From NCBI GenBank assembly GCA_030649945.1, contig JAUSFE010000050.1, positions 1,859-65,858 of the forward strand: DNA of 64,000 nucleotides, given 5' to 3'. This document shows, one piece after another, positions 1 through 64,000 of this stretch. The translations under genes and the position numbers were made by a program. A model generated the notes under the pieces. That model was not told the origin of the DNA, ran no database searches, and worked only from the letters and a program-made list of their open reading frames with translations. The DNA is from Dehalococcoidia bacterium. GTDB lineage: Bacteria; Chloroflexota; Dehalococcoidia; SM23-28-2; RBG-16-64-32. How positions within the stretch are numbered: the first letter of the stretch is position 1; each line of letters opens with the position of its first letter.

Positions 1-388
1 GCCGGGTGCCCTCACCCCAGATACCTACGGCATCGCCTGCTTCGCGACCAAGTCTTGTGCCGCGCTCCAGTCCCGCCGCGACGCGGCGAGCCCCATGCAG
101 GGCCATGTAGCCAGTACTTATCCGGTCGAACAACCCACCGGGTATGAACTGAGCGACCTCGTGGCGAACGGAGGCCCAAGTGTCCGAGGAGAAGTCCGCA
201 CCGACGACTCTCCCAGCCTTACGTACTAGCGCAGCTGCAAGCACGTTCTGGCGGAGTTCGGAGGCTAACGCTCTGACGCAACCTATCCTCGTCCGCTCGA
301 CGCGTCTGCGCTCGATCTCAAGCGCTCCCACAAACCCGCCGACAACACCCAACAAAGCCGAACCAAACGCAATGGTGGCCGTGTCCAT
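1..388 (-). CDS. partial CDS (N-terminal part; gene continues past the window start) of a hypothetical membrane-anchored protein
   Basis: Manual minus-strand translation from ATG (complement 386-388): MDTATIAFGSALLGVVGGFVGALEIERRRVERTRIGCVRALASELRQ...; hydrophobic N-terminus. Its ATG overlaps the hspR stop (TGATG). Absent from the ORF track because it is truncated by the window edge. Confidence 0.35.
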   Translation of the reverse strand, partial: MDTATIAFGSALLGVVGGFVGALEIERRRVERTRIGCVRALASELRQNVLAAALVRKAGRVVGADFSSDTWASVRHEVAQFIPGGLFDRISTGYMALHGARRVAAGLERGTRLGREAGDAVGIWGEGTR

Positions 389-738
389 CAGTCTGTCTCC
401 CTCCCTTTTACCGCCGGCAGCACGCGGTCGCGGTACGCCTGTAGCTCCGCGCGCAGGTGCGCCATCTCGCGCTCCATCTGGCGCAGGCGCTCGTTCATGC
501 GCATCACGACCTCGGCGCCGGCCAGGTTCAGGCCCAAGTCCTGCATCAGGCGCTGGATGTAGCGCAGACGGTCGACATCGGACTGCGAGTAGAGGCGGAC
601 GCGCCCGCGGGAGCGGCTGGGGCTGATGAGGCCCTGGCGCTCGTAATTGCGCAGGCTCTGGGCGTGCATGCCGACCATGCGGGCGGCCACGCTGATGACG
701 TAGCAGGGCTCGTGGTCCGGGTTGCGTTCGTCTACCAT
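388..738 (-). CDS. hspR: MerR-family heat-shock transcriptional repressor HspR
   Basis: 116 aa. N-terminal MerR HTH (YVISVAARMVGMHAQSLRNYERQGLISPSRSRGRVRLYSQSDVDRLRYIQRL). Lies immediately downstream of dnaJ on the same strand, the classic dnaJ-hspR arrangement. Confidence 0.85.
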   Translation of the reverse strand: MVDERNPDHEPCYVISVAARMVGMHAQSLRNYERQGLISPSRSRGRVRLYSQSDVDRLRYIQRLMQDLGLNLAGAEVVMRMNERLRQMEREMAHLRAELQAYRDRVLPAVKGRETD

Positions 739-1378
739 GTCACGTTACCGCCGGTGTTCCTGTTTGGCGCGCCGTCGTTCCGGGCCGAGGCGCCGTAGGG
801 GGCGCAGCACTCGGGTAACGTGGTCGCGCCGGGGGATGGCCGGCTCCCGATTGCTGAGGCGGCTGCAACCGTTGGGCTGGCGTGCTGCGCCCCTACGCCC
901 CGCCCTGCCCTGACGCCGCGCCATACACGCATCGCGGTTACGCCGGCTCGTTCGTTCATCATGTCACATTACCGCCGGTGTTCCTGTTTGGCGTGGCGTC
1001 GTTCCGGGGCGGGTCACCGTAGGGCGCAGCACGAGGGCCGCGACGGTCGCGCCGGCGGGCGGCTGGCTTCCGGTTGCTGAGGCGGCTGCAACCGTTAGGC
1101 TCGCGTGCTGCGCCCCTACGCCCCGCCCTGCCCTCACGCCGTGCCATACACGCATCGCGGTCATGCCGGCTCGTTCGTTCATCATGTCACATTACCGCCG
1201 GTGTTCCTGTTTGGCGTGGCGTCGTTCCGCGGCGGGTCACCGTAGGGCGCAGCACGAGGGCCGCGCCGGGGGGGCTGGCTTCCGGTTGCTGAGGCGGCTG
1301 CAACCGTTAGGCTCGCGTGCTGCGCCCCTACGCCCCGCCCTGCCCTCACGCCGTGCCATACACGCATCGCGGTCATGC
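736..1378. repeat. tandem triplication (about 222 bp unit x3) between hspR and dnaJ. Each unit carries the hspR RBS/start region and a long REP-like inverted repeat (GTAGGGCGCAGCACG...CGTGCTGCGCCCCTAC)
   Basis: Units start near 736, 958 and 1181 with CATGTCAC(A/G)TTACCGCCGGTGTTCCTGTTTGGCG. Copies are more than 90% identical. The ORF-track hits 732..962, 964..1185 and 1182..1376 (MMNERAG...) are repeat-borne pseudo-starts. Confidence 0.85.
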
Positions 1379-2449
1379 CTTCGCTCCTGCGGGGGCCTTG
1401 CGGCGCTCCTCGCGTAGCTGCTCGAAGAGCGCGCGCTCGCGGTCCGACAGCTTTTCCGGGAGGACGACGCGGATGCGGGCGTAGAGGTCGCCGGACGGAC
1501 GGCCGCCCGCCGCGCGCGTCTGGGGCTGGGCGTGGCCCCTGGGCTTGCCGTCCAGGCGGGGCATGCCGAGGCCGGCCAGGCGGATGCTGCGGCCGTTCTG
1601 GGTGAGGGGCGGGATGGTGACGGCGATGCGCTTGCCGGCCAGCGTCTCGATGTGCACCTCGCCGCCGAGGACGGCGTCCTCCAGCGGCACCGGCACGTCT
1701 GTGTAGAGGTCGTCGCCCCTGCGCTCGAAGCGCGGGTGCGGGCGCACGCGCACGACGACGTAGAGGTCGCCGCGGGGGCCGGCCCTTCCAGGAGAAGGAC
1801 TGCCCTCGCCGGCCAGGCGCACGCGGGTGCCGTCACGGGCGCCGCGGGGGATGTTTACCTCCAGACGGCGGGGGCGCAGGACGGCGCCCTGTCCCTGGCA
1901 GACGTGGCAGACGGCGCCGGCCACCTGGCCGCTGCCGCCGCAAGTTGGGCACGGCTCCTCGCCCTGGAGCTCCAGGGCGCGGGCGGCGCCGTGGTGGGCC
2001 TCCTCGAGGGTGATCTCGGCGGCATACTCCACGTTCTGGCCGCGCAGGGGCCCGCGGCGGCCGACGGACGGGCGGCCGCCGCTCCCGGCGAAGACGTTGC
2101 CGAAGATGCTCTCGAAGCCACCGGCGCCGGCGCGGCCGACGAGGTCGCCGAGGTCGTTCAGGTTGAACTGGAAGGTCTGCCCTCCGCCTGAGGCGGACTG
2201 GGCGCGCGCCTTCTCGAAGGCCTCAGCCTGCTCCCAGCGCTCGCCGTAGCGGTCGTACTTGGCGCGCTTCTGGGCGTCGGAGAGCACCTCGTAGGCGCGG
2301 GTGATGGCCTTGAAGCGGGCTTCCGCGCCCTTGTCGCCCGGGTTGACGTCCGGGTGATGCTTGCGGGCGAGCTTGCGGTACGCCTGCTTGACCTCCTTGT
2401 CGGAGGCGCTGCGCTTGAGGCCGAGAATCTCGTAGTAGTCTTTCGCCAT
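1373..2449 (-). CDS. dnaJ: molecular chaperone DnaJ
   Basis: 358 aa. J-domain with HPD motif ([37 protein letters not shown]), G/F-rich linker, and CxxCxGxG zinc-finger repeats ([16 protein letters not shown]). Confidence 0.9.
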
Positions 2450-2580
2450 CAGACGTTTTCCGCGAGGCCTGGCGGTGGGCCCGCGCCGGCAGCCGGCGCA
2501 CGGGCGCCGCTGCGCCTGGATACAATTCTAGAGGGAAATGGGAGAGAAGTCAAAGGGGCCGGTGAATAAACATGATACGC

Positions 2581-2605
2581 GTGCTGTCAAGAGACTTGAC
2601 AGCAC
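2581..2605. promoter_or_regulatory. perfect 11-3-11 palindrome GTGCTGTCAAG-AGA-CTTGACAGCAC in the divergent dnaJ / DUF1326 promoter region; candidate operator (HspR/HAIR-like or other)
   Basis: Seen directly in the sequence. Each arm contains a TTGACA hexamer. Located 130 bp upstream of the dnaJ start. Confidence 0.35.
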
Positions 2606-2702
2606 GCCGGTTGGCCGGGGTGCCGTATTGACATCGTCCCCGCCCGCCAGCATCATGGGTGCGTCGTCTCGGATTCAAGCAGCGGTAGACAAGGAGGAAG
2701 GG

Positions 2703-3305
2703 ATGCCCTGGAACATTAGCGGCCAGTACATGGAGACTTGCAACTGCGACTACCTTTGCCCGTGCCCCCTTACCGGCATGGCGGAGACCACGCACGGCTA
2801 CTGCATCTTTGCGATGGCGTTCCGCACTGATAAGGGGGAGTACAACGGCATCCCGCTGGACGGCGTCAAGTTCGTCATCATCGGGCGCACGCCGGAGGCC
2901 ATGGGCGCCGGCAACTGGCAGGTGGGGTTGCTTGTGGACGCGGGCGCGAACCAGGCCCAGCAGGATTCGCTGGCGCAGATCGTGGGCGGGCAGGCCGGCG
3001 GCCCGATGGCGAACATCGCGCCGCTGATCGGCCAGTTCATGGGCGTCGAGGCGCGGCCGATCGAGTTCGAAGGCAGCGGCAGCAAGTGGCAGGTCAAGGT
3101 CGCCGGCAGGCTGGACCAGGCGCTGGAGGGCGCTACGGGGCTTGGCGGCGAGAACCTCTACCTGGACAACATGGGCCACCCGGTGGCGAACCGCCTGGCG
3201 CTGGCACGCGCGCAGCACAGCCGCCTGCACGCCTTCGGCATCGACTGGGAGGACGACAGCGGCCGTAACAACGGCCACTTCGCACCGTTCGACTGGCGCG
3301 GCTAG
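2703..3305 (+). CDS. DUF1326 family protein
   Basis: Internal ATG with a strong RBS (AAGGAGGAAGGG) at 2703. N-terminus MPWNISGQYMETCNCDYLCPCP matches the DUF1326 signature (NCxCxxxCPC). The ORF-track start at 2538 is an upstream extension through the promoter region. Confidence 0.75.
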   Translation: MPWNISGQYMETCNCDYLCPCPLTGMAETTHGYCIFAMAFRTDKGEYNGIPLDGVKFVIIGRTPEAMGAGNWQVGLLVDAGANQAQQDSLAQIVGGQAGGPMANIAPLIGQFMGVEARPIEFEGSGSKWQVKVAGRLDQALEGATGLGGENLYLDNMGHPVANRLALARAQHSRLHAFGIDWEDDSGRNNGHFAPFDWRG

Positions 3306-3420
3306 GGCCACGTTAGCGGGGCGGACACACGGATCCGCCCCTACGACCGGGCGGGCGCGGGCGGACACACGGGTCCGCCCCTACGACGGGCGGGCGCGGG
3401 CGGACACGCGGGTCCGCCCC
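3306..3420. terminator. three tandem copies of an about 39-bp GC-rich hairpin unit (GGGCGGACACACGGATCCGCCCCTACGAC) between convergent genes; likely bidirectional terminator array
   Basis: Direct tandem repeats seen in the sequence. Each unit forms the stem GGGCGGA...TCCGCCC. Lies between the DUF1326 stop (3305) and the GH15 stop (3420). Confidence 0.5.
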
Positions 3421-5237
3421 TACGCCGTGATGACCTTGCCCAGCTCGACGCTCTTGAGGGCGCGGTCAAGGTTCCTCGCGGTGTGGATGAGCGCTATGTG
3501 GGTGAACGCCTGCGGGTAGTTCCCCAGGTAATCGCCGGTCTCCGGGTCCAGCATCTCGGAGTAGAGGCCCACGTGGTTGCCCAGGCTGAGGACGCGCTCG
3601 AAGAGGTCGCGCGCCTCCTGCAGGCGTCCGGCGGCCACCAGGCTCCCGGCCAGCCAGAGGCTGCACATGGTGAAGGTGCCCTCGCGGCCCGGCAGCCCAT
3701 CGTCGGCGAGCTCGGGGAGGTAGCGATAGACGAGGCCGTCCACGCCAAGCTCCTTCCACACGGCGTCTATCGTCGCGTTCATGCGCGGGTCGTCAGCAGC
3801 CAGGAAGCCGACCATGGGGATGAAGAGCAGGCTGGCGTCCAGGCCGACGCCGCCGTAGTGCTGAATGAAGGAGCCGCGCTTGGCGTTCCAGCCGTGGGTC
3901 AGAATGTCCTGGCGGATCTCCTCGCGGGCCTTGCGCCAGCCGTCGAAGTCCACCGGCCGGCGCAGCGCTCGGGCCAGCCGCAGGCCGCGGTCCACTGCCA
4001 CCCAGGCCATGAGCTTGGAGTAGGTGAAGTGGCGGGGCCCCGTGCGGAACTCCCAGATGCCCAGGTCCGGTTCCCGCCAGCGGCGGACGGCGGCCTCCAC
4101 CAGGCAGCGCGCCACGTTCCACAGCCTCTCGTCGATGGCGCCGCCGACCCGCTGGTAGGAGTCCAGCGCCAGCATGATCTCGCCGAAGACGTCCAGCTGG
4201 AACTGATGGAAGGCGGCGTTGCCCACGCGTACCGGCCGCGAGGCGCGGTACCCCTCCAGGTGGTCAAGGGTATACTCCTCCAGCTCGTGGCCGTTCCGCC
4301 CCTCGATGCTGTACAGCGAGTGCAGGTCGCCGTTGCTCTCGCAGATCGCCAGGTTGGCGAGCCAGTCAACGAAGGGCTTGGTGTAGGTGGTGTGGCCCAG
4401 GCGGTGGAAGACGTCCATGGTGAAGGCGGCGTCGCGCAGCCAGGAGAAGCGGTAGTCCCAGTTGCGCACGCCGCCGATGCGCTCCGGCAGCGACGTGGTG
4501 ACGGCGGCGCAGACGGTGCCCGAGGGGACGTACAGGAGCAGGTGCAGCGCCAGCATGGAGCGCTTCACCACCTGCTCCCAGCGTCCGGTATAACGCCAGT
4601 CCTGCGAGACGAAGCGCCAGAACGCCTCCGTCTGGCCCAGGCGGCCGTGGACGTCGTAGCCGTCAACCGGCGGCGGCGAGTCCTGCCCCCACGCGACCAC
4701 GAACGCGGCCGATTCGCCCTGCCGTACCGTGAACCGCGCGCGGGCGGCGCCTTCCGCGGCCTCCAGATCGACCGCGGACGACAGCGAAAGGCAGCTGCGG
4801 CCGTGACGGGCCACGGCCACGCGGCTTTGAACGGAGACCTCCGTGCGGCCGCGGGCGTAGTCCAGGCGCGGCTGGAAGTGCAGGTCCATCTCCACGGCGC
4901 CCCGCTCGCAGCGCAGGAGGCGGATGAGGCTGCTTTCGCGCTGAGTGATCTGCTCGCCGACGGGCATGAAGTCGGTAAGCGTGGCGCCGCCGGAGGGGGT
5001 CTCGAACTCCGTGACCAGGACGTTGCTGTCAGGCAGGTAGCGCTGGCGGGACGTGAAGTCTCCGGGCGGGCTGACCTGGAAACGCCCGCCGGCGCCGTCG
5101 TCCAGAATGGCGGCGAAGACGCTGGGAGAATCGAAGCGCGGGAAGCACAGCCAGTCGATGGAGGCGTCAGAGCCGACGAGCGCGGCGGAATGCATATCGC
5201 CGATCACGCCGTAATCGTTAATACGCTTATACGCCAT
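3420..5237 (-). CDS. glycoside hydrolase family 15 protein (glucoamylase / trehalase-like)
   Basis: Typical GH15 N-terminus from the internal Met (MAYKRINDYGVIGDMHSAALVGSDASIDWLCFPRFDSPSVFAA). (alpha/alpha)6-barrel region motifs (WEFRTGPRHFTYSKLMAWVA). The ORF-track start at 5333 is probably a 5' extension. Confidence 0.85.
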   Translation of the reverse strand: MAYKRINDYGVIGDMHSAALVGSDASIDWLCFPRFDSPSVFAAILDDGAGGRFQVSPPGDFTSRQRYLPDSNVLVTEFETPSGGATLTDFMPVGEQITQRESSLIRLLRCERGAVEMDLHFQPRLDYARGRTEVSVQSRVAVARHGRSCLSLSSAVDLEAAEGAARARFTVRQGESAAFVVAWGQDSPPPVDGYDVHGRLGQTEAFWRFVSQDWRYTGRWEQVVKRSMLALHLLLYVPSGTVCAAVTTSLPERIGGVRNWDYRFSWLRDAAFTMDVFHRLGHTTYTKPFVDWLANLAICESNGDLHSLYSIEGRNGHELEEYTLDHLEGYRASRPVRVGNAAFHQFQLDVFGEIMLALDSYQRVGGAIDERLWNVARCLVEAAVRRWREPDLGIWEFRTGPRHFTYSKLMAWVAVDRGLRLARALRRPVDFDGWRKAREEIRQDILTHGWNAKRGSFIQHYGGVGLDASLLFIPMVGFLAADDPRMNATIDAVWKELGVDGLVYRYLPELADDGLPGREGTFTMCSLWLAGSLVAAGRLQEARDLFERVLSLGNHVGLYSEMLDPETGDYLGNYPQAFTHIALIHTARNLDRALKSVELGKVITA

Positions 5238-5365
5238 TGGCACCCCTGGGCTGGGAGAAGCCCGCCTCATCTCCACTATAGCGAACGCCGCCGCCGTCTG
5301 GGAAGTTAAGGGGTGGTGAACGTTGGGTGTCATCGCGGCCGGCTCCGCCGAAGGCGGACGGTGCT

Positions 5366-6448
5366 ATGATCGGGAAAGTGGAAACTGGAATGTGGGGCAT
5401 AGCCGGCAACGAAAGGGCCGTAGCGGCGGTGGCGCGGGCCGTGGCGGACGGCTCCTGTGCGCATGCCTACCTGTTCGTGGGCCCGGAGCGTGTTGGCAAG
5501 GCGGCCACGGCGGGCAGGCTGGCGCAGGCGGTAAACTGCGTGGGTGCCGCCGTTCCCTGCCTCGACTGCCGCGCCTGTACGCGCATTGGCAACGGGATAC
5601 ATGCCGATGTGCAGACGGTGACGGTGGAGCCGGGGGAAGACGGCGCGCAGCGCACGGCCATCAGCGTGGAGCAGGTGCGCGAGATTGAGCGGGCGGTGGC
5701 CCTCAACCCCTTCGAGGGGAAGACCCGCGTGGTGATCCTGGACCCGGCGGACGAGATGTCGCCGCAGGCCCAGAACGCCTTTTTGAAGACGCTGGAAGAG
5801 CCGCCGCCGCACGTCATATTCGTGCTCATCGCCCGGCGGGAGGAGCGGCTGCTGGAGACGGTGCGCTCCCGCTGCCGGCGCATCGGCTTCAGCCTGGCGC
5901 CGGTGGCGGTGATCGAGCGGGTGCTGCTGGAGAGGGAGGCGCCGCCGGAGCAGGCGCGGCTGCTGGCCAGGCTCTCGCGGGGGCGCGCCGGCTGGGCGCT
6001 GGAGATGGCGAGCGACGCCCAGGCGGCCGGGCGCCGGCGGGAGGCGCTGGAGTCCGCGCGCGCCCTGGCGCGCATGACGGTGGCGCAGCGCCTGGACCTG
6101 GCGGAGCGGCTCTCGGATGACTTCAAGCGGGACCGGGAGGGCGTGTTAACGCTGCTGGCGCAGTGGCAGGACTGGTGGCGGGACGTGCTGCTGACCGGGT
6201 GCGGAGCGGAAGAGGGCATGGCGAACCTGGACATGGCGGAGGAGCTGCGGGAGGACGCCGCCCGGCACGGCGCGCGGGAGGCGGCGGCGTTCGTGCAGGC
6301 GCTGCGGGAGGCGCGGCAGCAGCTGGAGGAGAACGTGCAATCACGCGTGGCGCTGGAGGCGCTGGTGCTGCAGGCACCGACGGCGGCCCTGCCTGCCGGA
6401 CAGGCAGGCCCGGGCGCGGCGGTGGCGGCGGAGTTGTCCACTTCTTAG
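5366..6448 (+). CDS. holB: DNA polymerase III subunit delta-prime
   Basis: AAA+ clamp-loader motifs: HAYLFVGPERVGKAATA, the zinc module CLDCRACTRIGNGIHADV, Walker B VVILDPADEMS, sensor SRC. Start taken at MIGKVETG; the ORF-track start at 5327 is also possible. Confidence 0.8.
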   Translation: MIGKVETGMWGIAGNERAVAAVARAVADGSCAHAYLFVGPERVGKAATAGRLAQAVNCVGAAVPCLDCRACTRIGNGIHADVQTVTVEPGEDGAQRTAISVEQVREIERAVALNPFEGKTRVVILDPADEMSPQAQNAFLKTLEEPPPHVIFVLIARREERLLETVRSRCRRIGFSLAPVAVIERVLLEREAPPEQARLLARLSRGRAGWALEMASDAQAAGRRREALESARALARMTVAQRLDLAERLSDDFKRDREGVLTLLAQWQDWWRDVLLTGCGAEEGMANLDMAEELREDAARHGAREAAAFVQALREARQQLEENVQSRVALEALVLQAPTAALPAGQAGPGAAVAAELSTS

Positions 6449-6665
6449 CAGGGTGCTGACAAACGAGTTCTCGTCCCCCCCCCCACCTCCATCCCCGAGC
6501 GGCGCCCCTACGGCGGCCCGTGTTCAGCCCGACGCGGATGTTCGTGCGACGGGTGGCGCTGAGGGCGCGGCACCCCCCGCCCTACCCCCATCCCCGAGCG
6601 GCGCCCCTACGCCGTGGTTCCAGGACAGGCCTCTGCACTCTCCTTATTTCAGCACGCTGTTAGTC
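6446..6665. mobile_element. MITE-like element (about 215 bp) bounded by terminal inverted repeats TTAGCAGGGTGCTGACAAACGAG ... TTTCAGCACGCTGTTAG, with nested family-R8 sequence
   Basis: The same TIR family recurs at 20661, 50467-50500, 51735-51770 and 60172..60305 (complete copy). The interior contains CCCCGAGCGGCGCCCCTAC repeats also found at 25490-25560. Confidence 0.5.
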
Positions 6666-6947
6666 GTTAACCTCCCTTCTATCGCCCCAGTCAGGATCAC
6701 TGCTCGCTGTTGTTCCCTTCTGTTCATCGTGATGTCCCTCATGAGAGGACAGAATCACAGAACAGTTAACCCTCAGACCATCTACAGGGCGCCGCAAACG
6801 CATTGCGTACCCCCCCTGCCTGTGCTATGATGCGTCCGTTTGAGAACCGAATAAGCCTGCCTGTCGGTGGGCAGGTCTCTCCGTGGCCCCCTCGCCTTCT
6901 CCGGTCAAGTGAGGAGAGGACGGGGAGGCCATTCAAGCACAAAGGAG

Positions 6948-7343
6948 GGATCGATGCACGTCATTATCGACGGCTTTGGGGGTGATCCGGACCAGCTTTC
7001 GGATGAAAACGTGGTCCGCGTGATTTTGGATCAGTACCCGCAAATGATGGGGATGACCAGAATCACGCAGCCCACAGTAGTTCGCTATACGGGGAGCAAA
7101 CCCGAGGACTGGGGCGTCTCCGGCTACGTGATGATCGCTGAGAGTCACATCGCGGTGCACACGTTCCCGGAGCGCCGTCTTGTTTGGGCCGATATCTTCT
7201 CCTGCAAGGACTTCGAGGCGGCCCAGGTCCTCGAGGACATCAAGCGGCGCTTCCGCCTGCGCCAGATGGACGTCAAGGTCCTGGAGCGCAGCCTGGAGTC
7301 CTCACCCGTCGTCGCGCGGGAGCCGGCCGCCCCGGTGCGATGA
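6948..7343 (+). CDS. speH: S-adenosylmethionine decarboxylase proenzyme (pyruvoyl-dependent, SpeH/class 1b)
   Basis: 131 aa. Processing/catalytic motif AESHIAVHTFPE. Extended -10 (TGtGcTATGAT) about 110 nt upstream, giving a long 5' leader. Confidence 0.85.
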   Translation, partial: GSMHVIIDGFGGDPDQLSDENVVRVILDQYPQMMGMTRITQPTVVRYTGSKPEDWGVSGYVMIAESHIAVHTFPERRLVWADIFSCKDFEAAQVLEDIKRRFRLRQMDVKVLERSLESSPVVAREPAAPVR

Positions 7344-8428
7344 ACCCGCCCGCGGACCATCCCGGGCGCCCGGGCCACGGTGCGGGCGCCGAGGGTGGTC
7401 TCATCCACCCCTTCCCCATCGGCGAGCAGACCACGACGGCCGAGACGGTGGGCCGCATGGCGGACACCGCCTTCCAGGCGCGCAACCTGGGGCAGGCCGC
7501 CCGCATCTGGGACGCCGCGCTGCGGGACGAGGCGACGATCTTCTTCGGCCTGGCGGGCGCCATGGTGCCCGCCGGCATGCGGCCGGTGATCGTCTATCTG
7601 ATCGAGAACCGGCTGATAGACGTGATCGTGAGCACCGGCGCCAACCTTTACCACGACGTCTACGAGTCGCTGGGCTTCAGCCACGCGGCGGGCGACCCCG
7701 AGGGGGACGACGTGCGCCTGGCGCACCTGCGCCTGCTGCGCTTCTACGACGTCCTGGCGCCCGAGCACGAGTTCAGCCGCGGGGAGCGCTTCTGCACGGA
7801 GTTCGCGCTGACCCTGGATGGGGACCGGCCCTACCCCACGCGCGAGTACTTCCAGCTCTTCGGGCAGGCGCTGGCGGCGGTGGCGAAGGAGGAGGGGATC
7901 CTGACGGCGGCGGCGAAGCACGGCGTGCCGGTATACTGTCCCGCCGTGGGGGACAGCGTGCACGGCCTGGCCGTGGCGGAGGCGCGCCTGCGGGGCAAGC
8001 GCATCGTCTTCGACATCATCGGCGACGTGCTGGAGCTGGTGCACCTATCGGTGACGGCGAAGAAATCGGCCGTCATCTACATCGGCGGCGGGACGCCCAA
8101 GAACTTCATCCAGCAGTCCGGCGCCGCCTGCTACCTTTACGACCGCGACCCGCCGGGCCACAGCTATGGCATCCAGATCACGATGGACCAGCCGCAGTGG
8201 GGCGGCCTCAGCGGCTGCACCTTCGAGGAGGCGCAGTCCTGGCGCAAGATCGCGCCGGACGCCCGCTTCGTGACGGTGAACGTGGAGGCCACGGTCGCGC
8301 TGCCGCTCATCGTCAGCGCGCTGGCGGAGGGCTCGCAGAGCGCCATCAAGGGCCGGCGGCTGCCGGAGCTGGACTGGGAATGGGAGAAGGCGGCCCGCGG
8401 CCAGGGCGCCTTCTCTGAGAAGCCTTAA
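7340..8428 (+). CDS. deoxyhypusine synthase-like protein (homospermidine/DHS family)
   Basis: Internal ATG at 7340 overlaps the speH stop (ATGA), giving translational coupling. DHS family motifs: IFFGLAGAMVPAGMRPVIVYLIENRLIDVIVSTGANLYHD, YIGGGTPKNFIQQ. Confidence 0.85.
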   Translation: MNPPADHPGRPGHGAGAEGGLIHPFPIGEQTTTAETVGRMADTAFQARNLGQAARIWDAALRDEATIFFGLAGAMVPAGMRPVIVYLIENRLIDVIVSTGANLYHDVYESLGFSHAAGDPEGDDVRLAHLRLLRFYDVLAPEHEFSRGERFCTEFALTLDGDRPYPTREYFQLFGQALAAVAKEEGILTAAAKHGVPVYCPAVGDSVHGLAVAEARLRGKRIVFDIIGDVLELVHLSVTAKKSAVIYIGGGTPKNFIQQSGAACYLYDRDPPGHSYGIQITMDQPQWGGLSGCTFEEAQSWRKIAPDARFVTVNVEATVALPLIVSALAEGSQSAIKGRRLPELDWEWEKAARGQGAFSEKP

Positions 8429-8452
8429 GCATCCGTTAGAAGGAGGACAACG

Positions 8453-8833
8453 ATGGGCCACACCAACGCAGATACCCTGCGCAAGGCATACGACGCCTTT
8501 AGCCGGGGCGACCTGGACGGCATCCCTTTCGCTGACGATGTCGTCTTTCACATCCCCGGCAAGAGCCCGATGGCCGGCGACTACAGGGGCAAGGCAGCCG
8601 TATTCGGCTTCCTGGGGCAAGTGATGGAGCGCACCGGCGGCAGCTTCCGCCTGGAGGTACACGACATCGCCGCCAGCGACGATCACGCCGTGGGCCTGAC
8701 GGTGCACAGCGGGCAGCGCGGCGGCAAGGCCGGTGGCTACAACAGCGTGCACGTCTGGCACGTGAAGAACGGCAGGCTGGCGGAGTTCTTCGAGTTCCCG
8801 GACCAGCCGGCGTTCGACGACTTCTGGGCGTGA
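8453..8833 (+). CDS. SnoaL-like / NTF2-fold (ketosteroid isomerase-like) protein
   Basis: 126 aa; TLRKAYDAFSRGDLDGIPFADDVVFHIPG... is the typical SnoaL_2 pattern; RBS GAAGGAGGAC. Confidence 0.65.
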   Translation: MGHTNADTLRKAYDAFSRGDLDGIPFADDVVFHIPGKSPMAGDYRGKAAVFGFLGQVMERTGGSFRLEVHDIAASDDHAVGLTVHSGQRGGKAGGYNSVHVWHVKNGRLAEFFEFPDQPAFDDFWA

Positions 8834-9014
8834 GGAGGGGAGTCCGCCGGGCGGTGACGATGCGAATGAGGAATCCGGTGGTTGAGCGGGCCCTGGGTGC
8901 TCATCAGAAGCCGCGCCCCCGGCAGAGTCCCGGCACGCATACGAACGCGGCTCCCTTGTTCCCGGACAGACCCTTCGATTCCTCAGGGTGACATTGTCCT
9001 CAGGGTGACAATCA

Positions 9015-9929
9015 ATGGCTGACGAGCGCTTCTTCCCGGCCGGCAACTTCGCGGCGCTGTCCGCTGAGTACAGCGCCTACGAGCGGTCGCGCGTCGTCAT
9101 CCTGCCCGTGCCGTATGACTCCACCGCCTCCGGCTGGGTAGGCTCGCGCGAGGGCCCGGCGGCCATCATCGCCGCCTCCGCCAACATGGAGCTGTACGAC
9201 ATCGGCCTGCCTACCCTGCCTACCGGCAGGCAGGCCGGACAGGCAGGCACCGGGGCCGAGCCGTACCTCGCCGGCATCCACACCCTGCCGGAGGTGGCCG
9301 TGCACACCGGCAACCCGCAGGGGATGGTGGAGCGCATCGAGGAGATCGTGGGCGAGCTGATCGACGCCGGGAAGTTCGTGGTCACGCTCGGCGGCGAGCA
9401 CACGGTGGCCGTGGGCGCGGCCAGGGCCCACGCCAGGCGCATCCCGGCCCTCTCCGTGCTGGCCTTTGACGCCCACGCGGACATGCGGGACACGTACCTG
9501 GACTCGCCCTACAACCACGCCTGCACGCTGCGCCGTATCTCGGAGGTCGCGCCGATCGTCCAGGTGGGGCTGCGCAGCGCCGAGCGCGAGGAGCACGAGT
9601 ACATCCGCGAGCAGGGCCTGCGTTTCTACGGCCCGCGGGAGTACCGGGCGCTGGGGCCGGAGGGCGTGGCGGAGCAGCTATCGGACAGCGTGTACGTGAC
9701 GTTCGACCTGGACGCCTTCGACTCGTCGGTCGTGGCGGCGGTGGGGACGCCGGAGCCGGGCGGGCTGCTCTGGGACGAGGTGAGCGAGCTGCTGGAGACG
9801 GTCGCCCGGCGGCGGCGCCTCGTGGGGTTCGACGTGACGGAGCTGGCGCCCTCGCTGGGCCCGCGGGCGAACGCGCAACTGGCGGCCAAGCTGGCGTACC
9901 GCATCATCGGCCTGGCGCTGCGGGAGTAA
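9015..9929 (+). CDS. speB: agmatinase (arginase/ureohydrolase family)
   Basis: Mn-binding motifs LGGEHTVAVG, DAHADMRD and SFDLDAFD(S). Co-located with speH and the DHS-like gene. Confidence 0.85.
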   Translation: MADERFFPAGNFAALSAEYSAYERSRVVILPVPYDSTASGWVGSREGPAAIIAASANMELYDIGLPTLPTGRQAGQAGTGAEPYLAGIHTLPEVAVHTGNPQGMVERIEEIVGELIDAGKFVVTLGGEHTVAVGAARAHARRIPALSVLAFDAHADMRDTYLDSPYNHACTLRRISEVAPIVQVGLRSAEREEHEYIREQGLRFYGPREYRALGPEGVAEQLSDSVYVTFDLDAFDSSVVAAVGTPEPGGLLWDEVSELLETVARRRRLVGFDVTELAPSLGPRANAQLAAKLAYRIIGLALRE

Positions 9930-9939
9930 GGGGGCGCCC

Positions 9940-10416
9940 TTACGCCACAGCCGCCCGCACGTCCAGCATCTGCGCCAGGTGCGCGCGGGCGTGCTCGACC
10001 TCCATCTCGGCCCGGCTGCGCACCGTCACCGGGCCGCTTTCCGGGTGCACGCCGGAGCGCTCCCACGCCTCGTCCGGCAGGTGCTCCAGCTGGTAAGCCA
10101 GGCCTGCCAAGAACGCGCGCAACCCCGTGAGCGCCTTCTGCGGGTCTTCCCCCTGGTAGTTGCGTTCCACGGCCCACGCGTCCTGGTCGTAGGACACAAG
10201 GGTGGGGTTGTCGTCCTCCACCAGGCGACGGACCCGCAACCCCTCCTCGGCGGCGGAGTCCCGCAGGTGGCAGACGATCTCCAGGAGCGACCACTCTCCC
10301 TCCGCCTGAGGCGGACGGCGCAGCTGGTCGTTGCTCAGGCCCCGGCAGGCGGCCTCGACGTCGTCCGGCGCCTGTCGCAGGAGGGTGATGATCTCGGTGC
10401 GGTGCATGGGTGGCAT
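9940..10416 (-). CDS. DinB/YfiT-like four-helix-bundle family protein
   Basis: 158 aa; the pattern LSNDQLRRPPQAEGEWSLLEIVCHLRDSAAEE...EVEHARAHLAQM is a DinB_2-like His-containing helical bundle. Confidence 0.6.
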   Translation of the reverse strand: MPPMHRTEIITLLRQAPDDVEAACRGLSNDQLRRPPQAEGEWSLLEIVCHLRDSAAEEGLRVRRLVEDDNPTLVSYDQDAWAVERNYQGEDPQKALTGLRAFLAGLAYQLEHLPDEAWERSGVHPESGPVTVRSRAEMEVEHARAHLAQMLDVRAAVA

Positions 10417-10461
10417 TATACGGGCTGCGGCAGGGTGCTGCGCCGGGCCGGAGACGCGGCG

Positions 10462-10677
10462 TCAGCGGAGCTTCACGTTGAGCGCAGGCAAGGCTTCGGT
10501 CTCGAGAGTCTTGAGGTCAAGCCTGTGCGAGGCGCGCTGAATGTCGATCCCGACCACGTTGCCGTCGGCGTCGAGGTCCAGGACCACGCCGTCGGCCACC
10601 TCTCGTGAATCGGCGCCGGGGTTTGGGTTCAAGTCGATGTAAAGCGAATCAGTCTCGGGGTAGTAGTGCAGCTTCAT
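10462..10677 (-). CDS. DUF2283 family protein (putative antitoxin partner)
   Basis: 71 aa: MKLHYYPETDSLYIDLNPNPGADSREVADGVVLDLDADGNVVGIDIQ. Overlaps the upstream DUF4258 gene by 4 nt (ATGA). Confidence 0.7.
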   Translation of the reverse strand: MKLHYYPETDSLYIDLNPNPGADSREVADGVVLDLDADGNVVGIDIQRASHRLDLKTLETEALPALNVKLR

Positions 10678-10934
10678 GGTTCCTCTCGCGCCTGTCCCGA
10701 TGGTACCACGAAGTCCCGGTCCGGGAAGGCGTTGTGAACGGTCTCCCCGTCTTCCAGCGTAACGACGCGCAGTACGCGCTCACCCAATTCCGGTACCGTT
10801 GCCCAATATCGTATGCGGCCGTCCGGCTGAACCTCGCGCCGCGCCGGGCGCGCAAGAACACGCTCGCACCACTCGCGCCGAATGTAGGGTCGCTTGCGCA
10901 TGACCTGCTCCTCGAAGTACCGCGTGGTCTTCAT
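10674..10934 (-). CDS. DUF4258 family protein (putative toxin of a DUF4258/DUF2283 pair)
   Basis: 86 aa; YFEEQVMRKRPYIRREWCERVLARP...GRIRYWATVPELGERVLRVVTLEDGETVHNAF. Confidence 0.7.
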   Translation of the reverse strand: MKTTRYFEEQVMRKRPYIRREWCERVLARPARREVQPDGRIRYWATVPELGERVLRVVTLEDGETVHNAFPDRDFVVPSGQAREEP

Positions 10935-10946
10935 GCCAGCGCGGCG

Positions 10947-11810
10947 CTATCTCGCGGCGATCTGCGGGTGGGCGCGCAGCCTCTCCTCCACCTGGCGCCG
11001 GTCCGGGATGCCCTCGATGCCGATGCCCTCCACGGCTATGGAGGCGGCGCAGGAGGCGAAGCGGGCCGCCTCCCAGGGATCGCCCGTCTCGTGGAAGCGG
11101 ATCAGGAAGCCGGCGGCGAAGACATCGCCGGCGCCGGTGAGGTCCACGGGGTGCGCGGGGAAGGCTTCGATGTGCCGCCAGCGGCCGCGCACGCCCACGT
11201 CTGCGCCGTTGTAGCCGCGGGTGAAGGCGAGGATATCGACCATGGCGCCCCAGCGCTTGAGGGCGGCGGGCGCCTGGCCGGGGAGCACGTCCTCATCGGA
11301 GAGAAAGAGCGCCGCTGTGTGGCGCAGGACGGGCGCGGCGTCCCAGCGGGCCGGCGGCACCGGCCGCACCTGGGTGTCCGGCCTGATCCGGCGCAGCCAG
11401 CCCTGGGCGCCGGCGCCGACCAGCGAGGCCGGGAAAGAGGCGGCCAGGGCATCGTCAATCTCTCCCGCCACCGGCCCCAGCAGCACTACCGGGGTCTGCC
11501 TCCAGTGGTCCGGCAGGTGCTCCGCCAGCAGGCGCGCGCCGCACTGCGGCACGAACTGGCGGCGGCGCCCTTTGCCGTAGACGTTGCGTATGCGCGTCGT
11601 CGTTTCGCTGGGCGCCAGGCGGCACTCGACGCCCGGCAGCAGGTCCGCCAGGGGCAGGTCCGGCGCGGCGGCGGTGAGGGCGGCGGTGCGCAGGCCCAGC
11701 CGGCGGGCGAGGGTGGCGGCGTAAGCGACGGCGCCGCCCAGCCGCCAGCTGCCTTCGTCCGAGAGCAGGTCCTGGACGACGTGGCCGACGACCAGGAACT
11801 CCGGCGGCAT
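10947..11810 (-). CDS. PfkB-family carbohydrate kinase (ribokinase-like)
   Basis: 287 aa. Ribokinase-like fold with C-terminal motif DLTGAGDVFAAGFL and N-terminal VVGHVVQDL. Confidence 0.8.
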   Translation of the reverse strand: MPPEFLVVGHVVQDLLSDEGSWRLGGAVAYAATLARRLGLRTAALTAAAPDLPLADLLPGVECRLAPSETTTRIRNVYGKGRRRQFVPQCGARLLAEHLPDHWRQTPVVLLGPVAGEIDDALAASFPASLVGAGAQGWLRRIRPDTQVRPVPPARWDAAPVLRHTAALFLSDEDVLPGQAPAALKRWGAMVDILAFTRGYNGADVGVRGRWRHIEAFPAHPVDLTGAGDVFAAGFLIRFHETGDPWEAARFASCAASIAVEGIGIEGIPDRRQVEERLRAHPQIAAR

Positions 11811-12601
11811 CAGACGCCGGGGGGACGGCCGCGGCCGTCGAAGTCCGGGCGCTGGGGGCGCTGCCCGCCCTGGCTATCGCCGCGCGGGCGGATTACCACC
11901 TTGCGCTCGTCGCCGACGCCCACGGACCCGGTCATGACGTAGGGGTCGTCCACGAGCGCCAGATGGATGATGCGGCGCTCGGCGGCGGGCATCGGCTCCA
12001 GCGTGATCGGCCGGCGGGAGTTGCGCACACGGTCAGCCATGCGCTGCGCCAGGCCGTGCAGGGTGTCTTCCCGGCGGCGGTGGTAGTGCTCAACGTCCAC
12101 GGTCACGAGCACGCGGCTGCCCAGCTTGCGGGTGACCATGACGTTGATCAGGTACTGGAGCGCGGAGAGGGTGACGCCGCGGCGGCCGATGAGCAGGCCC
12201 AGGTCCTCGCCCTCGATGTCCAGGACGGCGGTGGCCCGGCCCAGGCCGTCGGCGGCGGTCTCGGGCGCGCGTACGGACACTTCGGCCTCGGCGCCCGCCA
12301 GCTCCAGCAGCGTGCGCAGGTAGTCCACGGCCAAGTCCACCTCTTCGGCGTGGATGTCCTTGACCTCGACAGCGCCCTCGGGGACGTCTTCAGACTCCTC
12401 TTCCACGGCAGCCGGGCGCGCGGTCCCTTCCTCCAGGGCCGTCACGCGCACGCGCGCCTGCTCTCCGCCCAGGCCGAAGATGCCGGGCTTGCCGGGGGTC
12501 AGGATCTCTATGTTCGCTTGATTGCGCTTCAGCCCGAGTTCATCGAGAGCGATGTCGATGGCCTCATCGACGGTTTTTGCGCTTACCTCTACGCTTTCCA
12601 T
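11810..12601 (-). CDS. jag: RNA-binding protein Jag/KhpB (Jag_N + KH + R3H domains)
   Basis: 263 aa. Jag_N MESVEVSAKTVDEAIDIALDELG; KH GRRGVTLSALQYLINVMV; R3H LEPMPAAERRIIHLAL. Follows yidC. Confidence 0.85.
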   Translation of the reverse strand: MESVEVSAKTVDEAIDIALDELGLKRNQANIEILTPGKPGIFGLGGEQARVRVTALEEGTARPAAVEEESEDVPEGAVEVKDIHAEEVDLAVDYLRTLLELAGAEAEVSVRAPETAADGLGRATAVLDIEGEDLGLLIGRRGVTLSALQYLINVMVTRKLGSRVLVTVDVEHYHRRREDTLHGLAQRMADRVRNSRRPITLEPMPAAERRIIHLALVDDPYVMTGSVGVGDERKVVIRPRGDSQGGQRPQRPDFDGRGRPPGV

Positions 12602-13559
12602 GGGACGGCCTCACTCTTTCCACCGGAGCCGCGGGGGCCGGCTCCTCGTTGTCTCTTGCTTCTTGATCACGGCTGTCAGCCGTGGGCTTTCTGGCCGCCG
12701 GAGCGGGCTCTGGGGCGGGGCCGGGCAGCAGCAGATAGCGCCAGCTGAGGACGCGGCGGCCGTAGACGTAGTAGCTGGCGAAGAGGCTGAACACGTTGGA
12801 CGCCACCCAGTAGACGCCCACGCCGCTGGGCAGGTTCAGCGTGAAGAACACCAGCATCATGGGCATCATCCACATCATCATCTGCTGCTGCAGCTGCTGC
12901 TGGGCGCTGGCGTTGGGCGTCTGGCTCATCTTCTGCTGGATGTAGGTGGACAGGCCGACGATGAGCGGCAGGATGAAGGTGGTGTCCGGCTGGCCCAGGT
13001 TCAGGTAGAGGAAGTGCTGCTCGAGGGGCACCTGGTTCTGCAGGAAGGAGATGGGGTACAGCCGCTGCGAGAGGGCCACCAGGCTCTCCGGGCTGCCGCC
13101 CACAACGAACACCAGCGACCGGTAGAGGGCGATGAAGACGACCATCTGGATGACCATGGGCAGGAAGCAGCCCAGGGGGTTGATGTTGTGCTCCCGGTAG
13201 AGCTTCAGCATCTCCTCCTGGCGGCGCTTGGGGTCCTTGTACTTCTTCTGGATCTCCTGCATCTGCGGCTGGGCGGTCTGCATGGCCTTCGTGGACTGTA
13301 GCTGGCGGATGGTGAACGGCAGCGTGGCGAGGCGCAGGAGCAGCGTGAAGAGCAGGATGGCCAGGCCAAACTGGCCCAGGACGACCAGGTTCAGCAAGAG
13401 CAGGGCGTTAATGAGCGGATCAATGAGCAGGAGGTTGAACGTGTTGGAGAAGCCGTAAAAGACGAGCATTGAGAGGAAGACCGCGATGACCAGGAACATG
13501 CCGGCGGCGAAGGGGCTGAAGCGGCCCGGGCGGGGAGCAGAGGCGGGCTGCGCGCTCAA
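12564..13559 (-). CDS. yidC: membrane protein insertase YidC/Oxa1 family
   Basis: 331 aa, polytopic. YidC C-terminal region motifs (LPFTIRQLQSTKAMQ..IQKKYKDPKRRQEEMLKLYREHNINPLGCFLPMVIQ). Basic C-terminal tail. Confidence 0.9.
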   Translation of the reverse strand: MSAQPASAPRPGRFSPFAAGMFLVIAVFLSMLVFYGFSNTFNLLLIDPLINALLLLNLVVLGQFGLAILLFTLLLRLATLPFTIRQLQSTKAMQTAQPQMQEIQKKYKDPKRRQEEMLKLYREHNINPLGCFLPMVIQMVVFIALYRSLVFVVGGSPESLVALSQRLYPISFLQNQVPLEQHFLYLNLGQPDTTFILPLIVGLSTYIQQKMSQTPNASAQQQLQQQMMMWMMPMMLVFFTLNLPSGVGVYWVASNVFSLFASYYVYGRRVLSWRYLLLPGPAPEPAPAARKPTADSRDQEARDNEEPAPAAPVERVRPSHGKRRGKRKNRR

Positions 13560-14725
13560 CCCGGCACCTCCACCAGGCGCGTGGAGCCGGCCTGGGGATC
13601 CACGGTGAAGAGATCACCGCCCTCGGCGACGATGAGCACCTCCGCCGGCGTGTCCGGGAGGAGCAGCGGGTCGGAGAGGACGGCCTTGGCGAGGATGGAG
13701 GGGCCGGACCAGACGGACTTGCCGGTCCTGGGGTCCAGCCCGGAGACGTTGCCGTGGCGATCCACGATCAGGAGCACGCTACCGGCGAGGAGCGGGGACG
13801 AGCGCACCGACGCCTCCGCCTGGAAGGGCTGCTGCCAAGCGTTGCTGCCGTCCGCGACGTTGAGGGCGTAGACCTTGTGGTCCAGGTTCGGCACGTAGAC
13901 AATGCCGCCGTCCACGAGCGGGCGGCCCCAGAACCAGCTGCCGGCCTTGAAGGACCACTTCTCGCTGCCGTCGCTGGCATCGACGGCGTAGAGCTGCTTG
14001 CCGATGCCGCCGACGAGGACGGTGTTCTTATCGGCAAGGACCGGGTCGGTGAGGAGAGCGGCGTCCGCCTTGAACGGAGCGGCCCACAAGGGGTCCAGGG
14101 TCTCGGGGTCCAGGGCGAACAGCCTGCCGCCTACGGTGGCGACGTAGACGGCTGATTCGGTGACAAGCGGTGTGGCCCAGACAGGGTCTCCGGCATCGAA
14201 GGTGTGTACGACGGCGCCCTTGTTGTTCGGGTCCAGGGCGTAGACGCGGCCGTCTTCCGACCCCACGAAGAGCCGGTCAATGGTCTGCGCGGCGCCCGCG
14301 GCGCGGGCGGCGACGCCGCTGACGATCGGTCCGCCTGTCTCGAACGGCCCCCAGCGCTGGCTGCCGTCCTGCGTGCTGAGCGCGTAGACGTTGCCGTCGT
14401 AGGCGCCGAAGTAGATGGTGTCCGCGGTCACGACCGGCGAGCCGTAGATGCCTTCCAGGTCCAGCTTCTTGCCTTCGCTGGTGTCCGGCGGGAACACCCA
14501 CTTCACGCTCATGCCGTCTTGATTGAGCGCGGCCATCTTGCCCCTCTCGATGCTGACGTAGAGCGTGTCGCCGGCCAGAGCCGGGCCGGCCCAGCCCTGC
14601 GGCTTCGTGACGCTGGCGCAGCCGGCGGCGATGAGGACGAAGGCAACCCCCAGCAGCAGCCAGGGCAGCCGGCGCCGCAAGGAGCGGATCGCGCCGTCTT
14701 CGCTGCGGTCAGCGGACTGGGTCAT
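13556..14725 (-). CDS. PQQ-like beta-propeller repeat lipoprotein (BamB-like fold)
   Basis: 389 aa. Signal peptide with lipobox LIAAGC. Eight repeats of about 40 aa with the Y(A/V)(L/V)D...G...W pattern (LYALDPETLDPLW, VYALNVADGSNAW). Confidence 0.75.
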   Translation of the reverse strand: MTQSADRSEDGAIRSLRRRLPWLLLGVAFVLIAAGCASVTKPQGWAGPALAGDTLYVSIERGKMAALNQDGMSVKWVFPPDTSEGKKLDLEGIYGSPVVTADTIYFGAYDGNVYALSTQDGSQRWGPFETGGPIVSGVAARAAGAAQTIDRLFVGSEDGRVYALDPNNKGAVVHTFDAGDPVWATPLVTESAVYVATVGGRLFALDPETLDPLWAAPFKADAALLTDPVLADKNTVLVGGIGKQLYAVDASDGSEKWSFKAGSWFWGRPLVDGGIVYVPNLDHKVYALNVADGSNAWQQPFQAEASVRSSPLLAGSVLLIVDRHGNVSGLDPRTGKSVWSGPSILAKAVLSDPLLLPDTPAEVLIVAEGGDLFTVDPQAGSTRLVEVPG

Positions 14726-14918
14726 AACCGCCGCTATTGAACGGATTGCAGCGGACCAGGCGCCACGCCGTTAACAGCGCTCCCTTGAGGACGCCGTGCC
14801 GGCCGATCGCGTCGTAGCCGTAGTGGGAGCAGGTGGGCTGAAAGCGGCAACCGGCGGGCAGGCCGGGCGAGACGCGGCGCTGGTAGAAGCGGATGGCGGC
14901 CAGGGCGGTGCCCTTCAT
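14709..14918 (-). CDS. yidD: membrane protein insertion efficiency factor YidD
   Basis: 69 aa; FYQRRVSPGLPAGCRFQPTCSHYGYDAIGRHG is the canonical YidD motif. Confidence 0.85.
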   Translation of the reverse strand: MKGTALAAIRFYQRRVSPGLPAGCRFQPTCSHYGYDAIGRHGVLKGALLTAWRLVRCNPFNSGGYDPVR

Positions 14919-15277
14919 GCTCCGTTCGCCTCCGTGGCGTCCCGCGCCAGGAGACCGGCGCGGGAGAGCAGATTGACTACCGCCCGCCGCAGTTCGGAGA
15001 AGGGGGCGCGGGCGGCGGCGGTCTTCGCGGAGAGAACGAGGTCCCAGCCCGGCTGTACGGGGAGCACGCGGACAACCTCCCGCAGGCGGCGGCGGACGCG
15101 ATTGCGGACGACGGCGCCGCCCAGCCGCTTGCTGGTGACGAAGCCGTAGCGGTTGTGCTGGAGGCTATTGGCGAGCGATCTCAGCACGAGAAGGTCGTTG
15201 TTCCAGCGGCTGCCTGTGCGGAAGACCGCATCGAAGTCCTTGCGATGCCGTAGCCGCAGCTCCCTGGGAATGCCCAA
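14915..15277 (-). CDS. rnpA: ribonuclease P protein component
   Basis: Probable TTG start (complement 15275-15277) with RBS GGGGGAG. LRLRHRKDFDAVFRTGSRWNNDLLVLR...KRLGGAVVRNRVRRRLRE is the RnpA signature. The ORF-track 5' extension to 15556 would overlap rpmH. Confidence 0.8.
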   Translation of the reverse strand: MGIPRELRLRHRKDFDAVFRTGSRWNNDLLVLRSLANSLQHNRYGFVTSKRLGGAVVRNRVRRRLREVVRVLPVQPGWDLVLSAKTAAARAPFSELRRAVVNLLSRAGLLARDATEANGA

Positions 15278-15311
15278 GCGCGCTCCCCCCTGCTGTGCGG
15301 GAGAGCGGAGC

Positions 15312-15449
15312 TCAGACGGCGAGCCGCCACCTGCCCTTGAGCATTCTGCGCTTAAGGACCGCTTTCCCTTTCTTAGTGCTGTTCCGGGCCATGAAGCCGT
15401 GGACGCGCTTGCGGCGGCGCGCTTTCGGCTGGTAAGTGCGCTTGGGCAA
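15312..15449 (-). CDS. rpmH: 50S ribosomal protein L34
   Basis: Not in the ORF track (TTG start, 45 aa). Manual translation: (M)[44 protein letters not shown], with RBS GGAGG 8 nt upstream. Confidence 0.85.
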
Positions 15450-15599
15450 GAGGGCGCCTCCAAATGCCTACACAAAGTATCGCCCGCCTCCGGCGGACGG
15501 GCGCCGCTGGGGCGGGGCCGCTCTGCATTATAGGCCGGGGGCGATTCTGGGGTCAATGAAATGGCGGCGCAGATGGCGTCTCAGAAGATTCATGGTTTA

Positions 15600-16000
15600 T
15601 CCGGCAAGACGGCACCTTGAAGGGTGTGGCATCAGGAGGCTATCGCTGCCGCAGCCTTCAGGCTGCGGTCTAAGTGTAGTGTCTCAAGAACAGCCTTACC
15701 ACGGCGCACCCTTGAAGTGAGAGACGGTACACGAGGGGTTCGGGCGCGCCATCGTCCCTCGCTCGCAGGTCTGCCCCACCCCAGATCCCTTCGCGAAGCT
15801 GCGCAGAGCCACGTGGCAGATGTCGTCTCGCTCAGGATGACGGACGGGATGGCGCCGCGCCTGCCTACCGCAGGCAGGCTCAACGTACCACGGGATACAG
15901 TCAAGGTATTTTGGAGACGGTACAATAGTAAGACCACACCCTTCAGGGTGTGGCATCAGGGGGCTATCGCCGCCGTCGGCTTCAGGCTGCGGTCAACTAC
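15600..16000. repeat. two direct copies (about 15617-15680 and about 15940-16000) of a roughly 60-bp element with two perfect hairpins (CACACCC-TTCA-GGGTGTG; GCAGCC-TTCA-GGCTGC), plus a copy of dispersed family R4 (CCCCAGATCCCTTCGCGAAGCT)
   Basis: Seen in the sequence. Region is non-coding and lies between rpmH and the ileS leader promoter. Confidence 0.5.
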
Positions 16001-16110
16001 GCCGTCACGTCGCCCCCGTTCGGTAACCCTACCCTTGAGGCAACGGCTTTCCTTCGGTAACCGTTATTATGAGGCAGATCGTAACCGTTTAAGTGAGGCA
16101 GATCGGCTGT

Positions 16111-16139
16111 TTGACAGCCCGCCCGGGCATGCCTACACT
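16111..16139 (+). promoter_or_regulatory. sigma-70-like promoter TTGACA-17bp-TACACT driving the ileS leader
   Basis: Consensus -35 hexamer, 17-bp spacer, near-consensus -10; about 410 nt upstream of the ileS ATG. Confidence 0.5.
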
Positions 16140-16145
16140 AGGGTC

Positions 16146-16440
16146 ACAATCGAACAACAAAGGCGAAGACGGAGACGAGTACGGCGCGCGGGGCCGGCCA
16201 GCGAGTCCCGCAGGGTGCGAGGGGACGCGGAGCCGCCGCCCGAAAATCACTCCCGAGCCGCCGACCGAACAGCGCCCCGAAGCGCCCAGTAGACTCGGCC
16301 GGAAGCCACCGTTAGCAGAGGCAGGCGTATAAGTCCGCCACCGGCGGGCCGTATGCCGGAATGAGCGTCCCCGCCTGAGGCGGGGAAATCAAGGTGGTAC
16401 CACGGGCAGAAGCTCGTCCTTTTGGGACGGGCTTTTTTGT
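16146..16440 (+). promoter_or_regulatory. T-box riboswitch leader (Ile-specific candidate) with intrinsic terminator, upstream of ileS
   Basis: T-box consensus AATCAAGGTGGTACCACGGG at about 16386-16405. This is immediately followed by the terminator hairpin GCTCGTCC-TTTT-GGGACGGGC + TTTTTTGT (16412-16439). Candidate specifier AUC-A at about 16246. Confidence 0.55.
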
Positions 16441-16555
16441 TGGGGAAGGAGCGAGAAGTCATGCAATCAAGCAATCATGCAATCAAGCAATCAACGCGCG
16501 TCGTCTCGCTTGATCCGATGATCGCATGCTTGCCTGATCGCCGAAGGAGCGCGCT

Positions 16556-19792
<3,237 letters not shown>

Positions 19793-19995
19793 CCCCCGGG
19801 CCCCGGGCCAACATCCTCATCCGGGTTGTACGGCGGCCGAACGTAGGGCGCAGCATGCTGCGCCCTACGGCGCACGGCGTTCCGCTCGCCGGGGCGGTGT
19901 GGCGCGGTGCGACAGGGTGGCGCCGGGCACAAGGGGTTGACGGCCCGAGGCCGGTCTCTCGTATACTCTGGCTGATGCAGACACAGGAGGTTAAC

Positions 19996-20664
19996 ATGTC
20001 CCCACTGGGGGAGACCCTCCGCCGTGCCCGACTCGCTAAAGGGATCACGATTGAAGACGCCGAGCGCGTAACTCGAATCCCCCGCAAGTACCTGGAAGCA
20101 CTGGAGCTGGAGAACTTCACCATCCTGCCCGCGCCCGTGTACGCGCGGGGTTTTCTGCGCTCCTACGCCGGCTACCTGGGGCTGGACGCCGCGGCGCTGC
20201 TGCCCTTCTTCCCCGTGGGCCACGTTGATGAGCCGCGGCTGGAACCGCTGCCGGAGGTGAAGCAGCCGCGGACCTGGAATATGAGCGGCGTCATCGCCAT
20301 CGCCGTCGTCGGTTTCCTGATCATGATCGTCGTCGCCCTGTACAGCGTCGGCCGCGAGGACAGCAACCCCGCCTTCATCAGCGGCCGCGCGCTGGACACC
20401 ACCAGCGGCCAGAACGGTGGGACGATCGTGCCGCCGGAGGGCGAGGGGGGGAGCGCGGAAGGGGGGCCGGCCATCGCCCTGCCGGACTTCGCCGGGGGCA
20501 GCCTGCAGGACGCCGTCGGCGTGATCGAGCGGGCGGGCGCCACCTACATTGTGGTCGAGATCCGCGGCGGCGACGTGCCCACCGGCCAGGTGGTGGACCA
20601 GGCCCCGCCGCCCGGAACGGCCGTGGGCGCCGGCGACCTGGTGACGATCACCGTCGCGCGCTAG
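19996..20664 (+). CDS. RodZ-like membrane protein: N-terminal XRE-type HTH, single TM helix, C-terminal PASTA-like domain
   Basis: ATG at 19996 with RBS AGGAGG and upstream -10 TATACT. N-terminal MSPLGETLRRARLAKGITIEDAERVTRIPRKYLEALE; TM VIAIAVVGFLIMIVVALY. The ORF-track start at 19162 overlaps ileS and is rejected. Confidence 0.65.
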   Translation: MSPLGETLRRARLAKGITIEDAERVTRIPRKYLEALELENFTILPAPVYARGFLRSYAGYLGLDAAALLPFFPVGHVDEPRLEPLPEVKQPRTWNMSGVIAIAVVGFLIMIVVALYSVGREDSNPAFISGRALDTTSGQNGGTIVPPEGEGGSAEGGPAIALPDFAGGSLQDAVGVIERAGATYIVVEIRGGDVPTGQVVDQAPPPGTAVGAGDLVTITVAR

Positions 20665-20990
20665 CGGGGTGCTGAAGAACGAGTCCTACAAACTTTTGTG
20701 TCTTCGTGTCTTCGTGGTGAGAATTCCCAGGGATCAACACGAAGGCACTACGACACAAGAGGGGTTCCTTATACAAGGGCTGGCTCTCCCCCGCCCCGCC
20801 CCGGTTGGACGCACCTGAAGGTACCTCCCTACTTTGGTGCCTTTGTGTCTTCGTGTCTTCGTGGTGAGAACTCCCAGGGATCAACACGAAGGCACTAAGA
20901 CACAATAGGGGTTCCTCATCCAAGGGCTGGGTCTCCCCCGCCCCGCCTCGGTTGGAGGCACCTGAAGGTACCTCCCTACGGGAATCCGGC
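20661..20990. repeat. two tandem copies of an about 140-bp MITE-like unit (families R7 GGTGCCTTTGTGTCTTCGTG and R3 CACCTGAAGGTACCTCCCTAC), preceded by an R2 terminal repeat (CTAGCGGGGTGCTGAAGAACGAG)
   Basis: Direct repeat copies near 20690-20830 and 20830-20975. Each has an internal inverted repeat GTGTCTTCGTG...CACGAAGGCAC. Confidence 0.8.
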
Positions 20991-21018
20991 CTAGGAACTA
21001 CAGCCAGGCCACTGGCGC

Positions 21019-22353
21019 CTACTCCAGCGGCCAGACGTCGCAGCGCATCAGGTCGTCGTAGTCCTCGCGGCGGCGCATCAGCTTCGCCTCGCCGTCGGCG
21101 ACGAGGACGACGGCCGGGCGCAGGGAGGCGTTGTAGTTGCCGGCCATGGCGAGGGCGTAGGCGCCGGCCGCGGGGATGGCCAGGATATCGCCCGGCGCAA
21201 GCGGCGGCAGCTCGGCGTCGCGCAGGAGGACGTCGCCGGACTCGCAGTACTTGCCGGCCACCGTCACCGTCTCCCGCCGCTCGTCCCGCACGCGGTTGGC
21301 GACGAGCGCGGCATACTGCGAGCCGTAGAGCGCCGGGCGGATGTTGTCGGCCAGGCCGCCGTCCACGGAGACGAAGCGCATGACGCCGGGCACCTCCTTG
21401 GACGAGCCGACGGTGTACAGCGCCACCCCCGCGCGGGCGACGATGGCGCGGCCGGGCTCGACGAAGAGCTTCGGCAGCGGCAGGCCGTACTCCGCGCAGG
21501 CCTTACGCAGGCCCGAAACCACGATCTCGGCGTATTCGTCCGGTTGGGGCGCCTCCTGGTCCGGCACGCAGGTGACCGCGAAGCCGCCGCCGGGGCTGAA
21601 CTCGCGCATCTCGAACCCGTAGGCCTTGCGCATGCGTGCCGCGAACTCCAGCACGACGGCCACGGCCTGCGCGAACGGCGCCAGCTCGAAGACGGGGGAG
21701 CCCAAGTGCACGTGCAGGCCGGCGAGGTCGATGCCGGGCAGGTCCAGCGCCTGGCGGACGGCGGCCTCCGCCTGGCCGGTGGGCAGCGGGATGCCGAACT
21801 TGTTCTCCAGGGTACCTGTCGTCGTGTAGGCGTGGGTGTGCGGGTCGATGCCGGGAGAAAGGCGGAGGAGCGCGGTCTGGCGGCCGCCCCGGCCCTGCGC
21901 CAGGCCGTTCAGCATCTGCATCTCGTGGAAGTTGTCTATGACCACGCGGGCGACGCCGTAGTCCAGGGCCTCGCGCAGCTCCTCTTCCGACTTGTTGTTG
22001 CCGTGGAAGTGGATGCGCTCCGGCGGGAAGGCCACGGAGCGGGCGATGGCCAGCTCGCCGCCGGAGACCACGTCCAGGTCCAGCCCCTCCTGCATGACGA
22101 TGCCGGCCAGGGCGCGGCCGAGGTAGGCCTTGGCGGCATAGGCGACGGCGGTGTCCGCGTAGCGGGAACGGAAGGCGGCGAGGAAGGTTCGGCACTGGCC
22201 CCGCAGCGTCTGGTCGTCGAAAACGTAAAGGGGCGTGCCGAACTCGCGGGCGAGCCCGACGGCGTCGCAGCCGCCGAGCGTCAGGTGGCCGGCCTCGTTG
22301 ACGGCGGCGGTGACGGGGAGGACCGTGGCGAGGGGGAGCTCCTGCGTCTGCAT
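21019..22353 (-). CDS. lysA: diaminopimelate decarboxylase
   Basis: PLP-dependent fold III decarboxylase: AYAAKAY (Lys), HVGS-like HVHLGSPV, GGGF (SPGGGFAV), EPGRAIVA, CESGD. Start at MQTQELPLAT. Confidence 0.9.
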   Translation of the reverse strand: MQTQELPLATVLPVTAAVNEAGHLTLGGCDAVGLAREFGTPLYVFDDQTLRGQCRTFLAAFRSRYADTAVAYAAKAYLGRALAGIVMQEGLDLDVVSGGELAIARSVAFPPERIHFHGNNKSEEELREALDYGVARVVIDNFHEMQMLNGLAQGRGGRQTALLRLSPGIDPHTHAYTTTGTLENKFGIPLPTGQAEAAVRQALDLPGIDLAGLHVHLGSPVFELAPFAQAVAVVLEFAARMRKAYGFEMREFSPGGGFAVTCVPDQEAPQPDEYAEIVVSGLRKACAEYGLPLPKLFVEPGRAIVARAGVALYTVGSSKEVPGVMRFVSVDGGLADNIRPALYGSQYAALVANRVRDERRETVTVAGKYCESGDVLLRDAELPPLAPGDILAIPAAGAYALAMAGNYNASLRPAVVLVADGEAKLMRRREDYDDLMRCDVWPLE

Positions 22354-22584
22354 GGTGAGGCGATTATACAAGCGAGAGCGGGGCGCAGGCGACAACATTC
22401 GGGGTGTCTTCCTCCGCTCGCCCTACGAGTGCCTCAGGGCGAGCGGGACGGGGCTCAGTGCGAGGCCAGAACGGGTGTGCCTCGCCCCCCCCGCACCTAC
22501 GCCACCGCAGGGGGCTCCTTCCCGCTCATGGTGAGGCGCTCACACCATGAGCGGAGGTGGCCCAGAGCGCAGCATGCTGCGCCC

Positions 22585-23490
22585 CTACGACGGCACCCAT
22601 TCATCGCCGGTGCGGGCGATGCGGCCCTCCGTCTCCAGCTTCGCGAGGTGGGCTTCGATCTGGCGCCGGGCCATGGGGAGGATGCGCCTGTCCAGCTCCG
22701 GGTAGATGGCGGAAAGCAGCGCCTGCGGGGTGCGCTTGCCGTCCGCGAGCAGGTGCAGTATCTGAGCCTCGCGCTCGTGCCGGTGGTCGATCAACTCCTG
22801 CAGCTTGGCCGGGACGTCATGCACCGCCTGACCATGGCCGGGGAGCATGAGTGCGCAGTCGTAGGACTTCAGCCGTTCGAGCGACTGCAGGTAGAGCGCC
22901 ATGTCGCCGTGGGGCGGGGGGGAGATGGCGACGGTGCCCAGGCCCAGGGCGGTATCGCCGGTGAAGAGGGCGCGCTCCTGCGGGATGTAGATGCAGACGG
23001 AGCCCAGGGTGTGGCCGGGCGTGTGCACCACCTCCAGGGTCAGCGCGCCCACCTGAAAGGTGTCGCCGTCGTTGACCAGGACCTCTGGCGCCGCCTCCGC
23101 GGCCTGCTGACGGAAGCGCTGGATCTGCTCGGCGATCGCCTTCTGATCGCCCGGCACCTCGATGTCCTGGGGAATATCGCTCTGCCAGTCGCGCAGGAAC
23201 TTCTCCTCCGCCGGGTGCAGGGTCACCTGCGCGCCGGTGGCCTCGCGGATCTGCTTGGCCCCGCTGGCGTGGTCGAAGTGGTGGTGCGTGAGGATGATGT
23301 AGCGGACACGAACGTCCGGATGCCCCTTCAGGAAGTCGAGCCGCTCGCGGACGGACTTCTCGTCGCCGAAGCCGCTGTCGATGAGCGCGCCCTCGCCGCC
23401 GTCGCGCACCAGGAAGACGTTGGGGGACTGCGGGCCGGTGTAGAAGGCCGGCTGCGCGGGGAGGGAGTGGATGCGGGGCGTTATCTCCAT
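22585..23490 (-). CDS. MBL-fold metallo-hydrolase with C-terminal winged-helix-like extension
   Basis: THHHFDH motif (ILTHHHFDHASG), HTPGHT; 301 aa. Confidence 0.8.
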   Translation of the reverse strand: MEITPRIHSLPAQPAFYTGPQSPNVFLVRDGGEGALIDSGFGDEKSVRERLDFLKGHPDVRVRYIILTHHHFDHASGAKQIREATGAQVTLHPAEEKFLRDWQSDIPQDIEVPGDQKAIAEQIQRFRQQAAEAAPEVLVNDGDTFQVGALTLEVVHTPGHTLGSVCIYIPQERALFTGDTALGLGTVAISPPPHGDMALYLQSLERLKSYDCALMLPGHGQAVHDVPAKLQELIDHRHEREAQILHLLADGKRTPQALLSAIYPELDRRILPMARRQIEAHLAKLETEGRIARTGDEWVPS

Positions 23491-23543
23491 TGGATCCTCA
23501 CATCGTTACGGGTGTGGCCCGTAGGGGCGAACGCCGTTCGCCC

Positions 23544-24095
23544 CTACGGGCACGCGTCCTCCGCCAGCGCGCCCATTATCACCATGTTCAGGGGCTTGCC
23601 GTGGCGCAGGCGGTGGCCGCGCAGCAGCCCCTCGCGCACGAAGCCGCACTTCTCGTAGCAGCGGATGGCGCGCGCGTTGTCCTCGTCCGCGATCAGATGC
23701 ACGCGGCGCAGCCCCAGCTCGCCGAAGGCGTGGCGCAGGAGCGCGCGGATGGCGTCGGCGCCGTAGCCGCGGCTCCAGCAGTCTTTCTCGCCGATGCTGA
23801 TGCCGAGTTCCGCGCGGCCGTGCGGGTGGATGTTCAGCAGCCCAATCTCTCCGATGGGCGTCCCGCCTTTCGTCTCGATGACCCAGGAGACGTGGCCCGG
23901 GTCGTCGCGGATGCGCTCCCAGCGCTCGCGGTGCGCCCGCAGGGAGCGCATGACCTGCGGCGGGTCCTCCGAGAGGTGGTGCCACTGGAGCACCTCGGGG
24001 TCGTTGAACCACTTGTGGAGGAGCGGCACGTCGTCGTCGCTGAACGGCCGCAGCCGCACCTTCTCGCCGGCGAGGGTCGCGGTGGGGATGGCCAT
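23544..24095 (-). CDS. GNAT family N-acetyltransferase (RimJ/RimL-like)
   Basis: 183 aa; acetyl-CoA-binding motif region RGYGADAIRALLRHAFGELGLRRVHL...NARAIRCYEKCGFVREG. Confidence 0.8.
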   Translation of the reverse strand: MAIPTATLAGEKVRLRPFSDDDVPLLHKWFNDPEVLQWHHLSEDPPQVMRSLRAHRERWERIRDDPGHVSWVIETKGGTPIGEIGLLNIHPHGRAELGISIGEKDCWSRGYGADAIRALLRHAFGELGLRRVHLIADEDNARAIRCYEKCGFVREGLLRGHRLRHGKPLNMVIMGALAEDACP

Positions 24096-24098
24096 GCG

Positions 24099-24668
24099 TC
24101 AGGCCGCCGCCGTCCGCCCGCGCGCCCGCCATTCCTTCTTCAGCACTGACATGAAGATGGTGTTGCCGTACTTGCCGTCCATGAGCCGGTGCTCGCGCAG
24201 CAGCCCTTCGCGCACGAAGCCGCACTTCTCGTAGCAGCGGATGGCGCGGCCGTTCCGTTCGTCCGTGGTCAGCTCGACGCGGTTGAGCTTGAGTTCGCGG
24301 AAGGCGTAGTCCACGACGAGGAGCATGGCGTCGGTGCCGTAGCCCTTGCTCCACTGCGACCTGTCGTGGATGCCGATGCCCACCTCGGCGCGGTTGGCCG
24401 CCGTGTTCAGGCGCAGCTCGACGTTACCGAGCAGCCGGCCGTCCAGAGTCTCGATCGCCCACATTACGGCGTCCGGGTCAGAGCGGCGGCGCTCGTACCA
24501 TTCGTACTCGTCGTCCAGCGTGGGCGGCGTGCCCATAGCGGCCAGCCAGCGCGTCACCTCGCGGTCGGCCAGCCAGGCCACGTACTGCGGCAGGTCACTC
24601 TCCTGCACGGGGCGCAGGCGTACCCTTTGGCCCTGGAGAATGGATTCGGAGATCACAGCGGGAGTCAT
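24099..24668 (-). CDS. GNAT family N-acetyltransferase (paralog of the preceding gene)
   Basis: KGYGTDAMLLVVDYAFRELKLNRVEL...NGRAIRCYEKCGFVREG; start taken at MTPAVISE; the ORF-track 5' extension to 24800 is rejected. Confidence 0.75.
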   Translation of the reverse strand: MTPAVISESILQGQRVRLRPVQESDLPQYVAWLADREVTRWLAAMGTPPTLDDEYEWYERRRSDPDAVMWAIETLDGRLLGNVELRLNTAANRAEVGIGIHDRSQWSKGYGTDAMLLVVDYAFRELKLNRVELTTDERNGRAIRCYEKCGFVREGLLREHRLMDGKYGNTIFMSVLKKEWRARGRTAAA

Positions 24669-24813
24669 GTTATCATGCGGGTTCAGGAGCCAGGAACAAT
24701 AGATACCGTGGATGGCGATACCGAACCCCAGCTTGAGGGCATGTCCACCCTCTTCGATGCCCCCGCCTTCAGGCGGGGGTGCAGCCGAGCAACAGGGCAC
24801 ACGGAGGACTCCT

Positions 24814-25452
24814 ATGGAGACGCATGAGTTCGGGGACCTGCGGGTGATCAGGTGCGGGCCGCTGGGGCCGTACGGGAATAACGCTTACGCCATCGCGGAC
24901 GAGCGCTCGCGCGAGGCGGTGGCTGTCGATATGCCGTCCGGCAGCGACGAGCTGGTGCGCGCGCTGCAGGGCTTCCGGGTGAAGGCGATCCTGCTGACGC
25001 ACACGCACCCGGACCACTGGGCGGAGTACGACAGCGTGAAGCAGGCGCTGGCGGCCCCCGTGCTCTGCCATCCGGACGAGCGCATTATGCCACGGGAGAA
25101 GAGCGACGGCCCGCTGGCGGACGGCCAGGAGATAGCGGCGGGGCCGTACGTTATCCGCTGCCTGCACACGCCGGGACATACGCCGGGCAGCACCTGCCTG
25201 CTGGTGGAGCGCTTTCTCCTCTCAGGCGACGTGCTGTTCCCGGGCGGGCCGGGGCGCACCCAGACGGCGGACGATCTGCGGCAGTCGATCGCCTCCATCA
25301 CCGGCAAGCTGTACACGCTGCCGGACGAGACGCTGATGCTACCGGGGCACGGAGGCGGCACGACGATCGGCGAGTCCAGGCGGGAGTACGCGGGGTTCGC
25401 CTCGCGTCCGCACGCGGCGGACCTGTGCGGCGACGTGTCCTGGGAGATGTAG
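24814..25452 (+). CDS. MBL-fold hydrolase (hydroxyacylglutathione hydrolase / glyoxalase II-like)
   Basis: Start METHEFGDL with RBS ACGGAGG. Motifs LLTHTHPDH and HTPGHTPGS. Confidence 0.8.
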   Translation: METHEFGDLRVIRCGPLGPYGNNAYAIADERSREAVAVDMPSGSDELVRALQGFRVKAILLTHTHPDHWAEYDSVKQALAAPVLCHPDERIMPREKSDGPLADGQEIAAGPYVIRCLHTPGHTPGSTCLLVERFLLSGDVLFPGGPGRTQTADDLRQSIASITGKLYTLPDETLMLPGHGGGTTIGESRREYAGFASRPHAADLCGDVSWEM

Positions 25453-25649
25453 ACGCCGTCACGCCCTGGCAGGGTGCGGAAGGCCGTGCGACGGGTGGCG
25501 CTGGGGGCGCGGCACCCACCGCCCTGCCCCCGTCCCCGAGCGGCGCCCCTACCGTGCGTAGTTCCGGACGCTGGAACCTGCACCCAACGTGAATCCAGCG
25601 CCAACCGTTCCTAAACCCCGCGGCGACGGCGCCATCGTAGACTGGGCGC

Positions 25650-25880
25650 ATGCGAAACGAAACGATACGAAACCGCCACACGGAACTGGCTCTGGCGCTG
25701 GCCAGCGCCGACCAGCGGTTGCTGGACACGCTGACGCAGCGCCCGCATCTGCTCAACCCCTATCCCAACATCATCACGCGGCTCTCCCGGCGGAGCCGGC
25801 GCTTCCGCCAGCGGTTCGCCGGAGACCGCGAGCTGCGGCGGCAGTTGCTGGGCAGGACGTGGCGGGTGACAGTGCCCTAG
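25650..25880 (+). CDS. possible small hypothetical protein (76 aa), weakly supported
   Basis: ORF in a lower-GC patch of an otherwise repeat-filled intergenic region (family R8 copy at 25490-25560). No recognisable motif. Confidence 0.2.
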   Translation: MRNETIRNRHTELALALASADQRLLDTLTQRPHLLNPYPNIITRLSRRSRRFRQRFAGDRELRRQLLGRTWRVTVP

Positions 25881-26013
25881 CCGCGTTGACCGTGCCCCCG
25901 GCGTAACCTACACTGCAACTCAGGCCAGACGACAGGAAAAGGCCCCGACCTGCCTACCGGCAGGCAGGCAACTCGGGGCCTTGCCTCTTTCAGAGCACAC
26001 TGGCCTGGCCCCA

Positions 26014-27309
26014 ATGACGCAGACTGCAAGCAGCAACGCCCAGGACACCTACCGGCGGACGGTCCTGCCCAACGGCCTCCGCATCCTGACCGCGCCCATG
26101 CCCCATACCCACTCCGTGGCCCTGACGCTGTACGTGGGCACCGGCTCCCGCTACGAGCGGGACGAGGAGGCGGGGGTCTCGCACATCCTTGAGCACATGC
26201 TGTTCAAGGGCACGGAGAAGCGCCCGACGGCGAAAGAGATAGCGGAGGCGGTGGACGGCGTGGGCGGGGTGATCAACGGCGCGACCGACCGCGAGTACAC
26301 GGTGTACTACCTGAAGGTGGCTCGGCCGCACCTGGACCTGGCGCTGGACCTGCTGGTGGAGTTCGTGCGGCGGCCGCTGATTGACGCGCGGGAGATGGAG
26401 AAGGAGCGGCAGGTGGTGCTGGAGGAGCTGGCGATGGTGGCCGACTCGCCGCCGCAGATCGCGGACCTGCTCCTGGACTCCATCCTCTGGCCGGACAACC
26501 CCCTGGGCCGCGACATCGCCGGGACGCCGGAGACGGTGGGCGCCATCAGCCGCGAGGCGGTGCTGGATTACCTGCACGGGCAGTACGTGCCGAACAACAT
26601 CGTGCTGGCGGTGGCCGGGAACATCACGGACGAAGAGATCGTGGAGGCGCTGCGCGCGGCGCTGGGCGACTGGCAGCCGGGCACGCCGTCGTCCTGGGTG
26701 CCTGCGCCCAGCCAAAACGGTGTGCGCTGCGCCGTGCGCTACAAGGCCACGGAGCAGGCCCACATCAGCCTGGCGCTGCCGGGGCTGCCGCTGAACCACC
26801 CGGACCGCCACGCCATCTCGTTCCTCTCGGTGATCCTGGGCGAGGGGATGTCCTCGCGCCTGTTCCTGGAGCTGCGGGAGAAGCGCGGCCTGGTCTACGA
26901 CGTGCACACGTACGTCTCGCAGTTCCTGGACGTGGGCACGTTCAACATCTACACGGGCGTGGACCCGAAGAACGCCGTGGAGGCGCTGGGGGTGGTGCTG
27001 GCGGAGCTGGCGCAGTTGCGCGCGCAGGGCCCGGACAGCGGGGAGCTGACCAAGGCGCGCGAGCTGTCCAAGGGGCGGCTGCTGCTGCGCATGGAGGACA
27101 CGCGGGCGGTGAGCGGCTGGATCGGCGGGCAGGAGCTGTTGCTGGGGAAGGTGCGCGGCGTGGAGGAGGCGGTGGCGGAGATGGACGCGGTGACGCTGGA
27201 GGACCTGCAGCGCGTCTCTCGCGAGCTGCTGGACCCGCGCCAGACCTATCTGGCGGTCGTCGGGCCGTACCGGTCGGACAAGCGGTTCGCGTCGCTCTTG
27301 CCGGCGTAG
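26014..27309 (+). CDS. M16 family zinc peptidase (insulinase/pitrilysin-like)
   Basis: Inverted zinc motif HILEHMLFKG (HxxEH) and downstream E (REYTVYY... region). Start at MTQTASSNAQD. Confidence 0.85.
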   Translation: MTQTASSNAQDTYRRTVLPNGLRILTAPMPHTHSVALTLYVGTGSRYERDEEAGVSHILEHMLFKGTEKRPTAKEIAEAVDGVGGVINGATDREYTVYYLKVARPHLDLALDLLVEFVRRPLIDAREMEKERQVVLEELAMVADSPPQIADLLLDSILWPDNPLGRDIAGTPETVGAISREAVLDYLHGQYVPNNIVLAVAGNITDEEIVEALRAALGDWQPGTPSSWVPAPSQNGVRCAVRYKATEQAHISLALPGLPLNHPDRHAISFLSVILGEGMSSRLFLELREKRGLVYDVHTYVSQFLDVGTFNIYTGVDPKNAVEALGVVLAELAQLRAQGPDSGELTKARELSKGRLLLRMEDTRAVSGWIGGQELLLGKVRGVEEAVAEMDAVTLEDLQRVSRELLDPRQTYLAVVGPYRSDKRFASLLPA

Positions 27310-27358
27310 GCGCGAAGGGCAGTTGACGTGTTTCTGTATTTACGGCTATGCTTGGCTC

Positions 27359-27583
27359 ATGGCTACTAACAAAGCCCGGTTGACCATCGACCTTGAGCCG
27401 CAGCTCCATTCCAGGCTAAAGGTTGTGGCGGCGAAGAAGCGTACAAGCATGCGGGAGTACACAGTCGAGGCGATCGAGCGCCGGCTTGCGGAGGAGCCCG
27501 CCGAGTATCTCACGGCCGAGGCTGAGCCCGTCCTTGCGGAGCTATGGGACAACGATGATGACGCCGTCTACGACGATCTTTAG
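27359..27583 (+). CDS. ribbon-helix-helix (CopG/ParD-like) antitoxin
   Basis: MATNKARLTIDLEPQLHSRLKVVAAKKRTSMREYTVEAIERRL is the RHH pattern. Immediately precedes and overlaps the MazF-like gene. Confidence 0.6.
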   Translation: MATNKARLTIDLEPQLHSRLKVVAAKKRTSMREYTVEAIERRLAEEPAEYLTAEAEPVLAELWDNDDDAVYDDL

Positions 27584-27926
27584 CCGCGGCGATATCGTCC
27601 TCGTCCCATTCCAGTTCACCGATAAGCCCATTGCCAAGGTTCGCCCGGCCGCCGTCGTTAGCTCAACGTCATATCACTCGGCACGGCAAGAGGTGATCAT
27701 TGCGGCGATCACCAGCCGCGTCCGCGATCCGCTGCTCTTCGGCGACCACCTCATTCTCGGCTGGCGGACCGCCGGCCTGCCGAAACCGTCCGTTGTCACC
27801 GCTATCTTGCGCACGGTGAAGCAGGGGATGATCGCGCGCCGGGTGGGCAGGCTGGCGGAAGACGACCTCGCGCACGTGGACGGGCACCTCGCCGTGGCGC
27901 TGGCGCTGACGGCCGCCGCGCGATAA
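27555..27926 (+). CDS. PemK/MazF-family toxin (type II TA endoribonuclease)
   Basis: RGDIVLVPFQFTDKPIAKVRPAAVVSSTSYHSARQEVIIAAITSR is the MazF/PemK signature. The ORF-track start at 27423 is an out-of-context extension. Confidence 0.75.
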   Translation: MMTPSTTIFSRGDIVLVPFQFTDKPIAKVRPAAVVSSTSYHSARQEVIIAAITSRVRDPLLFGDHLILGWRTAGLPKPSVVTAILRTVKQGMIARRVGRLAEDDLAHVDGHLAVALALTAAAR

Positions 27927-27947
27927 CGGGCGCCGGAGCCCCCCGGC

Positions 27948-28003
27948 GGTCGTCGGGCCGTACCGGTCGGACAAGCGGTTCGCGTCGCTCTTGCCGGCGT
28001 AGA
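27948..28003. repeat. about 56-bp direct repeat duplicating the 3' end of the M16 peptidase gene (27250..27309); flanks the RHH-MazF cassette
   Basis: GGTCGTCGGGCCGTACCGGTCGGACAAGCGGTTCGCGTCGCTCTTGCCGGCGTAG occurs at 27250-27309 and again at 27948-28003. Confidence 0.8.
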
Positions 28004-28047
28004 CGTGCCGGCCTCCTGCCGTGCCCGGCTATAATAGAGGCGGCAGC

Positions 28048-28728
28048 GTGAAGACAATCCTCGTCGTAGACGATGAACCGACTCTGGCGGCCACGGTCCG
28101 CTACAACCTGGAGCAGGGCGGCTACCGGGTAATCACCGCTGCAGACGGTGAGTCCGGTCTTTCCCTGGCCCGCTCCGAACGCCCGGATACGATTGTCCTG
28201 GACCTGATGCTGCCCGGGCTGGATGGGCTGGACGTGTGCCGCATCCTGCGCCGGGAGTCCAGCGTGCCCATCCTGATGCTCACGGCCCGCGGTGAAGAGA
28301 CGGACCGTGTGGTGGGACTGGAACTGGGCGCGGACGACTACCTGACGAAGCCCTTCAGCATGCGCGAGCTGCTGGCCCGCGTGCGGGCGCTGCTGCGGCG
28401 CTCTGAGATGGCCACCCAGGTGGATGGCGAAGTAGTGACATGCGGAGATCTGGAAGTGGACGCCGCCCGCCACCAGGTACGCCGGTCCGGGGCTGAAGTC
28501 GCGCTGAAGCCCAAGGAATTCGAGCTCCTGGCGTTCTTGATGCGCAACCGCAGGCGAGTATTCACGCGGGAGCAGCTGCTGAACCAGATCTGGGGCTACG
28601 AGTTCGCCGGGGATACGCGGACAGTGGACGTGCACGTGAGCTGGTTACGCCAGAAGGTTGAGGACAACCCACAACACCCGGCGCTCATCGTTACGGTGCG
28701 CGGCATCGGCTACCGCTTCGACGGATGA
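28048..28728 (+). CDS. OmpR/PhoB-family response regulator (PhoB/PhoP-like, phosphate regulon)
   Basis: GTG start after the -10 TATAAT (28031). Receiver domain (ILVVDDEP...D...LMLPGLDG, K in LTKPF). Winged-helix output. Adjacent HK and pstSCAB-phoU. Confidence 0.85.
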   Translation: MKTILVVDDEPTLAATVRYNLEQGGYRVITAADGESGLSLARSERPDTIVLDLMLPGLDGLDVCRILRRESSVPILMLTARGEETDRVVGLELGADDYLTKPFSMRELLARVRALLRRSEMATQVDGEVVTCGDLEVDAARHQVRRSGAEVALKPKEFELLAFLMRNRRRVFTREQLLNQIWGYEFAGDTRTVDVHVSWLRQKVEDNPQHPALIVTVRGIGYRFDG

Positions 28729-30119
28729 AGTTGCCGGGCAGCCTCCGCGGCCGCAGCGCTGGCACGTACATCGCGCTCGTCGCCGTCGCCTATTCGCTCC
28801 TGGGCGTCTACCTCTCCAGCAAGGTGGAGAGCGGCAACGGTGACGCCCTTGCGCTGGCTCTCCTCGTCGCCTTCCTCGTCACCACCGCCGCCATCATCGT
28901 GGCCGGCCTGGTCCTGGGCCGGGCGGTATCGCGGCAGTTCAGCAGCCTTGCCGATGCCGCGCGCGCTATTGCGAGCGGGGAACTGGATACGCGCCTGGAC
29001 CCCGGGGTGTCCGCGGAGATGGGCGGATCAGCCAACGCCTTCAACGAGATGGCGGGCAGCTTGCAGTCGCTGATCGAGGCCGCATCGCAAGAGCGCAACC
29101 GCCTGCTGGCCTCGCTCAACAGCGCCACCGATGCAATCCTGGCCATAGGCGGAGATGGGCGCGTGGCGTTTGCGAACAGTAGCGCGGAGCTACTCTTCGA
29201 GCGTTCTCAGGCCGAACTTGTGGGCAACCCGCTGGCGTGGGTCCTGCCCAACAAGCAGGTGCTGGACGCGCTGCGGGCCAGCGCCGAAGACGGTCGCAGC
29301 GAAACTCAACTGATTGAGCGGCCGAACCGGCGTTCGTTGCAGGTCATCACCGCGCCGGTCATCGGCGGCGGCGAATGGACGGCGCTCGTCGTCTTCCACG
29401 ACATGACGGAGATGAGCCGCGTGGAGCAGGTGCGGCGGGACTTCATCGCCAACGTCTCGCATGAGCTGCGCACGCCGCTGGCTTCGGTGAAGGCGGTGAT
29501 CGAGACGCTACGCGGCGGGGCGATGAGAGACGAGCGTGTGGCCGCGGACTTCCTTTCACGAGCGGAGACGGAGGTGGACCGGCTGGTGGAGATTGTGGAG
29601 GAGCTGCTGGAGCTCTCACGCATCGAATCCGGGCTGGCGCCTATGGCCCAACAGCCGGTGGACCTGGGCGAGGTGTGCGCGCGAGCCGTGGAACGCCTGC
29701 GGGCGCAGGCGGAGAAGCAGGGCGTGAAGCTGCAGACGGAAGCCGCAACGAGGCTGCCGAACGTGACAGGCGATGCGGAGAGGCTGGAGCGGGCGGTGAT
29801 CAACCTGGTGCACAACGCTATCAAGTTCACGGCGCCCGGCGGCACGGTCACTGTGTCCACATGCCTCCTGGACGGGCGTGTTGCGGTGAGTGTGACGGAC
29901 ACGGGCGTGGGCATAGCGCCGGAGGACGTGCCGCGCATCTTTGAGCGGTTCTACAAGGCGGACCGCGCGCGCCAGGGCGGCGGCACGGGCCTGGGCCTGG
30001 CGGTGGTCAAGCACACCGCGGAAGCGCACGGCGGCACCGTGGCCCTCGAAAGCACACCGGGGGCGGGCTCCACGTTCACGCTCATCCTCCCGGCAACGGC
30101 CGCCTCTGTCCGCGGCTGA
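28725..30119 (+). CDS. sensor histidine kinase (HAMP-PAS-HisKA-HATPase; PhoR-like)
   Basis: H-box NVSHELRTPL; N-box LVHNAIKFT; G-boxes DTGVGI, GGTGLGLAVV; 2 TM + HAMP. Start overlaps the RR stop (ATGA). Confidence 0.85.
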   Translation: MKLPGSLRGRSAGTYIALVAVAYSLLGVYLSSKVESGNGDALALALLVAFLVTTAAIIVAGLVLGRAVSRQFSSLADAARAIASGELDTRLDPGVSAEMGGSANAFNEMAGSLQSLIEAASQERNRLLASLNSATDAILAIGGDGRVAFANSSAELLFERSQAELVGNPLAWVLPNKQVLDALRASAEDGRSETQLIERPNRRSLQVITAPVIGGGEWTALVVFHDMTEMSRVEQVRRDFIANVSHELRTPLASVKAVIETLRGGAMRDERVAADFLSRAETEVDRLVEIVEELLELSRIESGLAPMAQQPVDLGEVCARAVERLRAQAEKQGVKLQTEAATRLPNVTGDAERLERAVINLVHNAIKFTAPGGTVTVSTCLLDGRVAVSVTDTGVGIAPEDVPRIFERFYKADRARQGGGTGLGLAVVKHTAEAHGGTVALESTPGAGSTFTLILPATAASVRG

Positions 30120-30137
30120 CTTTCGGCGCTGCTCAAG

Positions 30138-30180
30138 TTTTACACTACGTTAACCGGCGTTAACGGGCGCTTAAAGGCGG
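30138..30180. promoter_or_regulatory. candidate PHO box: TTTACA followed by 10-11-bp-phased direct repeats of GTTAAC (CGTTAACCGG CGTTAACGGG CGCTTAAAGG)
   Basis: Nearly identical copies at 30778-30820 (upstream of the phosphatase gene) and 32103-32140 (about 45 bp upstream of pstS). Confidence 0.45.
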
Positions 30181-30268
30181 TTATCTACGATGGGGTCAGG
30201 ATGTGACCATGGTGGCAGAGAGCAGACAGCCGACCGCACCGAAGACAACGCCTCGCCCTGGGTTTCGA

Positions 30269-30697
30269 ATGGAGAAGACCAAGAGGATTGCGCTGATCGC
30301 GCACGACAACAAGAAGCCAGACCTGCTGGAGTGGGCGACGTTCAACAGACATACCCTTTCGCAACACGAGTTGTTTGCCACCGGAACGACAGGAACGATC
30401 CTCGCGACTGAACTTGGCGTCGAAATCACCAGATTTCGAAGCGGGCCGTTGGGAGGTGACCAGCAAGTCGGGGCGAAAATCACAGAAGGGGAAATTGACT
30501 TCGTAGTCTTCTTTTGGGATCCGCTCGAACCCCACCCCCATGATGTGGATGTCAAAGCCCTGCTTCGAATCGCTGTTGTTTACAACATCCCCATTGCCTG
30601 CAACCGGGCGTCAGCCGACTTCCTAATTTCCTCGCCTTTGATGTGTGCTGAATACGAGCGTTCTGTGCCTTCGGCGCTTCTCGCGCAGCCAGAATAG
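30269..30697 (+). CDS. mgsA: methylglyoxal synthase
   Basis: IALIAHDNKKPDLLEWA, LFATGTTG, GPLGGDQQVGA, DFVVFFWDPLEPHPHDVDVKALLRIAVVYNIPIACN. Start taken at MEKTKRIALIAHD. Markedly lower GC (about 52%) than the surrounding sequence. Confidence 0.8.
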   Translation: MEKTKRIALIAHDNKKPDLLEWATFNRHTLSQHELFATGTTGTILATELGVEITRFRSGPLGGDQQVGAKITEGEIDFVVFFWDPLEPHPHDVDVKALLRIAVVYNIPIACNRASADFLISSPLMCAEYERSVPSALLAQPE

Positions 30698-30777
30698 CAG
30701 GGGGCCGTCGTGGATTCCGCAGCTGGTGATACCTGTGGCCCCACTCCCGCGCTAGCATCCAACTTTCTCGCAAGACT

Positions 30778-30820
30778 TTTACATTACGTTAACCGGCGTT
30801 AACACGCGCTTAAAGCCACG
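30778..30820. promoter_or_regulatory. second copy of the candidate PHO box (TTTACATTACGTTAACCGGCGTTAACACGCGCTTAAAG)
   Basis: Direct repeat of the 30138-30180 motif, upstream of a long leader and the histidine phosphatase gene. Confidence 0.45.
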
Positions 30821-31121
30821 TGGCTAACATCAGTCCTAGAGGGAAGGGATTGATAACAAACGCAAGGAGCCAGCGGCAGTCCAGGACAGAACCGTTCAAG
30901 CAGGCTTCTGGCGCGCCACACAGCAGACTCGCGGGGGGAGAGCACCCCCAAGCTCTCCCGATGAGACCCGGTAGCTCCGGCGGTGGTGCGAGCCACCGCC
31001 GGAGCTCGTTCCGGTCAGCCACAGCAGGGGAAAGTGATGGCACGCGCCTGGCGAAGCTGATCCGCCGGCGCATCCTGATCTTATTGCCGGCGCAGCATGT
31101 GCGCACAGAAGGAGAGCTGCA

Positions 31122-31853
31122 ATGACCCGCACAGCCGTGGCCACGCGTGGTCCAGCCACAAGCGACGCCGTGTACTCCGTGGCGGTAGACGAAGCGCTGG
31201 AGCACTTATTCGGCCTGGCGGACACAGCTACCACGGAGCTGGTGCTGGTCCGTCACGCAGAGCCAGACCACAACCGCGCGCTGAGGGCTGGGGGCGCGTT
31301 CGATCCAGCGCTGAGCGAACGCGGGCGCTGCCAGGCGATGCGGCTGGCGATGCGCCTGCGGCCCGCTGACATAGCCGCCATCTACACTTCCACCGCCCGC
31401 GCCGCAGTGGAGACCGCGGCGGTGGTAGCCGCGGCGAAAGACATGCCCATGATCCGGGCGCCGCAGCTACGAGACCCGGCTGTGCATGGCTGCGCTGCAA
31501 GAGCAAAGGAGAGCGACCCTCAGAGGCTGGTGGCGGAGGCGACCGTGCGGTTCCTCAACCGGCCGCGCTGGGACGCCCTGCCGGGGCTGGAGCGCTCCAA
31601 GCAGTTCCGGCACCGCGTGGTGCAGGCACTGGAAGGCGTAGTCTCGCATCACTCCGGGAAGACGGTGGTTGTGGTCACGCACCAGGGCGTGATCAACGCG
31701 TATCTGAGCATGATTCTGGACATCCCGCGCGACGTGTTCTTCCTGCCTGACTACACTTCACTTTCGGTCGTACGGATCCTGTCGGACCGGTACGGAGTGC
31801 GGCATTTGAATGATACGGCCCACCTGCTCCCCGCAGGCAACCCGCGCGGATGA
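31122..31853 (+). CDS. histidine phosphatase (phosphoglycerate mutase superfamily; PhoE-like broad-specificity phosphatase candidate)
   Basis: RHG-type catalytic motif LVLVRHAEPDHN; C-terminal H in VVVTHQGVI; 243 aa. Confidence 0.75.
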   Translation: MTRTAVATRGPATSDAVYSVAVDEALEHLFGLADTATTELVLVRHAEPDHNRALRAGGAFDPALSERGRCQAMRLAMRLRPADIAAIYTSTARAAVETAAVVAAAKDMPMIRAPQLRDPAVHGCAARAKESDPQRLVAEATVRFLNRPRWDALPGLERSKQFRHRVVQALEGVVSHHSGKTVVVVTHQGVINAYLSMILDIPRDVFFLPDYTSLSVVRILSDRYGVRHLNDTAHLLPAGNPRG

Positions 31854-31879
31854 GAGCCGTGAGGTAAGGAGAGACAAAG

Positions 31880-32128
31880 TTGGATGAGGTCCTGGCTGCC
31901 ACGGACGAAGCCAGTCTGCGAGCGCAATACCTGATCTGCCAGCGGCTGGTGAGAGCGTGCCGCCACGCGATGTACGAAATAGCGCTGGATGAGGACGACG
32001 ACCAGAACGTCAGACGACTCGCCATCCAGGCGATGAAGGGCATTCTGGACGACTGGGCAGAAGCGCAGAAGAGCCTGCGGCGGGAGATGGAATCGCGGCA
32101 GATTTTACGGTCCGTTAACGCTGGTTAA
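31880..32128 (+). CDS. hypothetical small protein (82 aa)
   Basis: ORF with moderate GC located between the phosphatase gene and the third PHO-box copy; no recognisable motif. Confidence 0.35.
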   Translation: MDEVLAATDEASLRAQYLICQRLVRACRHAMYEIALDEDDDQNVRRLAIQAMKGILDDWAEAQKSLRREMESRQILRSVNAG

Positions 32129-32140
32129 CACAACGCTGAG
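32103..32140. promoter_or_regulatory. third copy of the candidate PHO box (TTTACGGTCCGTTAACGCTGGTTAACACAACGC) immediately upstream of pstS
   Basis: GTTAAC direct repeats with 11-bp phasing, 40-80 bp upstream of the pstS ATG at 32182. Confidence 0.45.
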
Positions 32141-32181
32141 GTTCGCGGGCTAAGATGCGGTTCAAGAAAGGGGGCAGATTG

Positions 32182-33180
32182 ATGAAATTCTTGCGCCGGA
32201 TGCGTTCGGCGATTTCTGAGTCCAGGTTGGTCCTGCTGCTGGTTGTGGCCGTCGCAGCCATGGCTGTGTTCGTGGCGTGCGGGGATGACGACAGCACCAG
32301 CGCTACCAAGACGCCGGGCGGCGCGCCCACGCAGACACCGGGGCCGCAACTCTCCGGAAGCATCAACGGCGACGGATCAAGCACCGTCTTTCCGATCTCC
32401 GAGGCCGTGGCCGAGGAGTTCCGCAAGGTGCAGCCCGGCGTGGACGTGGTGGTGGGCATCGCCGGCACCGGCGGCGGCTTCAAGAAGATCTGCAACGGCG
32501 AGACGGACTTCAACGACGCCTCACGGCCGGTGAAGGACGCGGAGACGCAGGCGTGCGCGGCCAAGAACATCGAACTCGTCGAGTTCCAGGTCGCGTTCGA
32601 CGGGCTGTCCGTCCTCGTCAACCCGGCCAACGACTTCGCCGAGTGCCTGACGGTAGCCGAACTGAAGAGCATCTGGCAGCCGGGCAGCACGATCAAGAAC
32701 TGGAAGGACGTGCGGGCGGGATTCCCGGACATGCCGCTCACCCTCTACGGACCGGACACGGACTCCGGGACCTTCGACTACTTCACGGAGGTGATCAACG
32801 GCGAGGCGAAGGCGAGCCGCCCGGACTACACGGCCAGCGCCGACGACAACACGCTGGTGCAGGGCATCGCCGGCGACGATAATGCCCTGGGATACTTCGG
32901 GTTCGCCTACTACGAGGAGAACCAGGATAAGCTAAAGCTGTTGGGCGTGGATGCGGGCAGCGGCTGCGTGCAGCCCTCCCGCGAGACGATCCTGGACGAG
33001 TCCTACGCCCCGCTATCCCGGCCGCTTTTCGTCTACGTGCGCGGGGATGCGCTGGAGCGTCCCGAAGTGAAGGCGTTCATGCGCTTTTACCTGGAGAACG
33101 GCAAGCAGCTGGTGGGCGAGGTGGGGTACGTGGAAGCGCCGGACTCCGTCTATCAGCAGGAGTTGGCGAAACTGAAATAG
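32182..33180 (+). CDS. pstS: phosphate ABC transporter substrate-binding lipoprotein PstS
   Basis: Lipobox VFVACG. PBP fold motifs [38 protein letters not shown]. Confidence 0.9.
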
Positions 33181-33259
33181 GCAAACTACTTCGAGCCTCT
33201 GTCTTGGCCAAGCATCCCTGAGCGCCCGGGGATGCTTGGCCCTTTTCCGGAGAAAAGGG

Positions 33260-34216
33260 GTGACCAAGGTGGCACTGGGCGAGACCGAACTGGCGCGGCG
33301 CTCCCGGGTGAGGCCGCGGGGGCCCCTGGAGGCGCGTCTGCGGCGAGGCCGCGAGGCTGTGATCCATGGGGTGCTCTTCCTCTGCGCCTTCGTGTCCATC
33401 CTGACGACGGCCGGCATCATCGCCACGCTGCTGGAGGAGACGATCGGCTTCTTTGGCCAGGTCTCCATCTGGGATTACCTGACGGGGACCAGGTGGACGC
33501 CCCTTTTCAGCCCCGCCAGCTTCGGCATCCTGCCGCTCCTGGCCGGGACGCTGCTGGTGGCGGCGTTCGCGGCGCTATTCGCGGTGCCCATCGGCCTGCT
33601 CACCGCCGTCTTCCTGAGCGAATACGCCCCTTCCTGGCTGCGCAGCATCGCCAAGCCGCTCCTGGAAATGCTGGCCGGCATCCCCACCGTGGTGCTGGGC
33701 TTCTTTGCCCTCACGTTCATCTCGCCGGAGATCATCCGTCCGTTCTCGAATGCCAGCGTCTTCAACGCGCTGGCGGCGGCGATCGCCGTTGGGATCATGA
33801 TCATCCCCCTGATCTCATCGCTGAGCGAGGACGCGATGAGCGCGGTCCCCCAGAGCCTGCGAGAGGGCGCCTACGCCCTGGGGGCGACGAAGTACGAGGT
33901 CGCGCGGCGGGTCGTCATCCCGGCCGCCCTTTCGGGCATCGTCGCCTCGTTTATCCTGGCGATCTCGCGCGCGTTAGGGGAGACGATGATCGTCGTGCTG
34001 GCGGCAGGCGGCACGCCGAACCTGACGTGGAACCCGCTGGAGGCCGTGCAAACGATGACGGCCTACATCGTGCAGGTGAGCCTGGGCGATACACCGCAGG
34101 GCAGCCTGGAGTTCCAGACGATCTTCGCGGTGGGGATGACGCTGTTCGTGATGACGCTGGCGCTGAACGTGGTCAGTCAGTACCTGCTGCAGAAGTTCCG
34201 GGAGGTGTACGAATGA
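33260..34216 (+). CDS. pstC: phosphate ABC transporter permease PstC
   Basis: Six TM helices; EAA-like loop; start approximate (GTG after RBS GGAGAAAAGGGG; the ORF-track ATG at 33236 is also possible). Confidence 0.8.
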
Positions 34217-35094
34217 CCGTCTCGCAGGCGCATTTCCGCAGGCGCCTGCTCCTGCGCAGGGCTGCCGGCATCGCCTTTGCGGCGCTCTGCGTGGCCGCCA
34301 CCGCGGCGGCCATCGCTGCCCTGGGCGTGCTGCTGGTGCAGGTCGCCGCGAAGGGCATCGACAGGGTCGGCTGGGACTTCCTCAACGCCTTCCCCTCCCG
34401 GAAGCCGGAGGAGGCGGGGATCAAGGCGGCGCTCTGGGGGACGATCTGGCTGATGGGGCTGACGGCGGCGTTCGCCGTGCCGCTGGGGCTGGGCGCCGCG
34501 ATCTACCTTGAGGAGTACGCGCCCCGCAACTGGCTGACGCGGGTGATCCAGGTCAACATCGCCAACCTGGCCGGCGTGCCTTCGATCGTCTACGGGTTGC
34601 TGGGGCTGGCGCTCTTCGTGCGGGCGCTGGAGCTGGAGCGCAGCGTCCTGGCCGGGTCGCTGACGATGGCGCTGCTCGTGTTGCCGATCGTCATCATCGC
34701 CTCCCAGGAGGCGCTGCGGGCCGTGCCGAACTCCATCCGCGAGGCGGGGTGGGCGCTGGGCGCCACGCGGTCGCAGGTGGTGTTCAGACAGGTGGTGCCG
34801 GCGGCGCTGCCCGGGATCATGACGGGCATCATCCTGGCGCTTTCGCGCGCGATCGGGGAGACGGCGCCGCTGATCATGATCGGCGCGCTGCTGTTCGTCC
34901 CGTTCACGCCCAGCGGCCCCATGGACAGGTTCACGGTCCTTCCCATCCAGATCTTCAACTGGGCGTCCCGGCCGCAGAAGGAGTTCCAGGTGGACGCGGC
35001 GGCCGGGATCATCGTGCTGTTGGCCGTGCTGCTGGCGATGAACTCGGTCGCTATCGTCCTGCGCAACCGTTTCCAGGCGGGCGGCCGGAGGTAG
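34213..35094 (+). CDS. pstA: phosphate ABC transporter permease PstA
   Basis: ATG overlaps the pstC stop (ATGA); permease with motif [27 protein letters not shown]. Confidence 0.85.
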
Positions 35095-35097
35095 ATA

Positions 35098-35985
35098 ATG
35101 ATCCGCGAGCGTCTAGAGGACATTCTGCGAGAGAGAGCGAGGCTACAGACGGGCGATCCTCAAATGGAAGCGGCGGAAGCGGCGCCCCCAGCAGCGGCGG
35201 CGCCCCCGGCGGCTGAAGATCCGGGCGCCGCCCTCCGCACCGAGGGGCTGGCGGTGTACTACGGTCACTTCCAGGCGCTGCGTGACGTGTCGCTGCAGGT
35301 GCCCGGCAACCGGGTGACGGCGATCATCGGCGCCTCCGGTTGCGGCAAGAGCACGCTGCTGCGCTGCTTCAACCGCATGAACGATGCGATCCCGGGCTTC
35401 CGCCTCCAGGGCGCCGTGCTGTTCAAGGGCCAGGACATCTACGAACGCGGCGTGGACGTGGTGGACGTGCGCCGGCGCATCGGGATGGTGTTCCAGAAGC
35501 CGAACCCGTTCCCGAAGTCGATCTACGAGAACGTGGCGTTCGGGCCGCGCATCAACGGGTACGAGGGGCGTCTGGACGAGATAGTGGAGCGGGCGCTGCG
35601 CCACGCCGCCCTCTGGGAAGAGGTGAAGGGCAAGCTGCGGCAGGGCGCGCTGACCCTGTCAGGCGGCCAGCAGCAGCGCCTGTGCATCGCGCGGGCGCTG
35701 GCGGTGGAGCCGGAGGTGATCCTGATGGACGAGCCGTGCTCTGCGCTGGACCCGGTGGCCACGCTCAAGATCGAGGACTTGATGCGGGAGCTGGCGAAGG
35801 AGTATACGATCGTCATCGTCACGCACAATATGCAGCAGGCGGCGCGCGTCTCGGACTGGACGGCGGTGATGATGATGGCGGAGGACCGGGCGGGCGAGAT
35901 GGTAGAGTTCGCGGATACCAGGAGCATCTTCACCAACCCTCGTGACAAGCGGACGGAGGACTACATCACCGGCCGCTTCGGCTAG
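35098..35985 (+). CDS. pstB: phosphate ABC transporter ATP-binding protein PstB
   Basis: Walker [10 protein letters not shown]; signature [15 protein letters not shown]; Walker [12 protein letters not shown]. Confidence 0.9.
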
Positions 35986-35996
35986 GAGACGGGCCA

Positions 35997-36662
35997 ATGA
36001 CACGCACAGCTTTCGAGCACCAGCTGGAGGAGATCCAGGAGGACATGCTGACCATGGCCGGCCTGGTGGAGCTGGCCATTGAGCGCGGCATTGAGGCGCT
36101 GAAGACCCGCAACGCGGACCTGGCGCGGCAGATCATCGCCGACGACCTGACGATCAACCGGATGCGATACGAGACGGAAGACAAGTGCCTGGAGCTGATC
36201 GCCACCCAGCAGCCGCTGGCCAGCGACCTGCGCACGATAGTCTCCGTCCTGCACATCACGGTCGATCTCGAGCGCATGGGCGACCACGCCGAGGGCATCG
36301 CCAAGATCGCCATCATGCTGGCGGACGAGGCGCCGCTCAAGCCGTACATCGATATCCCGCGCATGGCCGAGATCGGAATGCGGATGCTGATGGACAGCCT
36401 GGAGGCGTTCAAGCAGCGCGATACGGCGCTGGCGCGCGCCGTCTGCAACCGGGACGACGAGGTGGACGCGCTGTACGAGCAGGTCTACCAGAAGCTGCTT
36501 GGGTTCATGATCCAGGACCCGCAGACGATCCAGCGGGCCACGTACCTGATGTGGGTGGCGCACAACCTGGAGCGCATCGCGGACAGGGTCACGAACATCT
36601 GCGAGCGCGTGGTCTATCTGGTGGACGGGCACATCGAAGAGATGAACGTCTCGAAGTACTGA
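35997..36662 (+). CDS. phoU: phosphate signalling complex protein PhoU
   Basis: 221 aa; two PhoU repeats (DxxxD...ERxxDH pattern: LERMGDHAEGIAK, LERIADRVTNICE). Confidence 0.9.
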   Translation: MTRTAFEHQLEEIQEDMLTMAGLVELAIERGIEALKTRNADLARQIIADDLTINRMRYETEDKCLELIATQQPLASDLRTIVSVLHITVDLERMGDHAEGIAKIAIMLADEAPLKPYIDIPRMAEIGMRMLMDSLEAFKQRDTALARAVCNRDDEVDALYEQVYQKLLGFMIQDPQTIQRATYLMWVAHNLERIADRVTNICERVVYLVDGHIEEMNVSKY

Positions 36663-36875
36663 CGGCGCGCGGCAGGGAACTGGGAGTCAGGAGCTGGGAA
36701 CTAGGAGCCGCCCCGCCCGCGCACGCCGTCACGCGCAGAACGCCGTAGGGGCGCACGGCGTTCGCCCCTACGTTTGCGTTGGGCCGTCGCCTGCCGCGTA
36801 AGGCCGGGCGGTTGACAGCGAGTGGGCCGGCGGTATGCTTGTAACGCGTCCCGCTTCGGCGCATGGAGGGCCACC

Positions 36876-38243
36876 GTGGAACAACAGATCCGCTTCTGCA
36901 CAACAACTGACGGCGTGCGCATCGCCTACGGCACCGTGGGCCAGGGGCCGCCGCTGATCCGCGTGCTGGGCTGGTTCACTCACCTGGAGTTCGAGTGGGA
37001 GAACCCCCGCTGGCGCCGTCTTTACGAAGGCATGGCGGACCGCTTCACCTACATCCGCTACGACGGAAGGGGGATGGGTCTTTCCGACAGGGACGTGACC
37101 GACTTCTCGTCGGATGCCTTCGTGCATGATCTGGAAGCGGTAGTCGATGCCACGGGTTTTGAGAGGGTCGCGCTCTACGGCATCTCTCAGGGAGGTCCTA
37201 CGGCCATCCTCTACGCTCTGCGCCACCCGGAGCGCGTCAGCCACCTCATAATCTACGGCTCCGCCGTTCGGTCTACCTGGCCTGAAGAGCAACAGGAGAT
37301 GATGCTGTCCCTAATCCGCCAAGGCTGGGGCAGCGACGTCCCTGCTCACCGTCAGTTCTTCACTGGCCTGTTCATGCCTGACGGTGATATGGAGGCGATT
37401 CAGGCGTTCAACGAGATGCAGCGGGTGTCGGCCTCGGCCGAGAACGTTGCGGCGATGCTCACGCCGCCGCCGGAACTCCCTCCATTCGATCTTAGAGAAT
37501 TGCTGCCTCAAGTCGCTGTGCCAACCCTCGTGATCCACCGGCGCGGCGACGCCATCGTCCCCTTCGAGGCAGGACGCGAGATCGCCGCCGGCATTCCCGG
37601 CGCCCGTTTCCTCCCTCTGGAGGGTAGGAACCACGCCGCCCTTGCCGACGCGGATCAGCCGGTCATGGAGATTATGGCCAAGGCCATCGCCGACTTCGTG
37701 GGCGAAGGCCAGCAGGCCGTCACCGCGGACACGCCCTCCGGGATGGTCACCATCCTCTTCACGGACATGGAGGGCTCTACCACCCTCACTCAGCGGCTGG
37801 GGGACGCCAGGGCGCAGGAGGTGCTGCGCGCCCACAACACCATCGTCCGCGAGGCGCTGAAGGCGCACGGGGGCAGCGAAATCAAGCACACCGGCGACGG
37901 CGTCATGGCCTCGTTCCCAACGGCCTCCGGCGCGCTGGAGTGCGCCATCGCCGTGCAGCTGGCCTTCGCCGCGCACAACGAGTCGGCCGAGACGCCCGTC
38001 CGCGTGCGCATCGGCCTGAACGCGGGCGAGCCGGTGGCGGAGGAAGAGGACCTGTTCGGCACGGCCGTGCAGCTAGCCGCCCGTGTATGCGCCCAGGCTG
38101 AGCCGGGCCGGATCCTGGTGCCGGACGGCGTGCGTCACCTGGTGGCCGGCAAGGGGTTCCTGTTCTCGGACCAGGGCGACGTCGTCCTGCGGGGCTTCGA
38201 GGACCCCGTGCGGCTCTACGAGGTGCGCTGGGAGGAGGCCTAG
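36876..38243 (+). CDS. alpha/beta-hydrolase domain fused to class III adenylyl/guanylyl cyclase catalytic domain (LipJ/Rv1900c-like), copy A
   Basis: GTG start with RBS GGAGGG. Hydrolase nucleophile elbow GISQGG. CHD motifs FTDMEGST (metal Asp), EIKHTGDG (Lys + Asp), GLNAGEP (Asn), and R in GRILV. Confidence 0.8.
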   Translation: MEQQIRFCTTTDGVRIAYGTVGQGPPLIRVLGWFTHLEFEWENPRWRRLYEGMADRFTYIRYDGRGMGLSDRDVTDFSSDAFVHDLEAVVDATGFERVALYGISQGGPTAILYALRHPERVSHLIIYGSAVRSTWPEEQQEMMLSLIRQGWGSDVPAHRQFFTGLFMPDGDMEAIQAFNEMQRVSASAENVAAMLTPPPELPPFDLRELLPQVAVPTLVIHRRGDAIVPFEAGREIAAGIPGARFLPLEGRNHAALADADQPVMEIMAKAIADFVGEGQQAVTADTPSGMVTILFTDMEGSTTLTQRLGDARAQEVLRAHNTIVREALKAHGGSEIKHTGDGVMASFPTASGALECAIAVQLAFAAHNESAETPVRVRIGLNAGEPVAEEEDLFGTAVQLAARVCAQAEPGRILVPDGVRHLVAGKGFLFSDQGDVVLRGFEDPVRLYEVRWEEA

Positions 38244-38245
38244 CC

Positions 38246-39592
38246 ATGGAACAACAGATCCGCTTCTGCACAACCTCCGACGGGGTGCGCATCGCCTACG
38301 CCACTGCAGGCCAGGGCCCGCCGCTGGTGCTGATCACCGCTTGGGTGGGTCACCTTCAGTTCGAATGGAGCCACGCCGAGACCAAGGCGTTCTACGAAGG
38401 CTTGGCGAACGGGCGGCTACTCGTTCGCTTTGACAAGCGTGGCACCGGCCTAAGCGACAGGCAGGCAGAAGACTTCTCCGTAGAGGCGCGCCTGCGCGAT
38501 CTGGAGGCGGTGGTCGATGCCCTGCGCCTGAAACGCTTTGCCCTCATGGGCTTTTCCGAGAGCGGGCCCACGGCCATAATCTACGCAGCCCGCCATCCTG
38601 AGCGGGTGACGAACCTCGTCATCTATGGCTCCTACCACCGCTGGCCGTACCCTGCAGGGGCCGCCAATCCCGTCATGGCCCTGATCCGCTCGCAGTGGGG
38701 CATGGGATCAGCGGCGCTCTCTGCCATCTTCGTTCCCTCCGGCGATCCCGCCCAGGTAGCGTGGTGGACGGAGTTGCAGCGGGTCTCGGCCTCGCCAGAG
38801 AGTGCTGCCTCTATCTTCGAAGTGAACACCGGGCTTGATGTGACCTCCGTTCTCAGTGACATCCGGGCCCCGGCCCTCGTCATTCACCGGAACAACGATA
38901 CTGTCTGCCCCTTCGATGTCGCTCGCGAGATGGCTGCCCTCATCCCGGCTGCCCGTTTCGAGCCCCTGGAAGGCGATATCCATCCCCCCATGTTCGGCGA
39001 CACTGCCGCCGTCCTCAACGCCGTAGATTCCCTGCTGCCCAGCGGCGCGCGCCGCAGGCAGGCCGTCACCGCGGGCACGCCCTCCGGCCTCGTCACCATT
39101 CTCTACACCGACATGGAGGGCTCTACCCCCCTGACCCAGCGACTGGGCGACGCCAAAGCGCAGGAGGTGCTGCGCGCGCACAACACCATCGTCCGCGAGG
39201 CCCTCAAGGCGCACGGCGGGTCCGAGATCAAGCACACCGGCGACGGCGTCATGGCCTCCTTCCCAACGGCCTCCGGCGCGCTGGAGTGCGCCATCGCCGT
39301 GCAGCAGGGCTTCGCCGCGCACAACGAGTCGGCTGAGACGCCCGTCCGCGTGCGCATCGGCCTGAACGCGGGCGAGCCGGTGGCGGAGGAAGAGGACCTG
39401 TTCGGCACGGCCGTGCAGCTGGCGGCGCGCGTCTGCGCCAGGGCGGAGCCGGGGCAGGTCCTGGCCTCGAACGTGGTGCGTGAGCTGGCCGCCGGCAAGG
39501 GGTTCCTGTTCTCCGACCAGGGCGACGTGGTCCTGCGCGGCTTCGAGGATCCCGTGCGGCTGTACGAGGTGCGCTGGCAAGCGGCGGGCTGA
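38246..39592 (+). CDS. alpha/beta-hydrolase + class III cyclase fusion, copy B
   Basis: Starts 2 nt after the copy A stop. Hydrolase elbow GFSESG. The CHD region is about 95% identical to copy A (LYTDMEGSTPLTQRLGDAKAQEVLRAHNTIVREALKAHGGSEIKHTGDGVMASF...). Confidence 0.8.
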   Translation: MEQQIRFCTTSDGVRIAYATAGQGPPLVLITAWVGHLQFEWSHAETKAFYEGLANGRLLVRFDKRGTGLSDRQAEDFSVEARLRDLEAVVDALRLKRFALMGFSESGPTAIIYAARHPERVTNLVIYGSYHRWPYPAGAANPVMALIRSQWGMGSAALSAIFVPSGDPAQVAWWTELQRVSASPESAASIFEVNTGLDVTSVLSDIRAPALVIHRNNDTVCPFDVAREMAALIPAARFEPLEGDIHPPMFGDTAAVLNAVDSLLPSGARRRQAVTAGTPSGLVTILYTDMEGSTPLTQRLGDAKAQEVLRAHNTIVREALKAHGGSEIKHTGDGVMASFPTASGALECAIAVQQGFAAHNESAETPVRVRIGLNAGEPVAEEEDLFGTAVQLAARVCARAEPGQVLASNVVRELAAGKGFLFSDQGDVVLRGFEDPVRLYEVRWQAAG

Positions 39593-41028
39593 TGGACGCG
39601 CCGCCCATCCAGTACGCGAAGACCGCCGACGGCGTCAGCATCGCCTTCTGGACGCTCGGCGAAGGCCCCCCGCTCGTGATCCTGCCCAACCTGACCGCCA
39701 GTCACGTGCAGGTGGAGTGGGAGTGGGACGTCCGCCGGATCGCCTACCAGCGGCTGGCGCAGCACGCCACGGTCATCCGCTACGATTGTCGCGGCCTGGG
39801 GCTGTCTCAGCGCGATTGCCCCGACTTCTCCGCCGAGGCAGGGGGCCTCGACCTGGAGGCCGTCGTTGACCGCCTCGGCCTGGAGCGCTTCGCCATCTAC
39901 GGCTCCGACTCCACGGGCGACGTAACTTTCGCCTTCCCCGCCGGCCATCCGGAGCGGGTGAGTCACTTGATCATCGGCGTGCCGCATATCCAGCGCGGCT
40001 TCCGCCGCCGCCTGGCCGCCGTTCAGCCGCTCATTGATCAGGACTGGGAGCTGTTCATCGAAATCTTTCCGCGGCTCGCGGGGGGTTGGGACAGCCCCCA
40101 GGCGGCCCAGGTGCCGGCTGTGATGATGGGTACGCACACGCCCTCTAGCTTCCGCTCGGCTCTCGACGCGATGGCCGCCTTCTCGCCGGAGCCCTACCTG
40201 GCGGCTATTCAGGCGCCGTCGTTGATCATGCACCCGCTGCAGAGCGGCCGGGACAACCGGACAGCGCGAGTGCTGGCGGGCGCTATCGCCGGCGCTCACA
40301 TGGTAGGAATCCCGGGCTGGCCGCTCGCCTCAACACTCAACGAGACGGCCGTTGCGGCCATCCTGGACTTCATCAATACCGCGCCGGCCGCGCCGGGCCA
40401 CGCGATCCCCGCGCCGCAGATAGACATCAGCGCCGTCCGCACCATCGTCTTCACCGATGTCGAAGGCTCCACGGCGCTCAATGAGCGGCTCGGCGACGAG
40501 GGCGCCCGGGAGGTCCTGCGCGAGCACGAGCGACTGACGCGCGAGGCGCTCGCGTCGCACGGCGGCTCCGAGGTGAAGGCGATGGGCGACGGCTTCATGG
40601 CCTGGTTCCCATCGGCGACGCGCGCTGTGGAGTGCGCCATCGCCTTACAGCAAGCGTTTGACGAACGTAATCGGAAGGTAGGGGCGCAGCAACATGAGCC
40701 AAGTAGGAAGGATATCGAATCGTCTTCCGATGTTGCTGCGCCCCTACGCACCGCCTCCCGGCCACGCCTCGACACGCCCGAACCGATCCGCGTCCGTATC
40801 GGCATCAACGCCGGGGAGCCAATTGCCGAAGGAGACGACCTCTTCGGCGCATCGGTGATCACGAGCGCCCGCATCACCGCGCAGGCGAAGGGCGGCCAGA
40901 TCCTGGCTTCGGACGTGGTGCGCCAGCTCCTCGCCGGCAAGGGGTTCCTCTTCTCCGACCAGGGCGACGTCGTCCTGCGCGGCTTCGAGGACCCCGTGCG
41001 CCTGTACGAGGTGCGCTGGCGCCAGTAG
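39592..41028 (+). CDS. alpha/beta-hydrolase + class III cyclase fusion, copy C (carries an in-frame REP-element insertion in the CHD)
   Basis: ATG overlaps the copy B stop (TGATG). CHD motifs FTDVEGST, EVKAMGDGFMAWF, GINAGEP. The hydrolase GxSxG motif is degenerate (YGSDSTG). Extra 30 aa (KVGAQQHEPSRKDIESSSDVAAPLRTASRPRLDTPEP) relative to A/B/D. Confidence 0.8.
   Translation: MDAPPIQYAKTADGVSIAFWTLGEGPPLVILPNLTASHVQVEWEWDVRRIAYQRLAQHATVIRYDCRGLGLSQRDCPDFSAEAGGLDLEAVVDRLGLERFAIYGSDSTGDVTFAFPAGHPERVSHLIIGVPHIQRGFRRRLAAVQPLIDQDWELFIEIFPRLAGGWDSPQAAQVPAVMMGTHTPSSFRSALDAMAAFSPEPYLAAIQAPSLIMHPLQSGRDNRTARVLAGAIAGAHMVGIPGWPLASTLNETAVAAILDFINTAPAAPGHAIPAPQIDISAVRTIVFTDVEGSTALNERLGDEGAREVLREHERLTREALASHGGSEVKAMGDGFMAWFPSATRAVECAIALQQAFDERNRKVGAQQHEPSRKDIESSSDVAAPLRTASRPRLDTPEPIRVRIGINAGEPIAEGDDLFGASVITSARITAQAKGGQILASDVVRQLLAGKGFLFSDQGDVVLRGFEDPVRLYEVRWRQ
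40683..40752. mobile_element. REP-like palindromic element (GTAGGGGCGCAGCA...TGCTGCGCCCCTAC, long loop) inserted in-frame inside cyclase copy C
   Basis: Same palindrome arms as the intergenic REP copies at 19843, 22568, 43255 etc. Replaces the short ESAETP linker present in copies A and B. Confidence 0.7.
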
Positions 41029-41131
41029 GGGCGAACCGCCGTTCGCCCCTACGTTTGCCTTGCGTCTTCGCCTGCCTCCACCGCACCCGGCCGGTAGCCG
41101 CGCGGCATTTGACACGGTTGCGACCAGGAGT

Positions 41132-42535
41132 ATGATTCACGGTGCGGAGTGGCGTGAAAACGAAGTGAACCCATCGATCCAGTACGTGCACACGGCTGAT
41201 GGGGTCGCCATCGCCTACTGGGCCCTGAACGAGGGGCTGCCGCTGGTCTATGCGCCCATTATCCCCTTCAGCCACATTCAGCTGGAGTGGCAGATCCCGC
41301 AGTGCCGCCGCTGGTACGAGCAGCTGGCCGGCCACCGGCAGTTGATCCGCTATGACGCACGCGGCTGCGGCCTCTCGGAGCGCGACGTCTCGGACTTCTC
41401 GCTGGACGGGCTCGTCCTGGACCTGGAAGCGGTGGCAGACGGCTTGCACCTGGACAACTTCGCGCTGTTCGCCTCGTCTGACGCCTCGATGATGGCGATC
41501 GCTTACGCGGCGCGGCACCCGGATCGCGTGTCGCACCTGATCCTCTGGAGCGCGTGGGCGCGGCGAGAGGACGTCTCGCGGTCCGCGCAGGCGCGCTCGC
41601 TGCGCGCCGTCCTGGAGCAGGACTGGACCATCTACACGGAGACCGTGGCGCGCGTGCTGATGGGCTGGGCTGCGGAAGGGCCGGCGCGCGAGTTCGCGGC
41701 CTTTTACCGGGCGTGCACCAGCGCGGACGCCGTTCGCGCGCTGGCGGCGTCCGCCTACGAGACCGACGTGTCGGCTCTACTCCCCCAGATCAGGTGCCCG
41801 ACCCTGGTGGTGCACCGCAGCCACATCCCCGGCGTGGGCCTGCCCGTTGTGCGCGACCTGGCGGCCCGCATCCCCAACGCCCGCCTGGCGCTCCTGGAGG
41901 GGTTGTCTCCGCTGCCCTTCTTGGAAGACACGCAAGCGGTTGTACGGGCCATTCAGGTGTTCTTGGGGGAAGAGCCGGAAGACGATGCGGCCGCGCCGGA
42001 TGTCGCGGGCCGGGCGATCGCCAGCGCACCCGTCACGATCCTCTTCACGGACATGCAGAGCTCCACCGCCATGACGCAGCGCCTGGGGGACGCGCGGGCC
42101 CAGGACGTGCTGCACGTGCACAACAGCATCGTGCGGGCCGCGCTGAAGCGGCTGGACGGGTCGGAGGTCAAGCACACGGGGGACGGCATCATGGCCTCGT
42201 TCGCTTCGGCGACGAGAGGGCTGGAGTGCGCCGTCGCCATCCAGCGGGCGCTGGCCACCCACAACGCCTCTGCGCCGGACGGCGCGATCCACGTGCGTAT
42301 CGGCCTGAACGCCGGCGAGCCCGTGGCGGAGGAGTCGGACCTCTTCGGAACGGCAGTCCAGATCGCCGCGCGCGTCTGCGAGCATGCGGAGCCGGACCAG
42401 ATCCTGGTGTCGAACGTCGTGCGCGAGCTGGCGTCCGGGAAGGGGTTCCTGTTCTCGGACCGCGGCGACAGTGTGTTGCGCGGCTTCGAGGACCCGGTGC
42501 GGCTGTTCGAGGTGAGGTGGTCGCCCGGCGACTAA
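41132..42535 (+). CDS. alpha/beta-hydrolase + class III cyclase fusion, copy D (most divergent)
   Basis: Start approximate (internal ATG giving MIHGAEWRENEV...; the ORF-track TTG at 41060 lies within a REP hairpin). CHD motifs FTDMQSST, EVKHTGDGIMASF, GLNAGEP. Hydrolase nucleophile motif lost (FASSDAS). Confidence 0.75.
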   Translation: MIHGAEWRENEVNPSIQYVHTADGVAIAYWALNEGLPLVYAPIIPFSHIQLEWQIPQCRRWYEQLAGHRQLIRYDARGCGLSERDVSDFSLDGLVLDLEAVADGLHLDNFALFASSDASMMAIAYAARHPDRVSHLILWSAWARREDVSRSAQARSLRAVLEQDWTIYTETVARVLMGWAAEGPAREFAAFYRACTSADAVRALAASAYETDVSALLPQIRCPTLVVHRSHIPGVGLPVVRDLAARIPNARLALLEGLSPLPFLEDTQAVVRAIQVFLGEEPEDDAAAPDVAGRAIASAPVTILFTDMQSSTAMTQRLGDARAQDVLHVHNSIVRAALKRLDGSEVKHTGDGIMASFASATRGLECAVAIQRALATHNASAPDGAIHVRIGLNAGEPVAEESDLFGTAVQIAARVCEHAEPDQILVSNVVRELASGKGFLFSDRGDSVLRGFEDPVRLFEVRWSPGD

Positions 42536-42617
42536 CCATTCCGCGCAAGGAACCCGCACCCGGCGCGCCGGAGGGAAGCGCGCGCACCAACGCTTGTAGC
42601 GAAAGGGAGGGAAAGCG

Positions 42618-43067
42618 ATGCCGCCTTACAGTACCCTGAGGACGTTCATCACGTCCCTGCAGACGGGCAGAACGAACATAACGGATTCGCTGGAGCGGCT
42701 GATGAGCGATCACGGCGCGCTCAAGGGAAACATCCACTTCCAGGACCTGCGGCAGGGCGGCGCAGCAGACTCTCCGATGCCCGTGTGGGCAAGGGCAGCC
42801 CTGCGCGCTAGCGGCATGTCCAAGGACGAGGTGGACCACATTGACCGCTGGCCGGACCCGCAGAAGGAGGCGGTGCGCGCGGCGCTGGTGGCGGCCGTGG
42901 ATGGGACCCGCGCGATGCACCTCCTCTGGGAGCTTTACGACGGCAACGACGCCGCGACGGAGGTCCGCGACCCCGACGGCTCGGGCGGCATCACGATCAT
43001 CTTCCGCAGCCCGCGGGCGGGCGTGCAGCTGACCCCGAGCATCGGCTGGGTGCACGTGGAGGTCTGA
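42618..43067 (+). CDS. hypothetical protein (149 aa) downstream of the cyclase array
   Basis: Strong RBS GGGAGGGAAAGCG before the ATG; no recognisable domain. Followed by three REP hairpins (43180-43300). Confidence 0.55.
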   Translation: MPPYSTLRTFITSLQTGRTNITDSLERLMSDHGALKGNIHFQDLRQGGAADSPMPVWARAALRASGMSKDEVDHIDRWPDPQKEAVRAALVAAVDGTRAMHLLWELYDGNDAATEVRDPDGSGGITIIFRSPRAGVQLTPSIGWVHVEV

Positions 43068-43301
43068 GCGCAGCTCCGGCGTCGCCCCCCACCTCCGCCC
43101 CGCTGGAAGCCTGAAGGCATCCGCTACGTTCGCCGGCGGCAACGCGACCGCCCCGCCGGCGCGCGGCCGTCACGCCCGGAAACGCCGTAGGGGCGAACGG
43201 CGTTCGCCCAGAAACGCCGGACGGCCAAACGCGGTTCGCCCACACAAACGCCGTAGGGGCGCAGCATGCTGCGCCCCTACGTTCGTGTCGCGAGTCTCGC
43301 G

Positions 43302-44930
<1,629 letters not shown>

Positions 44931-44939
44931 GGGTTACCT

Positions 44940-45025
44940 CCTACGGTCGGGTGGATGGAGGTTGGAGGTTGGACGTTGGATGGCTGAATCCGGTCCAACC
45001 TCTATTCTCCAACCTCTAACTTCTA
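44940..45025. repeat. imperfect long hairpin built of GGTTGGAGG repeats (family R6) in the groES-groEL intergenic spacer
   Basis: GGAGGTTGGAGGTTGGACGTTGGA...TCCAACCTCTATTCTCCAACCTCT; the same family is inserted in purM at about 63000-63060. Confidence 0.6.
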
Positions 45026-45026
45026 A

Positions 45027-45368
45027 CTAGGCCAGCTTGGCCAGGACGTCGGACTCCTTGAGGATCATGTAGTCTTCCTCGTCGCCGAAGACGCCGCGGG
45101 GGACGTCCTGGCCGCTGTACTTGGCGTAGAGGACGCGGTCCCCGACCTTGAGGTCGATGATGACGCGCTTGCCGTTGTCGTCCAGACGGCCGGGGCCGAC
45201 GGCGATCACCTGGCCCAGCTGCGGCTTCTCGCGGGCGGTGTCGGGGATGACGAGGCCGCTGGCGCGCACCTCGTCCTGGCGGGTCTGTTTCACGACGACA
45301 CGGTCGCCCAGGGGTACGACCCTGGGTGCAGCCGCGCGGGCGGGCTTGCTCTTGGTGGCGGTAGCCAT
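45027..45368 (-). CDS. groES: co-chaperonin GroES
   Basis: 113 aa; PLGDRVVVK...GLVIPDTAREKPQ.GQVIAVG is the canonical GroES sequence. Confidence 0.95.
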   Translation of the reverse strand: MATATKSKPARAAAPRVVPLGDRVVVKQTRQDEVRASGLVIPDTAREKPQLGQVIAVGPGRLDDNGKRVIIDLKVGDRVLYAKYSGQDVPRGVFGDEEDYMILKESDVLAKLA

Positions 45369-45413
45369 AGTCAGGAATCCTCCTCCTTCTGTGCAGTCGA
45401 TAGGGCGGTGGGT

Positions 45414-45440
45414 TTAGCACTCGCGTGTGCTGAGTGCTAA
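45414..45440. promoter_or_regulatory. CIRCE element (HrcA operator) TTAGCACTC-N9-GAGTGCTAA upstream of groES
   Basis: Perfect match to the CIRCE consensus, about 45 bp upstream of the groES start. Confidence 0.85.
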
Positions 45441-45603
45441 CCAAACGGAATCTTAAGGCAGCGGCAGGGGGATGCGCAAGGGGGAGGAGGGATGGAACAA
45501 TGGAGCAATAGAGCATTGGAGCAGAGGAAGGATTGCTCCATTGCTTCAAATGCTCTGATGCTCCGCCCTTGCGGCTCTACACGTTTCCGTGTAAGATCAG
45601 GGC

Positions 45604-45852
45604 ATGCCGGAGGAGAGGGTCCCCTACCGCCCGCGGCCGGGAACGGAGACGCCGCCGTGGGACGCCGCCCGCGTGCGGGCGCTGCGCCGGCACCTGCGCC
45701 TGAGCCAGGGGGGGCTGGCACGGGAGCTGGGCACCCGCCAGCAGACGATCAGCGAGTGGGAGACGGGCCGCTACCGCCCGCGCGGGGCCTCGGCGCGGCT
45801 GCTCGGCATCGTCGCCGAGCGGGCAGGGTTCGAGTACGGCGGCGCGAAATGA
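45604..45852 (+). CDS. XRE-family helix-turn-helix transcriptional regulator (small, 82 aa)
   Basis: LRRHLRLSQGGLARELGTRQQTISEWETGRYRPR is a Cro/C1-type HTH. Confidence 0.7.
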   Translation: MPEERVPYRPRPGTETPPWDAARVRALRRHLRLSQGGLARELGTRQQTISEWETGRYRPRGASARLLGIVAERAGFEYGGAK

Positions 45853-46124
45853 GCGCAAGAGACAGGGTCATGGGGGCGGGAGGCAGGCCTGCCTGGCCGG
45901 CAGGCAGGCGCTAACCGGTGGCGAGCAGGACTATCGCCGCCCGCGCGTTGCCCGGGACCGCCCCACGCCACCCCGTAGGGAGGCACCCTTCGGCAGGCTC
46001 AGGGCAGGCTCTGAAGGTACCTCCCTACGGGAATCTGGCGGACTCAGCTCGCGCTGCGCGTTCCGCTTCCTCACCCCGGCGCGGCGCCGCCAGCGGGGGG
46101 CCGGCTGCCGCCTGCCAGCCCCCG

Positions 46125-47279
46125 GCGCTCTGCGAGCGCGACCTGGCCCGGCTCTGGGAGGGGCAGCGCTTCCCGCCGGAGGCCCTGCGCACGCGCGGCG
46201 GCGAGCGGCTGCGGGTGATCTACCGGGGGCGCGCCGGCAGCGGGCCGGGGCCGGACTTCAGAGACGCGGTCATCGCCACGCCGCAAGGGCTCTTGCACGG
46301 GGACGTGGAGCTGCACGTGCGCACGTCTGACTTCCGCCGCCACGGCCACGGGCGGGACCCCGGATACGACGGGGTGGCGCTGCACCTGGTGTTCTGGCAC
46401 GACGAGGCCGAGGATACGCTCCTGGCCAGCGGGCGCAGGGTACCGGTGGTGGGGCTGGCGGACTGGCTGGCGGAGCGCACGCGGGAGATCCAGGGCTGGC
46501 TGTCACGCCCGGCGCAGTGGCAGGAGCCCTGCCGGAGCGCCGTGGAGCGCCTGGGAGCGGACGCGGTGGGGGCGGCCCTGGACGCGCTGGGGGAGCGGCG
46601 CTTCCAGCAGCTGCGGGACGGCTGGCGGGTCCGCCTCAGGCGGAGCGGCGACGGCGAGGAGCTGCTGTGGGCGGGGCTGCTGGAGGGGCTGGGCTACGGC
46701 GGCCAGAGGGAACTCTGGCGGCTGCTGGGCGGCAGGCTGGCCTGGGCGCAGCTGCGGCCGGAGATCATGGCGCAGGAGCGGCGCGAGCGCCTGGGGGCGG
46801 CCCGCCGCCTGCTGTGCACGGCCGCGGCAGGCCTGCCGTGCCGCGTCCGCAGCGCGGGCGTGCGGCCCGGCAACCGGGTGGAGCTGCGGCTGGAGGCGGC
46901 GGCGCACCTGGCGGTGCGCTTCGCGCCGGGGGGACTGGCGAGCGCCCTGCTGGCGCCGCTGGCCGGGCCGCCCGCCGGGGCCCAGCGCGAGCTGGCGCGG
47001 GCCCTGACCGTGCACGGACTGATTGGGCCGGCGCGGGCACTGGAGCTGCTGGCGAACGCGGTCCTGCCCCTGGCCGCCGAACTGGGCGGCGCCGCCGCCG
47101 AGGCGACGGCGCGGGCGATCTACGCCCGCCTGCCGCTGCCGGCGCGCTACGGGTCGCTGCGCCACCTGCACCGGGCTGCCGCCGCCGTGCCCGTGAACAT
47201 GCGCCGCCAGCAGGGGATGCTCTACCTGCTCAAGCACTACTGCACGCAGGGTGGCTGCGGCAAGTGCCCGCTGTCGTAG
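46125..47279 (+). CDS. DUF2851 family protein
   Basis: ERDLARLWEGQRF...GPDFRDAVIATPQGLLHGDVELHVRTSDFRRHGH... matches the DUF2851 N-terminal pattern. True start uncertain (probably non-ATG near 46125); the ORF-track start at 45918 runs through R3/R5 repeat copies. Confidence 0.55.
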   Translation, partial: ALCERDLARLWEGQRFPPEALRTRGGERLRVIYRGRAGSGPGPDFRDAVIATPQGLLHGDVELHVRTSDFRRHGHGRDPGYDGVALHLVFWHDEAEDTLLASGRRVPVVGLADWLAERTREIQGWLSRPAQWQEPCRSAVERLGADAVGAALDALGERRFQQLRDGWRVRLRRSGDGEELLWAGLLEGLGYGGQRELWRLLGGRLAWAQLRPEIMAQERRERLGAARRLLCTAAAGLPCRVRSAGVRPGNRVELRLEAAAHLAVRFAPGGLASALLAPLAGPPAGAQRELARALTVHGLIGPARALELLANAVLPLAAELGGAAAEATARAIYARLPLPARYGSLRHLHRAAAAVPVNMRRQQGMLYLLKHYCTQGGCGKCPLS

Positions 47280-47487
47280 GTCACGAGACAGGAGACACGA
47301 ATGTGCCGGCGTGCGCCGTGCCCCGGCTGTCTGCGTCGCGTTAGGCCCCGCCGCCCGTTAGCCACAGATGACACGGATCGCCGCAGATGCACACAGATGC
47401 CCTTCCCCACCCCGCCTGGTCTGCTTGATTGCCTACCTAATTGCTTGATTGATTGCCTGATTTTACCTGCTTCCCGCTTCCCAGTTC

Positions 47488-48192
47488 CTAACCGCCCAAC
47501 TGGACGGCCGCGCCGGGCGCCGGACACCCCGCCGCCTGGCTGACGGGCAGGTCTACCAGGTCTCGGGCGGTCTTCTGGGCGTCGCCGATCGTGACGCCGT
47601 TCTGGCAGTCCAGGTCGCCCCAGAGGCGGGACGTGCCGTCCACCGTCACTGCCGCCCCGGGCGCCGGGCAGCCAGGGCCCTGGGTGATGGGGATGTCTAC
47701 CAGGTCGCGGGCGATCTTCTGGGCGTCGCCGATGGTGATGCCGCTCTGGCAGTCGAAATCGCCCCAGAGGCGGCCGGCGGGCGTCGCCGTAGGTCCGGCC
47801 GTGGGGCTCGGCGCCGTCGTTGGGCTGGGGCTCGGCCCAGCGGGGAAGTCCGCCGCATCGCCGGGCCAGGTGTGGGCGTTTATCTCGGCGATGTTGGTGG
47901 CGCCGTCGCCGTCAGAGTCCAGGTTCTCCACCGCTGTCAACGCCGGATCGATACCGAGACCGATGTGGCCCTTGACGGCATCGCCATAAGTGTTCCAGTC
48001 GCCCGTGTCACCGGAGACATGGCAGGCGTCGCAACTGTTTAGCTTGGTACCGGTGAGGTTGTACTTGTTGACGAAAGCGGTCCTGTAGCTGCCCAAGCCC
48101 AAGACGGAGGATCCCGTCAGCAACGCCGCCGTGACTACGACTCCCGCCACCACCAGCAAGACAGCGAGACGACCTCGGTTCGTGGTCATATC
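47488..48192 (-). CDS. secreted protein with one CxxCH motif and three dockerin/EF-hand-like Ca-binding repeats
   Basis: Signal/TM MTTNRGRLAVLLVVAGVVVTAALL. CDACH. DSDGDGATNIAEI. Two repeats of GD(F/L)DCQ.G(I/V)TIGDAQK.ARDLVD. Confidence 0.6.
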   Translation of the reverse strand, partial: DMTTNRGRLAVLLVVAGVVVTAALLTGSSVLGLGSYRTAFVNKYNLTGTKLNSCDACHVSGDTGDWNTYGDAVKGHIGLGIDPALTAVENLDSDGDGATNIAEINAHTWPGDAADFPAGPSPSPTTAPSPTAGPTATPAGRLWGDFDCQSGITIGDAQKIARDLVDIPITQGPGCPAPGAAVTVDGTSRLWGDLDCQNGVTIGDAQKTARDLVDLPVSQAAGCPAPGAAVQLGG

Positions 48193-48294
48193 CTTAGCCC
48201 TCCTTACGGGGCCAATGTTAAGGGAGGACTCGGGCATGACACACATATCTTTGGGTAGGTTCCAGTCACGGGCGACGGACGCCTCTATCCAGCC

Positions 48295-49284
48295 TCAACC
48301 GATATGAAGGCCGGGCTGAACGTCCAGGTCTAACGCCGCCACGGCGCCCGCCTGCAGGCGGTAGTAGCCGCAGGCGGCGATCATGGCGCCGTTGTCCGTG
48401 CACAGGTCCGGCGGCGGCACGATCACGGGCAGCGGCGAGCGCTCCGCCAGCACGGCGCGCAGGAGCGAGTTCGCGGCGACACCGCCGGCGAGAATGATCT
48501 CCCGTGCGCCGTGGTCGCGGGCGGCCTGCACGGCCCTGGTCACGAGCGAATCCACGACCGACTCCTGGAAGGCGGCGGCGATCGCGGCCGCAGGGGGGGG
48601 CTCGCCCTCCTCCCCCCGCACGATGCGCTGCACCTTCGTCTTCAGGCCGCTGAAGCTGAAGTCATAGGGCCCGTCCAGCCGCGCGCGGGGCAGGCGCAGC
48701 GGCGTAGGCGCTGCGGCGGCGGCCAGGCGGTCGATGGCGGGGCCGCCCGGGAAGCCGAGGCCGAGGAGACGGGCCACCTTGTCGAAAGCCTCGCCGGCGG
48801 CGTCGTCCACGGTCTGGCCCAGCCGCTGGTAGCGCCCGTGGCCCGCCATGAGGACGACGTCGCTGTGGCCGCCGGAGACGATGAGGACGAGCGCCGGGAA
48901 ACGCGGCGCGCGGTCGTTGTCGAGCCAGGCGGCGTAGAGGTGGCCCTCCAGGTGGTTGACGGGCACCAGGGGCAGGCCGCGGGCGTAGGCCAGGGCCTTG
49001 GCGAAGTTGAGGCCTACCAGCAGGGCGCCGGCCAGCCCGGGCCCGTAGGTGACGGCGACGGCGTCGAGCTCCTCCAGGCGGCAGGAGGCGCCGGCCAGCG
49101 CCCGCTCCAGGACCGGGATGATGGCCTGCACGTGCTGGCGCGAGGCGAGTTCCGGGACGACGCCGCCGTACTCCGCGTGCAGGGCCACCTGCGAGGCGAC
49201 CACGTTCGCGAGCAGGCGCCGCCCGTCTTCGACGACGGCGACGGCCGTCTCGTCGCAGGAGGTCTCGATGCCGAGGAGCTTCAT
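48295..49284 (-). CDS. tsaD: tRNA N6-adenosine threonylcarbamoyltransferase TsaD
   Basis: MKLLGIETSCDETAVAVV; GVVPELASRQH; GGVAANSLLR; Kae1/TsaD family. Confidence 0.9.
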   Translation of the reverse strand: MKLLGIETSCDETAVAVVEDGRRLLANVVASQVALHAEYGGVVPELASRQHVQAIIPVLERALAGASCRLEELDAVAVTYGPGLAGALLVGLNFAKALAYARGLPLVPVNHLEGHLYAAWLDNDRAPRFPALVLIVSGGHSDVVLMAGHGRYQRLGQTVDDAAGEAFDKVARLLGLGFPGGPAIDRLAAAAAPTPLRLPRARLDGPYDFSFSGLKTKVQRIVRGEEGEPPPAAAIAAAFQESVVDSLVTRAVQAARDHGAREIILAGGVAANSLLRAVLAERSPLPVIVPPPDLCTDNGAMIAACGYYRLQAGAVAALDLDVQPGLHIG

Positions 49285-49289
49285 GGTGG

Positions 49290-49385
49290 GTAAGGGTCAG
49301 GGGTCAAGATCAAGGGTCAAAGGGTCAAAGGGTCAGGGGTCACGACGTCACTGTCCACTGTTCACTGTCCACTATTCACTATTCA
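49290..49385. repeat. heptanucleotide microsatellite block: (GGGTCAA/GGGTCAG)x6 followed by (CACTGTC/CACTGTT/CACTATT)x5, immediately upstream of the tsaD start
   Basis: Seen directly: GGGTCAGGGGTCAAGATCAAGGGTCAAAGGGTCAAAGGGTCAGGGGTCA ... CACTGTCCACTGTTCACTGTCCACTATTCACTATTCACT. Confidence 0.8.
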
Positions 49386-50027
49386 CTAGTCCTGCGCCAG
49401 GAGGAGCGCGGCGCAGTTGGGCAGCGCGCGCGCCCGCTTGTAGACGGCGGGCAGCGCGTCCTCCGGGGGCAGGGCCAGGGCGGCGGCAAGCTCGGCGGCG
49501 GGAACGGTCTCCAGAAGGGCCGGCGTCAGCAGGAGGAGGCGGAACCCGGCGGCGAGCTCGAGGCGGGAGAAGTCCGGCCAGAACTCCTCGAACAGGCCCA
49601 GCGGCTCGAGGGCGTCCGGCAGCGCGGGCCGCCGCAGTTCGAGGGCGCCGTCGCGGTAGATTACGGCGGCGGCGGGGCCTACCTGCGCCAGGTAGCCCGC
49701 GCGCCCCTGGACGGCGACGCAGGAGACGCCGGCAGCCACGCGGCTGTCCTTCATGCTGCGGCGGTTCCAGTCGCGCAGGTTCTCGTGAGCGGAGCGCAGG
49801 GCGCCCAGGATGCCGCCGGTGAGGGAGACCCTGTTCTTGTGAAAGACGGCGCCGATGGCCTCCTTCATCTCGGCGCAGAACTCCTCGCTGCCGGGCAGCG
49901 CGGGCTCGACGATGAGGTAGAGGTCCGACGGCTCCTCGGTGCGCCCGGGGTCCGGGAAGGCGCCCACCCAGGGCGTCTCCTCGCGCGCCTCCCCGTCGGC
50001 GATGCCGAACTGCCCGACCCAGAGCAT
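49386..50027 (-). CDS. hypothetical protein (about 213 aa)
   Basis: Start at MLWVGQFGIADGE; no confident domain assignment; the ORF-track extension to 50156 enters the repeat-rich spacer. Confidence 0.5.
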   Translation of the reverse strand: MLWVGQFGIADGEAREETPWVGAFPDPGRTEEPSDLYLIVEPALPGSEEFCAEMKEAIGAVFHKNRVSLTGGILGALRSAHENLRDWNRRSMKDSRVAAGVSCVAVQGRAGYLAQVGPAAAVIYRDGALELRRPALPDALEPLGLFEEFWPDFSRLELAAGFRLLLLTPALLETVPAAELAAALALPPEDALPAVYKRARALPNCAALLLAQD

Positions 50028-50029
50028 GG

Positions 50030-50500
50030 TGCGATTATACGGGAGGCAGGAGGCGGGAAGTAGGAAGCGGGAAGGGGGAAGGTTCACCACGAAGACATAA
50101 AGGCACCAAGCTTGCAGATTACTCGCGCGATTCTTCCCTTCCGGCCAGAATGACAATGCCAGGGGAAAGTGGCACTAGACCCGGCGACCGAAGTCGATCC
50201 TGGAGTTCATCGGCCAGCGCCCTCAGAGTGGCCGTTGCCGCCTGTCATCCTGTCCGCAGACAGGATCCGGCGGGGCGGTGGGGTGTAGCTGCGGTTCGAC
50301 ATGATGTAAACGTGGTAGCGGCGGCTGGATGTATGGCTCATGCCTTCACAGTTGCGGTGCGTTCGCGCACCCCCACCAGATTCTGGCTGCGGCCAGAATG
50401 ACAACGATCTGCCACACCCCTTCTGTTTTATCGGAGAAACGCAAGATACAAGAATGACAGAAGGGGAGGGACGAGAACTCGTTTCCAGCACCCTGATAGC
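50030..50500. repeat. about 470-bp non-coding spacer composed of dispersed repeat families R7 (CCACGAAGACATAAAGGCACCAAG), R4 (CCAGAATGACAA x2, AGAATGACAG) and an R2 terminal repeat (GGACGAGAACTCGTTTCCAGCACCCTGATAG)
   Basis: Each motif has near-identical copies elsewhere in the window (51655-51725, 54390, 54620, 6446). Confidence 0.6.
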
Positions 50501-51141
50501 TAGGCGGCGCCGGCCGGCTCGGCGGGCCTGGCGGCCGGGCGGATGCGGTAGGTGCAGGCGCGCTCGCCGCGCATCAGGCTGCGCGTGAGGCGGGTATCGG
50601 CGCCGGTGAGCAGGCGCACGAACTCCACGTGCAGGGCGCAGACGGCGCGGTCACGCTCGGCGGTCTTGGGGAAGGGGCAGGTGAACTCGTCGATGTAGAA
50701 GGCGTCCTCGCCCTCGGACCACTCGACGAGGCAGCCCTGCTCCTCCATGATGAGCGCGGTCTCTTGCACGCGTTCGCCCAGCGGCCTACCATCCACGCGC
50801 TCCTGGTGCGGGGCGGCCAGGCGCTGGGCGCTGCGCTGCAGGAGCTGGTACAGCTTCTCGTTGCCGTCCGTGGCCCTGATCTCTTCCAGAAGGGCGGTGG
50901 CCAGGGTATCGTAGGTCTTGGGAAAGAGGGCGTCGGCCCTCTCGGTCAGGGAGTATACTAGGGTCGGCCGGCCCACGCGCCCGCGCTCCTCGTGCGCCGC
51001 CACGAGGGCGTCGCGCTCCAGTACGGTGAGGTGCTGACGGATGCCCGTGGAGGTGAGGCCGAGCAGCTGGCCGAGTTCCTTGACGGTACCTCTGCCGTGG
51101 CGTTGCAGGTATTCCAGTATCTGCTGACGGGTGGACTGCAT
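50500..51141 (-). CDS. winged-helix (ArsR/MarR-like) transcriptional regulator with C-terminal ligand-binding-like domain
   Basis: N-terminal wHTH RQQILEYLQRHGRGTVKELGQLLGLTSTGIRQHLTVLERDALV; start at MQSTRQQ. Confidence 0.6.
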   Translation of the reverse strand: MQSTRQQILEYLQRHGRGTVKELGQLLGLTSTGIRQHLTVLERDALVAAHEERGRVGRPTLVYSLTERADALFPKTYDTLATALLEEIRATDGNEKLYQLLQRSAQRLAAPHQERVDGRPLGERVQETALIMEEQGCLVEWSEGEDAFYIDEFTCPFPKTAERDRAVCALHVEFVRLLTGADTRLTRSLMRGERACTYRIRPAARPAEPAGAA

Positions 51142-51234
51142 GTGCAGATTGGTGGCCACCATAGGAGGAGTTTAGCAGATTGAGCAATAATAGGAAATGG
51201 TAACAGCGAAAATGCCTGCTGAGGGCTGAAGACC

Positions 51235-51630
51235 ATGCCGGATGACCCGCTGGAGTTGAAGGCCGATGCGGACGCCGTGCTGGACCGCGCGGCGGAGCGC
51301 CTGCGCCGCCTGCTGCACGCGGCGACCGCCCGCCTGGACCCCTTCCCGCCGTTCCCCGGCGCCTTCTTTTCCTTCGGGATCGAGATCGAGGCGCCGGGCC
51401 AGGAGTCCCACGACCGCGGCTGCGTAGTGCTGGCGCCGGACGGGGAGCTGTACGAGCTGAAGATGGGCCAGGAGGTGCCGGCGTTCGAGTTTGAGATGGC
51501 GGACCCGGTGGCGCTGCGGCAGGAGGAGCTGAAGCCGCTGGAGCTGCACCCGCGGGAGTACGTGGCGTACGCCCACTGCGCGCTGACGAAGGTGGTGGAG
51601 CTCTTGCTGGAGCGCGGGCCGGCGGAGTAA
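51235..51630 (+). CDS. hypothetical protein (131 aa)
   Basis: ORF with reasonable codon usage; no recognisable motif. Confidence 0.4.
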   Translation: MPDDPLELKADADAVLDRAAERLRRLLHAATARLDPFPPFPGAFFSFGIEIEAPGQESHDRGCVVLAPDGELYELKMGQEVPAFEFEMADPVALRQEELKPLELHPREYVAYAHCALTKVVELLLERGPAE

Positions 51631-51767
51631 GTCCGCCGGTAACCACTAAGGCACGAAGACACAAAGGCTTCTCTTGTGCTCCAGTGCTGTATGTCTGCAA
51701 GCTTGGTGCCTTTGTGTCTTCGTGGTCCCCGGAAAAAGGCCCCCTCATTCCTTATTTCAGCACCCTG

Positions 51768-53636
51768 TTAGGGCGCGGCCACGCTGTCGGGGGCGGGGAA
51801 GTCCGGGTCCGCGAAGAGCGTGAAGGCGCTGTCTGCGTAGACCTCCCGGAAGCCGAGGACGGTGCGGATGTAGCCGTCCAGCCGCTTCAGCTCCTCGCCG
51901 CCCACCAGCCAGCCGTGCGGCGTCACGTAGTGCAGGGCCACGTACTTGATGCGGTACTTGAGGAACGTCTCCTGCACAAGCGCGGCGTTCAGGTCGTCGG
52001 CGTCCGGGCGGGCGGGGCAGAGGGCCGGGCAAGCCAGGTACTTGATCCCCGGCGGCGTGTCCACCCAGAAGAGCGTCTCGTTGGGCGCGCGGGAGATGTA
52101 TCCGCCCAGGGAGGGCTTCTGGTAGATGCGCTGATAGTAGTCGGCCATGATGGCGCCCGCCTGCGTGCCGCCCAGCGTCCAGGTAGAGCGGCCGAGGGGA
52201 GCGTCCAGGACGGCGAAATCACCCGCTTCGCGGCTGATGGCGACGAGCGCCGCCGGCGTTTCCAGCCTGGCGGTCACCTGGGGTGGGTTCCAGTACTCCA
52301 CGGCGACAAACGCGAAAAGGAGGACAGCCGCCAGGGGCACGAGCTTCAGGTAGTGTCCTCGCAGCCACGAGAGGATGGCGGCGGCGCCCATGGCCGCCAG
52401 TATGCTGAGGGCCAGGTACCCGAAGACAATCAGGCGGGCGATGCCCCGGCGCTCCTTGATCAGCGGTATCTTCTCGTATAGCTGGTAGGGCATGGGGACG
52501 GTGAAGTGGAGGCCCAGGAGTGAGAAATCCTTGTTGTCGCCCAGGTAGAGGTGCGGGCCCATGGCCAGGGAGACGAAGAACAGGAGGACGGCGGCCCAGA
52601 ACACCTGGACGTGCGAGAGGCGACGCACCTGGGCCAGCGCCACCGCGGCCAGGAGGAGCGGCGTAATCCCCAGGTAGACGGTGTTCTCGATGTCGCCGGT
52701 GGGGAAGTGCTGCAAGGAGCCGAGGTCCCACGTGGGCACCTTCCCGGGGCCCCAGAGGGGGCTGGGCGTGAAGAGGGCGCCCAGGTCGCTGGACATGGAC
52801 TCCGAGGCCACGGGCATGCTCACCTCATTGCGGCGGATGCTGATGAGGGCGGGCACGAGGAGCGGCCCGCCGACCACGAAGAGCGCCGCGACGGCGATGG
52901 GCACCACGCGCCAGAGCGGGAGCAGGCGCGGCCACTCGCGGGCCCTGGCGTAGACGAGCGACCAGTAGAGGAGGAAGAGACCCAGGAACATCCCGGCGTC
53001 CACGGCGTATTCCAGGTTGGTGTAGGCGATGATGGCCCAGGCGGCGCCGGCGGCGGCGGCGTCCCACCAGCGGCCGCGCTCCTGGAAGCGGAAGAGGAAG
53101 AGGGCGAACACCGGCAGCGGCCACACGGTGGCGATGTTCCAGTGGCCGTGGAAGCGCATGACGACGAAGGGGGCGAAGGCGAAGATGAAGCCCGCGATGA
53201 GCGAGGCGGCATCGTTCTTCGTGAAGCGGTACGCCAGGGCGTAGGTGGCCACCCCGGAAGCGGCGAAGAGCAGCAGGCCCAGGATGTTCCAGGAAAGGAT
53301 GATGTTGCCGGTGAGCAGTTGCAGGGGGATGGAGAGGACGGCGTCCACCGTGTTCAGCGTGTGCAGGTAGAGATCGGCGCCCTGGGGGTAGAAGAGCAGG
53401 TCCGTGTGGAAGGGGTTGGAGAAGCTGAAGAGGGCGTGCTTCACCCACCAGAGGTTCCAGAGGTTCATCCAGGAGTCCTCCGGGCGCACGGGCCAGTAGC
53501 TCAGGCTGTTTCCGGCGTGCAGGACCAGTGGCCACGTCTGAATGACGGCCCAGAGCAGGAAGAAGGCGGCGACCAGGACCCAGCGCAGAAGCTGAGCGGG
53601 CGGCGCCGGCAGCCGTTGCGGCAGACGCGCGATCAT
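51768..53636 (-). CDS. large polytopic membrane protein, GT-C-type glycosyltransferase-like (YfhO/ArnT-like)
   Basis: 622 aa, at least 12 predicted TM helices in the N-terminal two thirds plus a C-terminal soluble domain; exact family not assignable. Confidence 0.6.
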   Translation of the reverse strand: MIARLPQRLPAPPAQLLRWVLVAAFFLLWAVIQTWPLVLHAGNSLSYWPVRPEDSWMNLWNLWWVKHALFSFSNPFHTDLLFYPQGADLYLHTLNTVDAVLSIPLQLLTGNIILSWNILGLLLFAASGVATYALAYRFTKNDAASLIAGFIFAFAPFVVMRFHGHWNIATVWPLPVFALFLFRFQERGRWWDAAAAGAAWAIIAYTNLEYAVDAGMFLGLFLLYWSLVYARAREWPRLLPLWRVVPIAVAALFVVGGPLLVPALISIRRNEVSMPVASESMSSDLGALFTPSPLWGPGKVPTWDLGSLQHFPTGDIENTVYLGITPLLLAAVALAQVRRLSHVQVFWAAVLLFFVSLAMGPHLYLGDNKDFSLLGLHFTVPMPYQLYEKIPLIKERRGIARLIVFGYLALSILAAMGAAAILSWLRGHYLKLVPLAAVLLFAFVAVEYWNPPQVTARLETPAALVAISREAGDFAVLDAPLGRSTWTLGGTQAGAIMADYYQRIYQKPSLGGYISRAPNETLFWVDTPPGIKYLACPALCPARPDADDLNAALVQETFLKYRIKYVALHYVTPHGWLVGGEELKRLDGYIRTVLGFREVYADSAFTLFADPDFPAPDSVAAP

Positions 53637-53804
53637 TCGTCAGTTGGCCTGGTGCTCAGATTCCGGGCGGGCGCCATGGGTTCTCCCGATAATACACTCC
53701 GGGTCCGGCGAAGCGCCACGGCGTGTGCGCAGGGCCCGGTCGCCCTTGTCAGGGTACGCACGCTGACGTAAGTTAGACGTGTCCCCAGATATAAGGAGCG
53801 GTAG

Positions 53805-54236
53805 ATGCCGAAGGAAGTTACGTTCGAAAAGGCACTGGAACGGGCCAGGCGCATGTCCGAGCGCTACGTGGAGAAGGGCGCCTACGAGTTCTTCCCGCTG
53901 CCCGATATCGTGGATGAGGTCCAGCGCGGCCTGGCCAAGAACCTGGTGACGCACGGGCACCTGTATTGCCCCTGAATGACGCTCTCCGGCGATCCTGATG
54001 AGGATCGCAAGAAGATCTGCCCGTGTGAGCGGCACCACGAAGACATTGCGCGGGACGGGTTCTGCATCTGAATGTTCTTCGTGAGCGAAGAGTATCTTCG
54101 CCGGTACCAGGAGACGGGGGACGTGGGCGCCAGCACGCTGGGCGAGGTGACCCCGCTGGGGGAATCGCTCTTCCCGGCGGAGAAGGACGCGGAGCACCTG
54201 CCGAAGTCCCAGCGCGGGCCCAGAGCCCGGGCGTAG
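53805..54236 (+). CDS. candidate selenoprotein: ferredoxin-thioredoxin reductase catalytic-subunit (FtrC)-like protein with two in-frame UGA (Sec) codons at 53973-53975 and 54069-54071
   Basis: RBS AAGGAG 6 nt upstream of the ATG. Read-through translation: MPKEVTFEKALERARRMSERYVEKGAYEFFPLPDIVDEVQRGLAKNLVTHGHLYCP-U-MTLSGDPDEDRKKICPCERHHEDIARDGFCI-U-MFFVSEEY...RA. This reproduces the FtrC CPC...CPC...CHC-MLF motif with U at the two redox-active Cys positions. Hairpins GCGATCCT-GAUG-AGGATCGC (13 nt after UGA1) and CGAAGA-GUA-UCUUCG (15 nt after UGA2). Absent from the ORF track because the UGAs split it into pieces of less than 60 aa. Confidence 0.5.
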
Positions 54237-54710
54237 AGACGCCCCGGCGGGGCGTCTCAGGCGCTCGTAGTGGGTACGCCGCGCTGTCTGCCCTGCGCCC
54301 CGACCACCTGGCTTCACCTCCCCACCGCCCCAGATTCCTTCGCGAAGCTACGTGTCAGCCGCGCTCAGGCGCCATCTCGCTCAGAATGACAGGGTGCGTT
54401 CGCACGGCGCTCATTACCCGCGCAGCAGCGGTGGTAGAGACGCCCCGCCGGGGCGTCTCAGGCGCTCGTCGTGGGTACGGCGCGCCGTCTGCCCTGCGCC
54501 ACGGCCGCCTGGCTTCACCTCCCCACCGCCCCAGATTCCCCTTCGGCTGCGCTCAGGGCAGGCTTCGCGAAGATGCGCCTTCGCTCCGAAGGATGTCGAT
54601 ACCGCTCAGAATGACAGATCGTGCGTCGCGGCGCCGCCGCCGGGTGCGGTGAGGCCGGCGCTCAGAACGACGAAGGCCGCCGGGAGGGCGGCCTTCGCCC
54701 GGTTGTCAGC
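54237..54710. repeat. about 200-bp tandem duplication (units starting near 54233 and 54432) carrying the perfect hairpin GAGACGCCCCGGCGGGGCGTCTC and R4 motifs. The second unit has a nested R5 insertion (CTTCGGCTGCGCTCAGGGCAGG). Ends with the terminator hairpin AAGGCCGCC-GGGAG-GGCGGCCTT
   Basis: Direct repeats seen in the sequence, between the convergent FtrC-like and desulforedoxin genes. Confidence 0.7.
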
Positions 54711-54854
54711 CTAGTCCGCCGACGGCAGGACTTTGGGCTGCATGAGATCCATGGCCTTGCCGCAGCACTCCACGCCGCCGTCCCCGGCCTTGATGCACAG
54801 CACCTCGGAACCGCAGGTCTCGCACTGGAACCGTTTGCCTAGCTGATTGGGCAC
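54711..54854 (-). CDS. desulforedoxin-like small Fe(Cys)4 protein (47 aa), copy 1
   Basis: Not in the ORF track (GTG start, under 60 aa). Translation: (M)PNQLGKRFQCETCGSEVLCIKAGDGGVECCGKAMDLMQPKVLPSAD. The CxxC...CC desulforedoxin signature. RBS GGAGG 6 nt upstream. Confidence 0.6.
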   Translation of the reverse strand: MPNQLGKRFQCETCGSEVLCIKAGDGGVECCGKAMDLMQPKVLPSAD

Positions 54855-54888
54855 AGCCTACCTCCATACTCCACGACGCGCCGGGCGC

Positions 54889-55008
54889 CTATTGCTTCTG
54901 CTGCATGGGCTGGCCGCAGCAGGCCAGCGCGCCTTCACCGCCCTTGGTGACGATCATCTCGGTACCGCACTTCGTGCACTGGTACCTCTTTCCAACCTGG
55001 TTAGCCAC
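54889..55008 (-). CDS. desulforedoxin-like small Fe(Cys)4 protein (39 aa), copy 2
   Basis: (M)ANQVGKRYQCTKCGTEMIVTKGGEGALACCGQPMQQKQ; same CxxC...CC signature; RBS GAGGAG. Confidence 0.6.
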   Translation of the reverse strand: MANQVGKRYQCTKCGTEMIVTKGGEGALACCGQPMQQKQ

Positions 55009-55115
55009 TTCTCCTCACTCTCTCAGACGGTTGTCCGGGGTTGAATCCGGAGTCCAGCGGCGAATATAGCGCAGCGGCCGGTGGAACGTCAACAAACAGG
55101 CGGGGCCGCCGCCGC

Positions 55116-55622
55116 CTACTGGACGGCGATCCGTCCGCCCATAGAGCCGGGGTGGAAGTCGCAGCGGAAGGTGTAGGCGCCGGCGACAAGGGGAGCGAAC
55201 GTCAGCTCTCCCGCGGCGCCACCGCCGATGGTGTCGGGTTCGGTCACCGCGTCGTCCTCTGTCTCGTACCGGCCGTCCGGCCCGGCGAGGCGCAGGTTGT
55301 GCGGCTGGGCGTCGTTGTTTGTGACACGGATCGTCACGGCGGCGCCGGCCGGGACGCGGAGGTTGTTGGGGGCGAACTGGGCGTCCCGGGCGGCCACTGC
55401 CAGCGCGCCGTCCTGGGGCTCGGTGACCGCGGGGGCCAGCGGTTGCACGGGCTCCGGCTGGGGCTGCAACTCGGGGAGCGAGGGCGCGCCGGGCGGGCTG
55501 CCGGTGGGCGCCGTCTCCTCGCCGCCGCCGCAGGCGCCCAGCAGGAGCAGCGCCAAGCCCGAGAGCGTCGTGGCGCAGAGGAAGGAGCGGCGGAGCGGAC
55601 GTGACATCTGCATATTTGACAT
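55116..55622 (-). CDS. type-1 (blue) copper cupredoxin lipoprotein
   Basis: Signal + lipobox LLLGAC. Cupredoxin ligands H...C-x2-H-x2-M (FRCDFHPGSMGG) and upstream H (QPHNLRL). Confidence 0.75.
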   Translation of the reverse strand: MSNMQMSRPLRRSFLCATTLSGLALLLLGACGGGEETAPTGSPPGAPSLPELQPQPEPVQPLAPAVTEPQDGALAVAARDAQFAPNNLRVPAGAAVTIRVTNNDAQPHNLRLAGPDGRYETEDDAVTEPDTIGGGAAGELTFAPLVAGAYTFRCDFHPGSMGGRIAVQ

Positions 55623-55641
55623 GGCGTGGACCCGCCGGGCG

Positions 55642-56784
55642 CTACTTCGCGGTGATGTCACCCTTCATATCAAGCGGGTGGAAGTCGCAGCGGTAGCTGC
55701 CGGCGCCCGCCGGAAGGGTAGTAGTAAGCGTGGCACTGGAACCGGGAGGCACCAAGTCCGGGCTGGAAACAGTGTCATCGTCCGTATCGAACTTGTTGTC
55801 GGGCCCGGCGATGCGCAGGTTATGGGGGGCGTTGCCACCGTTCTTGAGGTTGAAGGTAACGGCCTGGCCGGCCGTCACTTCCAGCGGCGGGTTCTGCTGG
55901 GCCCCGAACTTGAAGAAGTTGTCGCCCATGGTCACGTCCGCCGTGCCGCTGACCTGGACCGGCGGCCCGGGCGTGGCCGCGGGGGCGGCGGCCTTCTGGC
56001 CGCAGGGCGGGGTGCCGATCTCGCCGTTGATCGTCGTGCCGGGCAGCACCGGACCTTTGAAGACCTCCGAGCCCAGCTTATGCGCCGAGGCCGCGGTCCC
56101 CATGGCGCCGCGCTCGACTTCGATCTTGCCGCTACCCTCGCTAACGCTCTTGATGACGACCAGTTCATAGACGCCGTCGACGGGATCGTCGTCGAGCCGC
56201 AGGACGTCTTCCGCCTTGATGCCGTCCACTGAGTCCAGCGCGAGCGTCGTGCCGCCTTTACCGATGTCCGCCTCGAGGCGCTTTGGGGGGGCGAATTCGT
56301 CGTGGTGGGCGGCGCGCTCTACGGCGTGCGCCCAGCCCAGCTCTGACGCCAGCGGGTCATGCGCGCCGTCCAGCATGCGGCCCGTGATGAGGGCGACGAG
56401 CTGCTCGATCTGAAAGTCGTTGAGCGGGCCGTTCTGCGCCTGAGACCACGCCGGCATGACGGTGCCCACGCGGCCGCAGACGATCGTGTCGCGCATGCGG
56501 TTCTGCAGGGCCAGAATCTGGCCGGCGCTGCCCTCGCGGTTGGCGGACAGGTTGAGCGGGACGCCGGGAAGGCCGCCGCGCTCGAGCGGGCCCTGGCCGG
56601 TGAGGCCGTGGCAGGAGCGGCAGTTAAGGGCGAAAAGGGCGCCCCCGCGCTCCGCGTTGACGCGCAGCTGGCGCTCGGTAGCTTCGTCCGCGCGCGCGGA
56701 GTCCCAGAGGAAGTAGAGCAGGGTGCCGACGAGGAACACCATGAGCAGGCCGACCATCACGTTGACCTGCTTGCTGGTGTTCAT
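55642..56784 (-). CDS. membrane-anchored mono-heme cytochrome c fused to a C-terminal cupredoxin domain
   Basis: N-terminal TM. CxxCH (CRSCHG). C-terminal cupredoxin ligands YRCDFHPLDMKG. Confidence 0.75.
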   Translation of the reverse strand: MNTSKQVNVMVGLLMVFLVGTLLYFLWDSARADEATERQLRVNAERGGALFALNCRSCHGLTGQGPLERGGLPGVPLNLSANREGSAGQILALQNRMRDTIVCGRVGTVMPAWSQAQNGPLNDFQIEQLVALITGRMLDGAHDPLASELGWAHAVERAAHHDEFAPPKRLEADIGKGGTTLALDSVDGIKAEDVLRLDDDPVDGVYELVVIKSVSEGSGKIEVERGAMGTAASAHKLGSEVFKGPVLPGTTINGEIGTPPCGQKAAAPAATPGPPVQVSGTADVTMGDNFFKFGAQQNPPLEVTAGQAVTFNLKNGGNAPHNLRIAGPDNKFDTDDDTVSSPDLVPPGSSATLTTTLPAGAGSYRCDFHPLDMKGDITAK

Positions 56785-56805
56785 TCGCTCGTGGTCCCGT
56801 CCTTG

Positions 56806-57480
56806 CTATGCCTTCGGAGGTGTTTCGCTGCCCGGCTCGTGGGCCGCGGCGCGCGACGGGTTGCCCGGCCCGCCGCTGAACTCGTGCTGGCGGCCGGTCT
56901 GGACGACGATGCTCTTGTCATCCTGCACCTGTAAGGGGAATACATCCAGGGACCTGGGCGCGGGCCCGAAGACCAGCACGCCACCCTCCCTGGTGTAGGT
57001 GGAGTTGTGGCAGGGGCAGCGGAACCAACCCTTGCGCCCCTGGAACTCGAAGCCCGGATTCCAGGGCACGGTGCAGCCGAGATGGGGGCATTTCCGCCAG
57101 AGGGCGAGCAGGCCGCCGGGGGTCTCCTCGCCGTTGGGCGTCGTGCCGGGCTTGAGGTTCAGGAGGAAGAAGCGGCCCTCCGGGATGACGACAGGGTCGC
57201 CCTCCGGCGCCGGGATTCTGTCCGGCGTGACGGGGATGGGGCCGCCGAAACCGGCGAGCTTGCGCGGCCACATGAAGTCCAGGGACGGCCCCGCAAGCCC
57301 TACGATGGCGAGCATGAGGCCGCTCCAGAACCCGCCCAGGATGAAGACGCGCCGCGTGACCAGGCCGCGCCTGGGAACGGGCTTCGCGACCGGGGTATCG
57401 ACAACCAGCGAGCCGCCGGCGATCGCGGGGGCGGCGGGTTCCCGCGGCATGGCGCCTGCGCTCTGGCTTTCAGCTTCCAA
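56806..57480 (-). CDS. Rieske [2Fe-2S] iron-sulfur subunit of a cytochrome bc-type complex
   Basis: Rieske boxes CPHLGC and CPCHNS with N-terminal TM anchor. Confidence 0.85.
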   Translation of the reverse strand: MEAESQSAGAMPREPAAPAIAGGSLVVDTPVAKPVPRRGLVTRRVFILGGFWSGLMLAIVGLAGPSLDFMWPRKLAGFGGPIPVTPDRIPAPEGDPVVIPEGRFFLLNLKPGTTPNGEETPGGLLALWRKCPHLGCTVPWNPGFEFQGRKGWFRCPCHNSTYTREGGVLVFGPAPRSLDVFPLQVQDDKSIVVQTGRQHEFSGGPGNPSRAAAHEPGSETPPKA

Positions 57481-57503
57481 TAGTAGTCACCTCTTGCAGG
57501 CCG

Positions 57504-58487
57504 TCAGCCCTCGTCCACCTTGATGTCCCAGGGCGGGATCAGCGCCTGCGCCTGCCCGCGGAAGAAGCTGCCGATCATGGACAGGGTGAGATAGGAGGCC
57601 ATGACGGCGGTGAACATGATGAGGAACACGTCGCGCCTGGTCCTCACCCAGCCCAGGCGGAAGAGCACGTAGATGATGAGCACCGCCAGGAAGGCGATGG
57701 TCGAGAGCGGGATCACCTGGTCCGACATGATGACGGGAATGTTCAGGTGCATGTCGCACCATAAATGAAAGCTGCCGATGTTCCCGCAGACGTTGTTAAG
57801 GGGTACCGGGATGTGATCCAGGTCGCCAGGCCAGTCCAGGTTCTTGTCGTGGATGCCCCAGATGTTCGGGAAGGGGACGCTGAACTGCAGGCGCTTGGAG
57901 ACATCCTTGACGGAGATGATGCCCTCGTGCTTGGTCGGGTCAGCGTCGCGCAGGCAGGGCGACCCCTGGTGCGCCGCCTGGGTATCGCAGGAGGGGATCC
58001 AGCGGGTCAGGCTCTCGGTGTGCGTGCGGTCGCCGGCGTCGAAGATGACCAGCCCGGCGCTGACGACGACGGCGTAGACGGCAGCGATAACCGTGAGGCG
58101 CACGGCGTACTTCGTGCCGAACCAGACGCCCTGGGCCTGGCGGCTGCGGTCCAGATAGGGGATGACGGCGAAGAACGCGAGGGCGACGGTGGGCAGGAGG
58201 ACGCCGGCCCAGGACTTATCCATGTGCAGGAGCAGCTCCTGGAGGTTCAAGAAGTACCAGGGCGCCTTGGAAGGGTTGGGAGTGACGTCCTGGTTGGCGT
58301 GATTGAGCAGCGGGGCGTTGATGAAGACGGAGAGGAGGAGGAAGGTGATGGTGAAGAGGACGGCGGCGACGAACTCTATGAAAACGAGGTCAGGCCAGAC
58401 CAGGACCTCTTCCTCACGCTCCCGCTTCGGCCGGGGCCGCGCCGGCTCCGCCGGCCGGGCGGCTGGTCTCTGCGCCTCTACAGCCAT
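57504..58487 (-). CDS. cytochrome b C-terminal-domain protein (subunit IV-like) of a split cytochrome b
   Basis: PNPSKAPWYFLNLQELLLH corresponds to the PEWY region; multiple TM helices. Confidence 0.8.
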   Translation of the reverse strand: MAVEAQRPAARPAEPARPRPKREREEEVLVWPDLVFIEFVAAVLFTITFLLLSVFINAPLLNHANQDVTPNPSKAPWYFLNLQELLLHMDKSWAGVLLPTVALAFFAVIPYLDRSRQAQGVWFGTKYAVRLTVIAAVYAVVVSAGLVIFDAGDRTHTESLTRWIPSCDTQAAHQGSPCLRDADPTKHEGIISVKDVSKRLQFSVPFPNIWGIHDKNLDWPGDLDHIPVPLNNVCGNIGSFHLWCDMHLNIPVIMSDQVIPLSTIAFLAVLIIYVLFRLGWVRTRRDVFLIMFTAVMASYLTLSMIGSFFRGQAQALIPPWDIKVDEG

Positions 58488-58502
58488 GGCGGGTGCGGCC
58501 TG

Positions 58503-59282
58503 TTACAGCGGCCTCGCCATGCCGCCGTCGCGCCGGATGCGCCAGAAGTGCACGGCCATGAAGATGGCCGCCAGGAGCGGCAGCGCGATCACGTGCAGCG
58601 TGTAGAAGCGGAGCAGGGTGCTGGGGCCGATCTCAAAGCCGCCGAAGACGATGAGCTGCGTCTCGTCGCCGAAGTAGGGAGCGGAGCCGGCGATGCCGAG
58701 GCCGATCGTGGCCGCCCACAGTGCCAGCTGGTCCCAGGGCAGCAGGTAGCCGGTGAAGCTGAGCACCAGCGTCAGCACGAGCAGGATGACGCCGACCACC
58801 CAGTTGAACTCCCGCGGCGGCTTGTAGGCGCCGGTGTAGAACACGCGCATCATGTGCAGGAAGACCAGGATGACCATGGCATGGGCCGTCCAGCGGTGCA
58901 TGTTGCGCATGAGCAGCCCGAATTTGACGTTCGTCTCCAGCTCGGCGATGTCCTGGTACGCCCTCTCCACAGAGGGTACGTAGTAGAACATGAGGAGGAC
59001 GCCCGTGACGGTGAGGATGAGGAACATGAAGAAGGTGAGGCCGCCCAGGCAGTAGGTGTGCGTGACCTTGACGTGGGTGCGGTGCAGGCGCGTGGGGTGG
59101 AGGTGGAGGAAGACGTTGGTGGCCACCACCAGCATCTGGTTGCGCGGGGTGTTGGGATAGCCGGAGCGGAAGATGGACTGCCAAACATAGTTGTGGAAGA
59201 TCTTATCGTAGATGCGGTCCTGGAGGACGCCGATGCGCTCCGACCAGTTGCGTGGTTTTCCCGGATCTTCCGTCACCGCCAT
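58503..59282 (-). CDS. cytochrome b6-like (cytochrome b N-terminal domain) subunit
   Basis: Four-helix heme-binding core with conserved His pairs (MRNMHRWTAHAMV...FLHMMRVF; VIALPLLAAIFMAVHFWRIR). Confidence 0.85.
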   Translation of the reverse strand: MAVTEDPGKPRNWSERIGVLQDRIYDKIFHNYVWQSIFRSGYPNTPRNQMLVVATNVFLHLHPTRLHRTHVKVTHTYCLGGLTFFMFLILTVTGVLLMFYYVPSVERAYQDIAELETNVKFGLLMRNMHRWTAHAMVILVFLHMMRVFYTGAYKPPREFNWVVGVILLVLTLVLSFTGYLLPWDQLALWAATIGLGIAGSAPYFGDETQLIVFGGFEIGPSTLLRFYTLHVIALPLLAAIFMAVHFWRIRRDGGMARPL

Positions 59283-59294
59283 CTGCCGGCCTCC

Positions 59295-59417
59295 TTAGCG
59301 GGACCACCAGGCCCCGAGCAGGACCATGATCCCCAGCGAGCCGAGGACGGTGAAGAGCACACCCAGGAACTCGTACCCCTCAGGGACCTGCCGGAACAGT
59401 ATATCGAGAGGCGGCAT
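59295..59417 (-). CDS. small single-TM subunit (40 aa) at the head of the bc-complex operon
   Basis: Not in the ORF track. MPPLDILFRQVPEGYEFLGVLFTVLGSLGIMVLLGAWWSR. Its stop overlaps the RBS (TAAGGAGG) of the cytochrome b6 gene. Confidence 0.5.
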   Translation of the reverse strand: MPPLDILFRQVPEGYEFLGVLFTVLGSLGIMVLLGAWWSR

Positions 59418-59624
59418 GTCTTTGTCCTTAGTCCCTTCCTCTGCTTCGGTGGTACCCGCTGGGAGCTACGATTGTTTGCAAGCGCAATCTAGCACCGCGA
59501 CGGGGGTGTGTCAATACGCAGGAGGGGCGCTAGCGTTCGCCGCACGGAACTATTCGCTGGCAGTGGCTGTACTATTGGCAGGAGGATCGAATCCGTGTGG
59601 CCGGCAACTGTAATCCCGAGGGTG

Positions 59625-60173
59625 ATGCGACACAGCCTCTTCCTGGTGGCGATAATTGCGCCAATTACTGCCGGATGCGCTGGAGGTGGGGCCTTGAACA
59701 AAGCACCGGACCAATCGCCCTCTGGAACACCGGCGCTCACACGGATGGAACCGGCGGTGCGCCCATCTCCACCCCGGACATGCCCGGCTTCGACCGCCGA
59801 GCCGGTTCGGCCTGATGTCGCTCCAGGCCTCGGTGGTCCCGTCTGGATGATCACCGGCGTCTCATCCGTCCTGGAGTGGCATGGTCCGGACGCGTTGGAG
59901 AAAACTCTGTGGATTGTAGACGATGGCGTTAGCGGGACCGTCACGGTTACGGGTCGCCGTCTCGACGGCGACGGCGTCACCCTCTTCCAACGCTATGATG
60001 GTACTCGGCAGAATCGCGACACGCTGGTATTGGAGGGACCCCACGCGCGGCGAACCGACCATATCGGCTACGTCGTCTACTCAAGCCCGGGCTGCTGGCA
60101 ATTGACCACCCGCGCCAGCGATCAGACGCTGGAGGTCACAGTGTACCTGTTCGCCCCCGAGTCTGACCGTTAG
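59625..60173 (+). CDS. hypothetical lipoprotein
   Basis: MRHSLFLVAIIAPITAGCAGG lipobox; lower GC than surroundings; the ORF-track start at 59508 is an extension. Confidence 0.5.
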   Translation: MRHSLFLVAIIAPITAGCAGGGALNKAPDQSPSGTPALTRMEPAVRPSPPRTCPASTAEPVRPDVAPGLGGPVWMITGVSSVLEWHGPDALEKTLWIVDDGVSGTVTVTGRRLDGDGVTLFQRYDGTRQNRDTLVLEGPHARRTDHIGYVVYSSPGCWQLTTRASDQTLEVTVYLFAPESDR

Positions 60174-60305
60174 CAGGGTGCTGAAAAAGCGAGATCTCGC
60201 CCCACCCGCCACCCCACCCCAAGAGAAAGGCTAAATCTGGGGGACACCCCCAGACCCCCGTCAAAGGAGCTTCGCCCCTCTGTACTCCCCTTTTCTCAGC
60301 ACCCT
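60172..60305. mobile_element. complete about 135-bp MITE-like element with terminal inverted repeats GTTAGCAGGGTGCTGAAAAAG ... CTTTTCTCAGCACCCTGTTAG (family R2)
   Basis: Perfect 15-nt TIR cores; sits exactly between the lipoprotein stop and the purH stop. Confidence 0.65.
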
Positions 60306-60306
60306 G

Positions 60307-61917
60307 TTAGTGCCGGAAGGCCCGCGTGCCGGTGAAGACCATGGCCACGCCGTACTCGTTGCACACCGCCACCGCCTCCTCGTCACGGACGCCGCCGCCG
60401 GGCTGGATGACGGCGGTGACACCCGCCCGGCACGCCGCCTCGACGGCGTCGCCCCGCGCGAACGGGAAGAAGGCATCGGACGCGAGCACCGCGCCCTGCG
60501 CCCGCTCGCCGGCGCGCTCGATGGCCTGCTGCGTGGGCCAGAGGCGGTTGGGCTGGCCGGCGCCGATGCCGACGGCGGCCCCGTCGCGGGCGACGACGAT
60601 GGCGTTGGACCGGACGTGCTTGAGCGCGGTCCAGGCGAAGCGCAGGTCCGCCAGCTCGCCGGCCGTGGGGGCCCGCTTTGTGACCACGCGCAGCTCCAGT
60701 TCGTCCGCGCGGCGGGTGTCCCGCTGCTGGACGAGCATGCCACCGATGATGCTGCGGTATTCGAGCGCCGGGCTCCCGCGCTCCGCCTCCCCTTTGGACA
60801 GACCTGAAGGTGTGTCCCTACGGTTGCTCGCGGGCGCTGCTGCTCCTTCGATGAGCAGGATGCGCAGGTCGCGCCGTTTTCGCAAGCGCTCCAGGGCGGC
60901 GGCGTCGTAGGCCGGCGCGACGATGATGTCGTAACGCTTGCCCTTCATCGCCTCGGTCATGTCCCAGGTGACGGGGCGGTTGGCGGCGATGATGCCGCCG
61001 AAGGGCGAGACGGGATCGCAGTCATAGGCACGCTCGTAGGCGACGGCGATGTCGGCGTGGGAGGCGATGCCGCAGGGCGTGGCGTGCTTGACGATGACTA
61101 CCGTGGGGCCGGCGAACTCGGTGGCCGCGCGCCAGGCGGCGTCGGCGTCGAGGTAGTTCAGGTAGGACATCTCCAGGCCGTGCAGGCGCTCCGCCGCCAG
61201 CAACCCCGTGGCCGGCCCCGGGGCGTCTTCCCGGTAGAGCGCCGCCTTCTGGTGGGGGTTCTCGCCGTAGCGCAGCTCCGCCGCCTGCTGGAGGCCGACC
61301 GTGACCTGCGGCGGAAAGAGCGGCTCGCCCGCGCGCAGATACTGCGCGATGGCCGTGTCGTAAGCGGCGACGTGCTGGAAGGCCTTGGCGGCGAGGCCCC
61401 GGTGGTACTCCGCGTCATCGGGGCTGGGGCCCTGATCTACGGAAGCGCGCAGGTGGTCCAGGGCCTGCTCATAGTCGGCGGGGTCTACGACGACGAGGAC
61501 GGACGGGTGGTTCTTGGCGGCGGCGCGCAGCATGGCCGGCCCGCCGATATCGATGTTCTCCAGCGCCTCCTCGACCGTGACGCCGGGCCGGGCGATCGTT
61601 TCGCGGAAGGGGTAGAGATTGACGCAGACGAGGTCTATGGGCGGGATCTCGCTGCGGCGCAGCTCCTCCATGTGCTCCGGCTTGTCGCGCCGGGCCAGGA
61701 TGCCGCCGTGGACCATGGGATGCAGCGTCTTCACGCGGCCGTCCAGGATCTCCGGGAAGCCGGTGAGCGACGAGACCGAGTGGACGGGGAGGCCGGCCTC
61801 CTCCGCCAGGTAGCGCTGCGTGCCGCTGGTGGAGTAGATATCGAAGCCCAGCTCCGCCAGGCCGAAGGCGAACTCCTTGAGGCCGGTCTTATCGTAGGGC
61901 GCGAGGAGGGCGATCAT
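60307..61917 (-). CDS. purH: bifunctional AICAR transformylase / IMP cyclohydrolase PurH
   Basis: MGS-like N-terminal domain (MIALLAPYDKTGLKEF...), KTLHPMVHGGIL, C-terminal AICARFT domain; carries an about 20-aa in-frame insert (see repeat at 60775-60850); the ORF-track 5' extension to 62244 is rejected. Confidence 0.85.
   Translation of the reverse strand: MIALLAPYDKTGLKEFAFGLAELGFDIYSTSGTQRYLAEEAGLPVHSVSSLTGFPEILDGRVKTLHPMVHGGILARRDKPEHMEELRRSEIPPIDLVCVNLYPFRETIARPGVTVEEALENIDIGGPAMLRAAAKNHPSVLVVVDPADYEQALDHLRASVDQGPSPDDAEYHRGLAAKAFQHVAAYDTAIAQYLRAGEPLFPPQVTVGLQQAAELRYGENPHQKAALYREDAPGPATGLLAAERLHGLEMSYLNYLDADAAWRAATEFAGPTVVIVKHATPCGIASHADIAVAYERAYDCDPVSPFGGIIAANRPVTWDMTEAMKGKRYDIIVAPAYDAAALERLRKRRDLRILLIEGAAAPASNRRDTPSGLSKGEAERGSPALEYRSIIGGMLVQQRDTRRADELELRVVTKRAPTAGELADLRFAWTALKHVRSNAIVVARDGAAVGIGAGQPNRLWPTQQAIERAGERAQGAVLASDAFFPFARGDAVEAACRAGVTAVIQPGGGVRDEEAVAVCNEYGVAMVFTGTRAFRH
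60775..60850. mobile_element. family-R3-like repeat (GACCTGAAGGTGTGTCCCTACGG) inserted in-frame within purH
   Basis: Encodes the extra segment AAPASNRRDTPSGLSKGEAERGSPA, which is absent from canonical PurH. Motif matches the intergenic copies at 20950 and 46010. Confidence 0.55.
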
Positions 61918-62369
61918 CCGACGGTGATCTCCCCGCCGCCCTCTTCTTCGCCGTACTCCTCCAGGAACTCGTCCGCCACCTCTTCGTCCACCTCGCCGGT
62001 GCCGTCGCAGAGGGGGCAGGTGACCTTGCCGGGCGTGCGCTCGTCCAGGCCCTGGTACTCCATGAGCTTGCCTTGCTCCACCCAGATGTAGGTGCGGTCG
62101 GGGTCGTAGCCGCCGACGCCCTCGACCGGGTGCGCCTCCCCATCCTCCTCCACGATGTGGACCTCTCTGCGGTCGCTCAGGTGGTCGCGGAAGAAGGCTT
62201 CCAGGGCGCCGGACTCGCTCTTGGCCTCCACCTCTTCCTCCCACTCCGTCTCAGACACGTACTCCGCGTTCGCGCGGTAGAGGCGCGCGGCGGCCGTGAC
62301 CATGGACGGGTCGCGGGCGGCGGGATGGTTCACCTCGCGCTCGGCGTAGTAGATGCGGTAGGTAGGCAT
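61914..62369 (-). CDS. hypothetical acidic protein (151 aa) translationally coupled to purH
   Basis: Stop overlaps the purH ATG. C-terminal CPLCDGTG and a poly-E tail. No family assignment. Confidence 0.5.
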   Translation of the reverse strand: MPTYRIYYAEREVNHPAARDPSMVTAAARLYRANAEYVSETEWEEEVEAKSESGALEAFFRDHLSDRREVHIVEEDGEAHPVEGVGGYDPDRTYIWVEQGKLMEYQGLDERTPGKVTCPLCDGTGEVDEEVADEFLEEYGEEEGGGEITVG

Positions 62370-62406
62370 TGTCCAGGTGTCAGGTGTCAGGTGACAGGTG
62401 TCAGCA
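62370..62406. repeat. heptanucleotide repeat (CAGGTGT/CAGGTGA)x4 directly abutting the start codon of the 61914..62369 gene
   Basis: TGTCCAGGTGTCAGGTGTCAGGTGACAGGTGTCAGC seen in the sequence. Confidence 0.75.
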
Positions 62407-62722
62407 GCGGCGATGCCAGGAGCAAGAGTGGTTCGAACGGGCGAAGCTGGCCGGTACCGCGGTCAACTTCAAGAAGGAGGCCCATCAGCGTCGATAGGCC
62501 AAGGACCGCTCCATTCGCGTCCTCGGAGACCGAGAAGGAGGCGATGCTCGAGTGCCCTTCGCGGCGGAATGTGGCGTAAGAATCAGAAAGCCCCAGTTCT
62601 TCCACGAGTGCGCGCGGCAGGATGGCGATGGGGTGGTTCACATCAACCGTCGCATCGATGGTTGTGCAGCGTCCGGGCGATCGAGGGTTGCTGATCGTCA
62701 CCTGCAGTGTCACGTGTCCCAT
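62387..62722 (-). CDS. hypothetical protein (111 aa)
   Basis: ORF track; no recognisable motif; stop overlaps the heptanucleotide repeat. Confidence 0.35.
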   Translation of the reverse strand: MGHVTLQVTISNPRSPGRCTTIDATVDVNHPIAILPRALVEELGLSDSYATFRREGHSSIASFSVSEDANGAVLGLSTLMGLLLEVDRGTGQLRPFEPLLLLASPLLTPVT

Positions 62723-63834
62723 TCTACTCCGTTGCCCTTCACCACCTCGCCGATCTTGCGCGCCTCTGGCAACTGCGACTGCACGCCGGCCGCGTCCGCC
62801 GGCGCCACGGCCAGGACGATGCCCACGCCCATGTTGAACGTGCGGAACATCTCCTCTTCGTCGATGCCCCCGTGCTCCTGGATCAACCTGAACAGCGCCG
62901 GCACACGCCAGGCTGAGCGGTCGATGTGCACGCCGAGGCCGGCGGGCAGGATGCGCGGGACGTTGCCGGGGATGCCGCCGCCGGTAATGTGGGCGATGCC
63001 TCTGATTGGAGGTTGGAGGTTGGAGGTTAGAGGTTGGAGGTTAGACCCTTCGGCTGCGCTCAGGGCAGGGGTTGGAGGTTGGAGCAGCGGGCGCAGGTCT
63101 GGCAGGTAGCAGCGGTGGGGCGCCAGGAGGGCGTCGCCGAGGCTGCCCTCCAGGCCCGGGAAGTTCGAGTTGAGGACGGCGCGCTCGGCCCCGGCGTCGC
63201 GGTCCAGGCCCACGCCGAAGACCTTGCGCACGAGCGAGTAGCCGTTGGTGTGCAGGCCCCTGGAGGGCAGCGCCAGGAGGACATCGCCCGCGCGGATGCG
63301 GGAACCGTCAATCACCGCGTCGCGCTCGACGACGCCGACGATGAAGCCAGCCAGGTCGAAGTCACCCTCGGCGTAGGTGCCGGGCATGTCCGCCGTCTCG
63401 CCGCCCAGGAGCGCGCAGCCGGCCTCGCGGCAGGCCTCCACGCAGCCGCGCACGAGGTCGGCCTTGGCGTCGTCGCTGAGGCCGCAGTTGCCGATGTAGT
63501 CCAGGAAGAAGAGGGGCTCCGCGCCGGCCGTCAGGATGTCGTTGACGCAGTGGTTGACGAGGTCGTGGCCGACGGTGTCGTAGCGGCCGAGCAGCGAGGC
63601 GAGCTTGACCTTGGTGCCCACGCTGTCCGTGCTGGCCACGAGGACCGGCTCGCGGTAGGCGCCGAGGCGGAAGAGGCCGGCGAAGGGGCCGACGTCCGCC
63701 AGCACCTCCGGCCGGCGCGCGCTCTTCGCCAGCTCCGCGATGCGCGAAACCAGCCGCTCGGCAGCGTCGATGTCCACGCCGGCGGCGGCGTAGGAAGGGC
63801 GCGGAGTCTCGGTCACGCGCGTATTATCCCGCAA
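62710..63834 (-). CDS. purM: phosphoribosylformylglycinamidine cyclo-ligase (AIR synthetase) PurM
   Basis: AIRS N- and C-domains (VASTDSVGTKVKLA, GHDLVNHCVNDIL, GYSLVRKV, IAHITGGG); contains an in-frame repeat insertion at about 63000-63070. Confidence 0.85.
   Translation of the reverse strand: MRDNTRVTETPRPSYAAAGVDIDAAERLVSRIAELAKSARRPEVLADVGPFAGLFRLGAYREPVLVASTDSVGTKVKLASLLGRYDTVGHDLVNHCVNDILTAGAEPLFFLDYIGNCGLSDDAKADLVRGCVEACREAGCALLGGETADMPGTYAEGDFDLAGFIVGVVERDAVIDGSRIRAGDVLLALPSRGLHTNGYSLVRKVFGVGLDRDAGAERAVLNSNFPGLEGSLGDALLAPHRCYLPDLRPLLQPPTPALSAAEGSNLQPLTSNLQPPIRGIAHITGGGIPGNVPRILPAGLGVHIDRSAWRVPALFRLIQEHGGIDEEEMFRTFNMGVGIVLAVAPADAAGVQSQLPEARKIGEVVKGNGVEWDT
63000..63070. mobile_element. 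family R6 + R5 repeat (GGTTGGAGGTTAGAGGTTGGAGGTTAGACC CTTCGGCTGCGCTCAGGGCAGG GGTTGGAGGTTGGAG) inserted in-frame within purM
   Basis: Encodes RPLLQPPTPALSAAEGSNLQPLTSNLQPP between the conserved LAPHRCYLPDL and IAHITGGG; same motifs occur intergenically at 44950 and 54540. Confidence 0.6.
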
Positions 63835-63872
63835 ACGGCGCGCGCTGCGACAGGGCCCGCCGGCGAAGGCCG

Positions 63873-64000
63873 TTATCTGTGTCCGTTACCCGTCGGTGCG
63901 ATGTTCTGGTTCATGCGGAAGAAGTTTGTCGGGTCGTACTTGTTCTTCAGGTCCACCATCGTCTGGTAGTGACTCCCGAAGCTTTCGCGTACGCGCTGGT
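63873..64000 (-). CDS. partial CDS (C-terminal end; gene continues beyond the window): FAD-linked oxidase, BBE-like C-terminal domain
   Basis: Manual translation: ...QRVRESFGSHYQTMVDLKNKYDPTNFFRMNQNIAPTGNGHR*, which is the berberine-bridge-enzyme C-terminal signature. Confidence 0.5.
   Translation of the reverse strand, partial: QRVRESFGSHYQTMVDLKNKYDPTNFFRMNQNIAPTGNGHR

What the first reader, a model, noticed from the sequence alone, without database searches (positions are those of the whole stretch)
40683..40752. REP-type palindromic element inserted in-frame inside a cyclase catalytic domain
Copy C of the cyclase array carries about 90 extra nucleotides relative to A/B/D. These comprise the palindrome GTAGGGGCGCAGCA...TGCTGCGCCCCTAC that occurs intergenically throughout the window.

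The reading frame is maintained. The insertion lies in a linker between conserved CHD segments (after FDERNR, before IRVRIGINAGEP), adding about 30 residues.

This is the same phenomenon described for Rickettsia palindromic elements, but in a high-GC genome.
Basis: seen in the sequence. Interest (0 to 1): 0.7.

Follow-up and report, generated by a model that had tools for sequence, protein, structure and literature searches.

The report
REP hairpin translated inside cyclase gene
A 70-base GC-rich palindromic repeat of the "GTAG-REP" kind, common between genes in this Dehalococcoidia genome, sits in-frame in a surface loop of an adenylate-cyclase gene and is read as a floppy 32-residue loop. 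Repeats of this kind inside genes are already known in other bacteria, but here the hairpin is unusually well kept across distant relatives.

Summary
Cyclase copy C (39592-41028) carries 96 extra in-frame nucleotides compared with copies A and B. These are a perfect 18-bp-armed, 70-nt hairpin (40678-40747, 5 nt upstream of the stated coordinates) plus a 26-nt GC-rich tail.

The arms match a repeat family whose head GTAGGGGCG occurs 23 times in the window against about 1 expected. Most copies lie at gene 3' ends. The insert falls between helix alpha3 and strand beta4 of the class III cyclase fold and is predicted to be disordered.

It is not private to this genome. Many C-type orthologues at 65-78% identity carry a hairpin at the same codon, with compensatory arm changes, sense-strand G·U pairs and diverged interiors. 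Sister sequences have an empty 13-residue loop. Other paralogues carry different hairpin types at the same site.

IleRS in this window (17222-17249) and a DNA polymerase III delta' gene in a relative carry in-frame copies too.

Intragenic GTAG-type REPs, including some in Chloroflexi genomes and in tRNA synthetases, were described in 2013 (PMC3733652). I therefore file this as a new member of a known kind. One open point remains: the elements evolve out of step with their host genes.

The parts
39592..41028 (+). Cyclase paralogue C (478 aa): N-terminal alpha/beta-hydrolase domain plus C-terminal class III cyclase domain. This is the host gene of the insert.
   Evidence: ORF list. Homologues carry Pfam PF00561 and PF00211. 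The fold matches Ma1120 and Rv1900c cyclase domains. dN/dS is 0.24 against the 94%-identical relative L002.
40678..40747 (+). 70-nt palindromic element: arms 40678-40695 and 40730-40747, 34-nt interior 40696-40729 containing a small inner stem GGAAG/CTTCC. It is translated as VGAQQHEPSRKDIESSSDVAAPL(R).
40748..40773 (+). 26-nt GC-rich tail (GCACCGCCTCCCGGCCACGCCTCGACACG region, translated (R)TASRPRLDT). It completes the 96-nt in-frame insertion. It is homologous to the tail ~GCCCCGCCnCCGAACCACGCCCCGACACG found in orthologues and to intergenic sequence next to REP arms.
   Evidence: An 18-nt stretch of it is missing in L002.
36822..38243 (+). Cyclase paralogue A, with an empty site (13-residue linker LAFAAHNESAETP).
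38246..39592 (+). Cyclase paralogue B, with an empty site.
41060..42535 (+). Cyclase paralogue D, with an empty site (14-residue linker).
41025..41052 (.). Family member GTAGGGGCGAACcgccGTTCGCCCCTAC. Its GTAG head supplies the TAG stop codon of copy C.
43253..43280 (.). Loop-less 28-bp perfect palindrome with the same arms (GTAGGGGCGCAGCA|TGCTGCGCCCCTAC). It is intergenic, downstream of groEL.
795..1331 (.). Three ~90-102-nt hairpins with the same arms (795-896, 1019-1119, 1242-1331), carried by a 223-nt tandem repeat.
19843..19868 (.). Near-identical 26-bp palindrome GTAGGGCGCAGCATGCTGCGCCCTAC, just downstream of IleRS.
17222..17249 (+). Second intragenic, in-frame family member: GTAGGGGCGCTTCGCGAAGCGCCCCTAC, translated VGALREAPL, inside isoleucyl-tRNA synthetase (16556-19792).
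18785..18808 (+). Third intragenic REP-like hairpin, with a decayed 3' head: GTAGGGGCCGTTCGCGAACGGCCC, translated VGAVRERP, in IleRS.
23521..23547 (.). Family member GTAGGGGCGAACGcCGTTCGCCCCTAC, overlapping the stop codon of gene 23544-24098(-).
36745..36771 (.). Family member upstream of copy A. It is part of a ~65-nt repeat also found at 43147-43213.

Best explanation
The segment is a member of a genome-wide family of GTAG-headed, GC-rich palindromic repeats of REP type. The consensus is GTAGGGGCG, a variable palindromic core, then CGCCCCTAC. It lies inside the coding sequence of cyclase paralogue C.

Shown:
- A 70-nt hairpin plus a 26-nt linker-like tail (96 nt, 32 codons) occupies the loop between helix alpha3 and strand beta4 of the class III cyclase domain.
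- The frame GTA-GGG-GCG (VGA...) avoids the TAG that the element contains in the neighbouring frame.
- The encoded peptide is predicted to be disordered.
- The host gene stays under purifying selection.

Inferred:
- The insert came from a composite intergenic REP/BIME-like unit (hairpin plus linker).
- It landed in a structurally permissive, solvent-exposed loop and is simply read through by the ribosome as extra loop residues.
- It is old, or recurrent, in the C-type lineage of soil Dehalococcoidia.
- Its arms are kept complementary, and kept like the genomic family, by arm-to-arm correction and/or exchange with other family copies. Its interior drifts or is replaced.
- It has been lost cleanly, or erased by conversion from uninserted paralogues, several times.

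The same process has decorated IleRS and, in a relative, DNA polymerase III delta'.
For: Family membership and excess over chance:
- The head 9-mer occurs 23 times against 0.97 expected.
- The 14-nt arm matches 14 times against 1.48 expected.
- Most copies are intergenic or at gene 3' ends.

Insertion relative to paralogues and to a solved structure:
- C has 32 extra residues compared with A and B.
- Residues 86-119 of the C cyclase fragment have no counterpart in Ma1120.
- In the AlphaFold model, residues 366-400 are coil and pLDDT is below 50 at 368-393, between helix 342-365 and strand 401-407.
- The cyclase fold is confirmed at TM about 0.8 to 4WP3 and 1YBU.

The host gene is functional:
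- dN/dS is 0.24 against L002.

An independent assembly carries the same element:
- L002 has it with 69 of 70 nt identical.

Orthologues:
- At least 13 distinct elements sit at the same codon, with lengths of 28, 67, 69, 70 or 100 nt, all but the 69-nt L076 copy equal to 1 mod 3.
- Across 20 arm pairs, 92% of cells pair and 7 pairs changed on both sides. The covariation score is 0.342 against 0.131 in shuffles (0 of 500 reach it) and at most 0.07 in slid controls.
- At protein level the arms co-vary as VGAQ..AAPL, VGAR..ASPL, VGAE..AQPL and VGAS..DSPL.
- Filled and empty (13-residue) loops interleave on the tree of the C clade. Empty-site DNA is shown.

The tail also occurs intergenically next to REP arms:
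- L031 7149-7171 and window 897-904.

Generality:
- IleRS carries VGALREAPL at 17222-17249. The identical 28-mer sits at the same site in an orthologue only 74.6% identical overall, and another orthologue has a different core there.
- The delta' gene in L084 carries an in-frame 64-nt member.

Precedent:
- GTAG REPs, their complementary-change sub-families, G·T pairs and in-frame intragenic copies are described in PMC3733652.
Against: - No REP-associated tyrosine transposase was found. Ten window ORFs next to repeats scanned with Pfam gave none. The gene lists of two 21-kb relatives show none. A from-memory E. coli RayT probe gave only chance-level hits in 883 kb. The full genome was not available, so mobility is inferred and not shown.
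- No target-site duplication or other insertion footprint is visible.
- The 42-nt interior of the window copy has no second copy in the sampled DNA, so no donor is known.
- Classical GTAG REPs are 20-40 nt with the tag at one end. This copy is 70 nt and the tag is paired on both ends.
- Several relatives' loci (L029, L031, L032, L033; about 44 kb) contain the intragenic hairpin but no other GTAGG-type hairpin. This weakens the idea that a large resident family maintains it everywhere.
- Element and host-gene divergence are decoupled in both directions, which simple vertical descent of a neutral insert does not predict.
Confidence: 0.8

Rival explanations
1. The intragenic hairpin is not merely tolerated. 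It is a selected cis-acting nucleic-acid element embedded in the coding sequence. It might be an mRNA structure that sets transcript stability, processing or translation pausing, or a DNA or RNA site for the same factor that recognises the intergenic REPs. On this reading its sequence and pairing are kept by purifying selection.
For: - Arms stay paired through changes on both sides.
- Single-sided changes inside the stems are mostly G·U on the sense strand (pairs 3, 4, 14, 17). Only one element, L084, has true mismatches.
- The head GTAGGGGC is invariant apart from G·U changes across all 13 elements, while interiors randomise.
- The window and L002 elements differ at 1 of 70 nt, although dS of the gene is 0.14-0.17. 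By my arithmetic about 10 changes would be expected at that rate.
- The L087 and L088 interiors are 87% identical, while flanking 4-fold sites are at 47% against 40% by chance.
- The IleRS 28-mer is identical (28 of 28) between genes that are 74.6% identical overall.
Against: - Sister lineages do without it, having clean 13-residue loops.
- Decayed versions exist (P0010, P0018 and several IleRS orthologues).
- Different, unrelated hairpin types occupy the same codon in other paralogues. This looks like a permissive or targeted site, not one required structure.
- Some orthologue pairs have chance-level interiors.
- The high similarity in some pairs can equally come from exchange with other family copies or from re-insertion.
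- No T-run follows the hairpin, so it is not a canonical intrinsic terminator.
Confidence: 0.25
2. [quoted passage not shown] The 13-18-nt arms would be terminal inverted repeats mobilised in trans by a DDE transposase, and the 28-bp palindromes would be internally deleted derivatives.
For: - Family members share the arms but have unrelated interiors of 0, about 40, about 70 and about 75 nt.
- In-frame MITE insertions are documented in other bacteria (PMC10969869).
Against: - No target-site duplication flanks any copy examined.
- No IS element with matching ends occurs in the window.
- The GTAG head, the GC-rich perfect stem and the placement at gene 3' ends are the REP signature.
- Most family members are short loop-poor hairpins with different cores, not a single MITE consensus.
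Confidence: 0.1
3. The extra segment is a native, lineage-specific linker, and its palindromic look is a by-product of GC-rich codon usage. Alternatively it is an assembly artefact or marks a pseudogene.
For: - The loop is variable in length across the family.
- The exact product of copy C is not on record in the gene-position index.
- The L002 copy has a 1-nt deletion in a C-run.
Against: - An 18-bp perfect inverted repeat whose arms match six other sites exactly cannot be explained by codon bias.
- The same element is present in an independent MAG and in many metagenome contigs.
- The ORF is intact and dN/dS is 0.24.
- The arm covariation at protein level (Q with A, R with S, E with Q, S with D) makes sense only as nucleotide complementarity.
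Confidence: 0.02

Closest known systems
GTAG-tagged REPs (repetitive extragenic palindromes), including their intragenic copies (Di Nocera, De Gregorio & Rocco 2013, BMC Genomics 14:522, PMC3733652)
   Same: - A GTAG head followed by a GC-rich stem-loop.
- Many copies, mostly downstream of ORFs.
- Sub-families that differ by complementary stem changes.
- G·T pairs in the stems.
- Copies found in Chloroflexi (Thermomicrobium roseum GTAG-23).
- In-frame copies inside genes encoding 20-30 residues (up to 43-82), including tRNA synthetases and replication or repair genes.
   Different: - Here the GTAG is itself paired with a 3' CTAC, so the element is a symmetric palindrome tagged on both strands.
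- The stems are 13-23 bp, against 6-13 bp.
- The cyclase copies are 67-100 nt with long interiors.
- The lineage (uncultured Dehalococcoidia) and this sequence family are not in that survey.
- Persistence at one orthologous codon across 65-78%-identical proteins, with compensatory arm changes, was not described there.
Rickettsia palindromic elements (RPEs)
   Same: Palindromic repeats are inserted in-frame into unrelated genes and translated as extra peptide segments compatible with the protein fold. Insertions are shared by related species (PMC10969869). PMC3733652 equates RPE-4 and RPE-6 with CGTC-type REPs.
   Different: RPEs are ~100-150 bp, AT-rich, specific to Rickettsia and encode a conserved peptide. 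This family is GC-rich and GTAG-headed. Only its ends are conserved (VGA...PL) and the interior is not. There is no sequence relationship.
REP/RAYT and REPIN systems (REP-associated tyrosine transposases of the IS200/IS605 HUH class)
   Same: The GTAG-headed hairpins are the substrate type that RAYTs bind and cleave as single-stranded DNA (as summarised in PMC3733652). The absence of target-site duplications fits this chemistry.
   Different: No RAYT gene was found in the DNA available. REPINs are doublets of two self-folding REPs, whereas here each arm is not itself a hairpin.
BIMEs (bacterial interspersed mosaic elements)
   Same: These are composite units of REP hairpins plus conserved linker motifs. 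The cyclase insert is a hairpin plus a 26-nt tail. Relatives carry two different hairpin types in series in the same loop, and the tail recurs intergenically next to REP arms.
   Different: BIMEs are defined in enterobacteria, with specific L/S/r/l linkers and IHF or gyrase binding. None of that was tested here.

Membership tests
GTAG-tagged REP superfamily (PMC3733652) | Terminal GTAG (or a close variant) tetranucleotide at one end of the repeat | tested here: met
   All family copies start with GTAG(G). Two orthologous copies have GTGG, a variant also listed in the paper.
GTAG-tagged REP superfamily (PMC3733652) | Short (20-40 bp) GC-rich palindrome forming a stem-loop | tested here: inconclusive
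   This is met by the 26-28-nt members (17222, 19843, 23521, 41025, 43253). The cyclase copy is 70 nt with an 18-bp stem and a 34-nt interior, outside the usual size range.
GTAG-tagged REP superfamily (PMC3733652) | High copy number dispersed in the genome | tested here: inconclusive
   There are 23 heads in 64 kb against 0.97 expected, all within 1-43.3 kb. The whole genome was not available.
GTAG-tagged REP superfamily (PMC3733652) | Predominantly extragenic, close to the 3' ends of ORFs | tested here: met
   Most copies are intergenic or overlap stop codons. Three of about 14 are intragenic.
REP/RAYT (REPtron) system | A RAYT (Y1 HUH transposase, Pfam Y1_Tnp) gene flanked by the same REPs | tested here: inconclusive
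   None was found in 10 repeat-adjacent ORFs, in the gene lists of L084 and L085, or by a tblastn probe recalled from memory over 883 kb. Absence from a 64-kb window says little about the genome.
REP/RAYT (REPtron) system | Cleavage or mobilisation of the REP by the RAYT | not testable with these tools
   This needs biochemistry or comparison of isogenic strains.
Rickettsia palindromic elements (RPE) | Sequence membership in one of the RPE families, with a conserved encoded peptide | tested here: not met
   The organism is a Dehalococcoidia MAG. The element is GC-rich and only its ends are conserved. No Rfam family matches anywhere in the window. The resemblance is functional only.
MITE | Terminal inverted repeats plus flanking target-site duplication, with a related autonomous IS | tested here: not met
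   Inverted termini are present. No duplication is seen at any copy, and no IS with these ends occurs in the window.
Class III adenylyl/guanylyl cyclase domain (host gene) | Cyclase-homology fold with metal-binding Asp residues (FTD..., GDG...) | tested here: met
   Homologues carry PF00211. phmmer matches Ma1120 and Rv1900c and Foldseek gives TM about 0.8. The transition-state Asn is replaced in all four paralogues, which is unrelated to the insert.

The most novel reading that the evidence does not exclude
The same codon of a protein loop is a long-lived, actively maintained 'docking site' for REP-type hairpins. Different hairpin types occupy it in three tandem paralogues, and IleRS shows the same pattern. 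The hairpin heads stay invariant and the arms complementary, while element age is decoupled from host-gene age. This could mean either site-specific re-insertion or cassette-like exchange at the two GTAG heads by a REP-processing enzyme, or direct selection on an RNA or DNA structure embedded in coding sequence. Either would make intragenic REPs functional or targeted elements and not passengers.
Probability: 0.25. Interest if true: 0.7.

Novelty: new member of a known kind. Interest (0 to 1): 0.45.

Why it matters
It extends the known phenomenon of translated REP-type repeats to uncultured soil Dehalococcoidia and to a signalling enzyme. It also gives a well-replicated natural experiment. There are dozens of orthologues and paralogues with filled, empty, decayed or differently filled versions of one loop, plus an essential single-copy gene (IleRS) with the same behaviour.

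That series can be used to ask three questions:
- How do such repeats enter genes?
- Why do they persist?
- Is the hairpin, as opposed to the peptide, what is being conserved?

In practical terms, the peptide signatures VGA...PL, ARPEALVGRAG and similar are annotation flags for repeat-derived segments in Chloroflexota proteins.

Tried and rejected
- Rfam gathering-threshold scan and tRNA scan of the window: nothing found.
- DNA alignment of the four paralogues with MAFFT placed the gap wrongly because it is not codon-aware. The protein alignment was used instead.
- The source genome is not in genome contigs. The best hit is a 91-94% relative, L002.
- Exact-product look-ups of copy C and of IleRS P0121 returned 'not on record'. 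The contig accession could not be recovered.
- Two look-ups (P0051, P0077) returned gene lists but no DNA.
- A search for other copies of the element interiors in all fetched DNA found only the orthologous copies.
- RAYT search: a Pfam scan of 10 repeat-adjacent ORFs gave MerR, DnaJ, DUF1326, MBL, GNAT, PhoU, ABC and DUF2851. A tblastn probe recalled from memory gave only chance-level hits.
- A full-text literature search for the head 9-mer returned only unrelated primer sequences.
- Genome-specific homogenisation of arm type: rejected as a general rule, because one contig (L086) has three paralogues with three different elements. L084, however, looks like a partial conversion of the 5' arm to that genome's prevalent type.
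- Interior sequences as unrelated 'cassettes': only partly supported. Gapped alignments show weak homology within the 67-70-nt group.
- A small palindrome (TCGGCCGA) at the empty site of A and B was considered as a target signal, but it is not consistent across empty sites.
Full report
**Observation**

Copy C of a four-gene tandem array of alpha/beta-hydrolase-cyclase genes is the ORF 39592-41028. The other copies are A 36822-38243, B 38246-39592 and D 41060-42535. C contains a perfect inverted repeat with arms 40678-40695 (GTAGGGGCGCAGCAACAT) and 40730-40747, separated by 34 nt.

- The finding's coordinates are 5 nt too far downstream.
- In the protein alignment, C has 32 residues that A and B lack (31 compared with D). 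They lie between FDERNRK and PEPIRVRIGINAGEP, and the frame stays open.
- The palindrome supplies 70 of these 96 nt. The remaining 26 nt (40748-40773) are a GC-rich tail.
- The 14-nt arm is far commoner in the window than chance allows (14 matches against 1.48). So is the 9-nt head GTAGGGGCG (23 against 0.97).
- The region folds better than all 200 shuffles (z = -3.2).

**What the repeat family looks like**

The window holds about 14 hairpins of the form GTAGGGGCG, a palindromic core, then CGCCCCTAC, with several different cores.

- The cores include CAGCA|TGCTG, AACGnCGTT and CTTCG|CGAAG.
- The arms of the cyclase copy recur exactly in a loop-less 28-bp palindrome (43253-43280), in a 26-bp variant (19843-19868), in a half-copy (22575-22588) and in three ~100-nt hairpins carried by a 223-nt tandem repeat (795-1331).
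- Most copies lie at gene 3' ends. In four genes, including copy C itself, the TAG of the GTAG head is the stop codon.
- The 42-nt interior of the cyclase copy is unique in the window.

**Where it sits in the protein**

- The nearest solved relatives are the Mycobacterium avium Ma1120 cyclase and the M. tuberculosis Rv1900c cyclase domain. The latter also belongs to a hydrolase-cyclase fusion.
- In the phmmer alignment the C fragment matches Ma1120 on both sides of a 34-residue stretch that has no counterpart.
- An AlphaFold model (mean pLDDT 82) puts residues 366-400 in coil, between helix 342-365 and strand 401-407, with pLDDT below 50 at 368-393.
- Foldseek confirms the cyclase fold.
- From established knowledge of class III cyclases, the alpha3-beta4 loop is peripheral. 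In mammalian enzymes it forms part of the Gs-alpha docking groove and is not part of the active site.
- The gene is under purifying selection (dN/dS 0.24 against the closest relative).

**Relatives**

The source is an uncultured Dehalococcoidia MAG: its IleRS is 100% identical to an NCBI MAG protein. The nearest genome record, L002, is 91-94% identical.

- L002 carries the same 70-nt element with one synonymous difference and lacks 18 nt of the tail.
- Among the 28 closest homologues (60-78% identity), about half carry an insertion at the same codon. It begins VGAQ, VGAR or VGAE and ends AAPL, ASPL or AQPL. Nine have a clean 13-residue loop.
- DNA from genome and metagenome contigs shows the hairpin in each inserted copy, at 28, 67, 69, 70 (five copies) or 100 nt (six copies). 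All but the 69-nt L076 copy are 1 mod 3.
- In C-type copies a conserved tail follows, ~GCCCCGCCnCCGAACCACGCCCCGACACG. The same tail occurs intergenically next to REP arms (L031 7149-7171, window 897-904). The donor was therefore probably a composite hairpin-plus-linker unit.
- On a rough neighbour-joining tree, filled and empty loops interleave within the C clade, and inserts also occur in three more distant clades.
- Other paralogues carry different hairpin types at the same codon. L002's upstream copy has a GCGCTTGGCGATGCGC-core hairpin plus an 'ARPEALVGRAG' hairpin. One contig, L086, has three tandem paralogues with three different elements.

**How the hairpin evolves**

- Over 13 distinct elements, 92% of cells in 20 arm pairs are paired and seven pairs have changed on both sides. 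The covariation score is 0.342, against 0.131 in shuffles (0 of 500 reach it) and at most 0.07 when partners are slid.
- Single-sided changes within the stems are mostly G·U on the sense strand.
- One element (L084) is a chimera. It has a GCGCAGC-type 5' arm and a GCCTCGC-type 3' arm. The rest of that contig carries GCGCAGC-type copies, which suggests conversion towards the resident type.
- Element and host-gene divergence are decoupled. Window and L002 differ at 1 of 70 nt, although dS is 0.14-0.17. The L087 and L088 interiors are 87% identical, while flanking 4-fold sites are at 47% against 40% by chance. Yet window/L032 and L087/L028 interiors are at chance level, while their 4-fold sites are 62-63% identical.
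- Gapped alignment still detects weak homology within the 67-70-nt group.

I cannot tell apart three explanations without whole genomes:
- selection on the nucleic-acid structure;
- exchange with other family copies;
- re-insertion at a preferred site.

**Generality**

- IleRS (16556-19792) contains an in-frame 28-bp member at 17222-17249 (VGALREAPL). It lies in a loop that is about 13 residues longer than in Thermus thermophilus IleRS.
- An orthologue only 74.6% identical overall carries the identical 28-mer at the same site. Another carries GTAGGGGCGCAAGGCCTTGCGCCCCTAC. Many others carry VGAxxxxPL or decayed versions.
- A second, decayed copy lies at 18785-18808.
- In relative L084 a 64-nt member is in-frame in the zinc-module loop of DNA polymerase III delta'.

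**Comparison with what is known**

- Di Nocera et al. 2013 (PMC3733652) defined GTAG-tagged REPs in Proteobacteria, Cyanobacteria, Chloroflexi and the PVC group.
- That paper described sub-families differing by complementary stem changes and G·T pairs. It also reported in-frame intragenic copies encoding 20-82 residues, many in replication or repair genes and some in tRNA synthetases.
- Rickettsia palindromic elements are the classic in-frame case.
- The present element therefore works like these and fits the GTAG-REP description in head, stem, copy excess and placement.
- It differs in being tagged and paired at both ends, in its long stems, and in the 67-100-nt forms.
- A RAYT was not found in the DNA available, so membership of a REP/RAYT system is untested.
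- It is not an RPE. It lacks the target-site duplications expected of a MITE.

**Verdict**

It is a new member of a known kind. The residual interest lies in three points: the repeated occupation of one codon in several paralogues, the maintenance of the hairpin across deep divergence, and the decoupling of element and host-gene divergence.

Noticed in passing
window 41025-41052, 22575-22588, 23521-23547, 3319-3424: Four genes end on the TAG inside the GTAG head of a REP hairpin: cyclase C, the MBL-fold gene 22585-23505(-), the GNAT gene 23544-24098(-) and gene 3420-5363(-). This suggests that insertions into 3' ends re-defined the stop codons.
   Followed up: partly
window 17222-17249 and 18785-18808: Isoleucyl-tRNA synthetase carries two in-frame REP-type hairpins (VGALREAPL and VGAVRERP). 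The first is identical in an orthologue only 74.6% identical overall. Other orthologues replace it with different cores or decayed versions.
   Followed up: yes
L084 2779-2842 (minus-strand gene 1865-3085): A 64-nt family member is in-frame (VGAQRAANAEQPSEPIDAAPL) in the zinc-module loop of DNA polymerase III delta' in a relative.
   Followed up: partly
window 725-1379: A 223-nt unit is repeated three times in tandem (90% matches) between a merR-like ORF and dnaJ. Each unit carries a ~100-nt hairpin with the same arms as the cyclase element.
   Followed up: no
window 36705-36771 and 43147-43213: A ~65-nt repeat ending in a GTAGGGGCG(A/C)ACGGCGTTCGCCC hairpin brackets the four-gene cyclase array. 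It may have helped the array expand. Relatives L084 and L002 have fewer copies between the same flanking genes (groEL side).
   Followed up: no
L002 54-182; L086 92-172 and 3003-3206; L031 8318-8410; L040 1916-2002; proteins P0091, P0199, P0200, P0225, P0232, P0140: Other hairpin-repeat types leave recognisable peptide signatures in the same cyclase and IleRS loops: ARPEALVGRAG, VGAGLKPAR, LLRQAQDEH, PSTGSGQA repeats and GLRPAPT. These loops are general sinks for repeat insertions in this lineage.
   Followed up: partly
window cyclase paralogues A-D (for example C residues ~419-428): All four paralogues lack the canonical transition-state Asn of class III cyclases. They read GTAVQLAAR or GASVITSAR where Ma1120 has GRNVAMAAR. 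Their catalytic status is uncertain, whatever the insert does.
   Followed up: no
L002 ~933 (equivalent to window 40095): The closest relative's copy C has a 1-nt deletion in a C5 run that breaks the frame. This is either a MAG consensus error or a pseudogene. The database protein P0024 accordingly starts downstream of it.
   Followed up: partly
window 40748-40785: The tail contains a direct repeat CCGAACC...CCGAACC with the native PEP codons. The 18-nt window/L002 indel lies between ACGC repeats. Both hint at slippage or duplication at the insertion junction.
   Followed up: no
window 45975-46028: A 54-nt hairpin GTAGGGAGG...CCTCCCTAC with an 'LRQAQG'-type interior lies in the predicted 5' end of the DUF2851 ORF, probably upstream of the true start.
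   Followed up: no

What the first reader, a model, noticed from the sequence alone, without database searches (positions are those of the whole stretch)
53805..54236. Unannotated FtrC-like gene with two in-frame UGA codons at the two redox-active cysteine positions: candidate double-selenocysteine (diselenide) oxidoreductase
Reading through both TGAs gives one 143-codon ORF behind a good RBS. Its conserved cysteine pattern is CP[U]...CPC...C-I-[U]-MFF.

This mirrors the CPC...CPC...CHC-MLF architecture of ferredoxin-thioredoxin reductase catalytic subunits. There, the second residue of the first and third pairs (Cys57/Cys87 in Synechocystis numbering) forms the redox-active disulfide and the other four Cys ligate the 4Fe-4S cluster.

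Here exactly those two positions are TGA (U57, U89), while the four cluster-ligand Cys are retained.

Each TGA is followed 13-15 nt downstream by a short perfect hairpin with a G/U-containing loop (GCGAUCCU-GAUG-AGGAUCGC; CGAAGA-GUA-UCUUCG), the position expected for bacterial SECIS elements.

Sec substituting both partners of a catalytic disulfide would be an unusual natural diselenide. I am not aware of FtrC-like proteins among described selenoprotein families.
Basis: partly seen in the sequence, partly recalled or inferred. Interest (0 to 1): 0.85.

Follow-up and report, generated by a model that had tools for sequence, protein, structure and literature searches.

The report
Known double-selenocysteine FTR-like reductase gene
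This is a real gene for a small iron-sulfur reductase whose two catalytic cysteines are both replaced by selenocysteine, but the family was described in 2008 and NCBI already has a curated model for it.

Summary
Window 53805-54236 (+) is one 143-codon frame behind an AAGGAG ribosome-binding site, with in-frame TGA at codons 57 and 89.

With U read as C, the protein matches Pfam FeThRed_B (E=8e-20). It also matches the NCBIfam equivalog NF041072, "FtrB family double-selenoprotein", at 219 bits against a cut-off of 160.

All 80 related genome loci fetched, all Chloroflexota/Dehalococcoidia including SAR202, carry TGA at both positions. The protein stays conserved after each TGA. The nearest all-cysteine homologues have Cys in both columns.

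Each TGA is followed 13 nt later by a hairpin conserved at the nucleotide level. Synonymous variation collapses inside both stems, and this genome's rare codons (GAT, GAA, CTT) are used there. TGA is an ordinary stop in 11 of 32 confident window genes, so a changed genetic code is excluded.

Zhang and Gladyshev (2008) reported exactly this double-Sec FTR homologue, and later reviews list it.

Not shown here: Sec-decoding genes (none in these 64 kb), actual selenium incorporation, the diselenide, and the substrate.

Small additions: natural Cys57/Sec89 variants, Ile in place of the catalytic His, and a conserved small upstream Cys protein in the more distant loci (including SAR202).

The parts
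53793..53798 (+). Shine-Dalgarno sequence AAGGAG, 6 nt upstream of the ATG
   Evidence: Read directly from the sequence.
53805..54236 (+). Coding sequence of the FtrB-family double selenoprotein: 143 codons including two UGA = Sec, plus a TAG stop
   Evidence: Translation. NF041072 scores 219 bits against a cut-off of 160. PF02943 E=8e-20.
53967..53969 (+). Cys55 codon, predicted [4Fe-4S] ligand (first Cys of the CPU motif)
   Evidence: Invariant in alignment A1. Aligned to the first Cys of the CPC motif in solved FTR-type chains.
53973..53975 (+). UGA-1 = Sec57, equivalent to the exposed redox-active Cys57 of Synechocystis FTR
   Evidence: TGA in 80/80 related loci plus the window. Cys in all-Cys homologues and TGC in two natural variants.
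53989..54008 (+). SECIS-like hairpin 1 (stem 53989-53996 / 54001-54008, loop GAUG). It starts 13 nt after UGA-1, with an invariant G in the apical loop
   Evidence: Fold. 86% of cells paired, against 16-48% in slid controls. RNAalifold predicts it independently. Synonymous variation is suppressed at G62, D63, E66, D67 and R68. Rare GAT codons are used.
54018..54026 (+). Cys72-Pro73-Cys74, two predicted [4Fe-4S] ligands
   Evidence: Invariant in A1. Aligned to the central CPC motif of FTR-type chains.
54063..54065 (+). Cys87 codon, fourth predicted [4Fe-4S] ligand
   Evidence: Invariant in A1 and A4.
54069..54071 (+). UGA-2 = Sec89, equivalent to the cluster-proximal redox-active Cys87 of Synechocystis FTR
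   Evidence: TGA in 80/80 related loci and in L081 and L082. Cys in all-Cys homologues.
54085..54101 (+). SECIS-like hairpin 2 (stem 54085-54091 / 54095-54101, loop GUA). It starts 13 nt after UGA-2, and the G-U of the loop is invariant
   Evidence: 96% of cells paired, against 32-67% in slid controls. RNAalifold predicts it. S94 AGC 79/81, E95 GAA 71/80, E96 GAG 81/81, L98 CUU 79/80, R99 CGC 73/81. CTT is 3.4% of Leu codons in this genome. Two loci (L042, L053) have different stems at the same place.
54236..54258 (+). Perfect 23-nt palindrome GAGACGCCCCGGCGGGGCGTCTC abutting the stop codon. Possibly a transcript-end hairpin, but it has no T tract
   Evidence: The terminator scan did not call it.

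Best explanation
The locus is an intact gene for a member of the FtrB-family double selenoproteins. This is a roughly 140-residue, single-domain homologue of the catalytic subunit of ferredoxin:thioredoxin reductase, found in Chloroflexota of the class Dehalococcoidia. Shown here: family membership; the coincidence of both UGA codons with the two redox-active Cys columns; retention of the four cluster-ligand Cys; strict conservation of both UGAs and of the downstream reading frame; and RNA-level selection on one hairpin after each UGA. Inferred: SelB with Sec-tRNA(Sec) recognises each hairpin as a bacterial SECIS and inserts selenocysteine at both UGAs. Cys55, Cys72, Cys74 and Cys87 then bind a [4Fe-4S] cluster, and Sec57 and Sec89 form a diselenide next to it. 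By analogy with FTR, the cluster would pass two single electrons from a ferredoxin-type donor. Sec89 would bond transiently to a cluster iron in the one-electron intermediate. Sec57 would be the exposed nucleophile attacking the disulfide of a thioredoxin-like or other target. The electron donor and the target are unknown, and neither is encoded nearby.
For: NF041072 'FtrB family double-selenoprotein' scores 219 bits against a cut-off of 160, E=1e-65. PF02943 E=8e-20. PDB relatives 4tpu_A (E=2e-12), 7pwe_A and 7bzk_A align their CPC/CPC/CxC motifs with CPU/CPC/CIU. TGA occurs at both sites in 80/80 genome loci, always 96 nt apart. Residues after each TGA are fully conserved, for example M58, F91, F92, S94, E96 and R99. 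In 17 of the 18 homologues aligned, all-Cys proteins at 32-48% identity, both columns are Cys. Two natural variants have TGC at 57 and TGA at 89, showing Sec/Cys interchange at that site. Both hairpins are conserved in place, with suppressed synonymous variation and rare codons. TGA terminates 11 of 32 confident genes in the window. Literature: the same double-Sec FTR homologue with predicted SECIS elements is in PMC2398784. It is listed in PMC9312934 and in PMC13188914, the latter giving NF041072 and 2 Sec. Dehalococcoidia MAGs are among the most selenoprotein-rich bacteria in BSepDB, PMC13326102.
Against: No selA, selB, selD or tRNA-Sec is present in the 64-kb window, and no tRNA-Sec in the 60 flanks scanned. 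So the Sec-decoding capacity of this particular genome is not shown. The source genome could not be identified. The hairpins show almost no compensatory covariation; they are conserved as sequence, so structure is supported by synonymous-site constraint rather than by covarying pairs. Hairpin 2 is not exceptional by energy (z=-0.4). No Rfam family matches. The catalytic His of the FTR CHC motif is Ile here, so the chemistry may differ from classical FTR. No variable-subunit, thioredoxin or ferredoxin gene is nearby. No protein-level or selenium-labelling evidence exists for any member, as far as the searched library shows.
Confidence: 0.88

Rival explanations
1. UGA is decoded here as a standard amino acid (Trp, Gly or Cys), through a reassigned genetic code or general stop-codon read-through, and no selenium is involved.
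For: Several public gene calls translate the orthologues with W at both sites, i.e. were called with code 4/25. No Sec machinery is seen in the window.
Against: TGA ends 11 of 32 confident genes in the window whose profile matches run to the C-terminus. Both sites are catalytic Cys columns, where Trp or Gly would destroy the redox pair. A dedicated hairpin under RNA-level selection follows each UGA. The class is known to use Sec heavily.
Confidence: 0.04
2. The gene is a pseudogene, or an assembly or sequencing artefact, of an ordinary all-Cys FTR-like gene that acquired two nonsense mutations.
For: Two in-frame stops in a 143-codon frame is what a decaying gene could look like when seen in one genome only. 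Standard gene callers split it into fragments of 56, 31 and 54 aa.
Against: The same two TGAs, never TAA or TAG, occur in 80 of 80 independent species-level genomes, with no frameshift or other stop. The protein is strongly conserved across and after both sites.
Confidence: 0.02
3. Translation normally stops at the first UGA and the functional product is the 56-residue N-terminal peptide. The downstream conservation would belong to separately initiated ORFs, since an ATG immediately follows each TGA.
For: Each TGA is directly followed by ATG (TGA-ATG at both sites), so re-initiation is formally possible. The ORF listing reports ORFs 53976-54071 and 54072-54236 starting at these ATGs.
Against: The three pieces together form one continuous FeThRed_B domain. 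Its six metal/redox positions are spread over all pieces and could not assemble a cluster as separate peptides without a precedent. The Met after U is part of the conserved protein motif U-M (81/81 and 78/81). No ribosome-binding site precedes the internal ATGs.
Confidence: 0.03

Closest known systems
NCBIfam NF041072, 'FtrB family double-selenoprotein' (equivalog model FtrB_double_U)
   Same: Full-length match (residues 3-124 on profile 1-121) at 219 bits against the curated cut-off of 160. Two UGA codons at the two redox-active positions. Closest relatives are all Chloroflexota/Dehalococcoidia.
   Different: Nothing of substance. This copy is at most 89% identical to the nearest species representative. 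It has a 20-residue basic tail beyond the profile.
FTR-catalytic-subunit selenoprotein from the Global Ocean Sampling metagenome (Zhang and Gladyshev 2008, PMC2398784)
   Same: [quoted passage not shown]
   Different: That report rested on two marine reads and warned of possible sequencing error. Here the gene sits in a 68% G+C genomic context, and 80 further genomes show the same arrangement.
Classical ferredoxin:thioredoxin reductase catalytic subunit (cyanobacteria and chloroplasts; PDB 7bzk and related; Pfam PF02943)
   Same: Same domain, with the same CPC...CPC...CxC spacing of four cluster ligands and a redox-active pair beside the [4Fe-4S] cluster.
   Different: Both redox Cys are Sec. 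The His of the CHC motif is Ile (C-I-U). No variable-subunit gene was noticed nearby. There is a conserved C-terminal extension (about residues 100-124) that the nearest Cys homologues lack. Identity to Arabidopsis FTRc is low (E=8e-4).
FTR-like ferredoxin:disulfide reductase of Methanosarcina acetivorans (PDB 4tpu; the name and function are from my own knowledge of Kumar et al. 2015, and the PDB entry calls the chain 'Rubredoxin')
   Same: The best solved relative (E=2e-12, residues 9-105). A single catalytic-type subunit without the plant variable chain, from a non-photosynthetic anaerobe.
   Different: 4tpu has Cys at both redox positions, CYC instead of CIU, and a fused rubredoxin domain that is absent here.
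SelL, a eukaryotic selenoprotein with a UxxU diselenide redox motif (Shchedrina et al. 2007, PMC1955791, cited in PMC3316567)
   Same: A precedent for a natural pair of Sec residues forming a redox-active diselenide.
   Different: SelL has a thioredoxin-like fold with the two Sec three residues apart and no Fe-S cluster. Here the two Sec are 32 residues apart and would meet only in the fold, next to a [4Fe-4S] cluster.

Membership tests
NCBIfam NF041072 FtrB family double-selenoprotein | Whole-protein score at or above the curated equivalog cut-off (160 bits) | tested here: met
   219 bits, E=1e-65, residues 3-124 on profile 1-121 of 121 (U replaced by C in the query).
NCBIfam NF041072 FtrB family double-selenoprotein | In-frame UGA at both positions of the redox-active pair | tested here: met
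   TGA at codons 57 and 89. The same holds in 80/80 relatives.
Pfam PF02943 FeThRed_B (FTR catalytic chain) | Domain score above the gathering threshold (22 bits) | tested here: met
   71.3 bits, E=8e-20, residues 11-101 on profile 2-94 of 106.
Pfam PF02943 FeThRed_B (FTR catalytic chain) | Four Cys ligands of the [4Fe-4S] cluster in the CPC...CPC...CxC pattern | tested here: met
   C55, C72, C74 and C87 are invariant and aligned to the corresponding Cys of 4tpu, 7pwe and 7bzk.
Classical heterodimeric FTR (ferredoxin to thioredoxin) | Catalytic His between the last two Cys (CHC) | tested here: not met
   The motif is C-I-U. Ile88 is invariant in the family. The nearest Cys homologues have D, E, H, K, Y or C there.
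Classical heterodimeric FTR (ferredoxin to thioredoxin) | Partner variable subunit (FeThRed_A) and a thioredoxin substrate | tested here: inconclusive
   None of the ORFs scanned in the window hit such families. No WCGPC or ferredoxin motif lies in a real frame. Small ORFs were not all scanned, and partners need not be linked.
Bacterial selenoprotein (SelB/SECIS-dependent UGA recoding) | Stem-loop starting about 11-15 nt after the UGA, with a G in the apical loop (rule from my own knowledge of bacterial SECIS models) | tested here: met
   Both stems start 13 nt after the UGA. G25 (element 1) and G24-U25 (element 2) in the loops are invariant across 81 sequences.
Bacterial selenoprotein (SelB/SECIS-dependent UGA recoding) | Cys-containing homologues aligned at the Sec position | tested here: met
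   Cys fills both columns in 17 of the 18 homologues aligned (P0040-P0060, 32-48% identity); the exception, P0052, is an 89-residue sequence garbled at the first site and ending before the second. Natural Cys57/Sec89 variants exist in L081 and L082.
Bacterial selenoprotein (SelB/SECIS-dependent UGA recoding) | selA, selB, selC (tRNA-Sec) and selD present in the same genome | not testable with these tools
   None is in the 64-kb window. The source genome is not among the species representatives (best 89% identity), and an exact GroEL look-up found nothing. There is only class-level support from the literature.
Bacterial selenoprotein (SelB/SECIS-dependent UGA recoding) | Selenium actually incorporated in the protein | not testable with these tools
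   This needs 75Se labelling or mass spectrometry.

The most novel reading that the evidence does not exclude
The most novel reading the evidence does not exclude concerns the enzyme, which nobody has yet characterised. It would carry a catalytic diselenide packed against a [4Fe-4S] cluster, passing through an Fe-Se bonded one-electron intermediate. Ile replaces the catalytic His. Its physiological partner would not be thioredoxin but a lineage-specific protein. One candidate is the conserved small CxC...C..H protein encoded immediately upstream in the more distant loci (including SAR202). This would be a very low-potential reductase chemistry without a studied precedent.
Probability: 0.25. 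Interest if true: 0.55.

Novelty: already known. Interest (0 to 1): 0.25.

Why it matters
For genome annotation, this is a textbook case of a selenoprotein gene that ordinary gene callers split into fragments or translate with the wrong code. A model that names it already exists, so nothing new is discovered by finding it here.

The family remains biochemically unexplored. A diselenide beside an Fe-S cluster, conserved in at least 80 Dehalococcoidia species including the abundant marine SAR202 group, would be an attractive target for enzymology. The comparative data assembled here could help design such work. They comprise the strictly conserved pair of SECIS hairpins, the natural Cys57/Sec89 variants, the Ile replacing the catalytic His, and a candidate partner gene.

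Tried and rejected
- **Rfam:** the gathering search of the whole window and the permissive search of 53900-54200 found no SECIS or other relevant family. This is uninformative, because bacterial SECIS elements are short and diverse.
- **tRNA-Sec:** ARAGORN found no tRNA at all in the window and no tRNA-Sec in 60 related flanks.
- **Sec machinery in the window:** NCBIfam/Pfam scans covered about 50 ORFs. The only AIR-synthase-like protein, 62710-63885 (-), is PurM next to PurH, not SelD. A tblastn with an E. coli SelD sequence recalled from memory hit nothing in the window or the 80 loci.
- **Other selenoprotein genes in the window:** a screen for in-frame TGA flanked by high-GC3 coding signal gave only off-frame or adjacent-gene artefacts.
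- **Covariation test of the hairpins:** essentially no compensatory pairs, and shuffles equal the observed values. I therefore rely on synonymous-site constraint and slid-register controls, and I do not claim covariation support.
- **Identifying the source genome:** the best genome hit is 89% identical, and an exact look-up of the window's GroEL is not on record.
- **Representative search with the read-through protein:** P0001 was used instead.
- **Conserved operon:** synteny is only clade-specific. No thioredoxin or ferredoxin motif is nearby.
- **Literature search for the exact NCBIfam name:** no paper found.

Full report
**1. The observation.**
Window 53805-54236 on the + strand reads as one frame of 143 sense codons ending in TAG. 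It has TGA at 53973-53975 (codon 57) and 54069-54071 (codon 89). AAGGAG lies at 53793-53798, 6 nt before the ATG. A mechanical ORF list splits the gene into pieces of 56, 31 and 54 codons. Each starts 13 nt after its UGA.

**2. What the protein is.**
- With U written as C, it matches Pfam PF02943 (FTR catalytic beta chain) at E=8e-20.
- It also matches the NCBIfam equivalog NF041072, "FtrB family double-selenoprotein", at 219 bits against a curated cut-off of 160. The match covers the whole 121-position profile.
- Among solved structures the best relatives are 4tpu_A (E=2e-12), 7pwe_A and Arabidopsis FTRc 7bzk_A. In all three alignments the CPC / CPC / CxC motifs line up with CPU / CPC / CIU.
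- By established knowledge of Synechocystis FTR (Dai et al. 2000 and 2007, the latter cited as reference 37 in PMC2398784), Cys55, 74, 76 and 85 bind the [4Fe-4S] cluster. Cys57 and Cys87 form the redox-active disulfide.
- So the two UGA codons sit exactly on the redox pair, and the four ligands are retained.

**3. Is it decoded or decayed?**
- A pattern scan of one genome per species found 207 relatives. The 80 returned are all Chloroflexota, mostly labelled Dehalococcoidia and including SAR202, at 57-89% identity.
- Every one has TGA at both positions, always 96 nt apart, with no other stop or frameshift.
- Residues after each TGA are fully conserved: M58 81/81, and F91, F92, S94, E96 and R99 at or near 100%.
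- In a search of 1.84 billion representative proteins, the closest full-length homologues are all-Cys proteins of 32-48% identity. Seventeen of the 18 aligned have Cys in both columns; the exception, P0052, is an 89-residue sequence garbled at the first site and ending before the second.
- Two metagenome contigs carry orthologues with TGC at codon 57 and TGA at codon 89, reading on normally. This shows Sec/Cys interchange at a catalytic site, which is typical of selenoproteins.
- TGA is an ordinary stop for 11 of 32 confident genes in the window. This excludes a code-4/25 organism, even though several public gene calls show W at these sites.
- A pseudogene, a sequencing error and a reassigned code are therefore all very unlikely.

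**4. The RNA elements.**
- Ungapped alignments of 48 nt from each UGA were made for the 81 sequences. RNAalifold on them places one stem at columns 17-36 and one at columns 17-33.
- For the stems I specified, 86% and 96% of cells pair, against 16-48% and 32-67% when the 3' arm is slid by 1-3 columns.
- There is almost no compensatory covariation, because the stems are conserved as sequence. Covariation statistics therefore give no support, and I do not claim any.
- The informative signal is at synonymous sites. The same amino acids elsewhere in the gene show 1.6-2.3 bits of codon entropy. Inside the stems, usage is Gly62 GGC 75/80, Asp63 GAT 71/81, Glu66 GAG 70/70, Asp67 GAT 73/81 and Arg68 CGC 78/81. 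It is Ser94 AGC 79/81, Glu95 GAA 71/80, Glu96 GAG 81/81, Leu98 CTT 79/80 and Arg99 CGC 73/81.
- In this 68% G+C genome, GAT is 13% of Asp codons, GAA 13% of Glu and CTT 3.4% of Leu. Given the amino acids, the codon choices in the two stems have probability 0.007 and 0.0008.
- Two loci (L042, L053) have different amino acids and a different perfect stem at the place of hairpin 2.
- A G in each apical loop is invariant: G25 in element 1, and G24 with U25 in element 2.
- This is what a bacterial SECIS looks like, by my own knowledge of E. coli fdhF and the bSECISearch rules.
- No Rfam model matched, which is expected for such short elements.

**5. What could not be shown.**
- The window holds no tRNA gene. 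None of about 50 scanned ORFs is SelA, SelB or SelD. The one AIR-synthase-type protein is PurM.
- No other in-frame-TGA candidate was found.
- The source genome is not among the species representatives and could not be located. Its Sec machinery therefore remains untested.
- Class-level support comes from the literature: Dehalococcoidia MAGs with 46-49 predicted selenoproteins are among the richest bacteria in BSepDB (PMC13326102).
- Selenium incorporation, the diselenide, the cluster, the electron donor and the substrate are all inferred.

**6. Mechanism proposed.**
- Shown: the fold family, the ligand set, the position of the two Sec, and two SECIS-like elements under selection.
- Inferred by analogy with FTR: a ferredoxin-type donor delivers single electrons through the [4Fe-4S] cluster.
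- The Sec57-Sec89 diselenide would be cleaved. Sec89 would attach transiently to a cluster iron, and Sec57 would act as the exposed nucleophile on a target disulfide.
- Differences from classical FTR are the Ile replacing the catalytic His of the CHC motif (invariant in the family) and a conserved C-terminal extension absent from the nearest Cys homologues. No variable-subunit, thioredoxin or ferredoxin gene is linked either.

**7. Comparison with what is known.**
- Zhang and Gladyshev (2008, PMC2398784) listed "ferredoxin-thioredoxin reductase" among seven new selenoprotein families from the GOS metagenome.
- The family reappears in reviews of 2022 (PMC9312934) and 2026 (PMC13188914), the latter giving NF041072 and 2 Sec.
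- NCBI's annotation pipeline has an equivalog model for it.
- A natural diselenide redox motif also has a precedent in SelL (Shchedrina et al. 2007, seen as a reference).

**8. Context in the window.**
- The gene stands alone.
- Upstream and divergent is a 622-residue ORF with no family match (51768-53636, -), and beyond it a SufR-like regulator.
- Downstream, after about 880 nt of non-coding DNA with a duplicated 111-nt element, lies a minus-strand operon (55116-59294). It encodes a cupredoxin, a Rieske protein and two b-type cytochromes.
- That downstream operon is syntenic in only the 12-14 closest loci.
- In 36 more distant loci (including SAR202), a conserved protein of about 105 residues sits immediately upstream on the same strand. 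It has a CxCGTA...MxCxxH pattern and no Pfam match. It is absent from the window.

**9. Verdict.**
This is a genuine, intact member of an already described and curated double-selenocysteine family. Interest is low as a discovery. There is modest residual interest because the enzyme has never been characterised.

Noticed in passing
window 54228-54338 and 54429-54539: A 111-nt direct repeat (92% identical, 201 nt apart) that begins 8 nt before the ftrB stop codon. Each copy contains a perfect 23-nt palindrome (GAGACGCCCCGGCGGGGCGTCTC, or ...CGCCGG... in the second copy). It occurs nowhere else in the window. It could be a duplicated transcript-end hairpin or a small repeat element.
   Followed up: partly
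L081:397-840 and L082:428-859 (ENA metagenome contigs): Orthologues with TGC (Cys) at codon 57 and TGA at codon 89, i.e. natural Cys/Sec (selenenylsulfide) variants of the double selenoprotein. L081 still carries hairpin 1 although it no longer follows a UGA.
   Followed up: yes
L056:9640-9999 (+), and the equivalent position in 36 loci (L027, L040-L080 subset): A conserved ORF of about 105 residues immediately upstream of ftrB on the same strand. It often abuts the ftrB start. It has conserved Cys (FSAxCxCGTA ... MxCxxHxxMRxG) and no Pfam match, making it a possible partner or substrate. It is absent from the window.
   Followed up: partly
window 36816-42535 (+): Four consecutive, partly overlapping paralogous genes. 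Each combines an alpha/beta-hydrolase domain with an adenylate/guanylate cyclase domain (LipJ-like).
   Followed up: no
window 55116-59294 (-): An operon of a cupredoxin, an unassigned 380-residue protein, a Rieske Fe-S protein and two b-type cytochromes. The cytochromes resemble ExtQ and ExtP of the selenite/tellurite reduction operon; ExtP scores 301.8 bits against a cut-off of 290. The operon is syntenic with ftrB in the 12-14 closest loci only.
   Followed up: partly
window 51768-53636 (-): A 622-residue ORF with very high GC3 (0.93), divergent from ftrB. It has no Pfam or NCBIfam match at all.
   Followed up: no
public protein clusters P0001, P0014, P0015 and members: In public metagenome annotations this gene appears as fragments of 53, 56 or 57 residues named 'hypothetical protein'. 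It also appears as a 142-residue protein with Trp at both Sec sites. This is a systematic mis-annotation of the family.
   Followed up: yes
window 27420-27926 (+): A PemK/MazF-type toxin gene just upstream of a two-component response regulator and histidine kinase pair and the pst phosphate-transport operon.
   Followed up: no

What the first reader, a model, noticed from the sequence alone, without database searches (positions are those of the whole stretch)
54711..55008. Two tandem, unannotated desulforedoxin-like genes convergent with the candidate selenoprotein
Manual translation of the minus strand reveals two genes of about 40 aa with GTG starts and SD sequences. Both have the CxxC...CC desulforedoxin signature (QCETCGSEV...VECCGKAM and QCTKCGTEM...LACCGQPM).

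Together with the FtrC-like gene this forms a compact thiol/selenol-iron redox module. The genes are missed by any ORF caller that requires ATG starts or a 60 aa minimum.
Basis: partly seen in the sequence, partly recalled or inferred. Interest (0 to 1): 0.5.

Follow-up and report, generated by a model that had tools for sequence, protein, structure and literature searches.

The report
Paired desulforedoxin-like small genes
Two tiny genes for desulforedoxin-type four-cysteine proteins are real and always occur as a pair in hundreds of uncultured Chloroflexota genomes. They are an independent unit, not a dedicated partner of the neighbouring selenoprotein, and they belong to a wider, uncharacterised two-domain protein family.

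Summary
Gene A (55008..54889, 39 aa, GTG) and gene B (54854..54711, 47 aa, GTG) lie on the minus strand. Both carry C-x2-C-x15-CC and pass Pfam's Desulfoferrod_N threshold (39.4 and 25.9 bits; cut-off 23).

Both are real genes:
- pN/pS is about 0.2 in the proposed frames only.
- A precedes B in every related locus with enough upstream sequence (88 of 91).
- They are typically 8-20 nt apart, each with a Shine-Dalgarno site.
- A TTGAC-17/18-TAnnnT promoter lies about 50 nt upstream in 70 of 75 loci.

All close relatives are uncultured Chloroflexota/Dehalococcoidia.

The "redox module with FtrC" reading is weak. The FtrB double-selenoprotein, a known NCBIfam family, is the convergent neighbour in only 16 of 63 species-level loci. 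A cytochrome bc-type operon lies upstream in 45 of 59.

Profile searches show A and B are the split, eight-cysteine form of a widespread, unnamed family of about 100 aa. It has two desulforedoxin-like domains and a near-invariant C-terminal ...LPS(A/S)D tail. Most members have lost metal ligands. In Rhodococcus, Mycobacterium, Streptomyces and sphingomonads they sit beside adenylate-forming enzymes.

Most likely A and B form a metal-stabilised heterodimer that docks a partner through B's tail. The function is untested.

The parts
54889..55008 (-). Gene A: 39-aa desulforedoxin-like protein, GTG start, Cys11/14/30/31
   Evidence: ORF. PF06397 39.4 bits, cut-off 23. Hits Dfx 1dfx at 5e-5 and Dx 1cfw at 4e-4 with the Cys aligned. 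pN/pS 0.23. 82 close homologues.
54711..54854 (-). Gene B: 47-aa desulforedoxin-like protein, GTG start, ligand Cys11/14/30/31, an extra invariant Cys20, and an invariant C-terminal tail QPKVLPSAD
   Evidence: ORF. PF06397 25.9 bits. Profile hits Dfx 1vzg at 3e-4. pN/pS 0.20. 88 homologues, nearly all 47 aa; invariant columns listed.
55011..55016 (-). SD-like GAGGAG before gene A, with short spacing in this window
   Evidence: Sequence. Homologous loci carry GGAGG/GGGAG 6-12 nt before the A start.
54861..54865 (-). SD GGAGG 6 nt before the gene B start, in the 34-nt A-B spacer
   Evidence: Sequence. The A stop to B start gap is 8-20 nt in most of 76 loci, with an SD in the spacer.
55063..55092 (-). 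Sigma-70-type promoter TTGACG-18 nt-TATATT, 54 nt upstream of the A start
   Evidence: Only promoter-like site in 54200..55300; 0.0 expected in shuffles. An equivalent TTGAC[GTC]-17/18-TA[TG]A[TC]T with at least 9 of 12 matches occurs in 70 of 75 related loci, mostly 41-65 nt upstream of A.
55099..55113 (-). Terminator-like hairpin plus T-run directly after the upstream cupredoxin gene; separates the bc-type operon from the pair
54671..54697 (-). Strong hairpin starting 14 nt after the B stop codon (11 G+C-rich pairs, extendable to 13); likely transcript end, no clear U-tract
   Evidence: -30.9 kcal/mol, z -3.6, 0 of 200 shuffles as stable.

Best explanation
A and B are two real, co-expressed paralogous genes that form one conserved two-gene unit. 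They are transcribed from their own strong sigma-70-type promoter and translated from closely spaced SD sites. Each product is a desulforedoxin-fold knuckle with a complete Cys4 site (C-x2-C-x15-CC). Most likely they assemble into an A:B heterodimer equivalent to the desulforedoxin homodimer, with one metal ion (Fe or Zn) per subunit. The invariant parts, which are the GKR[YF] N-terminal motif, B's extra Cys20 and above all B's C-terminal tail ...QPKVLPSAD, would serve to dock a partner protein. The metal sites stabilise the fold and may carry single electrons, but redox chemistry is probably not the core conserved function. The unit is not a dedicated component of the neighbouring FtrB selenoprotein, nor is it co-transcribed with the upstream cytochrome bc-type operon. 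Shown: coding status, pairing, promoter, family membership at domain level, distribution, synteny statistics, and the existence of natural fusions and Cys-less orthologues. Inferred: heterodimer, metal binding, tail-mediated docking. Unknown: the partner.
For: Coding and domain. One domain of the model superposes on 1DXG with target-normalised TM 0.89 and 40% identity. Pairing: A precedes B in all 88 loci with upstream sequence, and the median spacer is about 14 nt. Own transcription unit: terminator-like site, promoter and downstream hairpin in the window, with the promoter conserved in 70 of 75 loci. Heterodimer: natural single-chain A-linker-B proteins exist, with all eight Cys (P0322, P0325) or fewer. 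AlphaFold2 of one fusion gives pLDDT 78 and pTM 0.65, with only the linker disordered. Tail rather than metal is the conserved feature. In the 120 best fused relatives the C-terminal Asp is invariant, and the tails are PLPASD, PLPSSD or VLPSAD in 103 of 120. Only 5 of 120 keep all eight ligand Cys, yet the non-ligand Cys equivalent to B Cys20 is kept in 104 of 120. Fused, Cys-poor proteins with the same ...QPKVLPSAD tail occupy the same genomic slot, after the bc operon and before rpsU/yqeY, in other contigs. Not FtrB-specific: 16 of 63 loci.
Against: No experiment or complex model tests the heterodimer; the fusion argument and pTM 0.65 are indirect. Metal binding and metal identity are inferred from sequence only. 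Both proteins score below NCBIfam's cut-off for TIGR00319 (29.6 and 19.5 against 36.05). All eight ligand Cys are conserved throughout this clade, so in this lineage the metal sites are under selection and a true electron-carrier role remains quite possible. No partner has been identified. The structure searches gave no statistically significant hit.
Confidence: 0.55

Rival explanations
1. One reading: the desulforedoxin pair is the iron-based electron donor of the adjacent FtrB-like double-selenocysteine disulfide reductase, forming one thiol/selenol-iron redox module.
For: FtrB (NF041072, 219 bits, two in-frame TGA codons) lies convergent to B in the window. The same convergent arrangement occurs in 16 related species-level loci from at least four sequence clusters, with stop-to-stop distance mostly 16-180 nt. 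Two of those loci have lost the upstream bc operon. From my own recollection, not confirmed by the literature search: some non-photosynthetic FTR-like reductases carry rubredoxin-type domains.
Against: The arrangement is absent from 47 of 63 loci with enough downstream sequence. Convergent genes are not co-transcribed. In this window a 475-nt spacer holding two repeat copies separates them. The pair keeps its own promoter whatever the neighbour. Cys-less orthologues cannot donate electrons.
Confidence: 0.12
2. The pair is an accessory subunit, assembly factor or cytoplasmic redox partner of the cytochrome b/Rieske/cytochrome c-cupredoxin complex encoded directly upstream.
For: The bc-type operon ends within 1.8 kb upstream on the same strand in 45 of 59 species-level loci. 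The same order holds for distant fused, Cys-poor orthologues.
Against: A terminator-like site and a separate conserved promoter lie between the operon and the pair. 14 of 59 loci lack the operon nearby but keep the pair. Relatives in Actinomycetota and sphingomonads sit in CoA-dependent catabolic operons with no bc complex. The equally frequent rpsU/yqeY neighbourhood suggests inherited gene order.
Confidence: 0.13
3. Classical role: free desulforedoxin acting as a one-electron carrier in oxidative-stress defence, for example as donor to a superoxide reductase encoded elsewhere.
For: Complete Dx-type Cys4 sites are invariant in this clade. The best solved relatives are Dx and the Dx domain of 2Fe-SOR, and B's tail start (M-x-L-M) aligns with the Dfx interdomain linker.
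Against: No SOR domain lies nearby in any of about 100 loci. Orthologues at the same position have lost the ligands. This model does not explain why two different subunits and an invariant tail are needed.
Confidence: 0.12
4. The ORFs are chance open frames in G+C-rich DNA, not genes.
For: Many overlapping spurious ORFs exist in this region on both strands.
Against: Frame-specific purifying selection, conserved starts with SD sites and promoter, hundreds of homologues of constant length, and HMM hits.
Confidence: 0.01

Closest known systems
Desulforedoxin (Dx) of Desulfovibrio gigas (PDB 1DXG/1CFW; Pfam PF06397)
   Same: Size (A is 39 aa, Dx is 36 aa). Identical C-x2-C-x15-C-C spacing. Sequence match at 4e-4 with all Cys aligned. 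One modelled domain superposes with target-normalised TM 0.89.
   Different: Dx is a homodimer of one gene product. Here two diverged paralogues (A and B about 46% identical) are always encoded together. B adds a fifth conserved Cys and a nine-residue invariant tail. The hosts are uncultured Chloroflexota, not sulfate reducers. Metal content is unknown.
N-terminal Dx domain of desulfoferrodoxin / 2Fe-superoxide reductase (PDB 1DFX, 1VZG; TIGR00320)
   Same: Best sequence matches for both proteins. B's residues after CCG..M align with the Dfx interdomain linker.
   Different: There is no SOR (centre II) domain. Scores are 27-28 bits against a 146.9-bit cut-off, so this is not a desulfoferrodoxin, despite that name on some NCBI MAG homologues.
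Unnamed ~100-aa two-domain proteins, e.g. WP_016881672.1 (Rhodococcus sp. DK17 pDK3), WP_121151289.1 (Sphingomonas paeninsulae), OG216_45010 (Streptomycetaceae NBC_01309)
   Same: Homologous over both domains (profile E down to 1e-34). Same order: A-like domain, linker, B-like domain. Same GKRY motif, same conserved Cys in '...VLC(T/I)K', same C-terminal ...LPS(A/S)D.
   Different: They are single chains. Most have lost 4-7 of the 8 ligand Cys. They are encoded immediately next to class I adenylate-forming enzymes and CaiB/BaiF CoA-transferases in catabolic operons. All are annotated 'hypothetical protein', with no Pfam or NCBIfam family and no solved structure.
Two-domain rubredoxin AlkG; small partner or carrier proteins such as MbtH-like proteins and LysW (analogies recalled from memory, not tested)
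   Same: AlkG shows that tandem Cys4 domains, one of them degenerate, can act as an electron carrier. MbtH-like proteins are small obligate partners of adenylating enzymes. LysW is a Zn-ribbon protein that works through a conserved C-terminal acidic residue.
   Different: No sequence relationship was detected: LysW models match only at E 0.01-0.08, below threshold. There is no rubredoxin CxxC...CxxC pattern. These are leads for how the family might work, not memberships.

Membership tests
Pfam PF06397 Desulfoferrod_N (desulforedoxin-type domain) | HMM score at or above the gathering threshold (23 bits) | tested here: met
   A 39.4 bits, B 25.9 bits.
Desulforedoxin proper | Four Cys as C-x2-C ... 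adjacent C-C with 15-residue spacing | tested here: met
   Cys11, 14, 30 and 31 in both proteins. They align to Dx Cys9, 12, 28 and 29. The ligand Cys are invariant in 37 aligned B homologues and conserved in both A and B across 75 paired loci.
Desulforedoxin proper | Dx fold | tested here: inconclusive
Desulforedoxin proper | Homodimer binding one Fe(Cys)4 per chain, with the characteristic optical and EPR spectra | not testable with these tools
   Needs purified protein. Two different chains that are always co-encoded, and that are fused in relatives, suggest a heterodimer instead.
NCBIfam TIGR00319 desulf_FeS4 domain | Score at or above 36.05 bits | tested here: not met
   A 29.6 bits, B 19.5 bits.
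Desulfoferrodoxin / 2Fe-SOR (TIGR00320) | Dx domain plus C-terminal SOR domain; score at or above 146.9 bits | tested here: not met
   27-28 bits, and only profile positions 6-40 of 125 are matched.
   Adjacent in 16 of 63 loci and always convergent. Genome-wide co-occurrence could not be tested.
Unnamed double-Dx-like family with C-terminal ...LPSxD | A-like domain followed by B-like domain, GKR[YF] motif, conserved Cys in '...VLC(I/T)K', C-terminal [LI]P[ST][SAG]D | tested here: met
   A and B together reproduce every feature. The B profile retrieves fused members at E 1e-13 to 1e-41; alignments A2 and A3. The family has no curated definition, so this is my own operational one.

The most novel reading that the evidence does not exclude
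A and B would be the split, fully metal-liganded form of a widespread and so far unnamed family of about 100 aa: two desulforedoxin-derived domains with an invariant C-terminal ...LPS(A/S)D. Its conserved job would not be electron transfer. It would act as a dedicated small partner of class I adenylate-forming enzymes or CoA-transferases, either as an activator (as MbtH-like proteins are for NRPS adenylation domains) or as a carrier using the conserved domain-2 Cys or the C-terminal Asp. In most members the three Cys left in domain 1 plus the conserved domain-2 Cys could form an inter-domain metal site.
Probability: 0.15. Interest if true: 0.7.

Novelty: new variant of a known kind. Interest (0 to 1): 0.38.

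Why it matters
As a pair of desulforedoxin-like genes, this is a modest addition: a known domain in a new lineage, with homologues already present in public data under vague or wrong names ('desulfoferrodoxin', 'Elf1', 'S27E').

Three things make it worth recording:
- The obligate A-B pairing suggests a heterodimeric desulforedoxin, which to my knowledge has not been described.
- The pair is the Cys-complete end of a large unnamed family that lost its metal ligands repeatedly but kept a C-terminal tail. That gives a natural experiment on what a Dx fold does without iron.
- Cultured, tractable bacteria (Rhodococcus sp. DK17, R. qingshengii, Sphingobium) carry family members next to acyl-CoA ligase-type enzymes, so the function can be tested directly.

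It also shows that the attractive link to the neighbouring selenoprotein rests mostly on proximity in a subset of genomes.

Tried and rejected
- Rfam at permissive thresholds found nothing across 53500..55400, so there is no known riboswitch or leader.
- The 5' UTR of the window folds no better than shuffles (z -1.0). Many related loci do start with a stable hairpin (30 of 65 with z below -1.5), but I did not establish covariation and do not claim a regulatory RNA.
- Literature searches found nothing relevant for desulforedoxin with Chloroflexi, for desulforedoxin-like proteins, or for FTR with rubredoxin.
- My first regular expression missed A in four loci. tblastn showed A is present in all of them.
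- I considered and rejected a ribosomal or Zn-ribbon translation factor. The S27e/L37ae matches are only E 0.03-1, and net charge is about +3 for A and -1 for B.
- I considered and rejected a RiPP precursor, because no modifying enzymes are conserved nearby.
- Close A-B 'fusions' on error-prone long-read contigs (P0327, P0329) may be frameshift artefacts. The fusion argument therefore relies on diverged fusions such as P0322, P0325, P0172 and the plasmid genes annotated in RefSeq.

Full report
**1. Observation**

The minus strand of 54711..55008 holds two ORFs exactly as described.
- Gene A runs 55008..54889, starts with GTG and encodes 39 aa: MANQVGKRYQCTKCGTEMIVTKGGEGALACCGQPMQQKQ.
- Gene B runs 54854..54711, starts with GTG and encodes 47 aa: MPNQLGKRFQCETCGSEVLCIKAGDGGVECCGKAMDLMQPKVLPSAD.
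- Both have Cys at positions 11, 14, 30 and 31. This is the C-x2-C-x15-C-C spacing of Desulfovibrio gigas desulforedoxin.
- GAGGAG (55016..55011) precedes A, and GGAGG (54865..54861) precedes B.

**2. Are they genes?**

Domain and structure matches:
- Pfam PF06397 (Desulfoferrod_N) scores 39.4 bits for A and 25.9 bits for B, against a gathering score of 23.
- NCBIfam's stricter TIGR00319 is not reached: 29.6 and 19.5 bits against 36.05.
- Against solved structures, A matches desulfoferrodoxin 1DFX (5e-5) and Dx 1CFW/1DXG (4e-4). A profile of B matches Dfx 1VZG (3e-4) and Dx (8e-3). All four Cys are aligned in each case.

Homologues and distribution:
- B has 88 close homologues (70-91% identity), nearly all exactly 47 aa. 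A has 82.
- A scan of one genome per species found relatives in 381 stretches. The best 80 are nearly all labelled as uncultured Chloroflexota/Dehalococcoidia MAGs.

Selection and starts:
- In 76 distinct loci, pN/pS is 0.23 for A and 0.20 for B in the proposed frames. It is 0.36-3.1 in the other five frames.
- Third-codon-position entropy is three times that of positions 1 and 2.
- Start positions are conserved. A starts with GTG in 50, TTG in 24 and ATG in 2 loci. B starts with ATG in 54, GTG in 20 and TTG in 2. Each has an SD site.

Both are therefore real protein-coding genes.

**3. Anatomy of the unit**

- A precedes B in every locus that has at least about 150 nt upstream of B, which is 88 of 91. 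The other three begin inside or just before B.
- The A stop to B start gap is 8-20 nt in most loci and 34 nt in this window. This points to coupled expression.
- Upstream, the cupredoxin gene (55116..55661) is followed by a terminator-like hairpin with a T-run (55113..55099).
- Next comes the only promoter-like site in the region, TTGACG-18-TATATT (55092..55063). Shuffles give 0.0 expected.
- An equivalent TTGAC[GTC]-17/18-TA[TG]A[TC]T with at least 9 of 12 matches, mostly 41-65 nt upstream of A, is present in 70 of 75 related loci. This holds even though the surrounding sequence is not alignable and the genomes are G+C-rich.
- A G+C-rich hairpin (11 pairs, extendable to 13; 54697..54671, -30.9 kcal/mol, z -3.6) starts 14 nt after the B stop codon.

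The pair thus looks like an independent, probably well expressed, transcription unit.

**4. Neighbourhood and the 'module' idea**

Window gene order:
- PurM and PurH.
- Split cytochrome b (N and C parts), a Rieske protein, a cytochrome c-cupredoxin fusion and a second cupredoxin, all on the minus strand.
- A and B.
- Convergent to them, an FtrB-like gene (53805..54236), then a large membrane protein and TsaD.

The FtrB-like gene has two in-frame TGA codons, at 53973 and 54069. It matches NCBIfam NF041072 'FtrB family double-selenoprotein' at 219 bits against a cut-off of 160. That family is already curated.

Synteny among species-level loci with enough flanking sequence:

| Neighbour | Position | Loci |
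|---|---|---|
| bc-type operon | directly upstream, same strand | 45 of 59 |
| FtrB | convergent downstream | 16 of 63 |
| yqeY | downstream, same strand | 29 of 52 |

- The FtrB adjacency falls in at least four sequence clusters. It persists in two loci that lack the bc operon, so a loose association is not excluded.
- It is absent from three quarters of the loci. The pair is equally intact next to quite different genes.
- In this window the 475-nt spacer between B and FtrB holds two copies of a ~111-nt repeat (extendable to about 165-190 nt).

The 'compact redox module' is therefore not supported as a conserved unit.

**5. A wider family**

- A profile of B searched against 1.84 billion representative proteins gave 770 hits at E of 1e-3 or better. 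Many are 80-120 aa with two matched stretches: an A-like domain, a linker and a B-like domain.
- A profile of such fusions retrieved 885 proteins.
- In the best 120, the C-terminal Asp is invariant. The last six residues are PLPASD (54), PLPSSD (33) or VLPSAD (16).
- The GKRY motif of the second domain is nearly invariant.
- The ligand Cys are mostly gone. Only 5 of 120 keep all eight. The commonest pattern keeps three in domain 1 and none in domain 2.
- The non-ligand Cys that corresponds to B Cys20 is kept in 104 of 120.
- These proteins match no Pfam family beyond partial PF06397 hits, no NCBIfam family and no solved structure. They carry no informative name.

**6. Contexts of the wider family**

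- Fused, Cys-poor members ending in the same ...QPKVLPSAD (P0335, P0343) occupy the same slot as A-B. They sit directly after a cytochrome b/Rieske/cytochrome c operon and before rpsU/yqeY/7TM-HD. At an orthologous position the metal ligands are therefore dispensable, while the tail is not.
- Other members lie in CoA-dependent catabolic clusters.
- tblastn against plasmids found 19 records: Rhodococcus 12, Streptomyces 3, Sphingobium 2, Sphingomonas 1 and Mycobacterium 1. All annotated hits are 'hypothetical protein'.
- In 7 of the 8 records I inspected, the gene is immediately adjacent, on the same strand, to a class I adenylate-forming enzyme or fatty-acid-CoA ligase.
- Flanking genes often include CaiB/BaiF CoA-transferases, acyl-CoA dehydrogenases and enoyl-CoA hydratases. 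Metagenomic contigs show the same picture.
- No such enzyme flanks the Chloroflexota pair.

**7. Structure**

- AlphaFold2 of a natural A-B fusion (P0171, with a 120-sequence alignment) gives mean pLDDT 78.4 and pTM 0.65.
- The model has four short strands per domain, a disordered linker (residues 41-47) and a less confident tail.
- Coordinates are not returned, so I could not compare the relative domain arrangement with the Dx dimer.

**8. Interpretation**

Shown:
- Two real, always-paired, separately promoted genes for Dx-type Cys4 domains, restricted to uncultured Chloroflexota.
- They are homologous to the two halves of a widespread unnamed two-domain family, whose constant features are the fold, the GKRY motif, one domain-2 Cys and the C-terminal tail.

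Inferred:
- A and B form a heterodimer, from obligate pairing, tight translational spacing and natural fusions.
- Each binds a metal, from the complete Dx ligand set being conserved in this clade.
- B's tail is a docking element, because it is the best conserved feature across the family, including members with no metal site.

Unknown:
- The partner is not identified.
- In this clade the metal centres might additionally carry electrons.

Rivals that remain minority possibilities are an electron donor to FtrB, an accessory of the bc-type complex, and a classical oxidative-stress desulforedoxin.

**9. Novelty and score**

- The domain is known, and homologues are already in public databases, sometimes misnamed: 'desulfoferrodoxin', 'transcription elongation factor Elf1', 'ribosomal protein S27E'.
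- Three points appear to be new: the obligate heteropair, the invariant tail, and the link to a large Cys-degenerate family beside adenylate-forming enzymes.
- I found no literature on any of these.
- I rate it a new variant of a known kind, of moderate interest. The finding as written is sound but ordinary. The family-level lead is the more interesting part, and it can be tested in cultured Rhodococcus or Sphingobium.

Noticed in passing
window 54228-54617 (copies at 54228-54338 and 54429-54539; related short repeats to 54617; weak third match at 15829-15843): The spacer between the FtrB gene and gene B holds two direct copies (92% identical over 111 nt, extendable to about 165-190 nt) of a repeat. 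The repeat contains the palindrome GAGACGCCCCGGCGGGGCGTCTC and ends in CGCTCAGAATGACAG. It looks like a small interspersed (MITE/REP-like) element and it generates spurious ORFs on both strands.
   Followed up: partly
window 53805-54236 (+): An FtrB/FTR-catalytic-subunit-like gene with two in-frame TGA codons (53973-53975, 54069-54071), at the positions of the CPC and CHC redox Cys. With the TGA codons read as Cys it matches NCBIfam NF041072 'FtrB family double-selenoprotein' at 219 bits (cut-off 160). It is therefore a member of an already curated selenoprotein family, not a new one.
   Followed up: partly
window 55116-59282 (-): An operon for an unusual bc-type complex: cytochrome b split into N (58503-59282) and C (57504-58487) parts, a Rieske protein (56806-57480), a cytochrome c fused to a cupredoxin domain (55642-56784), and a second cupredoxin (55116-55661). 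The order is conserved in most related Dehalococcoidia loci. In more distant relatives the cytochrome c subunit carries LysM hits instead.
   Followed up: partly
related loci L012-L091, about 5-45 nt downstream of the conserved -10 element: In many loci the predicted 5' UTR of the A-B transcript begins with a stable G+C-rich hairpin of differing sequence (e.g. GCAGGACGCG...CGCGTCCTGC, GGGACGGGCC...GCGCGTCCC). 30 of 65 have z below -1.5 against shuffles. The window's own UTR is not significantly structured (z -1.0). This could be an mRNA-stabilising 5' stem-loop or an operator; covariation was not tested.
   Followed up: partly
L105 6998-7303 (Rhodococcus sp. DK17 pDK3, PST05_RS39500); L106, L107, L108, L110, L111, L112: The Cys-poor ~100-aa relatives of A+B are encoded immediately beside class I adenylate-forming enzymes / fatty-acid-CoA ligases (7 of 8 plasmid loci inspected). 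CaiB/BaiF CoA-transferases and beta-oxidation-type genes often flank them. This suggests an unrecognised small partner protein of these enzymes.
   Followed up: partly
public homologues P0011, P0015, P0047, P0081 (B type), P0182 (fused), P0103, P0104, P0112, P0165 (A type): Source annotations are inconsistent and partly wrong. B-type proteins are named 'transcription elongation factor Elf1'. A fused one is named 'ribosomal protein S27E'. A-type 39-aa proteins are named 'desulfoferrodoxin' although they lack the SOR domain.
   Followed up: no
L104 (ERZ25039602 contig_24209) and proteins P0327, P0329: Some apparent A-B fusions at 70-75% identity to the pair lie on contigs whose neighbouring genes are fragmented (cytochrome b, TPP enzyme and LeuA pieces). 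Those particular fusions may be frameshift artefacts of long-read assemblies rather than natural fusions.
   Followed up: no
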